Source: Azolla caroliniana (lineage: Eukaryota > Plantae > Polypodiophyta). Taken from it: a stretch of 64,000 nt of DNA. The position numbers were made by a program, and so were the translations under genes. Below are positions 1-64,000 of the stretch, one piece after another (positions within the stretch are counted from its first letter, which is position 1; the number at the start of each line of letters is the position of its first letter). A model generated the notes under the pieces. The model had not been told where the DNA came from and did no database searches. It was given only the letters and a program-made list of their open reading frames with translations. The stretch spans positions 14,570,001-14,634,000 of the forward strand of contig JBHGNT010000004.1 in NCBI GenBank assembly GCA_043228905.1, given 5' to 3'.

Positions 1-265
1 ACGCGCTACTTCTGTTCTACACACACACATCGCATCTATTTTCCCTAGATGTATATGTTCTGATACATCGTATGAACTATTTACAATTGTAGCCACTGCT
101 ACATATCATTACTATTATTACTATAACAATAATAATAATATATTTAAACAATCGACTCTCTACTTTTGACTCTTCGACTATCGACTATTTCCGAACAGTC
201 GGTTCCTTGGACTCTTTAATTGTTGGTTACTTCCGAACAGTCGGTTCCTCCCACTGGAGGGACAT
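1..265 (-). repeat. Part of the 5' LTR of Copia C1, inverted; continues at 7294-7303 after the G1 insertion
   Basis: Reverse complement of ~62896-63162 (C1 3' LTR) with scattered substitutions. The LTR terminus ATTCCCAACA resumes at 7294-7303 after G1 and its TSD. Confidence 0.9.
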
Positions 266-735
266 TGTTACGGGCATGACCATATAATATCCCATGGTGA
301 GATTTATCGTAGTATTCTATACACGTGAATAAGTGTGAGGGTTAAACAAGAGTGTAAAGAAGGGGAGGATTACTTTTAATCCTTGGGATTGAGACAACCC
401 ATTAGGCCAAGTGTGAACATGGCTGGGTGGGGGCCTTGGGTATTGCTATAAATAAGAGGCCTAGCTACCCTCATTTCATCATCTGGTTGACTACGTCGAG
501 ATTCTCTCTTATGGTGGGTCAACTCTTGTAGCAAGCGCGCTAGCACCAGGTACGACTCGACACCACGACGGTGGTATAGGACGTCGATCGAGGCTCAAGT
601 CCGTCTCGATCCCTTCACTCGGGGGTGATCGGGTGGATCGACACCCTTCTTTCTCTCTCTCCTCTCTATCTAGATCTATCTATTCATCTATATTCCATCC
701 TTATCTAATGCTTCCATTAGTCTATGTCTCTAATA
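266..735 (+). repeat. G1 5' LTR
   Basis: TGTTACGGGC...CTCTAATA, near-identical to 6823-7288; TATA-like CTATAAATA near 446. Confidence 0.93.
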
Positions 736-990
736 GTTGGTATCCAAGCTCATTTTCTAATGTTTCTTTTGTTGTCTTTTGTGTTCTTGATTGATGGCGA
801 TCGATCTACGTGTGGTCGGCCTTCATGCAGACAAGGATCAACAAAGGAACTTCGGTAATCTTTCTTTTCTTTTTCTTTTTTGTCTATTTTTTCTTCTCCC
901 ATCTAATTATGTGTATGGTTAATATGTAGATTTTTTTCATTAATTCAATGATGTTGTAGTGGTAATTCATTGGTTGTATAAAACTTTTAC

Positions 991-1257
991 ATATGTGTAT
1001 GAGGTCAATACCTCATTTGACGTATATTGAATATGTGATGAGTGTGGTATGCGCACGAGGTTAATACCTCAATTGTGTATTACGTTCACAAACATATGTT
1101 ACGTTTGCGTATGAGGTCAATACCTCGATTCGTTGTAAATGATATCCGTTTGGTTTCGTATGCATAAGAGGTCAATACCTCAATTGCGTATTACGATTAA
1201 CCCTTATTTTTGGATGTCTCGTGTGCGTAGAGGTATATGCCTCGATTACGTATCTCG
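991..1257 (+). repeat. Array of five regularly spaced hairpin motifs in the G1 5' leader
   Basis: Cores GAGGTCAATACCTC (1001, 1113, 1168), GAGGTTAATACCTC (1057) and GAGGTATATGCCTC (1230); spacing 56, 56, 55, 62 nt. Confidence 0.85.
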
Positions 1258-2403
1258 ATTACATCATTTTTGGCTATTAAATATAACGATTTGTTTAACA
1301 TAGGCATATGTGGTCACGTGTATACGTAGTTGATCGTATATATGTGATAATATACATGTGTATATAAGTTATTACATGATTTTAAATCGAATGTTTTCCT
1401 TTTCGGGGAAAGGATCTTGGTGGCCGTCCTCACATTTTTGTGAGAATAGCGTTGTCACCATCCCTTTTTTCAACAATTTTTTATTGTTGAAATCCCCGTT
1501 TGTGACTTCGATATTTCGTTACGTAAAGAAACACCTATAGCCATAATGATGTTGAGTACGTAGGGCTTGACCCACTTCATGTGAGATTGCTCCTATGATA
1601 CACATATCCAACATCCCTCCCTCGTTACATGGATACGATGCCACCATGAGATCATTCTTACGAGAGGCATTCGTAATGACGTAACCATGTGATGGGCCAC
1701 GTGGGCCTACCACGAAAAGAGGGCTCATTTGGATTGACCATTAGGTTGCACTTTGGCGTATGCCATTGTAATTACGAGACTTGAGGTTAGGTAACGTACC
1801 AACATATTTTGTACTAAACGAGAGGGAAATAAGGACTCTTGACAAATGCCTCGCATATCTCTTATACGCATGAAACATTAAACATTCAAGAAGAGCAACC
1901 TACATGGTTGGCTCAAGTGTTTAATGCATTTGTTCTCGAGGTCTCGAGTTCAAATATAACCAAGACCATACAACATTGTTGATACATGTGACTATAACAC
2001 ATGTTTAGACTTGAGGTCTAAGTGCACTTCGGGGTCCTCGTAATAGGACTTAAAGAGCCGAAACCACATATGTGGGCACCGAAACATAGTTTATTGTTAA
2101 CATTTTTTTCGTGTATAAACTACTCATGACGTGAACACACATGGTTGAGCCTCGGGGAGCTGCCATGAAAAAATCGATATAGAGATCAGGGAAAGACATT
2201 AATTTGTCACCCCCATGGTTTTTAAAACACCTTTGTGTTACCATAGTAACCTGATCTTGAACCTCATCTCATACGTCTAGAGGGGTATTGACGTGAGATG
2301 ATGATATCGATTAATGTTCGCCCATGATATGTTTACATCACGACATGATGTTATCACTATCTCTCTAACCTTATCCTATTTCTTTTCCAGAAATAATCAT
2401 TTA

Positions 2404-5400
2404 ATGGCTCAAAATAACGACCCGATGTCATCCGCTCAAGCGGAAGGAACTCAAGGGAATCCTCCTGGACAAATGTCCATTGAGATGTATTTTTCGCAAA
2501 TAACCCAATACCTTAGTTTCACCGCTCAATAGATGACCGAACTTCCGCAATCTCAAAGTGCTCTTGAGGCACGTGTCATTAGTTTACAATGTGAGACTAA
2601 TAGACCCGATGAGCGACAAGGTGAACCATCATTTGCCGTTAAGCCATTTACGGGAGACAAAAAGGAAAGAACCGAAGAAGCAATCTGCACGTGGCTGGGC
2701 CAATGGGAGTCTCAGTTTGAGCTTTATCCCACGCCAGATAGTACGAAGGTTGCATATGTCGGCCGAGAACTAGGGGGTAAGGCCGCCACCTGGTGGTGTG
2801 GGCTCCGTACTTTGGGGAAATTGCCCGATACCTAGACAGATTTTGTCACAGTTTTCAAGGGCCAATTTCTGCAACCTCCCTCTCGAACCGAGGCAGCACA
2901 AGATTTAATGAACCTCTCTAGTCGGAAATTTTCCTCGCTAGAAGACTATGTCCACCATGCCAGAACCCAAATCCAAAAATCAGATCTAGAAGGGGACAAC
3001 TCGTTAATAGCTTGTTTTGTCAATGGCATCCCCAATTCGGACTATCACTGGAAAGTGCACGATAAGGATCCAAAATCCTTCGAAGAGGCCGTTGAAATAG
3101 TTCTTCGCTATCAACGCACTTTGAAGAAGGACCACAACAAACCGAACGAAGCGGCCGGGACTAAGCAGTCGCAATTCGTTGGGAAACGCAAGACACCCAA
3201 CGAATTCATGGATCACGATTGTAAGCGACAACATCCTTTTTGTGTATTCTGCAAAAAGAAGGTTCATACAAAAGAGCAATGTCGAAAGCTCCAACGGAAA
3301 GAGCACGACAGCAAAGCTAAAGCTGCAGACCATAAAGGTCAGATTCCTAATGTCCTTCAAGTCTATACACATCATTTAAGTAATTGTCAATGTTCTTTCC
3401 CTCACTATGTATTGGGTCCCAATGATTTACTACGTGCAAACAGGTATATCAATGGATCTCCCGTGCAATTTTTATTTGATTCGGGAAGCTCACACAACTT
3501 TGTCAATGATCGTTTGGTTCAGATATGGGGAATCCAACCCACCGTAAGTGATCACACCTACACGGTGCACTTGGCTGATGGAAGAGTACAATACATCAAC
3601 GGGGCGATTCATTCATTAGGAATTTCGATTGATACTTATATAAAGGAAGTAGACTTCCATGTAATGAATCTTTGTACCACCGATGTAATATTGGGTTATC
3701 CCTGGTTTTATAATAAAAACTCTTCTTTATTTATTGATCGGGTTCATGATTCAATAACTTTTGTACTGAATGATTGTACTCATTTTATTCAATGTGTCAA
3801 AAAACAATCCCTCTCGATTGTTTCCTCATGTCCATCAATATCTGAGTTGTCTTGTTCTACTCTATTTTATTGTGTACTTGATCCGGACATTCACGTTTAC
3901 AATATTGATAATGTCTCGGTTCAATTAACATATTTTGAACAACAACAACTTGATGAAATCTTAAATGATTTTCGTGATGTTTATCCAAGTGAACTACCAA
4001 ATGGTTTACCTCCTAAATGTAATATAGACCATCGTATAGATATTGTACCTGGCGTTGCACCAATAAGTGTACCTCCTTATCGCTTAAGTCGATCTGAAGA
4101 GGATGAGGTAGCTAAGCAGTTCAAGGATTATTTACGAATGGGTTATATACGTTATAGCAAATCTCCATGGGGGCACCAATTCTCTTGGTTAAAAAGAAAG
4201 AGGGCACATGGCGTATGTGTATTAATTACCGACGCTTGAATAAAGTGACGATCAAGAATTCGTATCCATTGCCCCAGGCTGACGATCTAATTAACCATCT
4301 CCAGGGAGCTCAGTATTTTACAAAATTTGATCTCCGTACTAGCTACCATCAAATACATATAAGTGAGGACGATGTTCCTTAAACGGCATTTCGTACGCGC
4401 TATGGCCATTATGAGTTTTTGGTTATGCCTTTTGGTTTGACCAATGCTCCAGCTACATTTCAACAATAAATGAATGACATTTTCCGAGAACAACTTGGAA
4501 AATTTGTCGTTATTTTCTTGGATGATATTCTAGTTTATAGTCGTACATTATAAGAACATGCTAAACATGTCCGCTTTGTTTTACAAACATTGCGTGACAA
4601 ACAATTTTATGCGAAGATCTTAAAATGTGAGTTCTTCAAGAAATCAATTACTTATCTTGGACATCTCATAACCGAACGAGGAGTTGAAATTGATCCTTCT
4701 CACATCGAGAAAATCAAGCTTTGGCCCACTCTTCGGAACATTCGAGAAGTTCGATCATTCCTTGGTTTTGTCGGTTTTTTGCGAAAATCCCTTCGTAATT
4801 ACTCCCAATTGACGACGCCGTTTACTGATCGTCTAAAAGGTCAAACGCATAAGTCTACAAAACCTATTGTTTAGAATGCTACACTAGACCTCGCCTTTAA
4901 GGAACTCAAGGACCTAGTTTGCAAGGCTCCTTCACTTCTTTTACCCGATCCTTCAAAACCTTTTGAGGTTGAAACCGATGCAAGCGATTATGCTATAGGT
5001 GTTGTCTTATATCAAGATGGTAAACCAATAGCATTCGAGAGTAAGAAACTTGATTCTGCTCAATGTCGGTATACCGTTCAAGAAAAGGAATTATCTGCAG
5101 TTATACATGCGCTCAAAACATGGCACCATTATCTTTATGGAAATTGCTTTGTGGTAACTACGGATCACAAGTACTTGAAATATTTTTGTGACCAACAAGA
5201 CCTGAAAGGTCGTAAGGCACGATGGGCTGATCTCATCCAGGACTTTGATTTTTCCATACGATATCGTAAAGGTTCCATGAATACCGTCGTTGATGCACTA
5301 AGTCGCATCCGTGAAGTTAACAGGCTTAGCTTCACTGAAATAACATCAAATCTTTATGATCACCTTCGAGGAAAGTATCCTGATGACAGTTATTTTGCGA

Positions 5401-6836
5401 AATACTGGGCAAGAGTTGAGTCTGGGAGAAACACCACCACATCCTCGAAGGAATACTTCCACATTGCTAACGGTCTGCTCTACCGTAATGGGAAGGTTTG
5501 TGTTCCGGATTTACCCGAGGTCAAAAAGAGGATTCTTTTTTAATGCCATGATGCACCCTCAGCAGGGCACCATGGAATACATCGTACACTTGTTCTCATC
5601 TCCACTTAATTTTATTGGCCTAAGATGCGCCCTGACATACATAGCTATGTGACTAAATGTCACCAATGTCAGGTTAACAAAGCCGAGCGACTTAAAGCCG
5701 CAAGACTTTTACATCCCTTGGACATTCCCAATAATAAGTGGGAAAGTATATCCATGGATTTTATTGTTAGCCTTCCTCGCACCCAAAAAGGTCATGACGC
5801 CATCTGGGTTGTGGTTGATAGACTAACTAAAATGGCCAGATTTATTGCCACTAAAACCACGGTAACAGTTCTTGAATTGGCTTACCAATTTGTTAACGAA
5901 TTATTTCGTTTTTATGGGTTACTGATGGATATCATGAGTGATCGAGATTCAAAGTTTACTAGTGACTTCTAGATGCAAGTCTTTAAGAAGTTAGAAACTA
6001 CGTTGACCATGAGCTCCACGGATCATCCTCAATCCGATGGATAGATAGAACGAGTAAATCAAATTATTGAGGACATGCTTCGAGCATATGTTGGTGCAAA
6101 ACCAACAAAATGGGAACGTTATCTCCCACTTTTGGAGTTTGCTTATAATAGCTCCAAGCATACGTTGACGGGATATAGTCCTTTTATGTTGATGTATGGT
6201 TTTTCAGCCACGAGCCCCGATAGATATTAATATACATCATGATGAGTTGCGAAGTACGCAAAACTTTCTTCGGGATATGCAAGATATGTTGCATATTGCA
6301 CAAGATAATATAAAACCAGCTCAAGATAGAGCGCGTTTTTATGCCAATCATCATAAGCAACCTCGTGTATTCAACCCTGGACAGAAGGTATTTTTACGTG
6401 TACCTCACAATTCTAAGACATTGTCTAAGGGTAAGTGCGCTAAGTTAGCCCCACGGTTTTGTGGACCTTTTACAGTCCTCAAACGCATTGGGTCATCAGC
6501 CTATCGTCTCGCTCTTCCCGATGGTGTTGAAATTCATCCAGTTTTCATGTGAGTCGTCTAAAAGAACTTCTAGGTTCTGGCGACAATGCAGTTACAATTG
6601 AAACTCTAGTTACTTTTGAAGAATTATCTTCTAAACCACATGTACAAGAAAGAATTCTCGATGTTAAAACAAAAAAATTACGTACTAAAGAAATCCGAGA
6701 ATTTAAAATAAAATGGATGGATAAATCAATAAAAGATGCCACATGGGAACGCAAAAATACTCTCAGAACTAACTTCCCTAACTTTCCATTGCAAAAGTGC
6801 AATGTTTTAAAGAGGGGGAGTATGTTACGGGCATAA
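2404..6836 (+). pseudogene. gag-pol: G1 gag-pol, disrupted by stops and frameshifts
   Basis: Zn knuckle [43 protein letters not shown] and FLDD, RH ETDASD, IN WESISMDFI...VVVDRLTK, GPF motif, chromodomain-like ERILD...FKIKW...ATWE. Confidence 0.92.
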
Positions 6837-7288
6837 CCATATAATATCCCGTGGTGAGATTTACCGTAGTATTCTATACACGTGGATAAGTGTGAGGGTT
6901 AAACAAGAGTGTAAAGAAGGGGAGGATTACTTTTAATCCTCGGGATTGAGATAACCCATTAGGCCAAGTGTGAACATGGCTGGGGGCCTTGGGTATCGCT
7001 ATAAATAAGAGGCCTAGCTACCCTCATTTCATCATTTGGTTGACTACGTCGAGACTCTGTCTTGTGGTGGGTCAACTCTTGTAGCAAGCGCGCCAGCACC
7101 AGGTACAACTCGACGCCACGGCGGTGGTATGGGACGCCGATCGAGGCTCGAGTCAGTCTCGATCCCTTCACTCGGGGGTGGTCGGGTGGATCAACACCCT
7201 TCTTTCTCTCTCTCCTCTCTATCTAGATCTATCTATTCATCTATATTCCATCCTTATCTAATGCTTATATTAGTCTATGTCTCTAATA
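6823..7288 (+). repeat. G1 3' LTR
   Basis: Direct repeat of 266-735, preceded by the PPT and followed by TSD GACAT. Confidence 0.93.
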
Positions 7289-7303
7289 GACATATTCCCA
7301 ACA

Positions 7304-8605
7304 AAGAGTACCACATCACCAGCATAGAGAAGCAATAAGATAACATGTTGCATCAATTTGGGAACATTCAATCCTTGTTCTTTTGCAACCTTATTTACCA
7401 CTTCTTCTAATTTATCAATACATAAGTCAAAGAGTGTGGTGATAGTGGACATCCTTGCTTGATCCCCATGTTACTTAAAAAGTTCTTTGAGAATCCACTA
7501 TCCATTTTTGGTTGGCATTTAACTTGTTCATATAGGCATGCAGCAACAACTTAGTACTCTAATGGCATGTCAATCTCTACCATTCTATTCCAGAGCTCAC
7601 TTCGTGGTACGGTATCAAAAACTTTCTTAAAATCAACAAAACAACAGTAAAGTGTTTTTCCTTGTAGTCGACTTTCTTCCATGATTACTCTCAATGTGAC
7701 CAAATGATCCATAGTGGACTGTTTTGGTGTTACAGTAAATCCTGCTTGCCCAAGTGCTCTTTTGCTTGTGCTTTCGGCCCATGTGTTTATCTTTTGCACC
7801 ATAATAGTGCAATATAATTTACCAATAGTTGACCTCACCATTATTGTACGATAATTTGATACTTGATTCTAATCTCCGGCTTTAAATATGGGTTTGATCC
7901 AATTCATAAGCCAATCATTTTGAAATCCTTGTTTTATAGCTTGCTCTATAATTGTCATTATCCAATGACAAGTATGCAGCATTGTCCATTTTAAAAGCTC
8001 ACTTGAGACGTAGGTTGCATCTCCTGCTTTCCCACTCGCCATCTTATTTATTCCCTTATTGACATCATCAATATCGATACATGTAATGCATGTTGTTTCA
8101 ATTTTCTCAACCATAGGAGCCACACCTTAATGCATATATAGCCTTTGTACATAGTCTAACATCTCTTCATTTGTAAAGTGACCTTTCACATCTTCTTTCT
8201 TACCCTTGAGTTGTCCCCATGCTAATTTTGGTTTGAGCTCAAACAAGTTTTTCTTTTTCATCTCTTCCATTTGGAAATATCTTCTTTTCTTTCTCCTCAC
8301 TACTTTCTTATATAGGTACCATGCAACAATCTTTTCATTTTCCCCCTCTATGGACTTAAACCATTTGAGATACATCTTACATTCATCATCGAACCAAGAA
8401 TTACATGGAAAACTACACATCTTATGCCCACCCACATGCCTCTTAAAGTATTGATACCCAACCTTAAGGATGATATCCTTCAAATGTTGCCAATTTTCGT
8501 TAACATCGTTGCTTAGAGAACAATTTAACAAATGGTTCTCCACCTCATTTGCATACATCTTAGCTTTTTTCGTAGGAAGGTCGGATGATACATCTTTTCT
8601 CATCT
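7304..8605 (-). mobile_element. LINE (RTE-like non-LTR retrotransposon) ORF fragment, upstream half of RT, degenerate
   Basis: Translations WFDDEC, IKPIFKAGD, GQAGF...STMDHLVTLRVIME...CCFVDFKKVFDTV and LLYAGDVVLF. Ends at AAGAG (CTCTT on -) abutting the C1 LTR. Confidence 0.88.
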
Positions 8606-9010
8606 AAATTCATGGAGCACACTGGCAATCTCTCGAAAGAGTGGATCTTCGCCGCCCTGTGTCTGGTAGGCCTTGCTGGCTAGAGAGTATTCCCCAAAAT
8701 ATTTTCGGAGTTGCTCCGGGGTAGGGTTGTCGATAGTGAAGATGCCCCCTTCCGGAAGGCCAATCAAAGCATGGATGGCCTCCTCCGTGATCAGTTCCGT
8801 GTCGATCTCCTTTACTATCTTCTCCGCCTCTCGGTGCGGTGGAGCCTCCATGATTGTGAGGAAACCTTCTAACCCGTGTTGCCTTAGCCACTTCTTGGCT
8901 GCTTCAGAGAGTGCTTGGCAGTCCATGGCTTCTTCGAGGTCGGTGAGCGCTGGTGAGGGGTGTGTTTGACGAGGCTCTGTGTGCGTGGGCTCGCGTCTAC
9001 TGATCTTCAA
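8600..9010 (-). CDS. Extra ORF downstream of G2 pol, truncated; weak resemblance to plant mobile domain / Athila-type accessory ORFs
   Basis: 136-aa ORF in the same sense as pol, with the motif LITEEAIHALIGLPEGG. Ends at the junction with the LINE. Confidence 0.5.
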   Translation of the reverse strand: MKISRREPTHTEPRQTHPSPALTDLEEAMDCQALSEAAKKWLRQHGLEGFLTIMEAPPHREAEKIVKEIDTELITEEAIHALIGLPEGGIFTIDNPTPEQLRKYFGEYSLASKAYQTQGGEDPLFREIASVLHEFR

Positions 9011-9310
9011 TCACCTGTGCTCGTTTGTGCTCCTTTGTTCGCGAAATGTGAAGGTTTCCACGCGGTGGGAGTTTTCTTGCTGCATGTTGCCGCCTTTTTT
9101 TCTGACTCGCGCCTATGCACGTCGTGTACTAAAATAGAATGACGTGCCATGTGGCGGCGGTTTAATATCCCATTAATAGGCCACTACGTACCTTTTCAAA
9201 GTGCCTATTCACTCCTTGTTCATGAATGTGTCGGTTCACCCCTCGCCCTTGCATGATTTACTTTGATTTGATTTGATTTTTTTTTTTTTTTAAAGATAAA
9301 AATGGTTTGG

Positions 9311-12300
9311 TTAATTCGCATCCGGTCCTACTGGACCCCTATCCGGATTGTGGGACCTGCTGGCCGCTGGACTGCTTGCTTTCGTGTCACTCTTGTCATT
9401 TGCCGGCTCGTGCTCCCTCTTACCGGCTTCGCGCTTGCCGATTGTTGAACGTGTTGCCGTCTCTTCCGACTTACCAGTGTCCGCTTCTATGTCGGCCTTT
9501 ACTTGTTCAAATGGGTTTCTTGGCATGGGTCCATTGTATGGTTTGAGTCGGAACCCATTGACCCATTTACCGAGAACCTCGCCGACGAGTGTCCCTAACT
9601 GGTAGGAACCGTTGAACTCATGCGTAATCCAGTATGGTCCGGTCCACCGAAACCATAGCTTCCCTGGCATCTTACCCATCTGGGTCTGGAATACTAGTAC
9701 CGGCTTACCGATTCCGAACATCTTTTCGTTCCCTTTTCGGTGACGGTCCACGAACGCTTTCCTTCGTCGCTGCTCAAGTTCTAGGTGCATGAAGCTGGCT
9801 AGCCGGTGTTCTTCCAATTCGCACAACGTGGCTAATCGGATCGCTTCCGATTCTTTCTCATTTAGGCGTTCCTAAATCTGTATTCGTAAACTCGGTACCT
9901 GGAACTCGACCGACATCACTGCTTCCAATCCGAATGCTAGGCGAAACGTTGTTGTGCGGATACTTGTCTTATATGCCGTTCGATAGGCCCAGAGTGCACT
10001 GTGTAGCTTTGTATCCCAATCTGTCCGGTTCTCATTGACGATTTTCTGAAGGATGTTCTGTAGTGTTTTATTTGTTGACTTGGCTAATCTGTTGGCTTGC
10101 GGATAATAGGGAGTGCTCCATTTGTGCACCACCGCATAGAATGTCGTCAAACTTTCCACCACTTGCCCTAAAAAGTGCCCACCTTGGTCACTTATTAGCT
10201 CTATCGGACATCCATACCGGCACCAGATGTTTTCATATAAAAATTTTTCCGTGGATGCCGCGGTGTTGTCGCGTAGTGCTTTGGTTTCCACCCATTTTGA
10301 CAATCACGTACCGGTTGCCGGTTCTCATTGCCGATGGTTTGAATGGACCGACAAAATCTAGCCCCCATTTCTGAAATGGTTCTAACGGTAGCACGTGATG
10401 GTGAGGCATCCTGGCTTGTTCGGTTGGTTGGCCCATTCGCTGACATAGGTCACATTCTTTAGCATACCAGACTGCATCCTTCAATGTTGTTGGCCACCAT
10501 AGTCCACTCTGCCATATTTTCCTTGCCATAGCGTCTCCGGCATAATGTCCTCCCGCCACGCCGCAGTGTGCTTGGCGCAATATTATTTCCTTTTCGTCGC
10601 TGTGCACTGCACGCCGCCATATGCCATCTGCACCTTTGTGGTACAATGTGTCCTGTAATAGACAGAAGTGCCGGCTTTGAACCGCTAAACGTTTCCTTTC
10701 GTCTCTATTCAACTCCTCCGGAGGTAAGCCGGTGCTCAGAAATTGGTGCATGTTGGTGAGCCACTTGTCTTCCTCTGCGACCATACCATCCATTGCCGTT
10801 TCCACTGTAACTCTAAACAACTCTGCATCCAGAAAGTCGTCTGGTACGCCGTCACCGGTTTCGCTGGAATCTAACCGGCTCAAATAGTCTGCTACCGCAT
10901 GTTGTATGCCAGGTCGGTGGAATATCTCGAACTCAAATTCTTGTAATAGTAATGTCCACCGGGCCAACTTACCGGTGAGTGATGCTTTGGACACCAAATA
11001 GAGGAGTGCCGAATGATCTACGTGAAAGGAAAATTTCCTTCCCAACAGATAGTGTCTAAACTTGGTGACACTGTAGATCATACCCAAGGCCTCCCTTTCC
11101 GTTGTGGAATAATTACGTTCTGCTTGGGACAGTTTTCGGTTGGCATAATACAATGGCCGGTACCATTTTGGTTCGGTAAGTTGCATAAGCGTCAACGAAC
11201 ACATGGAACTCTTTAGAACAATCCGGAGGTTGCACCACCGACGCTTGTGACAATAGTACTTTTAGTGCCCGGTAAGCCTGGTCTTCTGTGTCCGTCCATC
11301 GGAACGGTGTCCGATGTACCGCGGCATGTAATGGTGTAGCCAGGTCTGCCAGATACCGAAGCATTCGGCTATGCCACTGAATTTGTCCTAAGAATCGGCT
11401 TAGTGTTGTTGCCGTAGTTGGTGCCGGTGCCTCCAGGATTGCTTTTACTTTGTCCGGATCCAGTACGATACCGTCCTTGCTCACTATGTGGCCCAGTAAC
11501 GCTCTGCTGGTTACTCCGAACATGCATTTTGCCAAGTTAAGGCTTAGCCGGTAAACCCTACATTTCTCCAAACATAGTCGAAGGTGCTGAAGGTGATCCC
11601 CTTCCCGGCTATAAACAACGAAGTCGTCCAAGAACACCTGCATGAATGCCGGTATGAATTCTCCGAAAATCTCCATGATGATCCGTTGTAACGTTGTCGG
11701 TGCCGTTTTCAGTTCGAACATCATAACTACGGCAACAAAGACTCCCCATTCGGTGACAAAAGAGGTTTTCTCCTAGTCATCGGGGTGCATCCGGATCTGA
11801 TTATAGCCATTGAAACTGTCCAGAAAACTATACACCTCATGACCGGCGACTGCATCCAGGACTCCATCGGTGAATGGAAGTGGGAAGGCGTCCGTTACCA
11901 TAGCCGCATTTAATTTCCGGTAGTCGACGCAAACTCTTATCTTACCGCTCTTTTTTGGTACTACGACTATCGGACTGAGCCAGGTGGCTTTCTTTACCGG
12001 TCAGATGAAGCCAACCCTTAGCAACTTGTCGATTTCTTCTTTGACTTTTGCTGTGTAATTCGGGTTCATCCGGTAACACCGTTGCGCTACCGGTTTGGCG
12101 TCTTTACTTAGATGTATCTGGTGTTGATACAACTGAGGATCGAGTCCCCGCATGTCCTCATAGGACCAAGCGAACACATCGCAAAATTCTTTTAGGAGTA
12201 TGATCATTGCCGTTTTGTTTGCCGGGGTCATTTCCTTGGCGATGTACACCGGTCTTGCATCCTCTGTGGTACCTAGGTTTACCTCTTCTAGTTGGGATGC

Positions 12301-13273
12301 TTTCACGCGCTGTGACATTGCCATTTCTCTTTCCAGTGCCTCCTGTGCTTGCCGTAATTCCTGGATTGCTTCTTTATCCGGTTCCGCGTTGGTCCCGTCC
12401 GGTTGCAGTATGTACGGTGATACTGCTTCGGCTACATCAATTTCGAACAGAGGTACGATCTTCGGATTTTCCTGCAAGTATTGATCGACCTCTTCGTCCG
12501 CCAATCCTTCTAGCATGTTGATACATTACGCATATAGCGGCGTCGATTCCTTGCTGGTATCGGACCGTTGTTGAGTCGGTACTCGCACTTTCGCTTTTCC
12601 ACGCCGGAACGTAATGATATTCTTCCTCCAATTTTGCTTGATGTGTGTTGTTTTTAACCAAGAGCGTCCCAACAATAGTGGGTAAGCTCCCTAAGCCTAT
12701 AGCTGGAGAACTACTGCGGAAATGCAAAATATGTGACCCCCAATCACGTATTAATCCGGTCGGCCGTACTGAGTGTGTGTCCGCCATCCAAAGCCAAAAC
12801 GGGCATGGTTCCCAAGCATGGATTCCTAGAGTGTTACACGTTCGGAGGCTGATCACATTCTCGCTGGATCCTCCATCGACAATCGTGTCGGGTAGCTCTT
12901 TTCCTTTCATGATGGCTGTGATTGCTGGACTGCTTGTGTCGACCATTGCCGGTCCTTCCTCCGGATTTGAAAAGAATGCCGGAGCCAGTGGTGTGTTGGC
13001 TGCCGTCCTTCCTGTCTTTAGTCCTTCCGTGAAGCATGGTACCAGTTGCAATAGCCGGCCTAATGGTAGCGTTATTTGGCATTCTTGTAACGCCTGCCAT
13101 GTTGGTATTTCGGGCTGCCCAGGGTCGGTGAGCTCTTCGACATTCTCCTTTTGTTGTTCGAGCTCTGCCGCATTCTGCTCGTTTGCCTTCTTCACCCATT
13201 CGGTTGCCTGCTTCCGGATGGCTTCTTGAGTTTCCCACTCCGTGGCTTTGCCTTTTGATCTTGTAGTGACTTG
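9311..13273 (-). pseudogene. pol: G2 PR-RT-RH-IN, fragmented
   Basis: ORFs 12437-13195, 12001-12516, 11113-11724, 10233-11204, 9872-10303 and 9311-9826 give consecutive Gypsy pol motifs. Confidence 0.9.
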
Positions 13274-13891
13274 TGATAGGGATAGACCCTTCTATTCACC
13301 TTCTCTACTCGGCCACAACCGAGTAAGCGCGAATCGATGGAGCAGAAAATAGGAACCACACGGAGAAACAAAACGCGAGTACACAGAGATTAACGTGGAA
13401 AACCCTATACGGGAAAAACCACGGGAGTGCGAGACTCCAAACCAAAATATGCACAGAGAAATATATACAATGGCGAGCTGCAAGGCAACGACCTTGAGCT
13501 CGCTTTCTTCACCACAGGCGGCGGTATTACACAGAGGCGTCTACCTCTTCCTCTCTCGCGCTCTCTCTCTCTCTCTCTCTCTCTCACGGCTGCTCTCTCT
13601 TCACTCTTCTAAAGTGGAAAAACAGAAAAATGAGAAGCAACAGTAAAACTGTTTGCCCTAAGTCATATTTATACTTATATGACTTTGGGCTATTTACAAC
13701 TGTGGCCTCAGGAGCCCATAGCGAACATATTCACGGATATGTCCCTGCATCCGGATCGCTCTCCGGGTACATTCTTCATCCGGTACCGAAACCGGGGTCT
13801 TCGTCATCCGGATCCGAAACCGAAACCGGGCTTGTCGGCATCCATCTCAGATATCCGACCATCCCATCCGAAAGGGACCGAAATCCCAACA
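13274..13891 (-). repeat. C2 3' LTR
   Basis: TG...CA termini, copy of 18005-18622, contains a (CT)n tract. Confidence 0.96.
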
Positions 13892-13901
13892 AACTCCCCC
13901 T

Positions 13902-16900
13902 TCACTTCGGCATGGGATGTCTCTCCAATCCGATCCTCTTCCGGCATGCTTCCAGCTTGTCGGGTGTGAGGACCTTGGTCAGCATATCCGACCCGTTCTC
14001 GTCCGTGTGGATCTTTGTCAGCACGAACTCCTTGTCTTCTATCCTTTCCCGGATCCAGTGATATCTTCGCTGGATGTGCTTCGTCCGGGAGTGATAGGCC
14101 GCGTTCTTCGCAAGGTGGATTGCACTCTGACTGTCGCAGTAGAGTCGGTACTCCTCCTGCCGGATACCGAGCTCTCTAATGAAGTCCTTCATCCATATTA
14201 TTTCCTTGCCCGCTTCAACAGCTGCCATGTACTCCGCCTCCGTGGTTGACAACGCAACCGTCTTTTGCAGCCTCGACTGCCATGAAACAGCTCCCCCTGC
14301 ATACGTCATCACATACCCTGATGTGGACCGGCTGGTATCTGCATCAGCCGACATATCCGAATCGGTGAAGCCGTCGAGTTCGGGCTTACCGGAGCCGAAT
14401 CGGAGGCACACATTCGTTGTGCCCTTCAGGTATCGGAGTATCCACTTGACCGCGTTCCAATGCTCTTTGCCGGGATTGCTCATGTGCCGGCTCACCACTC
14501 CGACTGCATATCCGATGTCCGGTCTCGTACACACCATGGCGTACATCAAGCTCCCGACGGCTGAGGCATACGGCACTTTCATCATATCCTCCTTTTCAGC
14601 CTTTGTCTTGGGACTTTGCTTGCTGGACAGCTTGCAGTTTGCCGGGAGGGTCGATCCGACCGGTCTTGCTTCCGACATGTTGAACCGGTGAAGCACCTTC
14701 GTCACGTACTTCTCCTGTGACAGCCACAACTGCTTCTTCTTCCGGTCCCGGATGATGTGCATCCCTAGTATTTGCCTCGCCGGACCCAGGTCCTTCATTG
14801 AGAAGGTTCGGTGAAGAGCCTTCTTCAGCATCCGTATCTTGACCTGGTCCCGTCCGACGATCAACATGTCGTCCACGTACAGGAGGAGTATTAGAAAGTC
14901 TCCTCCTTCGAACTTCTTCACAAACACGCAGTGGTCGGACTGCGTTTTGAGGTACCCTTCGTCGGTCATGAAGGAGTCGAACTTCCGGTACCATTGCCGG
15001 GGAGCCTGCTTCAGTCCGTAAAGGCTCTTCTTCAGCCGGCATACCAGGTGCTCCTTCCCTTTCTTCTCGAATCCTTCCGGTTGCTGCATGTAGATCTCTT
15101 CTTCGAGGTCACCGTGAAGGAATGCCGTCTTCACGTCCATCTGTTCTACCTCGAGGTCCATGCTTGCCGCTATGCTCAGCACCGTCCGGATGGAGGTCAT
15201 CTTCACTACCGGGGCAAATATCTCGTCGAAGTCGACGCCCTTCTTCTGCTGAAACCCCTTCACCACGATCCTGGCTTTGTATCTCGGGGGGTTTCCGGCA
15301 TCTCCCGGTTTCAGCTTGAACACCCACTTGTTTCGAAGTGCCCGCTTTCCTTTCGGCAACTCCACAAGTTCATATGTGTGGTTCTCATGCAGGGAATCCA
15401 TCTCGTCCTGCATGGCACTCAACCACCTGCGGCTCTGGGTGTCATGCTTTGCTTCTTCAAAGCTCTCCGGCTCCCCTTCGTCGGTTAGCAGCACGTGCTC
15501 TGGTTCCGGAAATCTCCGGGGGGCCCTTCTCTCTCTTAGAGGATATCTCCGTTCCGGAGCTTCGGTAACCGGTTCTTCCGATTCTTCTTCATCCGAATCC
15601 ATTTCGGGGTCGGGGCCGGTTCCGGTATCATTTTCATCTTCTTCGGCCGGTTCTGTTTCTTCACCATCTTCGGCCGGATCCTCGAGTGCTAACCGGTCCC
15701 TTGCCGGTCGGGACTGCTCCTCGTAGAGTTGATCCTCACCGGTCGACTTGGAGCTCTTCATCTTCTTCTCCGACTCCCAGTCGGCGAGTGTCTTGTCCTC
15801 CATGAAGATGATATCTCGACTCCTGAATATCTTCTTGTCGACCGGGTCCCATACTCGGTAGCCGAACTCGTCATCGCCGTAACCGAGGAATATGCATGGC
15901 CGGGTCTTCGGATCTAGCTTTCCTCTCCGGTCCTTTGCCACATGCACGTATGCGAGACACCCGAACACCTTCAGATGCCGGTAGGATACTTCCCTACCGG
16001 TCCACACTCTCTGCGGCGTGTCTCCGTCCAAAGGTACTGAGGGTGATCGGTTTATCACATATGTCGCCGTCGACATTGCCTCAGCCCAAAACCCCTTGGG
16101 TAATTTCGCATGCGCCAGCATACTCCGAACCCTCTCCATTATGGTCCGGTTCATCCTCTCGGCCAGCCCGTTCAGTTCCGGCGTCTTCGGCACAGTAAAC
16201 TCGAGTCGGATTCCCTTCGAGCGACAGTACTCCTGGAACTGCCCCCGGTATTCCCCTCCGTTATCCGCTCGTATCGCTTTGAGCTTCTTGCCAGATTCCC
16301 TTTCCACTCTCGCGTGGAGTTCTTTGAAGACGCACAACACTTGGTCCTTTGTCTTCAACGGTGCCGTCCACAGTCTTCGGCTGTGATCATCTATGAAAGT
16401 TACGAAGTACTGGGCTCCGCCATGTGACTTCGTTTCTACCTGACACACGTCGGTGTGCACCAACTCCAATGGTGCGCTACGTCTCGTCGGTGGCCTTGAG
16501 TGGAAGGAGGTTCGGTTCTGCTTACCGGCCAGGCAATCGGTGCACTTCTCCAGGTGCACGTGCTTCACTGGAATAAGGTTGTCTTCTGCAAGCCTCTTCA
16601 TCCCCTTCTCACTCATGTGGCACAGTCTTTTGTGCCACAGCTCACCGGCAGTGTCGGCTGCCACATTCAGCTCTTCCGGACATAACCGGGCATTCATCAG
16701 GTACAGTGTGTTGACCTTCCGGGCCCGAGCCACTATCAAGCTCCCCTTGCTGAACTTCATGACACCGTTCCGGATGCTACCCGTGTAGCCTTCATCATCT
16801 AGCCTCCCGGCCGAAATCAGGTTCAGTCGGACCTCCGGGACGTGTCGGACATTCTTCAGCAGCATTTTGCATCCGGTCGGGGTTGTCAACCACACGTCTC

Positions 16901-17984
16901 CTATGCCGGCAATCCGGCACGTACCTTCGTTTCCCATCCGAACACAGCCATGCTCGCCGGCTGTGTAGGATGAGAAGTATCTTCTCTCCGGGGTCAGGTG
17001 GAACGATGCTCCGGAATCGACCACCCAGGTCGTCTCATCGCCGGCAATGTTTAGTTCACCTTCTTCGGTGATGAGCATGATCTCCTCTTCACTTGCCGCG
17101 AGTGCCATCGTTCCTTTCCGGTCCTGTCCTCGCCGATCCGAACCATTTCGGTCCGTGGCTCCCCGGTATGCACCGTTTCTCTCCGGTGACTTCTTCGAAT
17201 CGGTGTTGTCGGTTCCATTGTCCTTTCGGTAATGCCGACAATTCTTTCGGAAGTGCCCCGGCTTCCCACAGTGGAAGCATGTGGGCCTTCCTCTTGACTG
17301 CGACCGGGTCCCCGACTTCTCCCGTCTTTGCGGACTCCGGTTCCATTGTCTTCCCCGATCCGATTCGGTAAACAACATCTTCGGGTCGGAGGCCGGTTCC
17401 TTATCTCTCCGACGCGCTTCTTCATTCAAAATACTTGTCTTTACCGTTTGTAAGGACAAGTTATCTTCGGTGCACGAGGTGCTGAGAGTCACCACCAAGT
17501 TCTCCCAGCTTTCCGGCAATGTACACATCAGGATGATGGCTTGCATTGCATCCTCCAACGGGAACTTGATCGCCGCAAGCTGATTCACGAATCCCATGAA
17601 CGTGCTTACGTGTTCCACCATACTCTCGCCGTCCCGGTACTTGAGGTTCACTATTTTCCTCATCAGGGAGGTCCGGTTCAACGTATTCTTCCTCTCGTAG
17701 AGGCCCGACAGCTTCTTCGACATCTCATATGCGTTGGTGTCGTTCGCCACATGTTGTAGGACGCTTACATCGACATATTGTCGGATCGTCGCTACGGCTT
17801 TCCGGTTCAGGAGCTTCCACTCCGACTCAAGTACCCCCTTCGGTATTTCCGACCTGTCAATCGGTTCGTACAGGTCCCGAACAATCAGAAGATCCTCCAT
17901 CTTGATCTTCCAGTCGGCGTAATTCTGTGCATTCAGCACCATCATCATCGGCTGCCCGCTGCCGCCGCCTTCCATTTTCTGCAA
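13902..17984 (-). CDS. gag-pol: C2 Copia polyprotein Gag-PR-IN-RT-RH, 1360 aa
   Basis: CFHCGKPGHFRKNC, WVVDSGASFH, LWHKRLCH, LVHTD...DNGGEY...NGLAERMN, YKARIVVKG, LLYVDDML, FTDSD, TKHI. Confidence 0.97.
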   Translation of the reverse strand: MQKMEGGGSGQPMMMVLNAQNYADWKIKMEDLLIVRDLYEPIDRSEIPKGVLESEWKLLNRKAVATIRQYVDVSVLQHVANDTNAYEMSKKLSGLYERKNTLNRTSLMRKIVNLKYRDGESMVEHVSTFMGFVNQLAAIKFPLEDAMQAIILMCTLPESWENLVVTLSTSCTEDNLSLQTVKTSILNEEARRRDKEPASDPKMLFTESDRGRQWNRSPQRREKSGTRSQSRGRPTCFHCGKPGHFRKNCRHYRKDNGTDNTDSKKSPERNGAYRGATDRNGSDRRGQDRKGTMALAASEEEIMLITEEGELNIAGDETTWVVDSGASFHLTPERRYFSSYTAGEHGCVRMGNEGTCRIAGIGDVWLTTPTGCKMLLKNVRHVPEVRLNLISAGRLDDEGYTGSIRNGVMKFSKGSLIVARARKVNTLYLMNARLCPEELNVAADTAGELWHKRLCHMSEKGMKRLAEDNLIPVKHVHLEKCTDCLAGKQNRTSFHSRPPTRRSAPLELVHTDVCQVETKSHGGAQYFVTFIDDHSRRLWTAPLKTKDQVLCVFKELHARVERESGKKLKAIRADNGGEYRGQFQEYCRSKGIRLEFTVPKTPELNGLAERMNRTIMERVRSMLAHAKLPKGFWAEAMSTATYVINRSPSVPLDGDTPQRVWTGREVSYRHLKVFGCLAYVHVAKDRRGKLDPKTRPCIFLGYGDDEFGYRVWDPVDKKIFRSRDIIFMEDKTLADWESEKKMKSSKSTGEDQLYEEQSRPARDRLALEDPAEDGEETEPAEEDENDTGTGPDPEMDSDEEESEEPVTEAPERRYPLRERRAPRRFPEPEHVLLTDEGEPESFEEAKHDTQSRRWLSAMQDEMDSLHENHTYELVELPKGKRALRNKWVFKLKPGDAGNPPRYKARIVVKGFQQKKGVDFDEIFAPVVKMTSIRTVLSIAASMDLEVEQMDVKTAFLHGDLEEEIYMQQPEGFEKKGKEHLVCRLKKSLYGLKQAPRQWYRKFDSFMTDEGYLKTQSDHCVFVKKFEGGDFLILLLYVDDMLIVGRDQVKIRMLKKALHRTFSMKDLGPARQILGMHIIRDRKKKQLWLSQEKYVTKVLHRFNMSEARPVGSTLPANCKLSSKQSPKTKAEKEDMMKVPYASAVGSLMYAMVCTRPDIGYAVGVVSRHMSNPGKEHWNAVKWILRYLKGTTNVCLRFGSGKPELDGFTDSDMSADADTSRSTSGYVMTYAGGAVSWQSRLQKTVALSTTEAEYMAAVEAGKEIIWMKDFIRELGIRQEEYRLYCDSQSAIHLAKNAAYHSRTKHIQRRYHWIRERIEDKEFVLTKIHTDENGSDMLTKVLTPDKLEACRKRIGLERHPMPK

Positions 17985-18004
17985 CAGTCGCTCTGATACC
18001 AGTT

Positions 18005-18622
18005 TGATAGGGATAGACCCTTCTATTCACCTTCTCTACTCGGCCACAACCGAGTAAGCGCGAATCGATGGAGCAGAAAATAGGAACCACACGGAGAAAC
18101 AAAACGCGAGTACACAGAGATTAACGTGGAAAACCCTATACGGGAAAAACCACGGGAGTGCGAGACTCCAAACCAAAATATGCACAGAGAAATATATACA
18201 ATGGCGAGCTGCAAGGCAACGACCTTGAGCTCGCTTTCTTCACCACAGGCGGCGGTATTACACAGAGGCGTCTACCTCTTCCTCTCTCGCGCTCTCTCTC
18301 TCTCTCTCTCTCTCTCACGGCTGCTCTCTCTTCACTCTTCTAAAGTGGAAAAACAGAAAAATGAGAAGCAACAGTAAAACTGTTTGCCCTAAGTCATATT
18401 TATACTTATATGACTTTGGGCTATTTACAACTGTGGCCTCAGGAGCCCATAGCGAACATATTCACGGATATGTCCCTGCATCCGGATCGCTCTCCGGGTA
18501 CATTCTTCATCCGGTACCGAAACCGGGGTCTTCGTCATCCGGATCCGAAACCGAAACCGGGCTTGTCGGCATCCATCTCAGATATCCGACCATCCCATCC
18601 GAAAGGGACCGAAATCCCAACA
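18005..18622 (-). repeat. C2 5' LTR
   Basis: Adjacent to the iMet PBS, copy of 13274-13891. Confidence 0.96.
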
Positions 18623-20460
18623 ACTTGTTGTATGTCCGCGACTTCCGCGTCTACCATGTTCACCGCCGGTCATTTGTCGTAGCTCTTCGCCGGACATTGA
18701 TTACTATAGTGGCCTTCTTACCGGCAATAATAGCAGTATGGCTTCTGGGTGTTGTTGGACTTGGCGTGTGTGCTTGGTTGAGGTCCTGTGGTAAGTGCTT
18801 GGTTTTGGTCCGGTTGGCTACTTGGAGTGCCCTTTTCCGGTTCCCGTGGATGACCCCCCTTTTTGTTGAAAAGGCGTTTCTTGTTGAAATTCTTTTTGTT
18901 GCGGTAACCTTGACGGGGCTGGTCGTCATACTTGCCATAGTCGTCCCGTCGTTGGTTGTACCCCGGGGAGTGCTCCCGGTTGTATCTCTCGTACCGTCCA
19001 TTATAGTCCCGATATCTATCCTGTCTGTCATACCGGTCATAAGCGTCTCTTTGATCGCTATACCAGACATCTTTTGCCGGCCGGTAGCGCTCCTCTCGCC
19101 GCCATCGTTCTTCTTCTTCTTCCTGATTGCTTCATGGTTCAATTTGCCGAACCGGTAGTGCTTGCCGATTTAACAAGTTATACTCACACCGTTCCATTGT
19201 GTGGCTTCTGGAGTGGCAGATCAAGCATTGGGAACACATGGTGCATTCCAGCGCCGGATGTCCGGCATTCAAGCATGTCGTACATTGAATTGCTTGCCGG
19301 AAACGGAGGTCCTCATCTGTCGATAGTGCACGCTGAAGTGCACCCATGGTTAGCCATGAACTTGAGTTTTCCATTTCCCGAACTCGGTGAATCACTTGAT
19401 CTATGCTGCTGGTGCGGAAGTCAATGATGGTGCACACCGTTCGTAAGGGTTCCCGGAGTGCTGCTAAGAATATGGCCTTTGTTTCTTCCTCCGGTGGTGT
19501 CCAACTAAGCTAGCTGTGGATGAGCTGGAACCGGATGACAAACTGTTGAATGTTCTCCGTTGGTTCCTGTCGGATATTGTAAAATAAGCCTACCATTTCC
19601 CGTTGGTCCATCTCCTTGTGAAAGAAATGCAAGAATTTTGTTTTTAATGTTTCAAATGTGGGGATGGTGCTGGGATCTTGTGTTCGGTGCCATCTAGCGG
19701 CCGGTCCCTCCAGGGTCATGTCGAACTCTGCCCTTTTTGAGCATTCCTCTTCGGCTGCATTTAAGCGTTGGGACACATGGTTTGCCTCCCAGGTCTGTTG
19801 AAAGACATGGACGTGGGCTTCCGCGTCAGGATCATCCCGATATCTTGGATATTGGAACGACATATCGTCGTCTGGTGTCGGTACGCGGGCTGGTGGTGTC
19901 GGTGGTCTTTCCTCCTCCTCTATCGGCGTCAGAGGTCTATCCTGCTCCTCTATCGGTGTTGGAGGTATCTTCTCCGCGACTTCCGGTGTCGGAGGTCTCT
20001 CGTCCTCGACTTCTGGTTCTGGTTCCGGAGTGTGCTCGACTTCTGGTGTCGGAGGTTCTAGCGTTGTCAATTCTAGTTCTGGTGTCGGCAAGGTATCCGA
20101 CTCCTTGTCCTCCGGTCCGTCTAGGGTGTCGTTACTACTGTGGTAGTTCATCTGCGCGCTGTATTCCCTGTCCGAACCCGATTTAAACGCCGAAAATTCT
20201 TCGGATTCGCCTTCACCCGCTACCAATGCCTGGAGAAGGGATTCCGCTTCCCGGAGGCTGCTTAGGCTTCTTCCTTCGTCCGGGTAGTCGTTTTGTTGTA
20301 AACGAAGTGACTCCTTGGCCACTCTCCGGACCACTTTGGAAAATGAGCGATCTGCTCTGATTTCTTCTGCCGCTTGATGGAAAGCCTCTCACTTCCTCAG
20401 TCGTTCAGCAAGTCTCCTTGATCGCTCTGCAACCGGGTCGTTCGTTGGTCGCATCATCCA
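18623..20460 (-). pseudogene. gag: G2 gag, fragmented, with a Pro/Thr/Glu-repeat N-terminal region and Cys/His knuckles
   Basis: ORFs 19510-20334 (PPTPEVE repeats, LEGPAARW) and 19132-19437 (CTTCLNAGHPALEC...CLICHSRSHTMERC); homologous to G3 gag 58561-59733. Confidence 0.8.
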
Positions 20461-20510
20461 TTCCCGCCGCTATTCGCTGCGATTGTGCAGGAATCGTGGT
20501 TGCCAAAAAC

Positions 20511-20943
20511 TGTGTTAATCCTTAGGGCTAGACAATGGCCTAACACAGGGTGTCTACGGAAGACACTTCACCAAAGGGGTGTTATGGCAAGATAACTTAA
20601 GACAAAACGATTAATCAGACTTAATTGGCTACTTAGCAATATGACATTAACTTAATACACGCTTAAGATATAACAATTAATACAGAACGATAATGAATAC
20701 GTGAAGATAAAACAAGAAGCTTATATTAATTCTCCGTTAAAGTTTTACATTGTAACCGGGCCTTTATATAGGTCATCGGTGCTGCGTACAAAACGGTGCC
20801 AACCGGCACCTGTTCGGAACCGGTCCGGATCCAGATTGGCATACCGATTCCGGTCCGTCTGTTCACTACTTAATTATAGTCTATTCCGAGTAACCATTCC
20901 CTTTCACATTTTGGTCTTTAACTCTTTTTCCGGCCAGGTAACA
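20511..20943 (-). repeat. G2 5' LTR (unpaired in this window)
   Basis: On - it starts TGTTACCTGG and ends ...TAACACA, is followed by the PBS, and contains TATA-like CCTATATAAAG. Confidence 0.78.
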
Positions 20944-22511
20944 CCAGGTATGATAGTTCTAAACTCACAGAACTATGCAGATTGGAAGATAAAGATGGAA
21001 GACCTTCTCATCGTGAAAGACCTGTATGAGCTAGTCGATAGAGCAGATATACCCAGGGGGGTATTGCAGTCGGATTGGAAACTTCTAAATAGAAAGGCAG
21101 TGGCCACCATCAGACAATGTGTCGACGTAAGTGTCCTTCAACATGTGGCGAACGATACAAATGCCCACGAGATGTGGTAGAAGTTGTCGGGTCTGTATGA
21201 GAGGAAGAATGCACTCAATAAAACCTCGCTAATGAGAAAAATTGTAAGGCTGAAATACACAGACGATGAGAGCATCATTGAACACATCAGCACGTTCATG
21301 GGGTATGTAAATCAACTTGTTGCGACCAAGGTTCCCTTGGATGATGCAATGCAGGCCATCCAGCTGATGTGCACACTGCCGGACAACTGGGAGAACCTAG
21401 TGGTTACTCTCAACACCTCCTGTCAAGACGAGAACTTGTCTTTACAGACGGTGAAGAAGAGGATCCTAAATGAGGAGGCCAGGAGGAAGGACAAAGGAGT
21501 CCTGTCCCAGTCGGAGTCGAATGTAACACAACATTCGGATAGAGGAAGGAACCGACAAAGAAGTCCACCAAGGTGAAAAAAGTCCCAACCCAGATCGAAG
21601 TCCAGAGGTAAGCTAGTGTGCTTTTACTATGGTAAACCTGGACACTTCCAAAAGGACTACCGACACATGAGAAAAGACAAGGGTGTCGGAAACAATGTCG
21701 AACCCAGGAAGATTCCTAATGAGAAGAACACTTCTACCATTGCTACGAGCAATTAAGAACTGTTGTTCATCTGTGAACAGAAAAGTGCAAATCTTACAAG
21801 TGAAGAATGCACTTGGGTGATCAATTCCGGGGCATCGTTCCACATAACTCCGTCGAGAGAGTATTTCTCGACTTACATAGCCAGAGATCACAGTTATGTG
21901 AAAATGGGTGATAGTGGAGAGTGCAAGATAGCCAGAGTCAGAAGTGTTCGCTTGACGACGTCGACATAGTGTCGACTGACTCTGAAGGATGTTTGACATG
22001 TCCCCGACATCAGATTGAATCTGATATCGACTAGATGGCTAGATGACGAAGGCTATAGTGGTAGCTTTTGGAATGGCAAGTGGAAGTTCTGCCGAGGAAA
22101 TCTTATAGTGGCCAGAGCACAGAAAGAAGACACATTATATATGATGCATGCACGACTGTGCAAATCGGAAGTAAATGTGGCAACCGGCTCGGCAAGGCAA
22201 ATATGGAATAAGAGGCTAGGCCACATGAGTGAGAAGGGAATGCACCTACTAGCAGACAAGAAACTTCTACCATAAGTCAAGGGAGTGCACCTAGAAAAGT
22301 GCGTCGACTGCTTAGTCGGAAAGCAGAATAGAGCAACATTCCACGCAAGACCACCGAGGAGAAGAGAAGTGCCACTAGAACTAGTACACACAGACTTGTG
22401 CTATGTGGATACTCCATCGTATCGAGGTGGAGAGTACTTTGTGACGTTCATTGATGACTATAGTCGGAAGACATGGGCCTTCTTATTGAAGTCGACGGAT
22501 CAAGTATTGTC
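20944..22511 (+). pseudogene. gag-pol: Copia C1 internal region, part 1 (gag-PR-start of IN)
   Basis: MIVLNSQNYADWKIKMEDLL..., WVINSGASFH, LELVHTD...FIDDYSRK...DQVLS. Cut by G3 and resumes at 60412. Confidence 0.9.
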
Positions 22512-22949
22512 TGTTGTTCAGTCGATAATAACTATTGCCGACACAGTATAGGTCGAACGTTGCTCACCAAACGTTCTATCAATGAATTGTGGTTTAGACG
22601 AATAGATGCTAAAATGGTTGTAAACTTATCGATGTTCAGCAGGCATCGAGATCGCTATTTACGTAAAAAGTTATGGCAGAAAGGAAATAGATTGACAGAG
22701 CGTTTCGTACACAGAGATTTCCTAAACTAACTTTATATTACTAAATAAAACGATGTTTCTTTACATTGCCTTTGGTTCCTTTTATAGGCAACCGGAAGGA
22801 CTTCCTCATCGATCCTCTAACTAACTATAATTCCGGTTTTTGATTTACTACGGCAAATGTTGACTCATCGATCCTCTATACCAATCCGACTCCACCTCTG
22901 AACCTTCTACATTTCCAACTCTAACACTTCTCCACTTCTCCGGGTAACA
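22512..22949 (-). repeat. G3 3' LTR
   Basis: Aligns with 59939-60411 apart from a ~35-bp indel; TATA-like CCTATAAAAG on -. Confidence 0.92.
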
Positions 22950-22992
22950 CTTGGCACGCCCGTGGGCCAAGGCCTTGCCCGGTGAACCCACG
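22950..22992 (-). other. tRNA 3'-end-like sequence (inverted PBS) at the position normally held by the PPT of G3
   Basis: On - it reads CGTGGGTTCA-CCGGGCAAGGCCTTGG-CCCACGGGCGTGCCA-AG|TG(LTR), with 12 nt perfectly complementary to the G3 PBS region. Confidence 0.8.
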
Positions 22993-23239
22993 CTACCCCT
23001 TCTACTCCTGTTCTTCTGACGGAAGGTCCTCATCTAACTCGTCCTCCGCGTCATCCTATAGAATATTGAACAATGAAGGTTCCGGTTGGTGCATGTCTTA
23101 TTCGTCTTCGTCTTCGGTTTTTGTAACCATGTTGTCGATGGTCTTGGTTTCTTTGTTTCCGGTGCTCCAAGTCCAACAGTCTAGTTTCGCCTTTCAGATT
23201 CAAGGTTATCTAGCTGGATAGCTGTGTCATCATTGACGA

Positions 23240-24673
23240 GAGTGAGTTGATGCTCATCATTGAGGAGAGTGAGTTGAACCTTGCCAGTGACGAGACAACG
23301 TGGGTTGTCGATTCCGGAGCGTCGTTCCACCTGACCCCGGACCAGAAATGCTTCTCATCCTACACAATCGGTGAGCACGGTTGTGTCTGGATAGGGAATG
23401 AAGGTACATGCCGAATTGTCGGCATAGGAGACATGTGGCTAACAACACCAACCGGATGCAAGCTGCTGCTGAAGGATGTTCGACACGTTCCGGAGGTTCA
23501 ACTGAACCTGATATGAGCCGACCGGCTAGATGATGAAGGCTACATGGGTAGCATCCGGAACAGTGTCATGAAATTTAGCAAAGGGAGCCTGATAGTGGCT
23601 TGGGCCCGGAAAGTCAACACTCTGTACCTAATGAATGCCCGGTTATGCCGGGAAGTAGTGAACATGGCATCTGACACTGCCGGTGAGCTGTGGCACAAGA
23701 GACTGTGTCACATGAGCGAGATGGGCATGAAGAGGCTTGCCGATGACAACCTCATTCTGGTGAAAGAAGTGCATCTTGAGAAGTGCACCGACTGCCTGGT
23801 CGGTAAGCAAAACCAAACCTCCTTCCGCTCAAGGCCACTGATGAGACGTAATGCACCACTAGACCTGGTGCATACCAATGTGTGTCAAGTGGACACGAAG
23901 TCACATGTGGGATCGCAGTACTTCGTGACATTCATAGATGACCACATCCGGAAGCTGTGGGCTCGCCGTTGAAGACGAAGGATCAAGTGTTATCCGTCTT
24001 CAAGGAGCTGCACGCGAGAGTGGAAAGAGAAACCGGCCGGAAGCTGAAGGCGGTTTGAGCAGATAACGGAGGAGAATACCGGGGGCAGTTCGAGGAGTAC
24101 TGCCGCTCAAAGGGAATCCGGCTTGAATTTACCGTGCCAAAGACGCCGGAACTAAACGGGCTGGATGAGAGGATGAATCAAACCATAATGGAGAGGGTCC
24201 AGAGTATGCTAGCACATGCTAAGCTACCCAAGACGTTTTGGGATGAGGCACTGTCGACAACGACGTATGTGATAAACAAATCACCCTCAGTGCCCTTGGA
24301 CGGAGACACGCAAACAAAGAGTATGGACCGGTAAGGAAATGTCTTACTGGCATCTGAAGGTGTTCGGGTGTCTTGCTTACGTGCATGTTGCAAAGGACCG
24401 GAGAGAAAAGTTGGATCCAAAGTCCCGGCCTTGCATATTCCTCGGATACGACAATGATGAGTTCGGCTACTGAGCATGGGATACGGTCGACAAGAAGGTT
24501 TTCGGAGTCGAGATATTATCTTCATGGAGGTCAAGACCCTTGCCGACTAGGAGTCGGAGAAGAAGATAATGAACTCTGAGTCAACCGGTAAGGATTGGTT
24601 CGATGAGATACGGACCTACCCAGCTAAGAGCTGGTTGACACTCGAAGAACTGGACGGTTACGGTGAGGATACC
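23240..24673 (+). pseudogene. pol: Copia C3 internal fragment (PR-IN), C2/C6 family, no LTRs
   Basis: ELMLIIEESELNLASDETTWVVDSGASFH, LWHKRLCH, PKTPELNG; closely matches 41887-43430 on the opposite strand. Confidence 0.88.
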
Positions 24674-25219
24674 TGTTGAGAATCAAGCTCAACTTGGTCT
24701 AGTGTGTGAACTCACCTTGAGAGTTAATAGACACTCCAATGGTCAAGAGTCACCACTATGTCACCACTTTGTATTCTAGCATTTAGTATGAGTCATAGAA
24801 TCATATTCTATGACACATAACTTATGAGCTTTCACATTCCCCATGCTCCATTAGTCTTGTAGTTAATGAAGAGAGAGGGTGACTATATAAAGCACCCTCC
24901 TCCCACTTTGTATAATGTTGAGTCTTTCTCCTTTGTTAATATAATCTACCTTGCGTATACTCTGTGTCTTACTCCTTGTCTCACTCACTCTCTCTCTCTC
25001 ATACACACACATAGTTCACACCTATTCCGCTTCACAAGAATCCATATCCGATTTTTTACATGGTATCAGAGCGATTTGGTAGCTCGATCTAGCCCATTCG
25101 CCTCATCGTGATCCTGTGTTGTGCTCCACGCCGACGACCAAGAACCGGCTCATTGCTATCGTAGCTTCGCTACATAGCTCGCATTCGAAGAGAGAAGAAG
25201 AAGAAGAAGAATCGACATA

Positions 25220-28200
25220 ATGAATACTCAAATGGGGAGCGGTCTCCCTACCGAGAAGTTGGATCGAAACAACTTCGCATCTTGGGAGTACAAGATGCAC
25301 CAATACCTTGTCGGACAAAGCTATTGGAGCTACATCAAAGGAGTGCATGAAGACCGACCCGCCGAAGCGGCTCCCGAATACGCGACATGGGAGCAAGCCG
25401 CAAGCCGCGTGATGTATTGTTTGGCGACATGTGTTCACAATCACATGCTCAGCTACATTCGCGAAGCCAAGACGCCGAAGGAGGCATGGGAAAATCTACG
25501 AAAGATTTTCGCGGCGAACACAACCGCAAGAAGGCTTCAACTCGCCAAGAGTTGAACAACATTCAACAAAGGGAAATATCCATTACGACATACACCTCGA
25601 AGACCAAGGAGCTTTGCAATTCGCTCGGCTCAATAAGCGTAAATATCAATGATGATGAGATGGTTAAAATATGCCTCGGCGGCCTCGCACCACGGTTGGG
25701 CGCGATGCGAACCGCCGTTCTAGCATGGGAGAAATCTCCCTCCTTCTTCGAGCTCCAATCAATGTTATTGGTTGAAGAAAACCACATGCGTACAAGGAGC
25801 AATGAGTCGGAAGGCCACATGCTCTACACGCACTCGAACGGAGGAAGAGGACGCGGACGGTCAAGAGGCCGATTCGGCCAAGGACAAGGCGGACGAGGTC
25901 CGACCTACGGTAACAACTCCCAATTTCGGCCACAAAACGGAAGCTGACGAGGAACCTTTGCAAGAAGGGGGAGCTTCCACTCCGGCCCAAGCCATCAAAA
26001 CGCAACGAAATGCAGATATTACGGAAAGCTCGGCCACCACGAAGAAGAGTGCCGAAAGAAGATGCGTGAATCGGCTTCCACAAGCCGACAACTCACGAAT
26101 TACGCGCACAATTCCGACTATGAAGAGTATAACGGAATGTATGGGCAGAACTTTGACTACGAAGATCGTGGTGGAATGTATGGACACAACTCTGCCCGTG
26201 GCGGAATGTACGGGCACAACTCCGACTACGAAGATCGTAGCGGAATGTATGCACACAACTACGACCGTGGTGGAGTGTTCATGATGAAACATAGAGCAAA
26301 CTCTAAGTTGGTCGCTACCTCAACTAGTGCCTTCGGTCCGGAAGACGTATGGTTTGTCGATTCCGGTGCCTCGAACCATATGACATCGCATTAAGAATGA
26401 TTCCGAGAACTTCGAGAGCTGGACCGACCCGGCTATGTCGAAAACGGAGACGACACTACGCACCCGATTTGGCACATCGGCAATGTTCCGTTCGGAAAAG
26501 AAAGTAAGAAAAATTACATTAAAAATGTCTTGCATGTACCGACTATTACGAAGAATTTTGGTCTCCGTCGGCCAAATTGTAGAGCAAGGGATGCAAGTTC
26601 GATTTACTCAAGGCGGTTGCTTCATCGAAAAAGAAGGCCGACTCATTGCACATGGACGAAGAGAGGGCCAAATGTTCATTCTCGACTCACATAAGATGAA
26701 ATCGGCCATGTTCGCAAAGAGCACGAAAGCGACTCCGACATAGAGCTATGGCACAAGTGAATCGGCCACATCAATCTCAACAAACTCAAATCAAAGAAAT
26801 CGAAAGGAGTCGTCATCGGACTCCCGACATTCAAAGAAGAAGATTGAAGGTGTATGTGAAGCATGCCAATTCGGCAAGCAACACCGACACCCATTCCCGA
26901 ATGAGCGGAACGTGAGCAAATTTCTACTCGACGTAGTCCATTCCAACGTATGGGGACCGGCGCAAACGGCTACATTCGGCGGATGCCGATATTACGTGCT
27001 CTTCATCGACGACTTCTCCAGGCATGCTTGGATCTACCGGATGCGACAAAAGAGCAAAGTGTTTGGACACTTCCAAATATTCAAGAATGAAGTCGAGAAA
27101 GCCACGGGCCCACATGTACGTTGTTTTCGATCCGATGGCGGCAAGGAGTACTTCTCGGACGATTTCATGGCGTATCTCCGGAAGGAAGGAATTCGGCGAG
27201 AATTCACTTGCCGACACACTCCGCACCAAAACTGGGTAGCCGAACGCAAAAATTGGCACATCCTCGAAGTAGCACGGGATATGAAGAACGAGAAGCATAT
27301 GCCCAAGTCATATTGGGCCGAAGATGCAAATATGGCTGTCTACCTAATGAACCAGTGCACAACATCCGGTGTGCACGAGGTCACTCCGCACGAAAAATAC
27401 TTCGGAAAGAACCAGACTTATCGCACACCCGGATATTCGGCGCGATAGCATACGTGCATATCCCCGACGAGAAGCGTCAAAAGCTTGACCCAAAGTCGGA
27501 GAAATGTATCCTCGTAGGATACTCACTTGAGCAAAAGGGGTACAAGTGCTACAACCCCTTAACTCGAAAATCTCGAGTAAGACGAGACGTCGTTTTTGAC
27601 GAATTCGCATCCTTGTACGCAGTAGAGACAACTTCGACTCCGACTCCGCTCGACCTAGAACCCGCTTAACAAGAGATAGAGGATAAAGATCATTTGATGC
27701 GCATGTTCAAAGAAAGTCCGATCACGACCCGACTGATTGGACCACACGAGCCTCCGAGCGATCAACGGACATCACGGCCTAGCCCGAAGATGGACAAAGG
27801 CAAGGCGAAAATGGCGGAACACAAAGACGATCGTTTCGACAACGATGAATCGACTCACTCACTCGACAGTGAGTTCGACAGCTTTGACATACCAATCGGA
27901 GCTAAGAAAGCCCTCATCTGTGCAAATGAAAAGCTCTGCCGCTCCACCCGTGAAAAGAATCCGGTTAGCCGATTCGGCTACAATGACTACATGGCATATC
28001 ACTATGCCTTTATGGTGCAGGTGGCGACAGTACGCGAGCAGGAAACATTCTCCGAAGCAGCCAAGGATCCGCGATGGATCAAAGCCATGAACGAGGAGAT
28101 GCAGGCACTACGGAAGAACGAGACGTGGGATCTCGTTCCCACCTCACCACACAAAAAGGCGATCGGATGCAGATGGATCTACAAGGTGAAGTATAACGTC

Positions 28201-29613
28201 GATGGCTCCGTAAACCGCTACAAAGCTCGACTCGTAGCGAAAGGATACGCTCAGATGCATGGCGTCAACTAGGAAGAGACCATTTCCCCGGTGGCAAAGA
28301 TGACGACGGTTCGAACCGTATTTGTGATTGTCACGGCGAAAGGGTGGCACCTCCATCAAATGGACGTCAAGAATGCCTTTCTACAAGGCGAATTAGAAGA
28401 GGAGGTGTACATGATCTAACTACCCGGGTTCAACTCAAGCACCCATCCGAAAGCTGTTTGCCAATTCAAGAAGCCACTCTACGGCCTCAAGCAAGCACCG
28501 CGTGCTTGGCATTTGAAGATAACGCAATATCTTCATCAAATCGGCTTCCGTATGTTAAAATTGGACAACTCCCTCTACACACGAAGCAATTCCTCAAGTC
28601 CGATCGTCATCATCTTATATGTGGATGACCTAGTCATTGGAGGTGAGCACCTCGTCGAAATCAATAAGGTCAAATCCCTCCTTTCCGACAAGTTCGAGAT
28701 GACGGACATGAAGGAGCTCCACTACTTCCTTGGCATCGAGGTAATTCGGACTCCGAACGGAATCATGATCTCTCAACGGCACTACATCCTCAACTTGTTA
28801 TACAAGTTCGGGATGGCTGAGTGCAAATCTGCGGCAACCCTGCTCGATCACAATCTCAAACTCGATGCGAAATCCAGCAAATCCAGCACCAAAGCATGTG
28901 AGCCGACTCAGTATCGGCAACTCATCGGGAGTCTCATCTACCTCACGATCACACGACCCAATCTCAGTTATCCGGTCGTTCTGCTTAGCCAATTCATGAA
29001 AACACCGCGTGATACTCACTTGGATTGCGCTAAGCGAATTCTACGATAAGTGAGCGGTACAATGGATTGCGGCATCCTCTACAAGACCGCGATGCCAATA
29101 CGACTCGAGGGGTACACAGACACTGATTGGGCTGGTTACAAAGCCGATAGAAGATTTACCTCCGGATTTGTTTTCTCCCTCGGCAGTGGAGCAATATTCT
29201 GGAGTAGCAAGAAGCAGCCTACCGTCGCTCTTTCGAGTACGGAGGCGGAATACAGGGGCGCAGTTGTAGCTGCGTGTGAAACACTATGGCTCAAGAGGAT
29301 TTTGAAGGATCTGGGCGTACCCATCAGGGATCCGACTTCCCTCTACTATGACAACATGACCAATATCTATCTGGCTCGGAGCTCGGTGTTCGACGCGCGG
29401 ACAAAGCACATCAAAGTGCAATATCACTTCATTCGAGAGCGCGTTCTAGCTGGCGATGTCGACCTACAACACATTAGCACAAATCTTCAAACGGCCGACA
29501 TCCTCACTAAAGCCTTAGGAGCCGACAAGCTATGGCAATTCATGACCGATCTCGGATTGACGATTCCTGACCTGCCAAGCTTAAGGGGGAGTATTAAAGA
29601 CGCTACGCAATAA
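25220..29613 (+). pseudogene. gag-pol: C4 polyprotein, disrupted
   Basis: [60 protein letters not shown], ...SLRG. Confidence 0.92.
26098..26280 (+). repeat. In-frame 30/39-bp tandem repeats in C4 between the Zn knuckle and protease
   Basis: About five units encoding variants of GMYGHNSDYEDRG. Confidence 0.85.
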
Positions 29614-29833
29614 CGCGTGGATTACGCAACCACACAACGAAGCCGCGAAGAGCCGATCTACCGCGCAAAGCTGCGAAGAAAGACGCAAGCCCAAGGACAA
29701 ACTTCGCAACTACGCACAACGCAAGCTGGAGCACGGATTCCACAACTCCGCATAAATGCGAGTCGACGCTGTCGTGAAGAATGTGCTTCACGATATAAAA
29801 ATGAGCTAAAATGTTGTATTTAATAATATTTGA

Positions 29834-30026
29834 GAGACTTGAACCCACATCCTTATATACGATGTACAATGTACATACCACTAGGCTAGGCTATTTATTT
29901 GTAAAAGTGTGTAATAAATGTGCTTCATGATATAAGAATGAAGCTATATATTGTATTAAGTAAAATTGAGGGACTTGAACCCTCAACCTTGTATACCAAG
30001 CACCAACCATACACCACTAAGCTAGG
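29834..30026 (-). promoter_or_regulatory. Two antisense tRNA-like A-box/B-box modules in the G4 LTR (repeated in the 3' LTR)
   Basis: On -: TAGCCTAGTGGTA...GGGTTCAAGTC (29834-29888) and TAGCTTAGTGGTG...GAGGG-TTCAAGT-CCCTC (29968-30026, perfect T arm). Confidence 0.65.
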
Positions 30027-30275
30027 TTAGTTATTTTAGAATGCATTTTCATCATTATAATTATCTCATATCTATTTTCATACATAGCCATCATTCATCA
30101 CATGCAATGCATGTGCGCCAAATGGCGATCATGCATTACATGTAACTCATGCATTGCATGCATGCCATGCTCCCATACATTACCATATGCATGGCAACAC
30201 TTATATAAAGAGGGGCAAGGAAAACAAGAAAGGAATCAAGAGAGAGTGAGAAAATAATACAATCAATTAAAGAAG

Positions 30276-30340
30276 ACTAGCTCATTGGGTGGAGAACCTC
30301 TCGTTTTGAAGTTGAGGTCGTGGGTTCAAATCAAGGGTCG
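30276..30340 (+). promoter_or_regulatory. Sense tRNA-like A-box/B-box module in the G4 LTR
   Basis: TAGCTCATTGG...GAGGTCGTGGGTTCAAATC. Confidence 0.6.
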
Positions 30341-30681
30341 ATAGAGAATGTGTTCAGTTTGTGATCGAGGATTGTAAAGTTGGTAAAATATTATATTTTT
30401 AATATACATCATGTTTATATCATATATTCTTGTTCCTTGAATCATACTTTGTCTCAATCTTCTTTCTAGAATCATCTCTCTCTCTCTCTCGCACACACAC
30501 ACACATTACTCGTAACTCTTCTTCTTACTATCCTTAACCACTCTATCATCACCATACAAGCCTTATTAAAAGTTAAGTTTCTTCAACTCCCCTTAACCTT
30601 AGTCCCCGCGACTTCGCCGCACGAACCACAACTACCCCGACACATTTGGTGAACCCGACGTGAAGGCGGCTACAAGGAGAA

Positions 30682-32796
30682 ATGGAGGAGCAAATGAGGC
30701 TTATGTGTAGGATGATGGAACGAGTGATGCGGGAACAAGAGATGATGGCAAGCATCGACAAAGCCGTCGACAATATTCTCGCACAAGTAGGAATCTTCGA
30801 AGGTATAAATTTAACAAGATTTCTGAAGATTTATAATGAAGAAATGCTTAAATGCGGTGTCGACGAAGCTACAAAATTTAATAGCTTTAGTCGAGTCGCT
30901 GCGATTGGGCTACAAGAGAGGATCCAAGAGCTCCAAAGGGAGAATCAGACATGGACAACGTTCGAAAGAGCATTACTCAATGCATACAACCTCAACGATA
31001 TGTCAAGGATGACAAGGCGAGCTTTCATGGATTGGGTAGAGTCTAATAAACATTTAAGTGTTTTGGAAGTATTAAAAGAGTTTTCTGAAAGATTTGAGCA
31101 ACTAAATGTTAGAGATAGAAATATAATAGTGCCAGATAAAGTAATATTGTTTCTACAAGCTACTAATATTAAAGAAAGGAAGGACTTGGGAATGCTTTTA
31201 GAAGATCAGAATAGTCCAAGTGGACTTACCGAAGATTGGGAGGAGGTGAAAAGGGCGTGCACCCATTTCTGCAAAAGAAAGTTATGGTTTATGGAGTTGC
31301 CCGACAGAAATGATGAAGAAATAGGGAACAAATCGGGAGAAAAGAAAGTAGAAGAATCACTCTTACACGAATTGGTGAAAGGTATGAAAGACTTGTCGAT
31401 CAAAGTGACGAAGCTAGAATCGGGACAAAGCTCGACTTCATCAAGGCAGGGAGGTGGAATGGTCCGAAGGTGTATGTGGTGTGATAGTATCGACCACCAG
31501 AAGAAAGATTGTCAAGAGCATAGGGATGCTCTTAATCATAATAAAATCTACTATCAAGATGGCAAGATTCACTCAACTGAGACTCGACAACCACTTCAAC
31601 TCAACTTTGGGCGAGGAGGAATGAAAAAGCTAATGGAAGATGCCGAGAGAGAAACGACTCAAGTGATACAATCCGTGGCAACCTTAGGATTGCGCGTAGA
31701 AGACTCATATGGTGGATCTGGCTTTTGGCAAGATGTGATGGATTATGCAAGAAAAGGGAAGGTTCGAGTGGATGAATTAAAAAGAGCGGGAGATGAAATA
31801 CGAAACTTCACTGGATGGAATGATCCAGTAGACTCGCTATCAGCATTCGCACAAGTGAATGCACAAGATGTGCTAGTGGAAGAGAAGCGGAAGAGAGCTG
31901 AGGAAGTTGATCCGACAAAGAGACATGAGACACGAGAACAAAAGAGAAGGGAGATGGAAAAGGGTGCTATTGAGCCAAAGGAAGCTGATAAAGTAAAAGG
32001 AAAGACATGCCCATCTTTCAAGCTTGCCTCAGACATAGAAACAACGACGGATATAAAAAAGGTACTAGAAACAAGAATATTAAATAGTAAGGTAGAATTT
32101 ACTTTAAGAGAAGTGTTGGGTATAGCAAAGAAAGAATTTCATGAAGTTATCATAGATATTATTAGAAGGAAGAGACAGGTGACGGAAGAAATTACGGGAG
32201 GGTGTGCAACAACACTCCAAGATTTGTATGGTGGCACCATCAATGCTGCAAGTGTAAAAAACCAGAATGATGTTGGCGTCCATGAAGGGGATAGGAGTCA
32301 CTATACAAGGGACCATTGGGCTCGAGCAACAACGGAGGCACCTGCAAAAATTGGGGAGCAGCAAATTCCATGTATTGCTTTGATCGATCATGGATCAGAG
32401 ATTAACATGATGTCATCGGAATTTTACGCTCGAGGACGGTGGCCGATTGACAAGAATCATAGGTGGAAAATAAGAGCTGCCACAGAAACTACGGAGGATC
32501 TATTCGGAGCATGTCCTAGTGTGAAGGTAACAATTGGTGATGTCTCGGTGAATCAAAATTTCTTTGTGCAGGATCGATCAACCTACCCCGTCATCCTTGG
32601 CCAGCCCTACATCACCGCAGTGAGGATGGAAACAAAGGTTATTGATGATGGTTCGGCTTTCGCGAGAATCAAGAGTCAAGTTGGAAGAAAGACTGTCCAA
32701 TTCTTAACCGTGAGGCCCAACCATGAAAGAAACAAAGAATGCTTGAGGGAACATCCAATTCAAGAGATGGATGAAGAGTTTTCCCAGGATTTTTAG
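30682..32796 (+). CDS. gag: G4 Gag-protease, 704 aa
   Basis: Zn knuckle CMWCDSIDHQKKDC, protease ALIDHGSEINMM...VILGQP; ends G GAT TTT TAG. Confidence 0.9.
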   Translation: MEEQMRLMCRMMERVMREQEMMASIDKAVDNILAQVGIFEGINLTRFLKIYNEEMLKCGVDEATKFNSFSRVAAIGLQERIQELQRENQTWTTFERALLNAYNLNDMSRMTRRAFMDWVESNKHLSVLEVLKEFSERFEQLNVRDRNIIVPDKVILFLQATNIKERKDLGMLLEDQNSPSGLTEDWEEVKRACTHFCKRKLWFMELPDRNDEEIGNKSGEKKVEESLLHELVKGMKDLSIKVTKLESGQSSTSSRQGGGMVRRCMWCDSIDHQKKDCQEHRDALNHNKIYYQDGKIHSTETRQPLQLNFGRGGMKKLMEDAERETTQVIQSVATLGLRVEDSYGGSGFWQDVMDYARKGKVRVDELKRAGDEIRNFTGWNDPVDSLSAFAQVNAQDVLVEEKRKRAEEVDPTKRHETREQKRREMEKGAIEPKEADKVKGKTCPSFKLASDIETTTDIKKVLETRILNSKVEFTLREVLGIAKKEFHEVIIDIIRRKRQVTEEITGGCATTLQDLYGGTINAASVKNQNDVGVHEGDRSHYTRDHWARATTEAPAKIGEQQIPCIALIDHGSEINMMSSEFYARGRWPIDKNHRWKIRAATETTEDLFGACPSVKVTIGDVSVNQNFFVQDRSTYPVILGQPYITAVRMETKVIDDGSAFARIKSQVGRKTVQFLTVRPNHERNKECLREHPIQEMDEEFSQDF

Positions 32797-35700
32797 ATAG
32801 GGCTTTTACAGGTAGGGGCTGTGATAGCCCGAGCATAAAAGAAAACCCCATAAATAATAATGTAAATAAAGATATTCCTTGTACAATCTCATCTAATGGT
32901 GCTACTTTTATACTAAAAGTAAATAATAATAAAATACAAAATGCTTTCGAGTTCTTTAAGTGTTCTGGATTAATAGATGATGATGAAGAAATTCAGGATA
33001 TGTTTGAAGAATTAAGTTTTGAAGATACAATAACTCATTTGGAAGCAATGGAAGAAGACAACGAAATCCAAGTTCCTGTCCATTCAATCAAGATGTATGA
33101 GGTCATTGAAGAAGTTGCTCGAAAGGATCATGAAGCACATGTACTAACAAAGTACAAGACAGTGGAGAAGAAGGTTCGTCCTATTGCTGCTCCACTTCCA
33201 GGGGATAGTGAAAAGGCAATCAAAGAAGCAGCCACAGAGCCAATGATCAGAGACCCACGAAAGGTAGGACATGTGATTACTCCAGAAACAATACAAGGGA
33301 TGAAAATAGGAGGGGGTGACTTCCTATTACCCGCTGAAGAAAAGCAGTTCAGGGAGATGTTAAAAAGGCATGGAAAGGCGTTCGCATTCCAACCGGAGGA
33401 AATAGGGTGTGTGGATCCAGAAATTGTGGAGCCCATGGTTATATTCACTATCCCTCATATTCCATGGAACTTTAAGCCAATACCCATGCTTAGGGCTAGA
33501 ATCCCTCAACTATTAGAACTTTTGAAAGAAAAGATAAGGATGGGTATCTTGGAACCATCGAACGCTCCTTACTCGAGTCAATGGTTCACTGTGTTAAAGA
33601 AAGATGGGCGACTCCGATTTATCCAAGATATGCAACCCGTGAATAAGGTAATAATCCAAAACTCGGGAGTAGGGCCAATTGTGGATGAGTTTGCTGAGAT
33701 GTTTGCAGGAAGAGCTATATATTCAATAGGAGACCTTTATTCCGGGTATGATCAATTTCAACTTGCTATCAAAAGTCGAGATATAACTTCTATCAAGACA
33801 CCTATAGGGTTAGTACGGATGTGCACCTTGCCGCAAGGAGCGACCAACTCAGTGGCGCATATGATGAATGGAATGAACAAGGTACTTTGTGATTTTATTC
33901 CTCATATTACAATGCCTTTTCTAGATGATGTTCCAATTAAGGGATGCAAGGAGGAAGAGAAGAACGAGGAATTGGACGAAAGTGGTTGCCGTCAATTCGT
34001 TGCTGATCATATCAAGGATTGTGAGAAGGTGCTATCAAGGATGGAAGAAGTGCATTTGACCTTATCAGGGGCGAAGTCAATATGTGGGGCAAAAGAGATA
34101 TTAATAGTTGGTCATATGTGTGGCCCATATGGGAGAAAGCCATCCCCAACCAAGGTCAATGCAATTCAAAATATGCAAGAGGAATGTACATCCATCTCAG
34201 AAGTACGAAGGTTTTTGGGGGTATGTGTTTTTTACTGTAAATGGATTCCGCATTATGCCCATTTATCTGAACCTTTATATAGACTCCTAAGAAAAGGAGA
34301 GACATTTGAATGGAGTGAGGAGCATTCAGAGGCAATGAAGAAATTGAAGTACTACTTGGCACAAGCTCCACCATTAAAGCAACCAAACTACACCCGGCCC
34401 ATATATCTCACAGTAGACTCTAGTCCCATTGGAATTGGATGGGTGATAAGCCAACAAGATAGGGAAGAAAGGTATCCAGTCCGATTCGGGGCAAAGGTTC
34501 TTAGTGGTCGACAAAGAAAATATGCACAGGTGAAAAGAGAGCTATGGGGGATAGTAACAGCTGTAAAGACAGACAGAGATTACTTAATTGGTGCTGAAGT
34601 AATAATAGAAACTGATTGTTTGCCTATTCTGGGTATCATAGCTAATTGTGATATTCCAGATCAAGCCATGTTAAGATGGTGTATCTATATTAGATCAATC
34701 AACCCTGAAGTTCGACATATCTCTGGGAATAGAAATGCAGTAGCAGATATGTTATCAAGAGCAAGGTATGAGGAAGAGGAGATTCCAGACTCGTACGATG
34801 AGGACAAAGAACAAACAGTCCTTACCACAAGCATTACTCGGGAAGGAGGAATGCAGTTTCTAGAAGAAGAGTATGAAGAAGAATTCAAGGAAATAGGGAA
34901 ATACCTACAAACCCCTGACAAGTACAAAGGTCGATCTGGAAAAGAGTTCGCACAGTTTCGCAAGAAAGCCTATAAGTTCTTCCTGCATGAAGGATATCTA
35001 TGGCGACATCCGAAAACCAAGACTGGAAACCCGCAAAGAGTAATAGGTTTTGAAGGGCAAAGAAAGGAGATAATCAGAGAGCTGCATGACAAAGAATGGG
35101 CTGGTCATCGAGGAGTGTGGGCCACTTTCAGTAAGATTAAAGAACGATTTTGGTGGCCTCGATACTATGAGCAAATAAAAAAGTATGTGGAAACTTGTCC
35201 CACTTGTCAATATTATTCAAATGTAAAATTTTGTGATGAATTACACCCAACATACTCACCGGGGGTGCATTACAAGTGGATGATAGATTTGGTAAAAATG
35301 CCACTTGGAGTAGGACAAAAGAGATACTTGGTTCTTGCTAGAGAAGATCTAACAAATCAAGTGGAAGGTCGTTCATTGAGAACAAAAGGGACATTAGGAG
35401 TATGTCAATTCATCTTGGAGGACATTGTTTGTAGATATGGATGTATCGGGAAGATAGTGGCAGATAGGGGAGAACTCAATTCTGCGGAAGCTCAAGATTT
35501 TTTCGACAAAATAGGAATTCGGCTTTCTTTGACAATGGCGTACAATCCAGAAGCTAATGGAAAGGTAGAAAGGGGACATGGGCCAATAGTCAAAGCTTTG
35601 GCAAAGGCATATAGAGGACGGGTTAGTGATTGGCCAAAAACCTTACCCTATGCACTATGGGCTGATAGGACAACTCACAGCACTGTTACTGGATATATGC

Positions 35701-36251
35701 CTGCAGAATTAATCACAGGACAGAAGCCAATAATGCCAATTGAAGAAAAGATAACTACATGGGCTGTGTTGCCTTGGGAATCAGAAATGAGTAGGGAAGA
35801 TTTACTTGCGGTTCGAATACGACAACTTCAATCAAGGACAAAAGACATAGAAAAAGCAGCTACTAGATTGAAAAAGGCAAGAATCAAGAATAAGGACAGA
35901 TTTGACAAGATGAAAAGAATACGACCAAGAAAAGTGCAAGAAGGAGATTGGGTATTAGTATATGATAATAGCCTAGATAATCAATACAGTACTATTCGAA
36001 AGTTTGCAAAAAGATGGTTTGGACCTTCTGAAGTTAGGAAAATAACAGATAAAGCCACATATTTCCTCAATGAATTAGATGGGACAGAAATTCGTATCCC
36101 AATTGCAGGAAAAAGGATTAAAATATTTAAAAGGAGGGAGTCATTAGAGCCTGAATTTTATGAAGAAGTAGAAGAACTAAAAGAATCGGAAGAAGTGTTG
36201 GACGAACTCTGCACAACCAATGTGCAGGTTCGGAGGGGGTGGGTGTCGTGA
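32790..36251 (+). CDS. pol: G4 RT-RH-IN in the -1 frame (first ATG 33000; frame open from 32790)
   Basis: DLYSGYDQ...LPQGATNS...FLDDVPIKG, RH LTVDSS...ETDC, IN HRG...CPTC, KWMIDLV, YNPEANGKVERGH. Confidence 0.93.
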   Translation, partial: FLDRAFTGRGCDSPSIKENPINNNVNKDIPCTISSNGATFILKVNNNKIQNAFEFFKCSGLIDDDEEIQDMFEELSFEDTITHLEAMEEDNEIQVPVHSIKMYEVIEEVARKDHEAHVLTKYKTVEKKVRPIAAPLPGDSEKAIKEAATEPMIRDPRKVGHVITPETIQGMKIGGGDFLLPAEEKQFREMLKRHGKAFAFQPEEIGCVDPEIVEPMVIFTIPHIPWNFKPIPMLRARIPQLLELLKEKIRMGILEPSNAPYSSQWFTVLKKDGRLRFIQDMQPVNKVIIQNSGVGPIVDEFAEMFAGRAIYSIGDLYSGYDQFQLAIKSRDITSIKTPIGLVRMCTLPQGATNSVAHMMNGMNKVLCDFIPHITMPFLDDVPIKGCKEEEKNEELDESGCRQFVADHIKDCEKVLSRMEEVHLTLSGAKSICGAKEILIVGHMCGPYGRKPSPTKVNAIQNMQEECTSISEVRRFLGVCVFYCKWIPHYAHLSEPLYRLLRKGETFEWSEEHSEAMKKLKYYLAQAPPLKQPNYTRPIYLTVDSSPIGIGWVISQQDREERYPVRFGAKVLSGRQRKYAQVKRELWGIVTAVKTDRDYLIGAEVIIETDCLPILGIIANCDIPDQAMLRWCIYIRSINPEVRHISGNRNAVADMLSRARYEEEEIPDSYDEDKEQTVLTTSITREGGMQFLEEEYEEEFKEIGKYLQTPDKYKGRSGKEFAQFRKKAYKFFLHEGYLWRHPKTKTGNPQRVIGFEGQRKEIIRELHDKEWAGHRGVWATFSKIKERFWWPRYYEQIKKYVETCPTCQYYSNVKFCDELHPTYSPGVHYKWMIDLVKMPLGVGQKRYLVLAREDLTNQVEGRSLRTKGTLGVCQFILEDIVCRYGCIGKIVADRGELNSAEAQDFFDKIGIRLSLTMAYNPEANGKVERGHGPIVKALAKAYRGRVSDWPKTLPYALWADRTTHSTVTGYMPAELITGQKPIMPIEEKITTWAVLPWESEMSREDLLAVRIRQLQSRTKDIEKAATRLKKARIKNKDRFDKMKRIRPRKVQEGDWVLVYDNSLDNQYSTIRKFAKRWFGPSEVRKITDKATYFLNELDGTEIRIPIAGKRIKIFKRRESLEPEFYEEVEELKESEEVLDELCTTNVQVRRGWVS

Positions 36252-37115
36252 AGAATGTGCTTCACGATATAAAAATGAGCTTAAATGTTGTATTTAATAA
36301 TATTTGAGAGACTTGAACCCACATCCTTATATATGATGTACAATGTACATACCACTAGGCTAGGCTATTTATTTGTAAAAGTGTGTAATAAATGTGCTTC
36401 ATGATATAAGAATGAAGCTATATATTGTATTAAGTAAAATTGAGGGACTTGAACCCTCAACCTTGTATACCAAGCACCAACCATACACCACTAAGCTAGG
36501 TTAGTTATTTTAGAATGCATTTTTATCATTATAATTATCTCATATCTACTTTCATACATAGCCATCATTCATCACATGCAATGCATGTGCGCCAAATGGC
36601 GATCATGCATTACATGTAACTCATGCATTGCATGCATGCCATGCTCCCATTCATTACCATATGCATGGCAACACTTATATAAAGAGGGGCAAGGAAAACA
36701 AGAAAGGAATCAAGAGAGAGTGAGAAAATAATACAATCAATTAAAGAAGACTAGCTCATTGGGTGGAGAACCTCTCGTTTTGAAGTTGAGGTCGTGGTTC
36801 AAATCAAGGGTCGATAGAGAATGTGTTCAGTTTGTGAAAGAGGATTGTAAAGTTGGTAAAATATTATATTTTTAATATACATCATGTTTATATCATATAC
36901 TCTTGTTCCTTGAATCATACTTTGTCTCAATCTTCTTTCTAGAATCATCTCTCTCTCTCTCTCGCACACACACACACATTACTCGTAACTCTTCTTCTTA
37001 CTATCCTTAACCACTCTATCATCACCATACAAGCCTTATTAAAAGTTAAGTTTCTTCAACTCCCCTTAACCTTAGTCCCCGCGACTTCGCTGCACGAACC
37101 ACAACTACCCCGACA
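36244..37115 (+). repeat. G4 3' LTR
   Basis: Direct repeat of 29770-30642. Confidence 0.95.
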
Positions 37116-37545
37116 ACGCGAAATCCGGAACACGTGTCGAAGCGGATTTCGGATACCGTCTAAAACCGACCCGACTTGAGCTTGAGGGGGCGTGTTGAGA
37201 ATCAAGCTCAACTTGGTCTAGTGTGTGAACTCACCTTGACAGTGAATAGACACTCCAACGGTCAAGAGTCACCACTATGTCACCACTTTGTATTCTAGCA
37301 TTTAGTATGAGTCATAGAATCATATTCTATAACACATAACTTATGAGCTTTCACATTCCCTATGCTCCATGAGTCTTGTAGTTAATGAAGAGAGTGGGTG
37401 ACTATATAACGCACCCTCCTCCCACTTTGTATAATGTTAAGTCTTTCTCCTTTGTTAATATAATCTACCTTGCGTATACTCTGTGTCTTACTCCTTGTCT
37501 CACTCACTCACTCTCTCTCTCATACACACACATAGTTCACACATA

Positions 37546-40385
37546 GTATTGGCATCGCGGTCTTGTAGAGGATGCAACAATCCATTGTGCCGTTCACATA
37601 TCGTAGAACTCGCTTAGCGCAATCCAAGTGAGTATCACGTGGTGTTTGCATGAATTGGCTAAGGAAACCGACTAGATAACTGAGATCGGGTCGTGTGATC
37701 GTGAGGTAGATGAGACTCCCGATGAGTTGCCGATACTAAGTCGGCTCACACGCTTTGGTGCCGGAGTTCGCATCGAGTTTGAGATTGCGATTGAGCGGGG
37801 TTGCCACGGATTTGCACTCAACCAGTTGACGATGTAGTGCCGTTCAGAGATCATGATTCCGGCCGGAGTCCGAATTACCTCGATGCCGAGGAAGTAGTGG
37901 AGCTCCTTCATGTCCGTCATCTCGAACTTGTCGGAAAGGAGGGATTTGACCTTATTGATTTCGACGAGGTGCTCACCTCCAAGGACTAGGTCATCGACAT
38001 ATAAGATGATGATGATCGGACTTCCAGAATCGCTTTGTATGTAGAGGGAGTTGTCCGATTTTGACATACGGAAGCCGATTTGATGAAGATATTGCGTTAT
38101 CTTCGAATGCCAAGCACGCAGTGCTTGCTTGAGGCCGTAGAGTGGCTTCTTGAGTCGACAAACATCTTTCGGATGGGTACTCGAGTTGAAGCCGGGTGGT
38201 TCGATCATGTACACCTCCTCTTCTAATTCGCCTTAAAGAAAGGCATTCTTGACGTCCATTTGATGGAGGTGCCACCCTTTCGCTGCGACAATCGCAAATA
38301 CGGTCTGAACCGTCGTCATCTTTGCCACCGGAGCAATGGTCTCATCCTAGTCGATGCCATGCATCTGAGCGTATCCTTTCACTACGAGTCGAGCTTTGTA
38401 GCGGTTTACAGAGCCATCGACGTTATACTTCACCTTGTAGATCCATCTGCATCCGATCGCCTTTTTGTGTGGTGAGGTGGGAACGAGATCCCACGTATCG
38501 TTCTTCCGTAGTTCCTGCATCTCCTCGTTCATGGCTTCGATCCATCGCGGATCCTTGGCTGCTTCGGAGAATGTTTCCTGCTCGCGTACTGTCGCCACCT
38601 TCATCATAAAGGCATAGTGATATGCCGTGTAGTCATTGTAGCCAAATCGGCTAACCGTATTCTTTTCAAGGGTGGAGCGGCGGAGCTTTTAATTTGCAGA
38701 GATTAGGGCTTTCTTAGCTCTGATTGGTACGTCGAAGCCGCCGAACTCACTGTCGAGTGAGTGAGTCGATTCATCATCATCGAAGCGATCGTCTTCGTAT
38801 TCCGCCATTTTCGTCTTGCCTTTGTCCATCTTCGGGCTAGGCCGTGATGTGCTTTGATCGCTCGGAGGCTCGTGTGTTCCGCTTAGTTGGGTCATGATCG
38901 GACTTTCTTCGAACATGTGCGTAAAATGATCTTCATCCTTTATCTCTTGTTCAGTGGATTCCGGATCGAGCGGAGCCGGAGTCGAAGTTGTCTCTACTGC
39001 GTACAAGGATGCGAACTCGTCAAAAACGACGTCTCGTCTTACTCGAGATTTTTGAGTTAAGGGGTTGTAGCACTTGTACCCCTTTTGCTCAAGTGAGTAT
39101 CCTACGAGGATACATTTCTCCGACTTTGGGTCAGGCTTTTGACGCTTCTCGTCGGGGATGTGCACGAATGCTATCGCACTGAATATCCTGGTGTGCGATA
39201 AGTCCGGCTACTTTCCGAAGTATTTTTCGTGCGGAGTGAACTCGTGCACACCGAATGTTGTGCACCGGTTCATTAGGTAGACAACCGTATTTGCAGGTTC
39301 GGCCCAATATGACTTGGGCATATTCTTCTCGTTCATCATAGCCCGCGCTACCTCGAGGATGTGCCGATTTTTGCGCTTGGCTACCCCGTTTTGGTGCGGA
39401 GTGTGTCAGCAAGTGAATTCTCGCCGAATTCTTTCCTTCCGGAGATACGCCGTGAAATCGTCCAAGAAGTACTCCTTGCCGCCATCCGATCGAAAACAAC
39501 GTACATGTGGGCCCGTGGCTTTCTCGACTTCATTCTTGAATATTTGGAAGTGTCCAAACACTTCTCTCTTTTGTCGCATCCGGTAGATCCAAGCATGCCT
39601 GGAGAAGTCGTCGATGAAGAGCACGTAATATCGGCATCCGCCGAATGTAGCCGTGTGCGCCGGTCCCCATATGTCAGAATGGACTACGTCGAGTTGTGTT
39701 CATACATTCCGCCACGATCTTCGTAGTCGGAGTTGTGCCCATACATTCTGCTATACTCTTCGTAGTCAGAATTGTGCGCGTAATTCGTGAGTTGTCGGCT
39801 TGTGGAAGCCGATTCACGCATCTTCTTTCGGCACTCTTCTTCGTGGTGGCCGAGCTTTCCGCAATATCCACATTTGCTTGCGTTTTGATAGCTCGGGCCG
39901 GAGTGGAAGCTCCCCCTTCTTGTGAAGGTTCCTCATTGGCTTCCGTTTTGCGGCCGAAATTGGGAGTTGTTATCGTAGGTTGGACCTCGTCCGCCTTGTC
40001 CTTGGCCGAATTGGCCTCTCGACCGTTCGCGTCCTCTTCCTCCGTTCGAGTGCGTGTAAAGCATGTGGCCTTCCGACTCATTGTTCCTTGTACACACGTG
40101 GTTTTCTTCAACCAATAGCATTGATTGGAGCTCGAGGAAGGAGGGAGATTTCTCCCGTGCTAGAACAGCGGTTCGCATCGCGCCGAACCGTGGTGCAAGG
40201 CCACCGAGGCATATTTGAACCATCTTATCATCATTGATATTTATGCTTATTGAGCCGAGTGAATCGCAAAGCTCCTTGATCTTCGAGGTGTATGTCGTAA
40301 TGGACATTTCCCTTTGTTGAATGTTGTTCAACTCTTGGCGGAGTTGAAGCCTTCTTATGGTTGTGTTCGCCGCGAAAATCTTTCG
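37546..40385 (-). mobile_element. LTR-less C4-family Copia fragment, inverted relative to C4, with an internal ~0.7-kb deletion
   Basis: Reverse complement of ~25500-26220 plus ~26926-29100 with scattered substitutions; deletion junction near 39693 at microhomology ACTC. Confidence 0.9.
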
Positions 40386-40792
40386 ACAAATGCCTTTGTT
40401 TGTCTTTGCTTGTGTTCCAAAGCTGACATGGCCTATATTCTTTCTTCCTCTAACAGTAATAAGGCTTCTTTCCGAATTTGTTCCGACTGCAGTTCATTTA
40501 ATTCTTCAGTTGCTTGTATTCGGAGTGCCGGAATATGAAATTCTACTGGCATTACGGCTGCTAATCCGAAATCCATTCGCAAAGGAGTTGATTTAATAGA
40601 TGTTTTATAAGACGTCTAATATGCCCATAAAGCACTCTGAAGCTTTTGATCCCAATTTGTACGATTTTCATTGACTATCTTTTTGAGTATTGTCTGCAGT
40701 GTTTTATTTGTCGATTCTGCTAATCCATTTGCTTGTGGATAGTAAGGAGTGCTCTTTTTATGAACCACTACGTAATATGTGGATAGCTCATT
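40383..40792 (-). pseudogene. pol: G3 integrase, downstream part
   Basis: STPYYPQANGLAESTNKTLQ...ALWAY, continuing the integrase at 44504-44778 across C6. Confidence 0.85.
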
Positions 40793-40796
40793 TGAC

Positions 40797-41080
40797 GGGA
40801 ACTCAACGCTCCTTATGCACGACGCTCGGCCACAACCGAGCTTAGAATCATACACAGAAAACAGGAAACGGGAAAAAAACACGACACAAAGGAGAGAGAA
40901 AAGGTACACAGGATGTTTACGTGGAAAACCCAAACTAAGGGAACTCAACGCTCCTTATGCACGACGCTCGGCCACAACCGAGCTTAGAATCATACACAGA
41001 AAACAGGAAACGGGAAAAAAACACGACACAAAGGAGAGAGAAAAGGTACACAGGATGTTTACGTGGAAAACCCAAACTAA
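40797..41080. repeat. ~142-bp tandem duplication in the C6 3' LTR
   Basis: GGGAACTCAACGCTCC...CCCAAACTAA is present twice, but only once in the other LTR. Confidence 0.9.
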
Positions 41081-41387
41081 GGGAAAAACCACGGCAACCC
41101 ACAGGCTGCGAACTATCACTATGTTGGAATGTACAAATAGTGAGTTCACGGAGGCAACGACCTCGTGCTCACGATCTTCGCCACAGGCGGCGGTTACAAC
41201 AGAGGCAGCGACCTCTTTCTCTCTCTCTCTCTCTGTACACTGTTACGTGCTCTCTCTTCTTCTTGCACCAACAAGAAAAACCACAACGTAAGTTTGCCCT
41301 AAGTCATATTTATACTAATATGACTTTTCGGCTATTTACAAATATAGCCTCGATGGGTTCTCAGAAACATATTTACAAATATGTCTC

Positions 41388-41560
41388 TTCGTCCGGTTCT
41401 CACCGGGTCTGTATCATCCGGCTCTCCATAGCCGGGTACTCCTCATCCGGTTCATACCGGGTCTGCACCATCCGGCTCTCCGTAGTCGGGTACTCCTCAT
41501 CCGGTTCATATCGGGTCTGCACCATCCGGCTCCCCGTAGCCGGGTACTCCTCATCCGGTT
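41388..41560. repeat. 54-bp tandem repeat, about three copies, in the C6 LTR U3
   Basis: Unit CTCATCCGGTTCATACCGGGTCTGCACCATCCGGCTCTCCGTAGTCGGGTACTC. Confidence 0.88.
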
Positions 41561-44503
41561 CTGTTCTTCTCTCTTCCCATCCGGAGGGACCTGTCTCCCA
41601 ACAAACTCCCCCTTCACTCAGGCATGGGGTGTCTTACCAGTCCGATTCTCTTCCGGCATGCCTCTAGCTTGTCGGGTATCAGCGCTTTGGTCTGCATATC
41701 TTCATCAGCGCGAACTCCTGGTCATCTACTCTTTCCCGGATCCATGGCACTTAACCATTTCAAGCTGTGGGTGTCTTCCTTCGCTTCTTCAAAGCTTTTT
41801 GGCTCCCCCTCATCGGTCAGCAGAACATGCTCTACATCCGGGAATCTCCGGGGGGCCCTTCTCTCTCTGAGAGGATATCTCCGACTCTAGGCTTCAGTGA
41901 CCGGCTCATCCATCTGCTCTTCATCCGAATCCGATTTGGGGTCTTGGCCGGTTCCGGTTTCAGCTTCCTCTACTTCTTCTTCAGCCCGTTCGGTATCCTC
42001 ACCATAACCGTCTAGTCCCTCGAGTCCTAACCGGTCTCTTGCCGGTTGGGTCGGCTCATCGTAGAGTCGATCCTTACCGTTCGACTCGGAGTTCATTATC
42101 TTCTTCTCCGACTCCCAGTCGGCGAGCGTCTTGTCCTCCATGAAGATAATATCTCGGCTCTGGAATACCTTCTTGTCGACCAGGTCCCACACTCGGTAGC
42201 CGAACTCATCGTCACCGTAACCGAGGAATATGCATGGCCCGGTCTTTGGATCTAACTTTCCTCTCTGGTCCTTAGCTATATGCACGTACGCGAGACACCC
42301 GAACACCTTCAGATGCCGGTAGGATACTTCCTTACCGGTCCACACTCTCTGTGGCGTGTCTCCGTCCAAGGGTACTGAGGGTGATCTATTTATCACATAT
42401 GTCGCTGTCGACAGTGCCTCAACCCAAAACTTCTTGGGTAGTCTTGCATACGCTAGCATACTCCGGACCCTCTCCATTATGGTCTGGTTCATCCTCTCGG
42501 CCAGTCCGTTTAGTGCCGGCGTCTTTGGCACAGTAAATTCGAGCCGGATTCCCTTCGAGCGGCAGTACTCCTCGAACTGCCCCCGGTATTCTCCTCCGTT
42601 ATCTGCTCGAACCACCTTTAGCTTCCGGCCGGTTTCTCATTCCACTCTCGCGTGGAGCTCTTTGAAGACGGATAGCACCTGATCCTTCGTCTTCAACGGT
42701 GTGGCCCACAGCTTCCGGCTGTGGTCATCTATGAACGTCACGAAGAACTGCGCTCCGGCATGTGACTTTGTGTCTACTTGACACACATCCGTATGCACCA
42801 ACTCCAATGGTGCATTACGTCTCATCGGTGGCCTTGGTTGGAAGGAGGTCCGGTTTTGCTTACCGTCCAGACAATCAGTGCACTTCTCCATGTGCACGTT
42901 CTTCACTGGAATGAGGTTGTCATCTGCACGCCTCTTCATCCCCTTCTCGCTCATGTGACACAGCCTCTTGTGCCACCGCTCACCGGTAGTGTCGGATGCC
43001 ACGTTCACTTCTTCCGGACATAATCGGGCATTCATCAGGTACAATGTGTGGACCTTCCGGGCCCGAGCCACAATCAGACTCCCTTTGCTGAACTTCATGA
43101 CACCGTTCCGGATGCTACCCGTGTAGCCTTCATCATCTAGCCGACCGGCTGATATCAGGTTCAGACGAACCTCCGGAACGTGTCGGACATCCTTCAGCAG
43201 CAACTTGCATCCGGTTGGTGTTGTCAGCCACACATCTCCTATGCCGACAATTCGGCATGTACCTTCATTCCCCATCCGGACACAGCCGTGATCACCGGCT
43301 GCGTAGAATGAGAAGCATTTTCGGTCTGGGGTAAGGTGGAACGACGCTCCGGAGTCGACCACCCAGGTCATCTCGTCGCCGGCAAGGTTTATCTCACTCT
43401 CCTCGGTGATGAGCATCAACTCTTCTTCACTTGCCGCGATTGTCGTCGTTCCCTTTCGGTCCGGCCCCCTCCAGTCTTTACCGTTCTGGTCCGGGGTCCG
43501 CTTCGAATCGGTACTGTCGGTTTCCTTGTCTTTTCGGAAATGCCGACAGTTCTTTTGGAAGTGACCCGGCTTGCCCCAATAGAAGCAAGTAGGCCTCCCC
43601 CTTGACTTTGACCGTGTCCCCGACTTCTCCCGGTTCTGGGGACTCCGGTTTTTGTGTCTTCCGCGTTCCGATTCGGTAAGGAGCGCTTTGGATTCGGAGC
43701 TCGTATCTTTATCTTTCCGACGCGCCTCCTCATCCAGCAAGCTCAACTTCACTCTTGCTAGGGATAACCGTTTTCCTTCCGGCCCGGCGTTGCCCAAAGT
43801 GACAACCAACGTCTCCCAGCTATCCGGGAGGGAACTGAGTAGGAGTAGCGCTAGTACCTAATCGGCGAGAGGTACTTCCAATGAAGTTGCCTGGTGGATC
43901 AGCCCCTGGAAAGCATTCATTTGCTCCGCCATGCTGGAGCCATCTTGGTACCGGAGTCTTACTAGCTTCCGGAATTCCGAAACCTGATTAACAGCATTTT
44001 TGTTTTGAAACATTATGCCGATCTTCTCCCAGAGCTCATGAGCCTTGCTCTCTTCATTGAAGTTGTTGTACAAGCTCATGTCGATGAAGCACCGTATATA
44101 CGCCGTTCTCTTCATGTGCATCACCTCCCATATCGTGGCATCGATTTTGTCCGGTCTCTTGTCCCCAAACTGAACCGGCAACCAAAGATCTTTTACCACG
44201 AGCATATCCCTCATCTTCGACTTCCACACTGAATAGTTGGAGCCGGTGAGCTTGAACATGCCGCCCAACGATTCGTCCATTTTCTGTGTCGTTTCGCTCT
44301 GATACCACTTGACGGGAACTCAACGCTCCTTATGCACGACGCTCGGCCACAACCGAGCTTAGAATCAGACACAGAAAATAGGAAACGGGAAAAAGCCACG
44401 ACACAAAGGAGAGAAAAGGTACACAGGATGTTTACGTGGAAAACCCAAACTAAGGTAAAAACCACAGCAACCCACAGGCTGCGAAGGGACTTGTCTCCCA
44501 ACA

Positions 44504-47298
44504 TCATTTACAATTTTATTAATAAACTGTGTACCTTGATCACTTACTAATTCTATCAGACACCCAAATCGACACCATATATTTTCGTACAAAACTTTTG
44601 TTGTTGATGCTGTCGTATTGTCCCAGAGAGGTTTAGCTTCTACCCACTTTGTACAGTAATCTGTGGCGACTATAATGTAACGATTACCTGTGCGTATGGC
44701 TGCTGGTTTAAATGGACCGACAAAATCTAATCCCCATTTTTGAAATGGCTCCAAAGGCAAAACGGGTTGGAAAGGCATTCTTTCCTTTTATGTGGGTTGC
44801 CCCAGTCTTTGACATAAATCACATTTTCGACAATAGTCCACTGCATCGTTCATTACTGTCGGCCACCATAAGCCACTGTTTCATATTTTTCAGGCTGTAG
44901 TTTCTCCGACATAATGACCACCTGCAATACCACAATGAGATTCTTGCAGAATTATCAATCTCTCAATTTGTTGTATTGTCCTTCTCCAAATTCCGTTTGC
45001 CCCTTTATGATAGAGAGTATCGTTCAGAAAACAAAAATTCCAACTTCGAACGGCTAACCTTTTCCTTTCATCCGCCGATAGATGCTCGGGTAGTAGCCCT
45101 GTTGTAAGAAAGATTGTCATCTCAGAGATCCAAGCATCCTTGCTTTCCTCATTTATTTCTTGTACCCGTACTACTTCCACTCGAAAGAGTTGTCCATCCG
45201 GAAAATCATCTGGCACACCTATGTCTTCTTCTCCTAACTCTAGTCGGCTAAGATAATCAGCAATCACATGTTGTAAAATGTCAAACTCAAATTCTTGCAG
45301 TAGTAATGTCCATCGTGCTAGCTTACCAGTTAATTCTTGTTTAGAGACCAAATAGAGAAGAGCAGAATGATCGACATGGAATGTAAATTTCTTACCCAAA
45401 AGGTAGTGGCGAAATTTATTGATACTATAAATCATTCCTAACGCTTCCCTCTCGGTTGTTGAATAATTTCTTTCCGCTATCGAGAGTTTCCGACTAGCGT
45501 AATACACTGGTCTATACCAGTTTGGTTCAGATAACTGCATAAGTGCACTACCGATTGCTATATCAGATGCATCAACGAACACATGGAAGGGTTTATTCCA
45601 GTTAGGCGGTTGAACCACCAGAACATTAGATAGCATTTTCTTGAGACACTCATACGGGTCTTGTTCCACACCTGTCCATTGAAAAGGAACTTTATGCACC
45701 GCTGTGTGTAGAGGAATGGCAACATCTGCCAGATATCTAATCATCCTGCTATGCCATGTAATCTGCCCCAAGAACCGACTAAGGCCCTTAGCGTTTGTAG
45801 GTGATGGTGCTTCTAATATGGTCCTGACCTTGTCTAGGTCAACTACAATTCCTTCTTGGCCGACAATATGGCATAATAGTGCCCCACTAGTAACTCCAAA
45901 CGCGCATTTTTCCGGATTCAAGCTGAGCCGACCTTCCGACATTGCTCCAAACATAGTCGTAAATGTTCGAAATGTTCCGCTTTCCGGCTATACACGGCGA
46001 AATCATTCAGGAAAACTTGCATAAATGCGGGAATGTATTCCGCAAAGATTTCCTGTATAACCCTTTGAAATGTGGGCGGAGCTGTTTTTAATCCGAACAT
46101 AATTACTACTACCACAAAGACTCCCCATTCAGTAATGAAGGCTATCTTTTCTTGATCCTTCGGATGCATCCTTACCTGATTATATCCACTAAATCCATCC
46201 AGGAAACTATACATTTCATGACCAGTGACTGCATCCAATATCCCATCCATAAACGGTAATGGAAATGCGTCTGTTACTGTTGCTACATTTAGTTTCTGAT
46301 AGTCTACGCATACTTGAAATTTTCCATTCTTTTTCGAAACAACTACAATTGGACTTAGCCATGTAGCTTTTTTAACCGGTCGAATAAACCCTACCTTCAA
46401 AAGTTTATCTATTTCCTCTTTAACTTTAATTGCATAATTAGGATTTAAACGATACCTGCGTTGTTGAACTGGTTTCACATTTTTATGCAAGTTAATTTGG
46501 TGTTGGCAGAAAGCCGGATCTAGCCCTTTCATGTCTTCAAAAGACCAAGCAAAAACATCTTTATATTGCTTTAGTAACCCAAGTAACCTTTGTTTATCCG
46601 CCACTCTCATATCTTTATTTAGCCACCAACATTGTTTCTGGTTCAAACCCCTTATCATCTTCTGCCAAATTTACTTCCTCCAATGCCGAAGCCTGAACCC
46701 GTTGAGATACCTTCATTTCTCTTTTGGTAGCTTCATGCTGCATTCGGATTTCTTTCATTGTTTGGTCATCTAATGGTAATTCCTCTTGTGAATCCATGTA
46801 CGGTGTCAGGGTTTGTAATCTGTCTACTTCGAACAAAGGGATAATTTTTGGGTTATCATTAAAATAATGATTCTCTTCGACCTCATCTAGTCCTTCCATC
46901 ATATTTACGGCCTCCGTATGAATTGGCAAACATTGTTTGCTTGTCGTAATCTTATTCTGAGTAGTCTTGCCTTTCCGGAATGTTAATAAATTCTTATTCC
47001 AATTTTGCTTAATATTAGCAGTTTTTAACCATGGTCGACCTAAGAGCAAAGGATATGCTCCAAGAGTTTCCAAATGAAGCACCACTGCTGATATTTGAAA
47101 AGTGTGACCTCCTAATACGACATCCAACTGCCGGAGTAACCCGATTGGTCGTACCGTACTAGTATCAGCCATCCTTAGCCAAAATGGACATGCTTCCCAT
47201 TTGGTAATGCCAAGCCTATCACAAGTATTTCTATTAATTACATTCACACCTGAGCCGCCATCAACAATAACACCTTCTATTTCTTGCCCATGGATTAT
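44504..47298 (-). pseudogene. pol: G3 PR-RT-RH-IN
   Basis: VDGGSG, FLDGFSGYNQ, VFVDASD...YYASRKLS, FQKWGLDFVGP; colinear with G2 pol. Confidence 0.9.
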
Positions 47299-50113
47299 TG
47301 TTCAGAGACAAGCTCAACATCGACTGGATCGGCTGAAGAAGCCGAGGACCGGATCGGTTGGGACCGATCGGTTAGGCCGAGTGCGTAAACCGGTACGCAG
47401 ACCGGTGCGTAGGTAGGGCCGGATCGGTGCGGAAACAAGGAGGCCGTTAAGAAAGATATTCCGTGAGGAATATATTTGGGAGTTAGTGTAGGAGCTCTCA
47501 ATGAGCATTGAAGTACTGTCAGTACTTCGGTCAGTCCTTCTAGGACTTGTATAAAAGTGTTCATTGAACACACATATGTATAGAGTGTGGTGAATAGAGA
47601 TTGTTTTTTGTTGAATATAGTTCTTGTGTTCTCTCTCTCTCACTGTCTCTGTCTCTCCCGAGTATACTGCGTAAGCTCAAGCTCTCCATTAAACCTGAGT
47701 GTTCTTCCTTCTGTTCGGTCTTCATACTTGCTTCCGCACGCTACTTTCTACATGGTATCAGAGCACGAGGGTTGAGAACCTCTCTACAGCCGACACAGCT
47801 TGACGAAGAAGAACAAGAAGAACGATGGATAGAGGCATGGCGAGCTCGCTTCCAACAAAGAAGCTCGACAGAACCAACTACGCATCTTGGTCCTACAAGA
47901 TGCACTAGTACCTGCTCGGGCACGGCTACTGGAGTTATGTCGAAGGAGCTAATGACGCGGCACCCAAATCGACACACAGAGACTTCCCGTTGTGGGAGCA
48001 ATCGGCGAGCAGGGTATTATACTGCTTCGCGTCGTGTGTGGGACAACAGCTATTGAGCTATGTTCGGGATGCAAAGACGCCGAAGGGTGCGTGGGAAAAT
48101 TTGAAGAAGATTTTCGCCGCGAGCACCACAGCCATGGAGGTTCAGCTCCGATAGGAGTTGAGCAACCTACGACAACGCGACTTGTCGGTGGTGGACTATA
48201 CCTCGAAGACCAAGGATATCTGCGACTCCCTCGCCTCCATAGAGGTGAACATCGAGGAGAGTGAGATGGTTCAGATCTGTCTCAGAGGTTTGGCGTCGAT
48301 GTCCGGAGCGTTCCGAACGGCTGTGTGTACCCGGGAGAATACGCCGTCCTTTTTCGACTTACAGTCAATGCTCCTGGTAGAGGAGAACCATGCGGGTGCG
48401 TCTACAAGAACGCACACCGACAACAGAATGTTGTACACGGAGGGAGATAGGCCCCGTGGACATGGAGGACGAGGCGAGTCGGCGCGCAATGGAGGCGGCC
48501 GACGAGATCAAGGAAGAAGGCAACGAGGTGATGCCGACAGCAACTCCGGACCCTCCGGAAACAGGGGGAGTCGAAGCAATGAGACCGGCAAGGGAAGGCC
48601 ATCGCGGAGTGTTGGTACTGTGGCAAGAAAGGCCACAGGGAAACTGAGTGCTGGAAGAAGCGTGCCGAGTCGGAGAGAACCGGTTCCGGAAACGGCTCCG
48701 GACATACCGACAAGGGAAATCGGCAGCGATCACACTACGCCAAAGACTCCGGGAGAGCCGGAGAAGGGTCTGCCTTCGTGACGAGACACGAAGCAAACTC
48801 AATGAAACGAACCACCCCAAGATCGGACGAGGTGTGGTACGTAGACTCCGGCGCGTCAAACCACATGACAAGCCATAAGGAGTGGTTCTCGTACCTTGAA
48901 AAACCGATACAACCTAGAGTAGTCGCAACTGGAGACGACACTCCGCATCCGATCGCGAATGTCGGAGAAATTCCCCTTAGCCATGTCGGGCAAAAAGGGA
49001 AACTCATGAACGTGCTGCACGTTCCGACAATCACGAAGAACTTGGTCTCGGTCGGACAGATCGTCGACCAAGGGATGGAGGTTCAGTTTACACACCTCGG
49101 GTGCTTCATTGAGGAAGAAGACCGTGTGATTGCGCAAGGGCGCAGAGATGGGAGGATGTTCATCCTCGACTCCACTGACGGTGGCACCACAATGTTCGCA
49201 AAGGGACAAAAAGCCGAGTCGGACATCGACTTGTGGCACAAGCGGATAGGCCACGTTGTCGTGCCTTTCGGCTCCGGATCGTTTGCGTGAGTCGGGTGGG
49301 AACCACCGGGGTTTTGGACTAGGAGGAGGAAGAATTTGAGGCTAATCTAGTTATGAATATGAATAGATTATAAGAAAGAGATATAGAAACTTGTGAATCC
49401 CACAAGTATAATTGTTTTAGTTTATCTAAATCGTAGTAATAAATTGAAATAATTTAGAATAGATTAGAGTAGATTGAGAAAAGAGATCAAACCTTGTGAA
49501 TCCCACAAGTATTACATTAATCAATATTTATGTAAGAATATGAATTTAGATTGAAAGAGATAGATTATCTTAAACTTCGTGAATCCCACGAGTATATTTT
49601 ATTGATTGTTGGTGTTTTAGGAAATATATCCAATTTCCCAAATATTTTTCACACACAATTACATTGTGCTCCCCATCCTTATGTAGTGATGGGAGAGACT
49701 AAGCATAGCTACATGCTTTTTTTTCTAATATGTTCATGCACACTAAATGTGCATGTGATGCTTTTCTAATCCTTGCTTTTATTTGCTAAATATAGTGCTC
49801 ATGCACGCTAGATGTGCATGAGTCACTTTTTAGTCGCTTGCGTTTTTCTATAAAATATTCACGCACTCTAAAAATACATGATTTACCTTTTAATAAAGGT
49901 AGGCGCAAATAAAGCACTTATAGTTATTAAATCTATTTATAGAACACTAAATATAAGGTAGCATAATGGTAAAGTTGATATTTGGCTACGTGGAGGTACA
50001 AGGTTCGAATCTTGCCCTATGCACGTGATAAATATCTTGATATTCTTATTTTATTTATTGGTGATAAATATCTTGATATTCTTATTTTATTTATTTATAT
50101 GTAATTAAATCGG

Positions 50114-52069
50114 TTATATTATTTTTACTTTTTCACGTAGTGTACGAAATACACTACGACACTCACCCCCTCCGAACCCGCACATCCTTCGGTATGTGCC
50201 GAAGTTGCCGATGCTCGTTGTCTCCCCTTCATCCTCCGTTTGTCCCGCTATGTCAACTTTGTCTCTCCATTTTGAGTAGACCCATTCTTTCCACCCGAAC
50301 CATTGTCGCCATCCGATCCACCATATTCTTTGTTCTGTCTCGTCATATTCTTGGCCCTTGTCATTCGTGGTAGTGTCTTTTACTGGCCTCTTTCTTGTCT
50401 TCATCAACCTTGACTTTTTTCCGGATCGCTCTCGTCCGATCAACTTTCGGTTTGATCGGCTTCCGATCGGATTCGTATTCGGCCGAATCGGAATCGGTTG
50501 TTCGGTTTCGATTGAGTCGGTCTCCTTCCGGCCCGGTTTCGATCTATCGGTTTCGGTTTTGGTTGGCTTTCTTTTCCTCGTTTTCACCAGCCTCGACCGG
50601 TCCAACCTCCAGTTGAGTCGGATTAGCTTCTTTTTGGATCGGTCTCGTCCGATCGGCTTTCGGCTAGGTTGGCTTCCATCCATATTCACGTTCGGCCAAG
50701 TCAGACTCAATCGATCGGTTTTGACCGAGTCGACCCCTTTTCGGGTCGGCTTTCTTTCGGATCGGAATCCCGTCCGGATCACCTTCCATCCAAACCGGCT
50801 TCCGACTTTACCTTTCTTGCTGCCACCTCCCGTCTCTCCGGTCTCACGTTGGTTCTCGGACACAACTGCCGAAGTCTCTAGAATTAGTGGGTAGGAATCC
50901 TCGGTATTATCATCCTCCATTGTTTCACCCATAGCCATATTCTCGGCTATCTCTCCGTCGTATGCATCGACTTTGACCTTTGTTTTCTCTCCGCCACCTT
51001 CCGTCTCTTCGGTCTCACGTTGCCTTTCGAACGCAACCGCCGGAGTCTCTAGAATCAGTGGTGGGGAAGTCTCGATATGGCAATCCGCCATTGATTCGTC
51101 CATAGCCACCTCCGATTCGATTTCGTCTTTTGTGGCTACCTCCTTAATCACATCCGCTTCACACTCTTTATCTGCATTAATTATGCAAACATCTATTATG
51201 CTTACCCCTTTTTGACCCGATGTCTCGGGCACTTGTATCCCGAAATTTCCTTCTACACTTGAATTATCGGCCTTATCCTTCGCCATCGTTCTTTCACAAG
51301 ACGAGTGGGTGTCTTGTTCCACTCTTTCTCCCGTGGTACCATCATGTTGTATTTCGGCCTTCATATTGGCTTCATCGTTTTTCCTCAATCGACCATCCTT
51401 CATGGGCCATGTCGTTGTTGACGAGATTCTCAGCTTCCTTTCATCATGTCTTCGGCATACCCTTTCGACTTTGGCCCAATCCTCGGTAAGGCCGTTCGCA
51501 CCGTCATCATCTTCGAGTTCGATCCCAATGTCCATCCTTTCTTTCCGATCGATCGATCTTACGAACATTAAGACTTTATCTTCTCCCACCAACCGTTGTT
51601 CCCGCTCCGAGAGTCGAGCAAAACGATTCTCGAACTCTAGGAATGCTTGTGTTGCACTTCGGTGGGTCTTCTCCGATGCCACCCATTCGTCGAATTCTCG
51701 CCGATCTTTTCCCTTTGATCTCTTGTAATCATATGCCTCTCGTAAAGCTTCTTCGAAGGACCCCCATGTTGGATTTTGTTGCCGTATCTTGTAGATTCTT
51801 TCTTGTAACTCATCCGTGGCTACCCGATTGAAGGATGTCACTTGCAATCCTTCCGGTATCCCACATCGTATCATCTCCGCCTTGTAGTCATGTAGATAGC
51901 GTGACACATCGTTTCCGTTGAATTGTCCGTTTCGTTGTACGAGCCGCTTTACTGCCCCCGTGATCTCCGACATCACTCGTTGTTCTTGTAGCATCCGCTC
52001 GAACATCATCATCATCGTTATGCTCATTGCCTCTTGTTGATTCTCCAGCTCCTTGCCACCCGCCTTCAC
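50114..52069 (-). CDS. gag: G5 Gag-derived ORF 2 (up to 651 aa): capsid-like N-terminus, acidic middle, Arg/Lys-rich tail
   Basis: N-terminal ~210 aa align by eye with G4 Gag (GQFNGNDVSRYL...FNRVA...LQERI...TWGSFEEAL...GLTEDW). Confidence 0.8.
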   Translation of the reverse strand: MKAGGKELENQQEAMSITMMMMFERMLQEQRVMSEITGAVKRLVQRNGQFNGNDVSRYLHDYKAEMIRCGIPEGLQVTSFNRVATDELQERIYKIRQQNPTWGSFEEALREAYDYKRSKGKDRREFDEWVASEKTHRSATQAFLEFENRFARLSEREQRLVGEDKVLMFVRSIDRKERMDIGIELEDDDGANGLTEDWAKVERVCRRHDERKLRISSTTTWPMKDGRLRKNDEANMKAEIQHDGTTGERVEQDTHSSCERTMAKDKADNSSVEGNFGIQVPETSGQKGVSIIDVCIINADKECEADVIKEVATKDEIESEVAMDESMADCHIETSPPLILETPAVAFERQRETEETEGGGEKTKVKVDAYDGEIAENMAMGETMEDDNTEDSYPLILETSAVVSENQRETGETGGGSKKGKVGSRFGWKVIRTGFRSERKPTRKGVDSVKTDRLSLTWPNVNMDGSQPSRKPIGRDRSKKKLIRLNWRLDRSRLVKTRKRKPTKTETDRSKPGRKETDSIETEQPIPIRPNTNPIGSRSNRKLIGRERSGKKSRLMKTRKRPVKDTTTNDKGQEYDETEQRIWWIGWRQWFGWKEWVYSKWRDKVDIAGQTEDEGETTSIGNFGTYRRMCGFGGGECRSVFRTLREKVKII

Positions 52070-52076
52070 GTCGGGT

Positions 52077-53489
52077 TCACCAACTGTGTCGTCTTTCGGC
52101 CGAATTCTCTTCCTTTCGGTTCGGCTTTCTTTCGGGTCGACTTTCGGTCGAATCCTCTTTTACCCGGTTCGGCTTTCTTTCGGATCGGAATCCTGTCCGG
52201 ATCACCTTCCATCCGAACCGGCTTCCGACTTTACCTTTCTTGTCGCCACCTCCTGTCTCTCCGGTCTCACGTTGGTTCTCGGACACAACCGCCGAAGTCT
52301 CTAGGATTAGTGGGTACGAATCCTCGGTATTATCATCCTCCGTTGTTTCACCCATAGCCATATTCTCGGCTATCTCTCCGTCGTATGCATCGACTTCGAC
52401 CTTTGTTTTCTCTCCGCCACCTTCCGTCTCTTCGGTCTCACGTTGCCTTTCGAACGCAACCGCCGGAGTCTCTAGAATCAGTGGTGGGGAAGTCTCGATA
52501 TGGCCATCCGTCGTTGATTCGTCCATAGCCACCTTCGATTCGATGTCATCTTTCGTGGCGACCTCCTCAATCAAGTCCTCTTTGCTCTCTTTCACTGCAT
52601 CAATTATGCAAACATCTATTATGCTTACCCCTTTTTGACCCGATGTCTCGGGCACTTGTATCCCGAAATTTCCTTCTACTCTTGAATTATCGGCCTTATC
52701 CTTCGCCATCGTTCTTTCACAAGACAAGAGGGTAGCTTGTTTTACACCCTCTTCCGTCGCACCATCATGTTGTATTTCGGCCTTCATATCGGCTCCATCG
52801 TTTGTCTTCAATCGACCATCCTTCATCGGCCATGTTGTTGACAAGATTCTCATCTTCCTCTCATCATGTCTCCGGCATACCCTTTGGACTTCGGCCCAAT
52901 CTTCGGTAAGACCATTCGCACCGTCATAGTCTTCGAGTTCAATCCCGATGTCCTTCCTTTCTTTCCGATCAATCGATCTTACGAACATTAGGACTTTGTC
53001 CTCCCCCACCAACCGTTGTTCCCGCTCCGAGAGTTGAGCAAGACGATGCTCGAACTCTAGGAACGCTTGCGTTGCACTTCGGTGAGTCTTCTCCGACGCC
53101 ACCCATTCGTCGAATTCTCGTCGATCTCGTCCCGTCCATCTCTCATAGTCATATGCCTCCCGTAAAGCTTCTTCAAAGGACTCCCATGTCGAGTTTTGTT
53201 GTTGTATCTTGTGGATTCTCTCTTGTAGTTCGTCCGAGGCCACCCGACTAAAGGATATCACTTGCAATCCTTCCGGTATCCGATATTGCATCATCTCCGC
53301 CTTATATTCACGTAGGTAGCGTGACACACCCTTACCGTTGAATTCCCCGTTTCGTCGCAGAAGCCGCTCTACTGCCGCCTTCATCTCCGACATCGCACGT
53401 TGTTCTTGTAGCATCCGCTCGAACATCATCATCATCGTTATGCTCATTGCCTCTTGTTGATTCTCCATCTCCTTGCCACCCGCCTTCAC
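52077..53489 (-). CDS. gag: G5 Gag-derived ORF 1 (up to 470 aa), tandem paralogue of ORF 2
   Basis: Colinear with the first ~440 aa of ORF 2; its stop codon lies within the second PBS. Confidence 0.8.
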   Translation of the reverse strand: MKAGGKEMENQQEAMSITMMMMFERMLQEQRAMSEMKAAVERLLRRNGEFNGKGVSRYLREYKAEMMQYRIPEGLQVISFSRVASDELQERIHKIQQQNSTWESFEEALREAYDYERWTGRDRREFDEWVASEKTHRSATQAFLEFEHRLAQLSEREQRLVGEDKVLMFVRSIDRKERKDIGIELEDYDGANGLTEDWAEVQRVCRRHDERKMRILSTTWPMKDGRLKTNDGADMKAEIQHDGATEEGVKQATLLSCERTMAKDKADNSRVEGNFGIQVPETSGQKGVSIIDVCIIDAVKESKEDLIEEVATKDDIESKVAMDESTTDGHIETSPPLILETPAVAFERQRETEETEGGGEKTKVEVDAYDGEIAENMAMGETTEDDNTEDSYPLILETSAVVSENQRETGETGGGDKKGKVGSRFGWKVIRTGFRSERKPNRVKEDSTESRPERKPNRKEENSAERRHSW

Positions 53490-54206
53490 GTCGGGTTCAC
53501 CAACTGTGTCGTGCCTTTCGGCTCCGGATCGTTTGCGTGAGTCGGGTGGGAACCACCGGGGTTTTGGACTAGGAGGAGGAAGAATTTGAGGCTAATCTAG
53601 TTATGAATATGAATAGATTATAAGAAAGAGATATAGAAACTTGTGAATCCCACAAGTATAATTGTTTTAGTTTATCTAAATCGTAGTAATAAATTGAAAT
53701 AATTTAGAATAGATTAGAGTAGATTGAGAAAAGAGATCAAACCTTGTGAATCCCACAAGTATTACATTAATCAATATTTATGTAAGAATATGAATTTAGA
53801 TTGAAAGAGATAGATTATCTTAAACTTCGTGAATCCCACGAGTATATTTTATTGATTGTTGGTGTTTTAGGAAATATATCCAATTTCCCAAATATTTTTC
53901 ACACACAATTACATTGTGCTCCCCATCCTTATGTAGTGATGGGAGAGACTAAGCATAGCTACATGCTTTTTTTTCTAATATGTTCATGCACACTAAATGT
54001 GCATGTGATGCTTTTCTAATCCTTGCTTTTATTTGCTAAATATAGTGCTCATGCACGCTAGATGTGCATGAGTCACTTTTTAGTCGCTTGCGTTTTTCTA
54101 TAAAATATTCACGCACTCTAAAAATACATGATTTACCTTTTAATAAAGGTAGGCGCAAATAAAGCACTTATAGTTATTAAATCTATTTATAGAACACTAA
54201 ATATAA

Positions 54207-54267
54207 GGTAGCATAATGGTAAAGTTGATATTTGGCTACGTGGAGGTACAAGGTTCGAATCTTGCCC
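54207..54267 (+). promoter_or_regulatory. tRNA-like A/B-box module in the G5 LTR, antisense to the element (copy at 49957-50017)
   Basis: TAGCATAATGGTAA...CAAGGTTCGAATCTTG. Confidence 0.6.
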
Positions 54268-57200
54268 TATGCACGTGATAAATATCTTGATATTCTTATT
54301 TTATTTATTGGTGATAAATATCTTGATATTCTTATTTTATTTATTTATATGTAATTAAATCGGTTATATTATTTTTACTTTTTCACGTAGTGTACGAAAT
54401 ACACTACGACAACGTCAACAACCAGCGGCTTCAAGATCTGCAATCGAAACAGGTAGTGTTCGGATTGCCCAAGTTTAGTGGCCGAAAGGCACAAATTTGT
54501 GAAGCCTGCCAGCTCGGGAAGCAACACCGACTTCCTTTCCCCAACGAGCGAAACCGGAGCTGGAACAAGCTCGACCTTATACACTCCGATGTGTGGGGGG
54601 CGGCACAAAACGTTAGTCTTGGCGGGAGCCGATATTTCGTCTCCTTCATCGACGACCACACGCGGCACACGTGGATCTACCTCATTGAAAGGAACAGCAA
54701 AGTCTTCGACTGTTTCCGGGACCTCAAAGGGTTCGTGGAAACGGAAACGGGACGGAAGATCAAGTGCCTGCGGTCGGATGGTGGGAAAGAGTACTTTTCT
54801 AGTCAATTCAACGGTTATCTACAACAAATGGGAATTCGGCGCGAATTGAGTTGTAGATACACGCCGGAGCAGAACAGCGTGGCCGAGAGGAAGAATCGGT
54901 CAGTTGTTGAAGCGGCACGGGCAATGCTGGAGGAGAAGAGCTTGCCCAAGTTCTACTGGGCCGAGGCGGTAAGGACCGCGGTATACATCCAGAACCGGAT
55001 TGGAGACAAAGTGTCGGCGCACGAGCTATATTTCGGAACGAAGCTGAACTTGCGACACGTGAGGGTGTTCGGTAGCATTGCGTATGTGCATGTACCGAAG
55101 GAGAAAAGGAGGAAGCTGGACGCAAAGGCCGAGAAATGCATCTTGGTCGGTTACTCGGACGAGCAGAAGGGTTATAAGTGCTATAACCCTCGCACCAAAC
55201 AAGCGTGTGTTAGCCACGACGTTGTGTTTGACGAGTCCTCATCCTGGTACCAGCCCCCGACTCCGAACCCCGACTCCAATCCGAGTTCTGACGATGAGGT
55301 CAACAAGGCCGAGATGCCTCCGGATGAGCCCGAAATCGAGACCCGTGAAGAGAGTCCGATTTCATTCCGGTTAAGTGGACCGATTGGACGATTGAGTCGG
55401 TACGACCAGTCCGATGAAGAGCCGGCGAGTAGTGGAGACTCGGTCGTGCATTCCCCGCGCAGGAAGCCGAGGAGACGGCTAACACGCAAAGAGAGAGGGA
55501 AGAAGAAGGTGTCGGATTCCGGCACGAATAGGAACGAGTAAGACCGATGCGAGTCCGACTCCGAGGGAACCGGTGACGGGTCTTTAAAGGTGAAGACCGC
55601 GTCGACCGAGAAGGCCTCGACATCGGCTAATGTGAGATTACGCCGATCTACCCGCCGGAAGAATCTTGTTTTGCAGTTTGGATACAACGAGTACATGGCG
55701 CATCATTATGCGTACATGACCCGTGTAGCAGAAGCGTGTGAGCTGGAGAGCTACGTAGAAGCGGCTAAAGACGCGAATTGGCGTGCCGCGATGGAGGAAG
55801 AGTTGCAGGCATTGGCGGAGAATGAAACCTGGGACCTGGTTGACGCACCAACAGGGGTAAAACCGATCGGGTGTAGGTGGGTGTACAAAGTCAAGTACAA
55901 CACCGAGGGCTCCGTTAACCGATACAAGGCTCGGCTAGTGGCAAAGGGCTACGCGCAGAAACACGACATCGACTACAATGAGACGTTTGCGCCGGTCGCG
56001 AAAATGATGACCGTCTGTGTTTTGCTGGCAGTAGCTGCGGCGAAGGGGTGGCACTTACATCAGATGGATGTAAAGAATGCGTTCCTGCAAGGTGACCTTG
56101 AGGAACAGGTGTACATGGTACAACCCCCCGGATTTCACTCCTGAACGAACTCCTCGGCAATATGCCGACTGAAGAAGTCCCTTTACGGACTGAAGCAAGC
56201 CCCGCGTGCCTAGAACGCGAAGATCACGCAACAACTGCGTCGGATGGGCTTCGTCACGACAAAATCAGACTCTTCCCTGTTCATCCGGAAAGGTTGACTC
56301 GGACCGATTAGTATTTTACTGTATGTTGATGACTTCGTCATCACCGGCGCTGACCTAGGTGAAATCGACCGCGTGAAGCTTCAACTTGCGGCATCGTTCG
56401 ACATGAAGGATCTGGGGGACCTTCATTACTTCCTCAGGATCTAAGTGATCCGTACCCCCGAAGGCATATTGATCAGCCAACGTCATTACGTGCTGGGTAT
56501 GCTCTTCAAATTCGGGATGGCTGATTGTAAGTCTGTCTCGACTCCTCTAGACAGAACCATCAAGCTTTGTCCCGATACGGGAAAGGTATGCGACTTGACG
56601 ATGTTCCGACCAATTGTCGGAAGACTCATATACTTGACCATCACCCGACCCGACCTCAGTTACCCGGTCGGGGTGATTAGTCTGTTCATGGCGCGACCTA
56701 CCGAGGAGCACCTTCAGTTTGTGCAACGCGTACTGTGGTACGTAAGCGGCACTAAGGACCGCAGACTGCTATATCGGACCGGTGCAGCCGTGCAGTTAGT
56801 CGGCTACACCGATGTTGATTGGGCTGGCAACGCCGCCGATCGCCGATCCACGTCTAGATACGCGTTCTCCCTCGGGAGTGCTGCGATCGCGTGGAGCAGT
56901 AAGAAGCAGCTGATAGTTGCACTGTCGAGCACGAAAGTTGAGTACCGAGGAGAGGCTGTCGCGACATGCGAAGCCATATGGTTGAAGCGGCTACTTACGA
57001 ACCTGCAAGAGGAGGTGTCAGATCCGACGACGATCTACTGCAACAACCTCAGCAGCATCCAGCTCGCGAAAAACCCCGTTTTCCACGCATGGACCAAGCA
57101 CATTGAGGTGCATTACCATTTCGTCCGTGAGCGTGTCCTTTCCGGTGAAGTCGATCTTCAGTAGGTTCCGACAGATCGGCAGACTGCCGACAGCTTCACC

Positions 57201-58190
57201 AAGCCTCTTGGTCTGGACAAGTTGCGGCAATTCTCCGGTGCGCTCGAATTGCGTCACCTCGACGTGCCAAACTTGAGGGGTAGAACAATCCCGAACGACC
57301 AAGCAAGGCAGCAGGAAAGGAGCGGAGACCGCGACACCGAGTCGGTTGACTCGGTTGTTGACTCGGTTGTCGAGTTCGACTTCAGATCGGCTGAAGAAGG
57401 GGACAGAAGGGGAGCAGCCGAAGGAGAGAGCCGAAGCCAACCACACATGGGGAAGATGACGCCATCGAGGGCGAGAAGACCGAAGACGAGTTGGAGACAC
57501 CCAACTCAGATGAGAGCGAAAACCAATCGGAGGTGGCCGAGTCGGTTCGGATGTTTGATTCAAATACGCTGAATCAACCAAGGCCCATGGGGAAGAAAAG
57601 GCAGCAGGAGAAGCGTCAACACCGCAACAGCAGAAGAGCTAATAAGGGCCACATGAGCAGACAAGCCGACCGGAAGGGTCGAAGCCAGGAGGAACCGGAG
57701 TTGTGAGCCCGAAGATCCCGAAGAGCCTCAAGTTGAGTTTGAAGGGGAGTGTTGAGAGACAAGCTCAACATCGGCCGGATCGGCTGAAGAAGCCGAGGAC
57801 CGGATCAGTTGGGACCGATCGGTTAGGCCGAGTGCGTAAACCGGTACGTAGGTAGGGCCGGATCGGTGTGGAAACTAGGAGGCCGTTAAGAAAGATATTC
57901 CATGAGGAATATATTTGGGAGTTAGTGTAGGAGCTCTCAATGAGCATTGAAGTACTGTCAGTACTTCGGTCAGTCCTTCTAGGACTTGTATAAAAGTGTT
58001 CATTGAACACACATATGTATAGAGTGTGGTGAATAGAGATTGTTTTTGTTGAATATAGTTCTTGTGTTCTCTCTCTCTCATTGTCTCTATCTCTCCCGAG
58101 TATACTGCGTAAGCTCAAGCTCTCCATTAAACCTGAGTGTTCTTCCTTCTGTTCGGTCTTCATACTTGCTTCCGCACGCTACTTTTTACA

Positions 58191-59900
58191 ATTATGACCT
58201 TAATAGAAGGATTTTTTTCATCCATAATTGAAGGATTATTACTTGGCTGATTACAGTGAACGTCTACCTGTTCCGTCCCTTTTTGGGCAATTAACGTCAC
58301 CACTTTCTCTGTAAACCTAGGAACTAATTTGAGTAATCCCGTCAAAGGTAATGATACTTGGCAATCCGCCAAAATTTTCCAAGTTTCTTCTTGTTCTGGT
58401 ACGGCCATAACTCTAAGCAATTCATTAGCTTGATTAATCTCATTATCTTGGAGCATTCGGGAGACATTGTTTTTATTCACTTCTTCTACCCATTCCTTGG
58501 CTGCATTCCGAACAGCTTCTTGAATTTCCCACTCTGATTGTTTACTTTTACATCTGGTGGTCACTTGTTGAATTTCCGGCATGACCATGTGCACAACCGG
58601 TGTTTTTCCTTTTCCTTTAGACGGACATTGATTTGCATAATGTCCCGCATGTCGGCAAATATAGCAGGTAGGAACAAAGTTCCACTCCCTTCGCCTTGCG
58701 CAAACTGATGATTTCCATCTTCATTAGAATCTGGGGTTTGTTGAAATTGTCGTGACACTTTTTGCTTATAGAATTTTTTATTCTTATAGCGATTTTGTTT
58801 AAACCGACCTCCATTGTGTAGTTGATAGTTGTTATCTTGTGCCACCGAAAAATCTTGATTTTGTTGATAATTATTTTGTCGAGCGGTTTCTTGGTACCCA
58901 TTATTGAGTACATGTCGGTTATTTTGGTACCCATATTCCGGAAAAAAATTCCGTACTGGTGTCGTTGTTTTGTTAAGAAGATTATATTCATATTGCTCGA
59001 CCGAATGAAGTTTAGAATGACATATTGTGCAATGTGTTCGTAAACTACATTCTATTGCCGAATGCCCAATATTCAAACAAGTCGTACATTGAACTGCTTG
59101 CTGAAACTGCAACTCCTCCCGAGTTGGCAACGTATGATGTAATGCCGACATATCCATACTCCTTACATTTTTCGGATTCCGGCCCATAGCGATTGCTTTA
59201 TCAATCACTTGCTCGATTATCTGATTCCGGAAATCGAACACTGCTAATGTTGTTCGTAATGGTTCATGAATTGCTTCAAGGAATACATCCTTCAATTCGT
59301 TGTCCGGAATAGGCCTGGAAATCTGGACTTGTAAATTCTGAAAACGAATGACAAATTGAGACACCGTTTCATGCGGCTCCTAATACAACGCATAAAATTG
59401 CGCAATCAAATCCTTTTGAGGAATCTGATGATGAAATAATTGCAGAAATTTGGTGTTTAATTGCTCAAATTTTTCGAATGCACGGGAGCCATTTTGCGCA
59501 AACTAATTAGCAAACTGACCATCTAATGACAAAACAAACTTAGCAATTTTAGATTTATCTTCGGCTACTGCTGATAGCCTCTGACCTCCATGGTTAATTT
59601 CCCATGTTGTCAAGAAATCCCTAACATGCGCTTCTGCATCAGCACCTTCCTGAAATTTAGAATACGGGTAAGGCATATTGTCTTCACTCCAGATATCGTA
59701 AAATGATATTTCCTCCTCCTGATTTTTGTCCAACTAACTATCAGTTAAATCGGGGAGCGCAGACCACCTTCTACTTGTTTCTGGTTGTAACTCTACAGCC
59801 GAATCTTTTTCTAGTGTCTTCGTAATCGAACGTGTACGAGGACGTTTAGAACTGACTAGTGTATCTGGACCAGACGACATCCATTCGACTTGTTCTCTGC
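58191..59900 (-). pseudogene. gag: G3 gag, fragmented
   Basis: DAEAHVRDFLTTWEINH, QFVIRFQNL, CTTCLNIGHSAIEC; homologous to G2 gag. Confidence 0.85.
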
Positions 59901-59938
59901 TAGCTGCAGATGTAACCGGGCGTGCCAAAATTATACTG

Positions 59939-60411
59939 TGTTGTTCGGTCGACAATAACTATTGCCGACACAGTATAGGTCGAACGTTGCTCACCGAACG
60001 TTCTACCAATGAATTGTGGTTTAGACGAATAGATACTAAAATGGTTGTAAACTTATCGATGCTCAGCAAGCATCAACATCACTATTTACGTAATAAGTTA
60101 TGACAGAAAGGAAATAGATTCACAGAGTGTTTCGTACACGGAGATTTACTAAACTAACTTTATATTACTAAATAAAACGATGTTTCTTTACACTACCTTC
60201 GGTTCCTTTTATAGGCAACTGGAAGGACTTCCTCATCAAGAAAACATATTGCCAAATAGGCAAGAACTACAAAATCTCTAACTAACTATAATTCTGGTTT
60301 TTTATTTACTGCGGAAAATGCTGACTCATTGATCCTCTATACCGATCCGACTCCGACTCCGAACCTTCTACATTTCCGACTTCGACACTTCTCCACTTGT
60401 CAGGGTAAACA
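59939..60411 (-). repeat. G3 5' LTR
   Basis: Direct repeat of 22512-22949, followed on - by the PBS. Confidence 0.92.
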
Positions 60412-62884
60412 CTGTCGTTTTTCAAGGAGTTCTAGGCAAGAGCCGAAAGAGAGTAAGATCGGAAGTTGAATGTTATTCGAACCGACAACGGTGGCGAGTA
60501 TAGAGGGCAATTCAAGGAATACTGCAAGTTCCAAGGTATTCGGATCGAATACATAGTGCCAAAGACCCCAGAGTTGAACGGGCTTGCAGAGAGGATGAAT
60601 CGAACAATGATGGAGAGGGTAAGGAGATTGCTCTCTCATGCGAAATTGCCGAAATCCTATTGGGCTGAGGCGATTTACACAATTGTTTATCTGATCAACA
60701 GGTTTCCCTTAGTACCATTAAAGGGTGATGTCCCACAAAGAGTGTGGATAGGGAAGGATGTCTCCTACCAACATCTGAGGGTGTTCGGATGTTTGGGGTG
60801 TATGCATGTACCGAAGGATTAGAGGTCAAAGCTCGACAGTAAGTCGAAGGCATGCATATTCATGGGATACTCGGAAGATGAGTTCGGCTATAGGCTATGG
60901 GATCTGGTCGACAAGAAGGTAGTGAGAAGTCGAGATGTAGTCTTTCTTGAAGATAAGACGATTGAATACTGGAAGCAACAGAAGTCGGATACGACTCCCC
61001 AGTCAACCTCGACTATCGTCGATCTAAGGTTAAGTGAACCAACAACGTCGGCTGTTCGGAGACGGCCAGTCGGCACAATCGAATCCGAGTTCGTTGACTC
61101 GCAGAGACCGACCGACTGTGAGTCAGAGTCGGCAGAGCTACTAAGGTCAATTGAAGAGTATGAGTTGGAGTCGTCCAACCTGAAGATGCCGATTGACGAG
61201 CACAATCCTGAGCGGAGAGAAGGGTTGGCAGAGACATCCGAAGATACCCACTTAGAGAAAGGAAAGCACTGACTACATATGCCAGTCAATTCATCCTCTT
61301 GACTGATGAAGGTGAACTAGAGTGTTATGAAGAAGGAAGCCATTGCCGACGAGCACAGAGAAAAATGGTTGAGCGTGATGCAAGATGAGATGGAATCCTT
61401 GCACGAGAATTACACTTACGACCTAGTAGAGCTGCCGAAAGGTAAGATTGCCCTCAAGAATAAATGGGTCTACAAGGTGAAGACTGGAGAAGCCGACAGT
61501 GAGCCCAGGTATAAAGCCCGCATTGTGGTGAAGGGTTTTCAACAGAAAAAGGGTGTCGATATCGACGAAATATTCGCACCAGTCGTGAAGGTGACATCCA
61601 TTCGAACTGTTCTGAGCATAGCGAGTAGTATGGATCTGGAGATCGAACAGTTGGATTTGCACTGGGAGCTAGAAGAAGAAATCTATATGCAGCAACCCGA
61701 AGGCTTTGAGGAGAAAGGGAAAGAGAATCTGGTGTGTCGAGTGAAGAGAAGCTTGTACGGTCTGAAACAAGCTCCACGCCAATGGTACAAGAAGTTCGAG
61801 TCCTTCATGATGGAACACCGGTTCTAGAAAACACAGGCCGATCACCGTGTGTTCGTCAAGAGGTACGAAGAAGGAGACTTCTTGATTCTCTTGTTATATG
61901 TTGATGACATGTTGATAGTCGGTTAAGATATAAGGAAGATTGGAAGCTTTAAGAAAGCTCTCGGCAAATCGTTTGCCATGAAAGACCTTGGACCGGCTAA
62001 ACAGATCTTGGGAATGCACATAGTTTGAGACAGAACTCAAAAGGTGCTATGGTTGTCACAATAGAAGTATGTGACAAAGATCCTAGAGAGATTTAACATG
62101 TCAGATGCAAAACCGGTCAGCTCAGTATTGCCGACAAACTATAGGTTAAATGCGAAGCAGTGCCCGAGAGAGGAGAAGGAGAAGGCTGAGATAAGGAAGG
62201 TACCATATGCCTCGGCTGTCAGCAGCCTAATGTATGTTATGGTCTATACAAGACCAGACACAACATTTGTTGTAGGAGTAGTAAGCCGATATATGAGTAA
62301 TCCAGGGAGAGAACACTGGGCAGCAGTGAAGTGGAAACTCAGGTACTTAAAGGGCACCTCGGGGCTGTGCCTAAGGTATGGTGTTGGAAAACCTGTGCTA
62401 GAAGGTTTTACCGATTCGGACATGTCGGGAGATGTTGACTCAAGCCGATCCGCGTCAGGGTACACGATGACCTATGCAGGGGGAGCAATGTCATGGCAGT
62501 CACGACTGTAGAAGTCTGTAGCCTTGTCGACTATAGAGGCAAAGTATATGGCAACAGTAGGGGCTGACAAAGAGCTAATTTGGATGAGAAATTTTCTCAA
62601 TGAATTAGGGATGAATTAGAAGGAGTTCTTGCTTCACTGTGATAGCCAAAGCGCCATACACCTTGCCAAGAATGCTGCATACCACTCCCGGACAAAGCAC
62701 ATACAGAGAAGGTATCATTGGTTGTAGGAGAGAGTTGAAGAAGGAGAGTTTTCTCTTGTGAAGATCCATACTGATGACAATGGATCCAACATCCTCACGA
62801 CGAACCTACCTATGGACAGATTTAGAGTCTATCGATAGAAGACAGGATTGACTGAATCCCTCCCATAGGAGTGAAGGGGGAGTT
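60412..62884 (+). pseudogene. pol: Copia C1 internal region, part 2 (IN-RT-RH) and PPT
   Basis: RTDNGGEYRGQF, YKARIVVKG, LYVDDML, FTDSDMSGD; many stops; PPT GAGTGAAGGGGGAG ending near 62882. Confidence 0.92.
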
Positions 62885-63442
62885 TGTTGGGAATATTTCC
62901 CTCTAGTGGGAGGAACCGACAGTTCGGAAGTAGCCGATAGTCGAAGAGTCGAAGGAACCGACTGTTCGGAAATAGTTGACAGTCGAAGAGTTGAAAATAG
63001 AGAGTCGATTGTTTAAACAAATTATTATTATTGTTATAGTAATAATAATAGTAATGATATGTAGCAATGGTTACAATTGTAAATAGTTCATACAATGTCT
63101 CAGAACATATACATCTAGGGCAAACAGACGCGATGTGTGTGTGTAGAACAGAAGTAGCGCGTGAGCGTGAGAGACAGAGAGTGAGTGAGAGTGGCGCCAT
63201 AGCTGTGTGCGTAACAACAGACGCCAAGAGCCCTACGTGGCTAATACACTCGAGGAAGTGTTGTAATCTCTCTGTTGTATATCCACTATACATAGTGAAG
63301 CTCTATTCCTGTGGTTTTCTCCTGTTTTAGGGTTTCCACGTTAAATCTTTGTGCACCATTGTTGTCCTGTTTTCTGGCATATTTGTGATTTGTATTTCAG
63401 CACAATTCAGTTATTGTGATTTGACCGAATGATTTCTCAACA
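62885..63442 (+). repeat. Copia C1 3' LTR
   Basis: TGTTGGGAAT...TCTCAACA after the PPT, followed by CTCTT; homologous to inverted 1-265 plus 7294-7303. Confidence 0.9.
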
Positions 63443-64000
63443 CTCTTCTCATATGATGTTCAAGTGTGCAAAATTACTTGGGGTATTAGAGAAATTTTGT
63501 CATAGTAGTGGACTAGCAGTGAATGTGGACAAAACAAAAATGATGGTAGTGCAAACCATCCAACCTCATCATTACTGTATGCTCACATATAGAGGTGAAC
63601 ATATAAAATTTGTTCAAAGCTTTAAATATCTTGGCATTAATGTATCCGCCACAAATAAATGGAGTGCATGCTTTGATTCTAGGCTCCAAGCCGATTGGAA
63701 ATCGTATTACCTTTTGTAGAACCAATGCTACCAAAGTGATACTTGTGGATGGGAAATAAAACTAATGTTGTCCAATGCCATGGTAACTCAAGTATTGCTT
63801 TATGGAGTAGAAGTATGGGGTGGCACCATCTCTCTTAATGCATGGAATGAGATTTAGAAAATTCAAAATATGTTTTTAAGGAGGGAATCAGGAGTTAAAT
63901 GCATTACCTCTTACCAAGTTATGCTCTTGGAAATAGGTGTTCGACCCATAGAACTATTGGCACTCCAAAATGTATATAAATACATTACAAAAGTCAAGGA
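63443..64000 (+). mobile_element. LINE RT, downstream half, degenerate
   Basis: LFSYDV...LLGVLEKFCHSSGLAVNVDKTKMM...SFKYLGI...LLYGVEVWG, the motifs that follow YxDD in LINE RT. Confidence 0.88.

Follow-up and report, generated by a model that had tools for sequence, protein, structure and literature searches.

How does an LTR retrotransposon start the plus strand of its DNA when the polypurine tract (PPT) that should prime it is missing? That a PPT primes the plus strand is taken to hold for LTR retrotransposons and retroviruses in general (PMC5371799, PMC13191261), and the accessible sections of the reviews, which name the PPT as the plus-strand primer, give exceptions for the minus strand only. 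The question is raised by G3, a Ty3/gypsy LTR retrotransposon on the minus strand of a 64,000-nucleotide stretch of Azolla caroliniana DNA (the window), a region of nested plant LTR retrotransposons. At the usual PPT position G3 carries a motif resembling the 3' half of a tRNA-Arg, from which an earlier note on this DNA had proposed a non-canonical replication scheme. We find that the motif is a conserved, structured PPT replacement in a known kind of element.

G3 has the domain order gag, protease, reverse transcriptase (RT), RNase H (RH) and integrase between two LTRs, with a target-site duplication (TSD) at its edges (Table 1). Gag, RT-RH and integrase all lie on the minus strand, in agreement with the orientation given in the earlier note; a plus-strand G3 with the motif as its true primer-binding site (PBS) was rejected because gag, pol and the extra open reading frame (ORF) are all on the minus strand. 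The TSD is 5 bp long (TTGTC/CTGTC), and once G3 and one of the 5-bp copies are excised, the host copia integrase reads in frame again. The duplication and the restored frame fix the ends of the element and, since both outer ends are exact, the tRNA-like motif sits outside the LTR. A longer LTR that would start at the purine run upstream and include the motif was rejected on the same grounds, and the 5' LTR lacks the motif. With 401 of 438 aligned LTR columns identical, the copy is old. It has also lost most of the integrase end and most of the 3' extra ORF (gap 40385 to 23215). What remains of the extra ORF was recognized by DNA alignment to an intact relative, L069 (score 80.5; maximum of 200 shuffles, 60.5), the only one of five relatives with which such an alignment succeeded, and went undetected by tblastn. 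An inverted copia fragment (37546-40385), 92% identical to 25499-29101 and lying beside a cut LTR, and a second copia fragment in opposite orientation (23244-24673) mark a local rearrangement that deleted part of G3.

Several other elements share the window. Two are Phygy-like (29770-37115, plus strand; 49257-54411, minus strand), with 4-bp NCGN target duplications, canonical PPTs and PBSs that we take to be of the tRNA-Trp type. The first has two long ORFs, and its LTRs agree at 98.9%; in the second the LTRs are identical, no RT match was obtained, and part of the interior is duplicated, giving another LTR-like end and PBS near 52082. In G2, an element of a sister family, an intact-looking copia element (13274-18623, minus strand) with a single frame of 1374 codons has identical LTRs, which indicates a very recent insertion into G2, and LINE-like RT sequence (7290-8605, minus strand; read by eye) interrupts the G2 extra ORF.

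Table 1 Coordinates of G3, its plus-strand start motif, the sister element G2 and the extra frame of relatives (positions in the window unless a locus is named)
Feature	Position	Strand	Remarks
tRNA-Arg 3'-half-like motif, whole, at usual PPT position	22952..22991	-	
T-stem 5' strand and T-loop start	22983..22991	-	GTGGG-TTCA here; TTCG in most contigs
Covarying hairpin at T-loop position	22967..22982	-	2-bp stem, bulged T, 4-bp stem, AAG loop
T-stem 3' strand, acceptor-like strand, CCA	22952..22966	-	one nucleotide shorter than the tRNA-Arg genes found
Spacer from CCA to LTR TG, 2 nt	22950..22951	-	2 nt in 6/6 complete relatives
G3 3' LTR	22512..22949	-	begins TG at 22949
G3 5' LTR	59939..60411	-	
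Target-site duplication, left copy	22507..22511	+	inside host copia integrase
Target-site duplication, right copy	60412..60416	+	4/5 identical to left copy
LTR-to-PBS spacer, 11 nt	59928..59938	-	predicted pairing with U5
G3 PBS, tRNA-Arg type, TGGCACGCCCGG	59916..59927	-	12-nt match to proxy tRNA L095, which is not the host's
G3 gag region	58191..59880	-	stops and frameshifts break the frame
G3 protease, RT, RNase H, integrase start	44500..47301	-	no extra archaeal-type RNase H match
G3 integrase core	40386..40800	-	severed at about 40385 by inverted copia fragment
Remnant of 3' extra ORF C-terminus (acidic tail)	22996..23215	-	source of upstream purine run; 22994-23215 in the alignment to L069
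G2 5' LTR, sister family	20513..20943	-	
G2 PBS	20496..20505	-	sequence type differs from that of G3
G2 start of 3' extra ORF	8606..9161	-	severed by LINE; G2 3' LTR absent from window
Extra frame in relatives	L069:1637-4375, L001:3319-6327, L062:1381-4890, L065:916-3723, L015:4694-7933, L019:6247-8997		

Read along the minus strand from 22991 to 22952, the motif is GTGGG-TTCA-CCGGGCAAGGCCTTGG-CCCAC-GGGCGTG-CCA, followed by AG and the LTR. The T-arm-like stem and the acceptor strand ending in CCA two nucleotides before the 3' LTR are there exactly as first described, and the reported absence of a purine run abutting the LTR is borne out, with 11 purines in the 20 nt before U3. G3 and six relatives have 9-11 purines in this interval, fewer than the 13-15 counted in six further LTR elements from the window, a control row for the host copia being left out, and none of the informative relatives (six of the six complete ones) has a PPT next to its 3' LTR. 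The purine run said to lie ~45 nt further upstream does exist; it is the coding end of the acidic ORF and is not shared by relatives. Among nine aligned motifs the consensus is a lower stem GTGGG/CCCAC, a bulge of 4-5 nt ending in CG (CA in G3) and an upper part composed of a 2-bp stem, a bulged T, a 4-bp stem and an AAG or AAA loop. The order CCA, 2 nt, TG holds in G3 and in all six complete relatives (7/7). Searching for the full cloverleaf with D-arm and anticodon arm, ARAGORN found no tRNA gene in the window or in the 23 of 80 relative loci scanned, and Rfam gave no tRNA match at the motif.

Relatives of G3 were fetched by the integrase C-terminal domain alone, the motif being unused, and among 492 pattern matches (346 confirmed) the best 80 were kept, all of them metagenome loci from assemblies with neighbouring accession numbers and hence a narrow sample of hosts. 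Ten of these best 80 reach at least 2,900 nt beyond the integrase match, the remaining 70 being too short or interrupted. Eight of the ten carry the motif: in six it is complete and followed by the LTR (L001, L007, L062, L065, L069 and L074), and in two the sequence ends inside it (L015 and L019). The other two (L046 and L049) switch to other sequence before the extra ORF ends. The eight carriers make up five families with 61-97% integrase identity, L001 and L007 being near-identical; L036 and L038 have related LTRs whose start is missing. When contigs from four runs, which cover three organism codes and three studies, were aligned to 22490-23230, the junction of LTR and motif was bridged in all four, and the bridging records are other copies, with 19-38 differing letters, in each of the runs. 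Summed contig depth in run X1, which is not a copy number, is 24,431 at 22940-22964 against 1,717 at 22915-22939 and 721 at 22990-23014, and depth peaks of similar size also lie near the TATA box. Over 303 kb, a covariance model, whose training sequences match by construction, gives a single motif match in each locus and no others. Viral contigs yielded no relatives by protein or by a two-type motif pattern, one pattern match there (L081) being rejected as chance since it lies inside a phage ORF and has no stem pairing, and prokaryote genomes gave 0 matches for the full motif.

One locus departs from this layout. At L048:1493-1550 (minus strand) the motif belongs to an element inserted in the opposite direction to the one with the integrase, and an LTR-like stretch follows it; no acidic ORF end lies ahead of the motif, and its spacer is 2 or 4 nt depending on the reading. 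The motif-bearing element may be non-autonomous and have retained the motif.

The fixed letters of the motif, searched as a pattern, match real tRNA genes. Sixteen of the 26 matches are tRNA genes and 15 of these are tRNA-Arg (13 TCG, 2 TCT), all prokaryotic or phage, so that the likeness to a tRNA-Arg 3' half claimed from the letters alone extends to the T-arm and acceptor strand of real genes from these sources. The plant host presumably has such a tRNA-Arg end, as the PBS implies. In L001, L048, L062, L065 and L074 the motif is a T-arm with 13 nt inserted after the T-loop A, and on either side of this insert the T-loop of the tRNA is continued letter for letter (A, 13-nt insert, GT); G3 and L069 differ from the tRNA at T-loop positions 58-60. 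Altogether, 8 of 203 tRNA-matching positions differ from the proxy tRNA-Arg (L095), and 27 of 144 insert positions differ from the column majority. The tail variants of L065/L074 and of L069 would form G-T wobbles against the tRNA. All 16 tRNA genes have one nucleotide more between CCCAC and the acceptor strand than the motif, and this nucleotide is absent from every family.

Nine of the 26 pattern matches (L085, L086, L087, L090, L091, L099, L101, L102 and L106; about 121-145) belong to a repeated short hairpin in Gammaproteobacteria MAGs and are not tRNA genes. This hairpin, which by its look we take to be a REP-type repeat, has T-arm-like letters in common with the motif and is likewise without the extra nucleotide.

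The two parts of the motif vary in different ways. In the insert hairpin, both partners have changed at four of six pairs (12 cells, a count that none of 500 shuffles reached; slid controls gave 0-2), whereas the lower stem GTGGG/CCCAC shows no compensatory change in the nine motifs; the three unpaired cells reflect an alignment shift in L001. As the nine are kin, drawn probably from a single set of hosts, and also served to derive the structure, these counts are not probabilities. Covariation is the structural evidence, since the single G3 motif folds no better than shuffles (z 0.42). The covarying pairs have a mean probability of 0.76 with DNA parameters against 0.41 with sense-RNA parameters, and under DNA parameters the two strands fold equally (0.75 versus 0.76), so that folding picks no strand. 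A G-T pair in G3 fits the sense RNA and becomes an A-C mismatch in minus-strand DNA. The 3' half of the proxy tRNA-Arg cofolds with the minus strand at seven of seven motifs, giving two blocks, a junction and a looped-out insert, and the whole proxy tRNA cofolds at -18 to -27 kcal/mol at the motifs versus -20.5 at the G3 PBS; these values speak to feasibility only, the proxy being a bacterial, unmodified tRNA treated with RNA-RNA parameters and its complementarity following by construction from sequence identity.

On these sequence data we lean towards reading the motif as a second, inverted and hairpin-split binding site for the host tRNA-Arg, which would prime the plus strand in place of a PPT. 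It is to a similar degree probable that G3 represents an Athila-like branch in non-seed plants that lacks a PPT and in which host tRNAs would start both DNA strands. Of the non-canonical replication first proposed, it is thus the non-canonical priming of the plus strand that fares best, as a lineage trait with no PPT and a match to tRNA-Arg, and the options of circularization and pairing with the element's own PBS that fall, on the evidence of the G2 family given below. Under host-tRNA priming, a tRNA would prime minus-strand DNA at the PBS in the ordinary way and, after strand transfer, RT would copy the motif and RNase H would clear the genomic RNA. The single-stranded minus DNA would then expose the complement of the acceptor strand and T-arm as two blocks, with the insert folding out as a small hairpin opposite the T-loop. 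Here tRNA-Arg could anneal, its ready-made CCA end starting the plus strand 2 nt before the LTR TG, and RNase H would finally remove the primer, leaving a 2-nt extension for integrase trimming. If this is true, G2-type families would use two different tRNAs per replication cycle.

Several features suit a host tRNA as the partner. Because the sense RNA is identical to the tRNA, the tRNA can pair with minus-strand DNA only, with its 3' end pointing toward U3 from the place of the PPT primer. With an unchanging outside partner one expects the tRNA-matching letters to stay fixed, the insert to covary freely and the tail to be independent of the PBS, as is seen here. A lower stem without covariation next to an insert with it is likewise expected if an unchanging outside RNA reads the stem. 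Against such a site, the missing nucleotide would force a bulge 11 nt from the primer end in the pairing with the tRNA, where a genuine site could be expected to agree with it, and a tRNA annealed to DNA is itself an RNase H substrate. The T-loop departures of G3 and L069, the A-C mismatch of G3 in minus-strand DNA and the mispairing change in the G2-type loose end (below) also weigh on this side.

In a second, more tentative reading the element would encode its own primer: its RNA would refold into a tRNA-like hairpin that escapes RNase H, is cut just after the CCA and primes the plus strand, held on the minus DNA by a 10-nt tail, RNase H already being an enzyme that recognizes tRNA ends. The geometry and the absence of a PPT fit this equally, the lower stem forms in the sense RNA with a probability of ~1.0 without flanks, and a PPT is by definition an element-encoded RNA primer in the accessible text of PMC5371799. 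Self-priming would make a second tRNA unnecessary, and it does better than the host tRNA on the missing nucleotide, which it tolerates, and on the G-U pair of G3, which suits RNA. It gives no account of the fixed letters: an element's own cDNA is always complementary to its RNA, and nothing obvious would then hold 24 letters constant across families whose LTRs do not align. Nor does it sit well with a lower stem that never covaries while the insert does, with covarying pairs that sense-RNA folding recovers poorly (0.04-0.67) or with a tail that did not follow the switch of PBS in the G2 family. We therefore regard self-priming as possible and put host-tRNA priming first.

It is unlikely, and clearly more so than self-priming, that the motif has some other job, such as packaging, RNA stability, pausing or the definition of the integrase end, with loose RNA remnants or the upstream purine stretch acting as primer and the end being trimmed later. 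Purine-rich 15-mers (12-14 of 15) do occur within 120 nt in six of seven elements, and a U5 spacer of 4 to 11 nt suggests that the lineage tolerates long end extensions. However, in most relatives these stretches are codons of the acidic tail that vary in both position and sequence, and they are absent from L062 (best 10/15, longest run 6). The constant 2 nt between CCA and TG in seven of seven elements has the register of a primer end.

The earlier note had laid its emphasis on complementarity between the tail of the motif and the element's own PBS. Such pairing could circularize the RNA by joining its 5' and 3' parts, or a cleaved tail could act as the element's own minus-strand primer. In G3 the complementarity is real, at 11 nt perfect and 12, the figure of the note, with one spacer base. 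The sequence TGGCACGCC occurs without mismatch at only two places in the 64 kb, tail and PBS (9 in total with one mismatch allowed, which is chance level), and a 10-nt match at a fixed place has p ~1e-6. Bridging of 5' and 3' parts through a bipartite PBS is known for Ty3 (accessible sections of PMC5371799 and PMC11381356). A test of these options comes from L001 and L007, which belong to the G2 family (88% identity in integrase, ~82% in the LTR, 89-90% in the leader). Their PBS is TGGCGACCAC, yet their tail is as in G3. The match between tail and PBS, 11 nt in G3 and L062, accordingly falls to 8 nt in L065, 7 in L069 and 4 in L001 and L007, without covariation. In the L001 and L007 contigs the LTR continues into PBS and gag like collapsed repeats, and the LTR-PBS junction of G2 in the window confirms the pairing of this LTR with this PBS; two contigs in run X2 leave the start of a G2 LTR into a G3-type tail, 2 nt from TG (one of four runs, among the matches listed). 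In the G2-type loose end, one change would mispair with the tRNA unless an isodecoder matches it.

The covariation of tail and PBS that had been predicted for G2-type copies is thus absent, and the weight placed on the element's own PBS finds no support. The note had counted a tail that does not track the PBS against its proposal as a whole; it brings down the circularization and own-PBS options and leaves the rest standing. With a match of only 4 nt in the G2 family, pairing with the PBS or circularization becomes very improbable. The Ty3 parallel does not help, as the 3' segment of Ty3 is complementary to the tRNA and the sense RNA here is identical to it, and the missing PPT would be left unexplained. 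A tail that stays constant while the PBS changes favours a fixed outside partner such as the host tRNA. As for a one-off rearrangement or an aberrant product of reverse transcription in the G3 copy, for which its age, internal rearrangement and deletion upstream of the motif would speak, the probability is negligible, given that the motif and its register recur in eight of ten relatives found without use of the motif and in contigs of other copies from four runs.

Beyond the motif, the relatives have further features in common. Between integrase and motif lies a sense frame of 913-1170 codons whose versions in different families are homologous (22-41%); it combines a conserved N-terminal domain with a coiled-coil-like segment and an acidic tail. 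It has no convincing Pfam family, and the protein atlas gave only a lead at 0.82 (below 0.9), to a cluster with PMD (PF10536) in 39% of its members. Families differ in the length of the LTR-to-PBS spacer, which spans 4 to 11 nt (L001, L008, L019, L062, L065 and L069; window 59928-59980 and 20506-20545), against 3-6 nt in the ATHILA elements of Brassicaceae (bioRxiv 10.64898/2026.03.20.713144, accessible part). In G3, L069, G2, L001 and L008 a long hairpin directly ahead of the PBS is predicted, formed by pairing of the spacer with U5. The 11 nt of G3, beyond the ATHILA range, raise the question of how integrase trims such an end.

The nearest named RT-RH relatives are from Riccia and Marchantia (~50%) and Adiantum (48%). 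In a quick RT-RH tree of 64 rows, built without a curated Athila reference, the group falls with liverwort, fern and unnamed sequences (SH-aLRT 91) and is sister to a clade of pine and angiosperm sequences, a seed-plant clade presumed to be Athila. Neither a chromodomain nor an archaeal-type RNase H had a Pfam match in the polyproteins of L019 and L015. The group works like an Athila-side element and is a candidate for membership in Athila.

If a natural, abundant lineage does use a tRNA-type primer for its plus strand, whether a host tRNA or a self-made mimic, then RT and RNase H can switch primer class. The motif would offer a testable substrate of 40 nt in which a marker of one nucleotide and one hairpin tells the two primers apart. 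Element finders that filter on a PPT would miss or mis-orient such elements, since both inner ends resemble a PBS. A literature search, with subscription papers mostly outside its coverage, found no description of tRNA-type plus-strand priming or of the letters of the motif.

The published comparisons that follow rest on the accessible sections of the sources cited. G3 and its relatives resemble Athila in having the Ty3/gypsy domain order, no chromodomain, no archaeal RNase H match and a 5-bp TSD (PMC6317226), and in their great length, the additional ORF downstream of pol and the long, AT-rich spacer separating LTR and PBS (PMC6317226; bioRxiv 10.64898/2026.03.20.713144). In Brassicaceae ATHILA, however, the junction of PPT and 3' LTR is conserved in 97% and the PBSs are of the Asp/Asn type (bioRxiv 10.64898/2026.03.20.713144), whereas the G3 group has Arg-type PBSs, no PPT and a split tRNA motif. 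A tRNA-Arg PBS is common in Tat/Ogre/Retand elements, which also have a 5-bp TSD; 92-100% of these have an archaeal-type RNase H (PMC6317226), and since none was detected in two long polyproteins of the G3 group, this affiliation is excluded. Phygy and Selgy are excluded by their 4-bp TSD, their tRNA-Trp or tRNA-Ala PBS and their lack of an extra ORF, set against a 5-bp TSD, an Arg-type PBS and an extra frame of 913-1170 aa in the G3 group. Cer7 of C. elegans encodes a tRNA-like sequence near its 3' end that matches its own PBS and serves minus-strand priming; by contrast, the tail in the G3 group does not track the PBS and occupies the PPT position.

Self-priming in Tf1, Tcn1 and TAR and priming by a half-tRNA in copia elements are likewise non-standard, but they alter the priming of the minus strand (PMC6317226, PMC5371799). 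With the canonical scheme of PBS and PPT in Ty3 and retroviruses, the G3 group has in common a tRNA-primed minus strand, TG...CA LTR ends and a primer position by U3 (PMC5371799, PMC13191261); its putative plus-strand primer site differs: it is structured and rich in GC, consists of pyrimidines to about one half and has the sequence of a tRNA 3' half. The bipartite PBS of Ty3 and Ty1 likewise binds a tRNA through acceptor stem and T-arm in two separate blocks (PMC5371799, PMC11381356). In Ty3 and Ty1 both blocks lie in the genomic RNA, serve the minus strand and coexist with a PPT, whereas in the G3 group the two blocks would be available on minus-strand DNA only, at the start of the plus strand.
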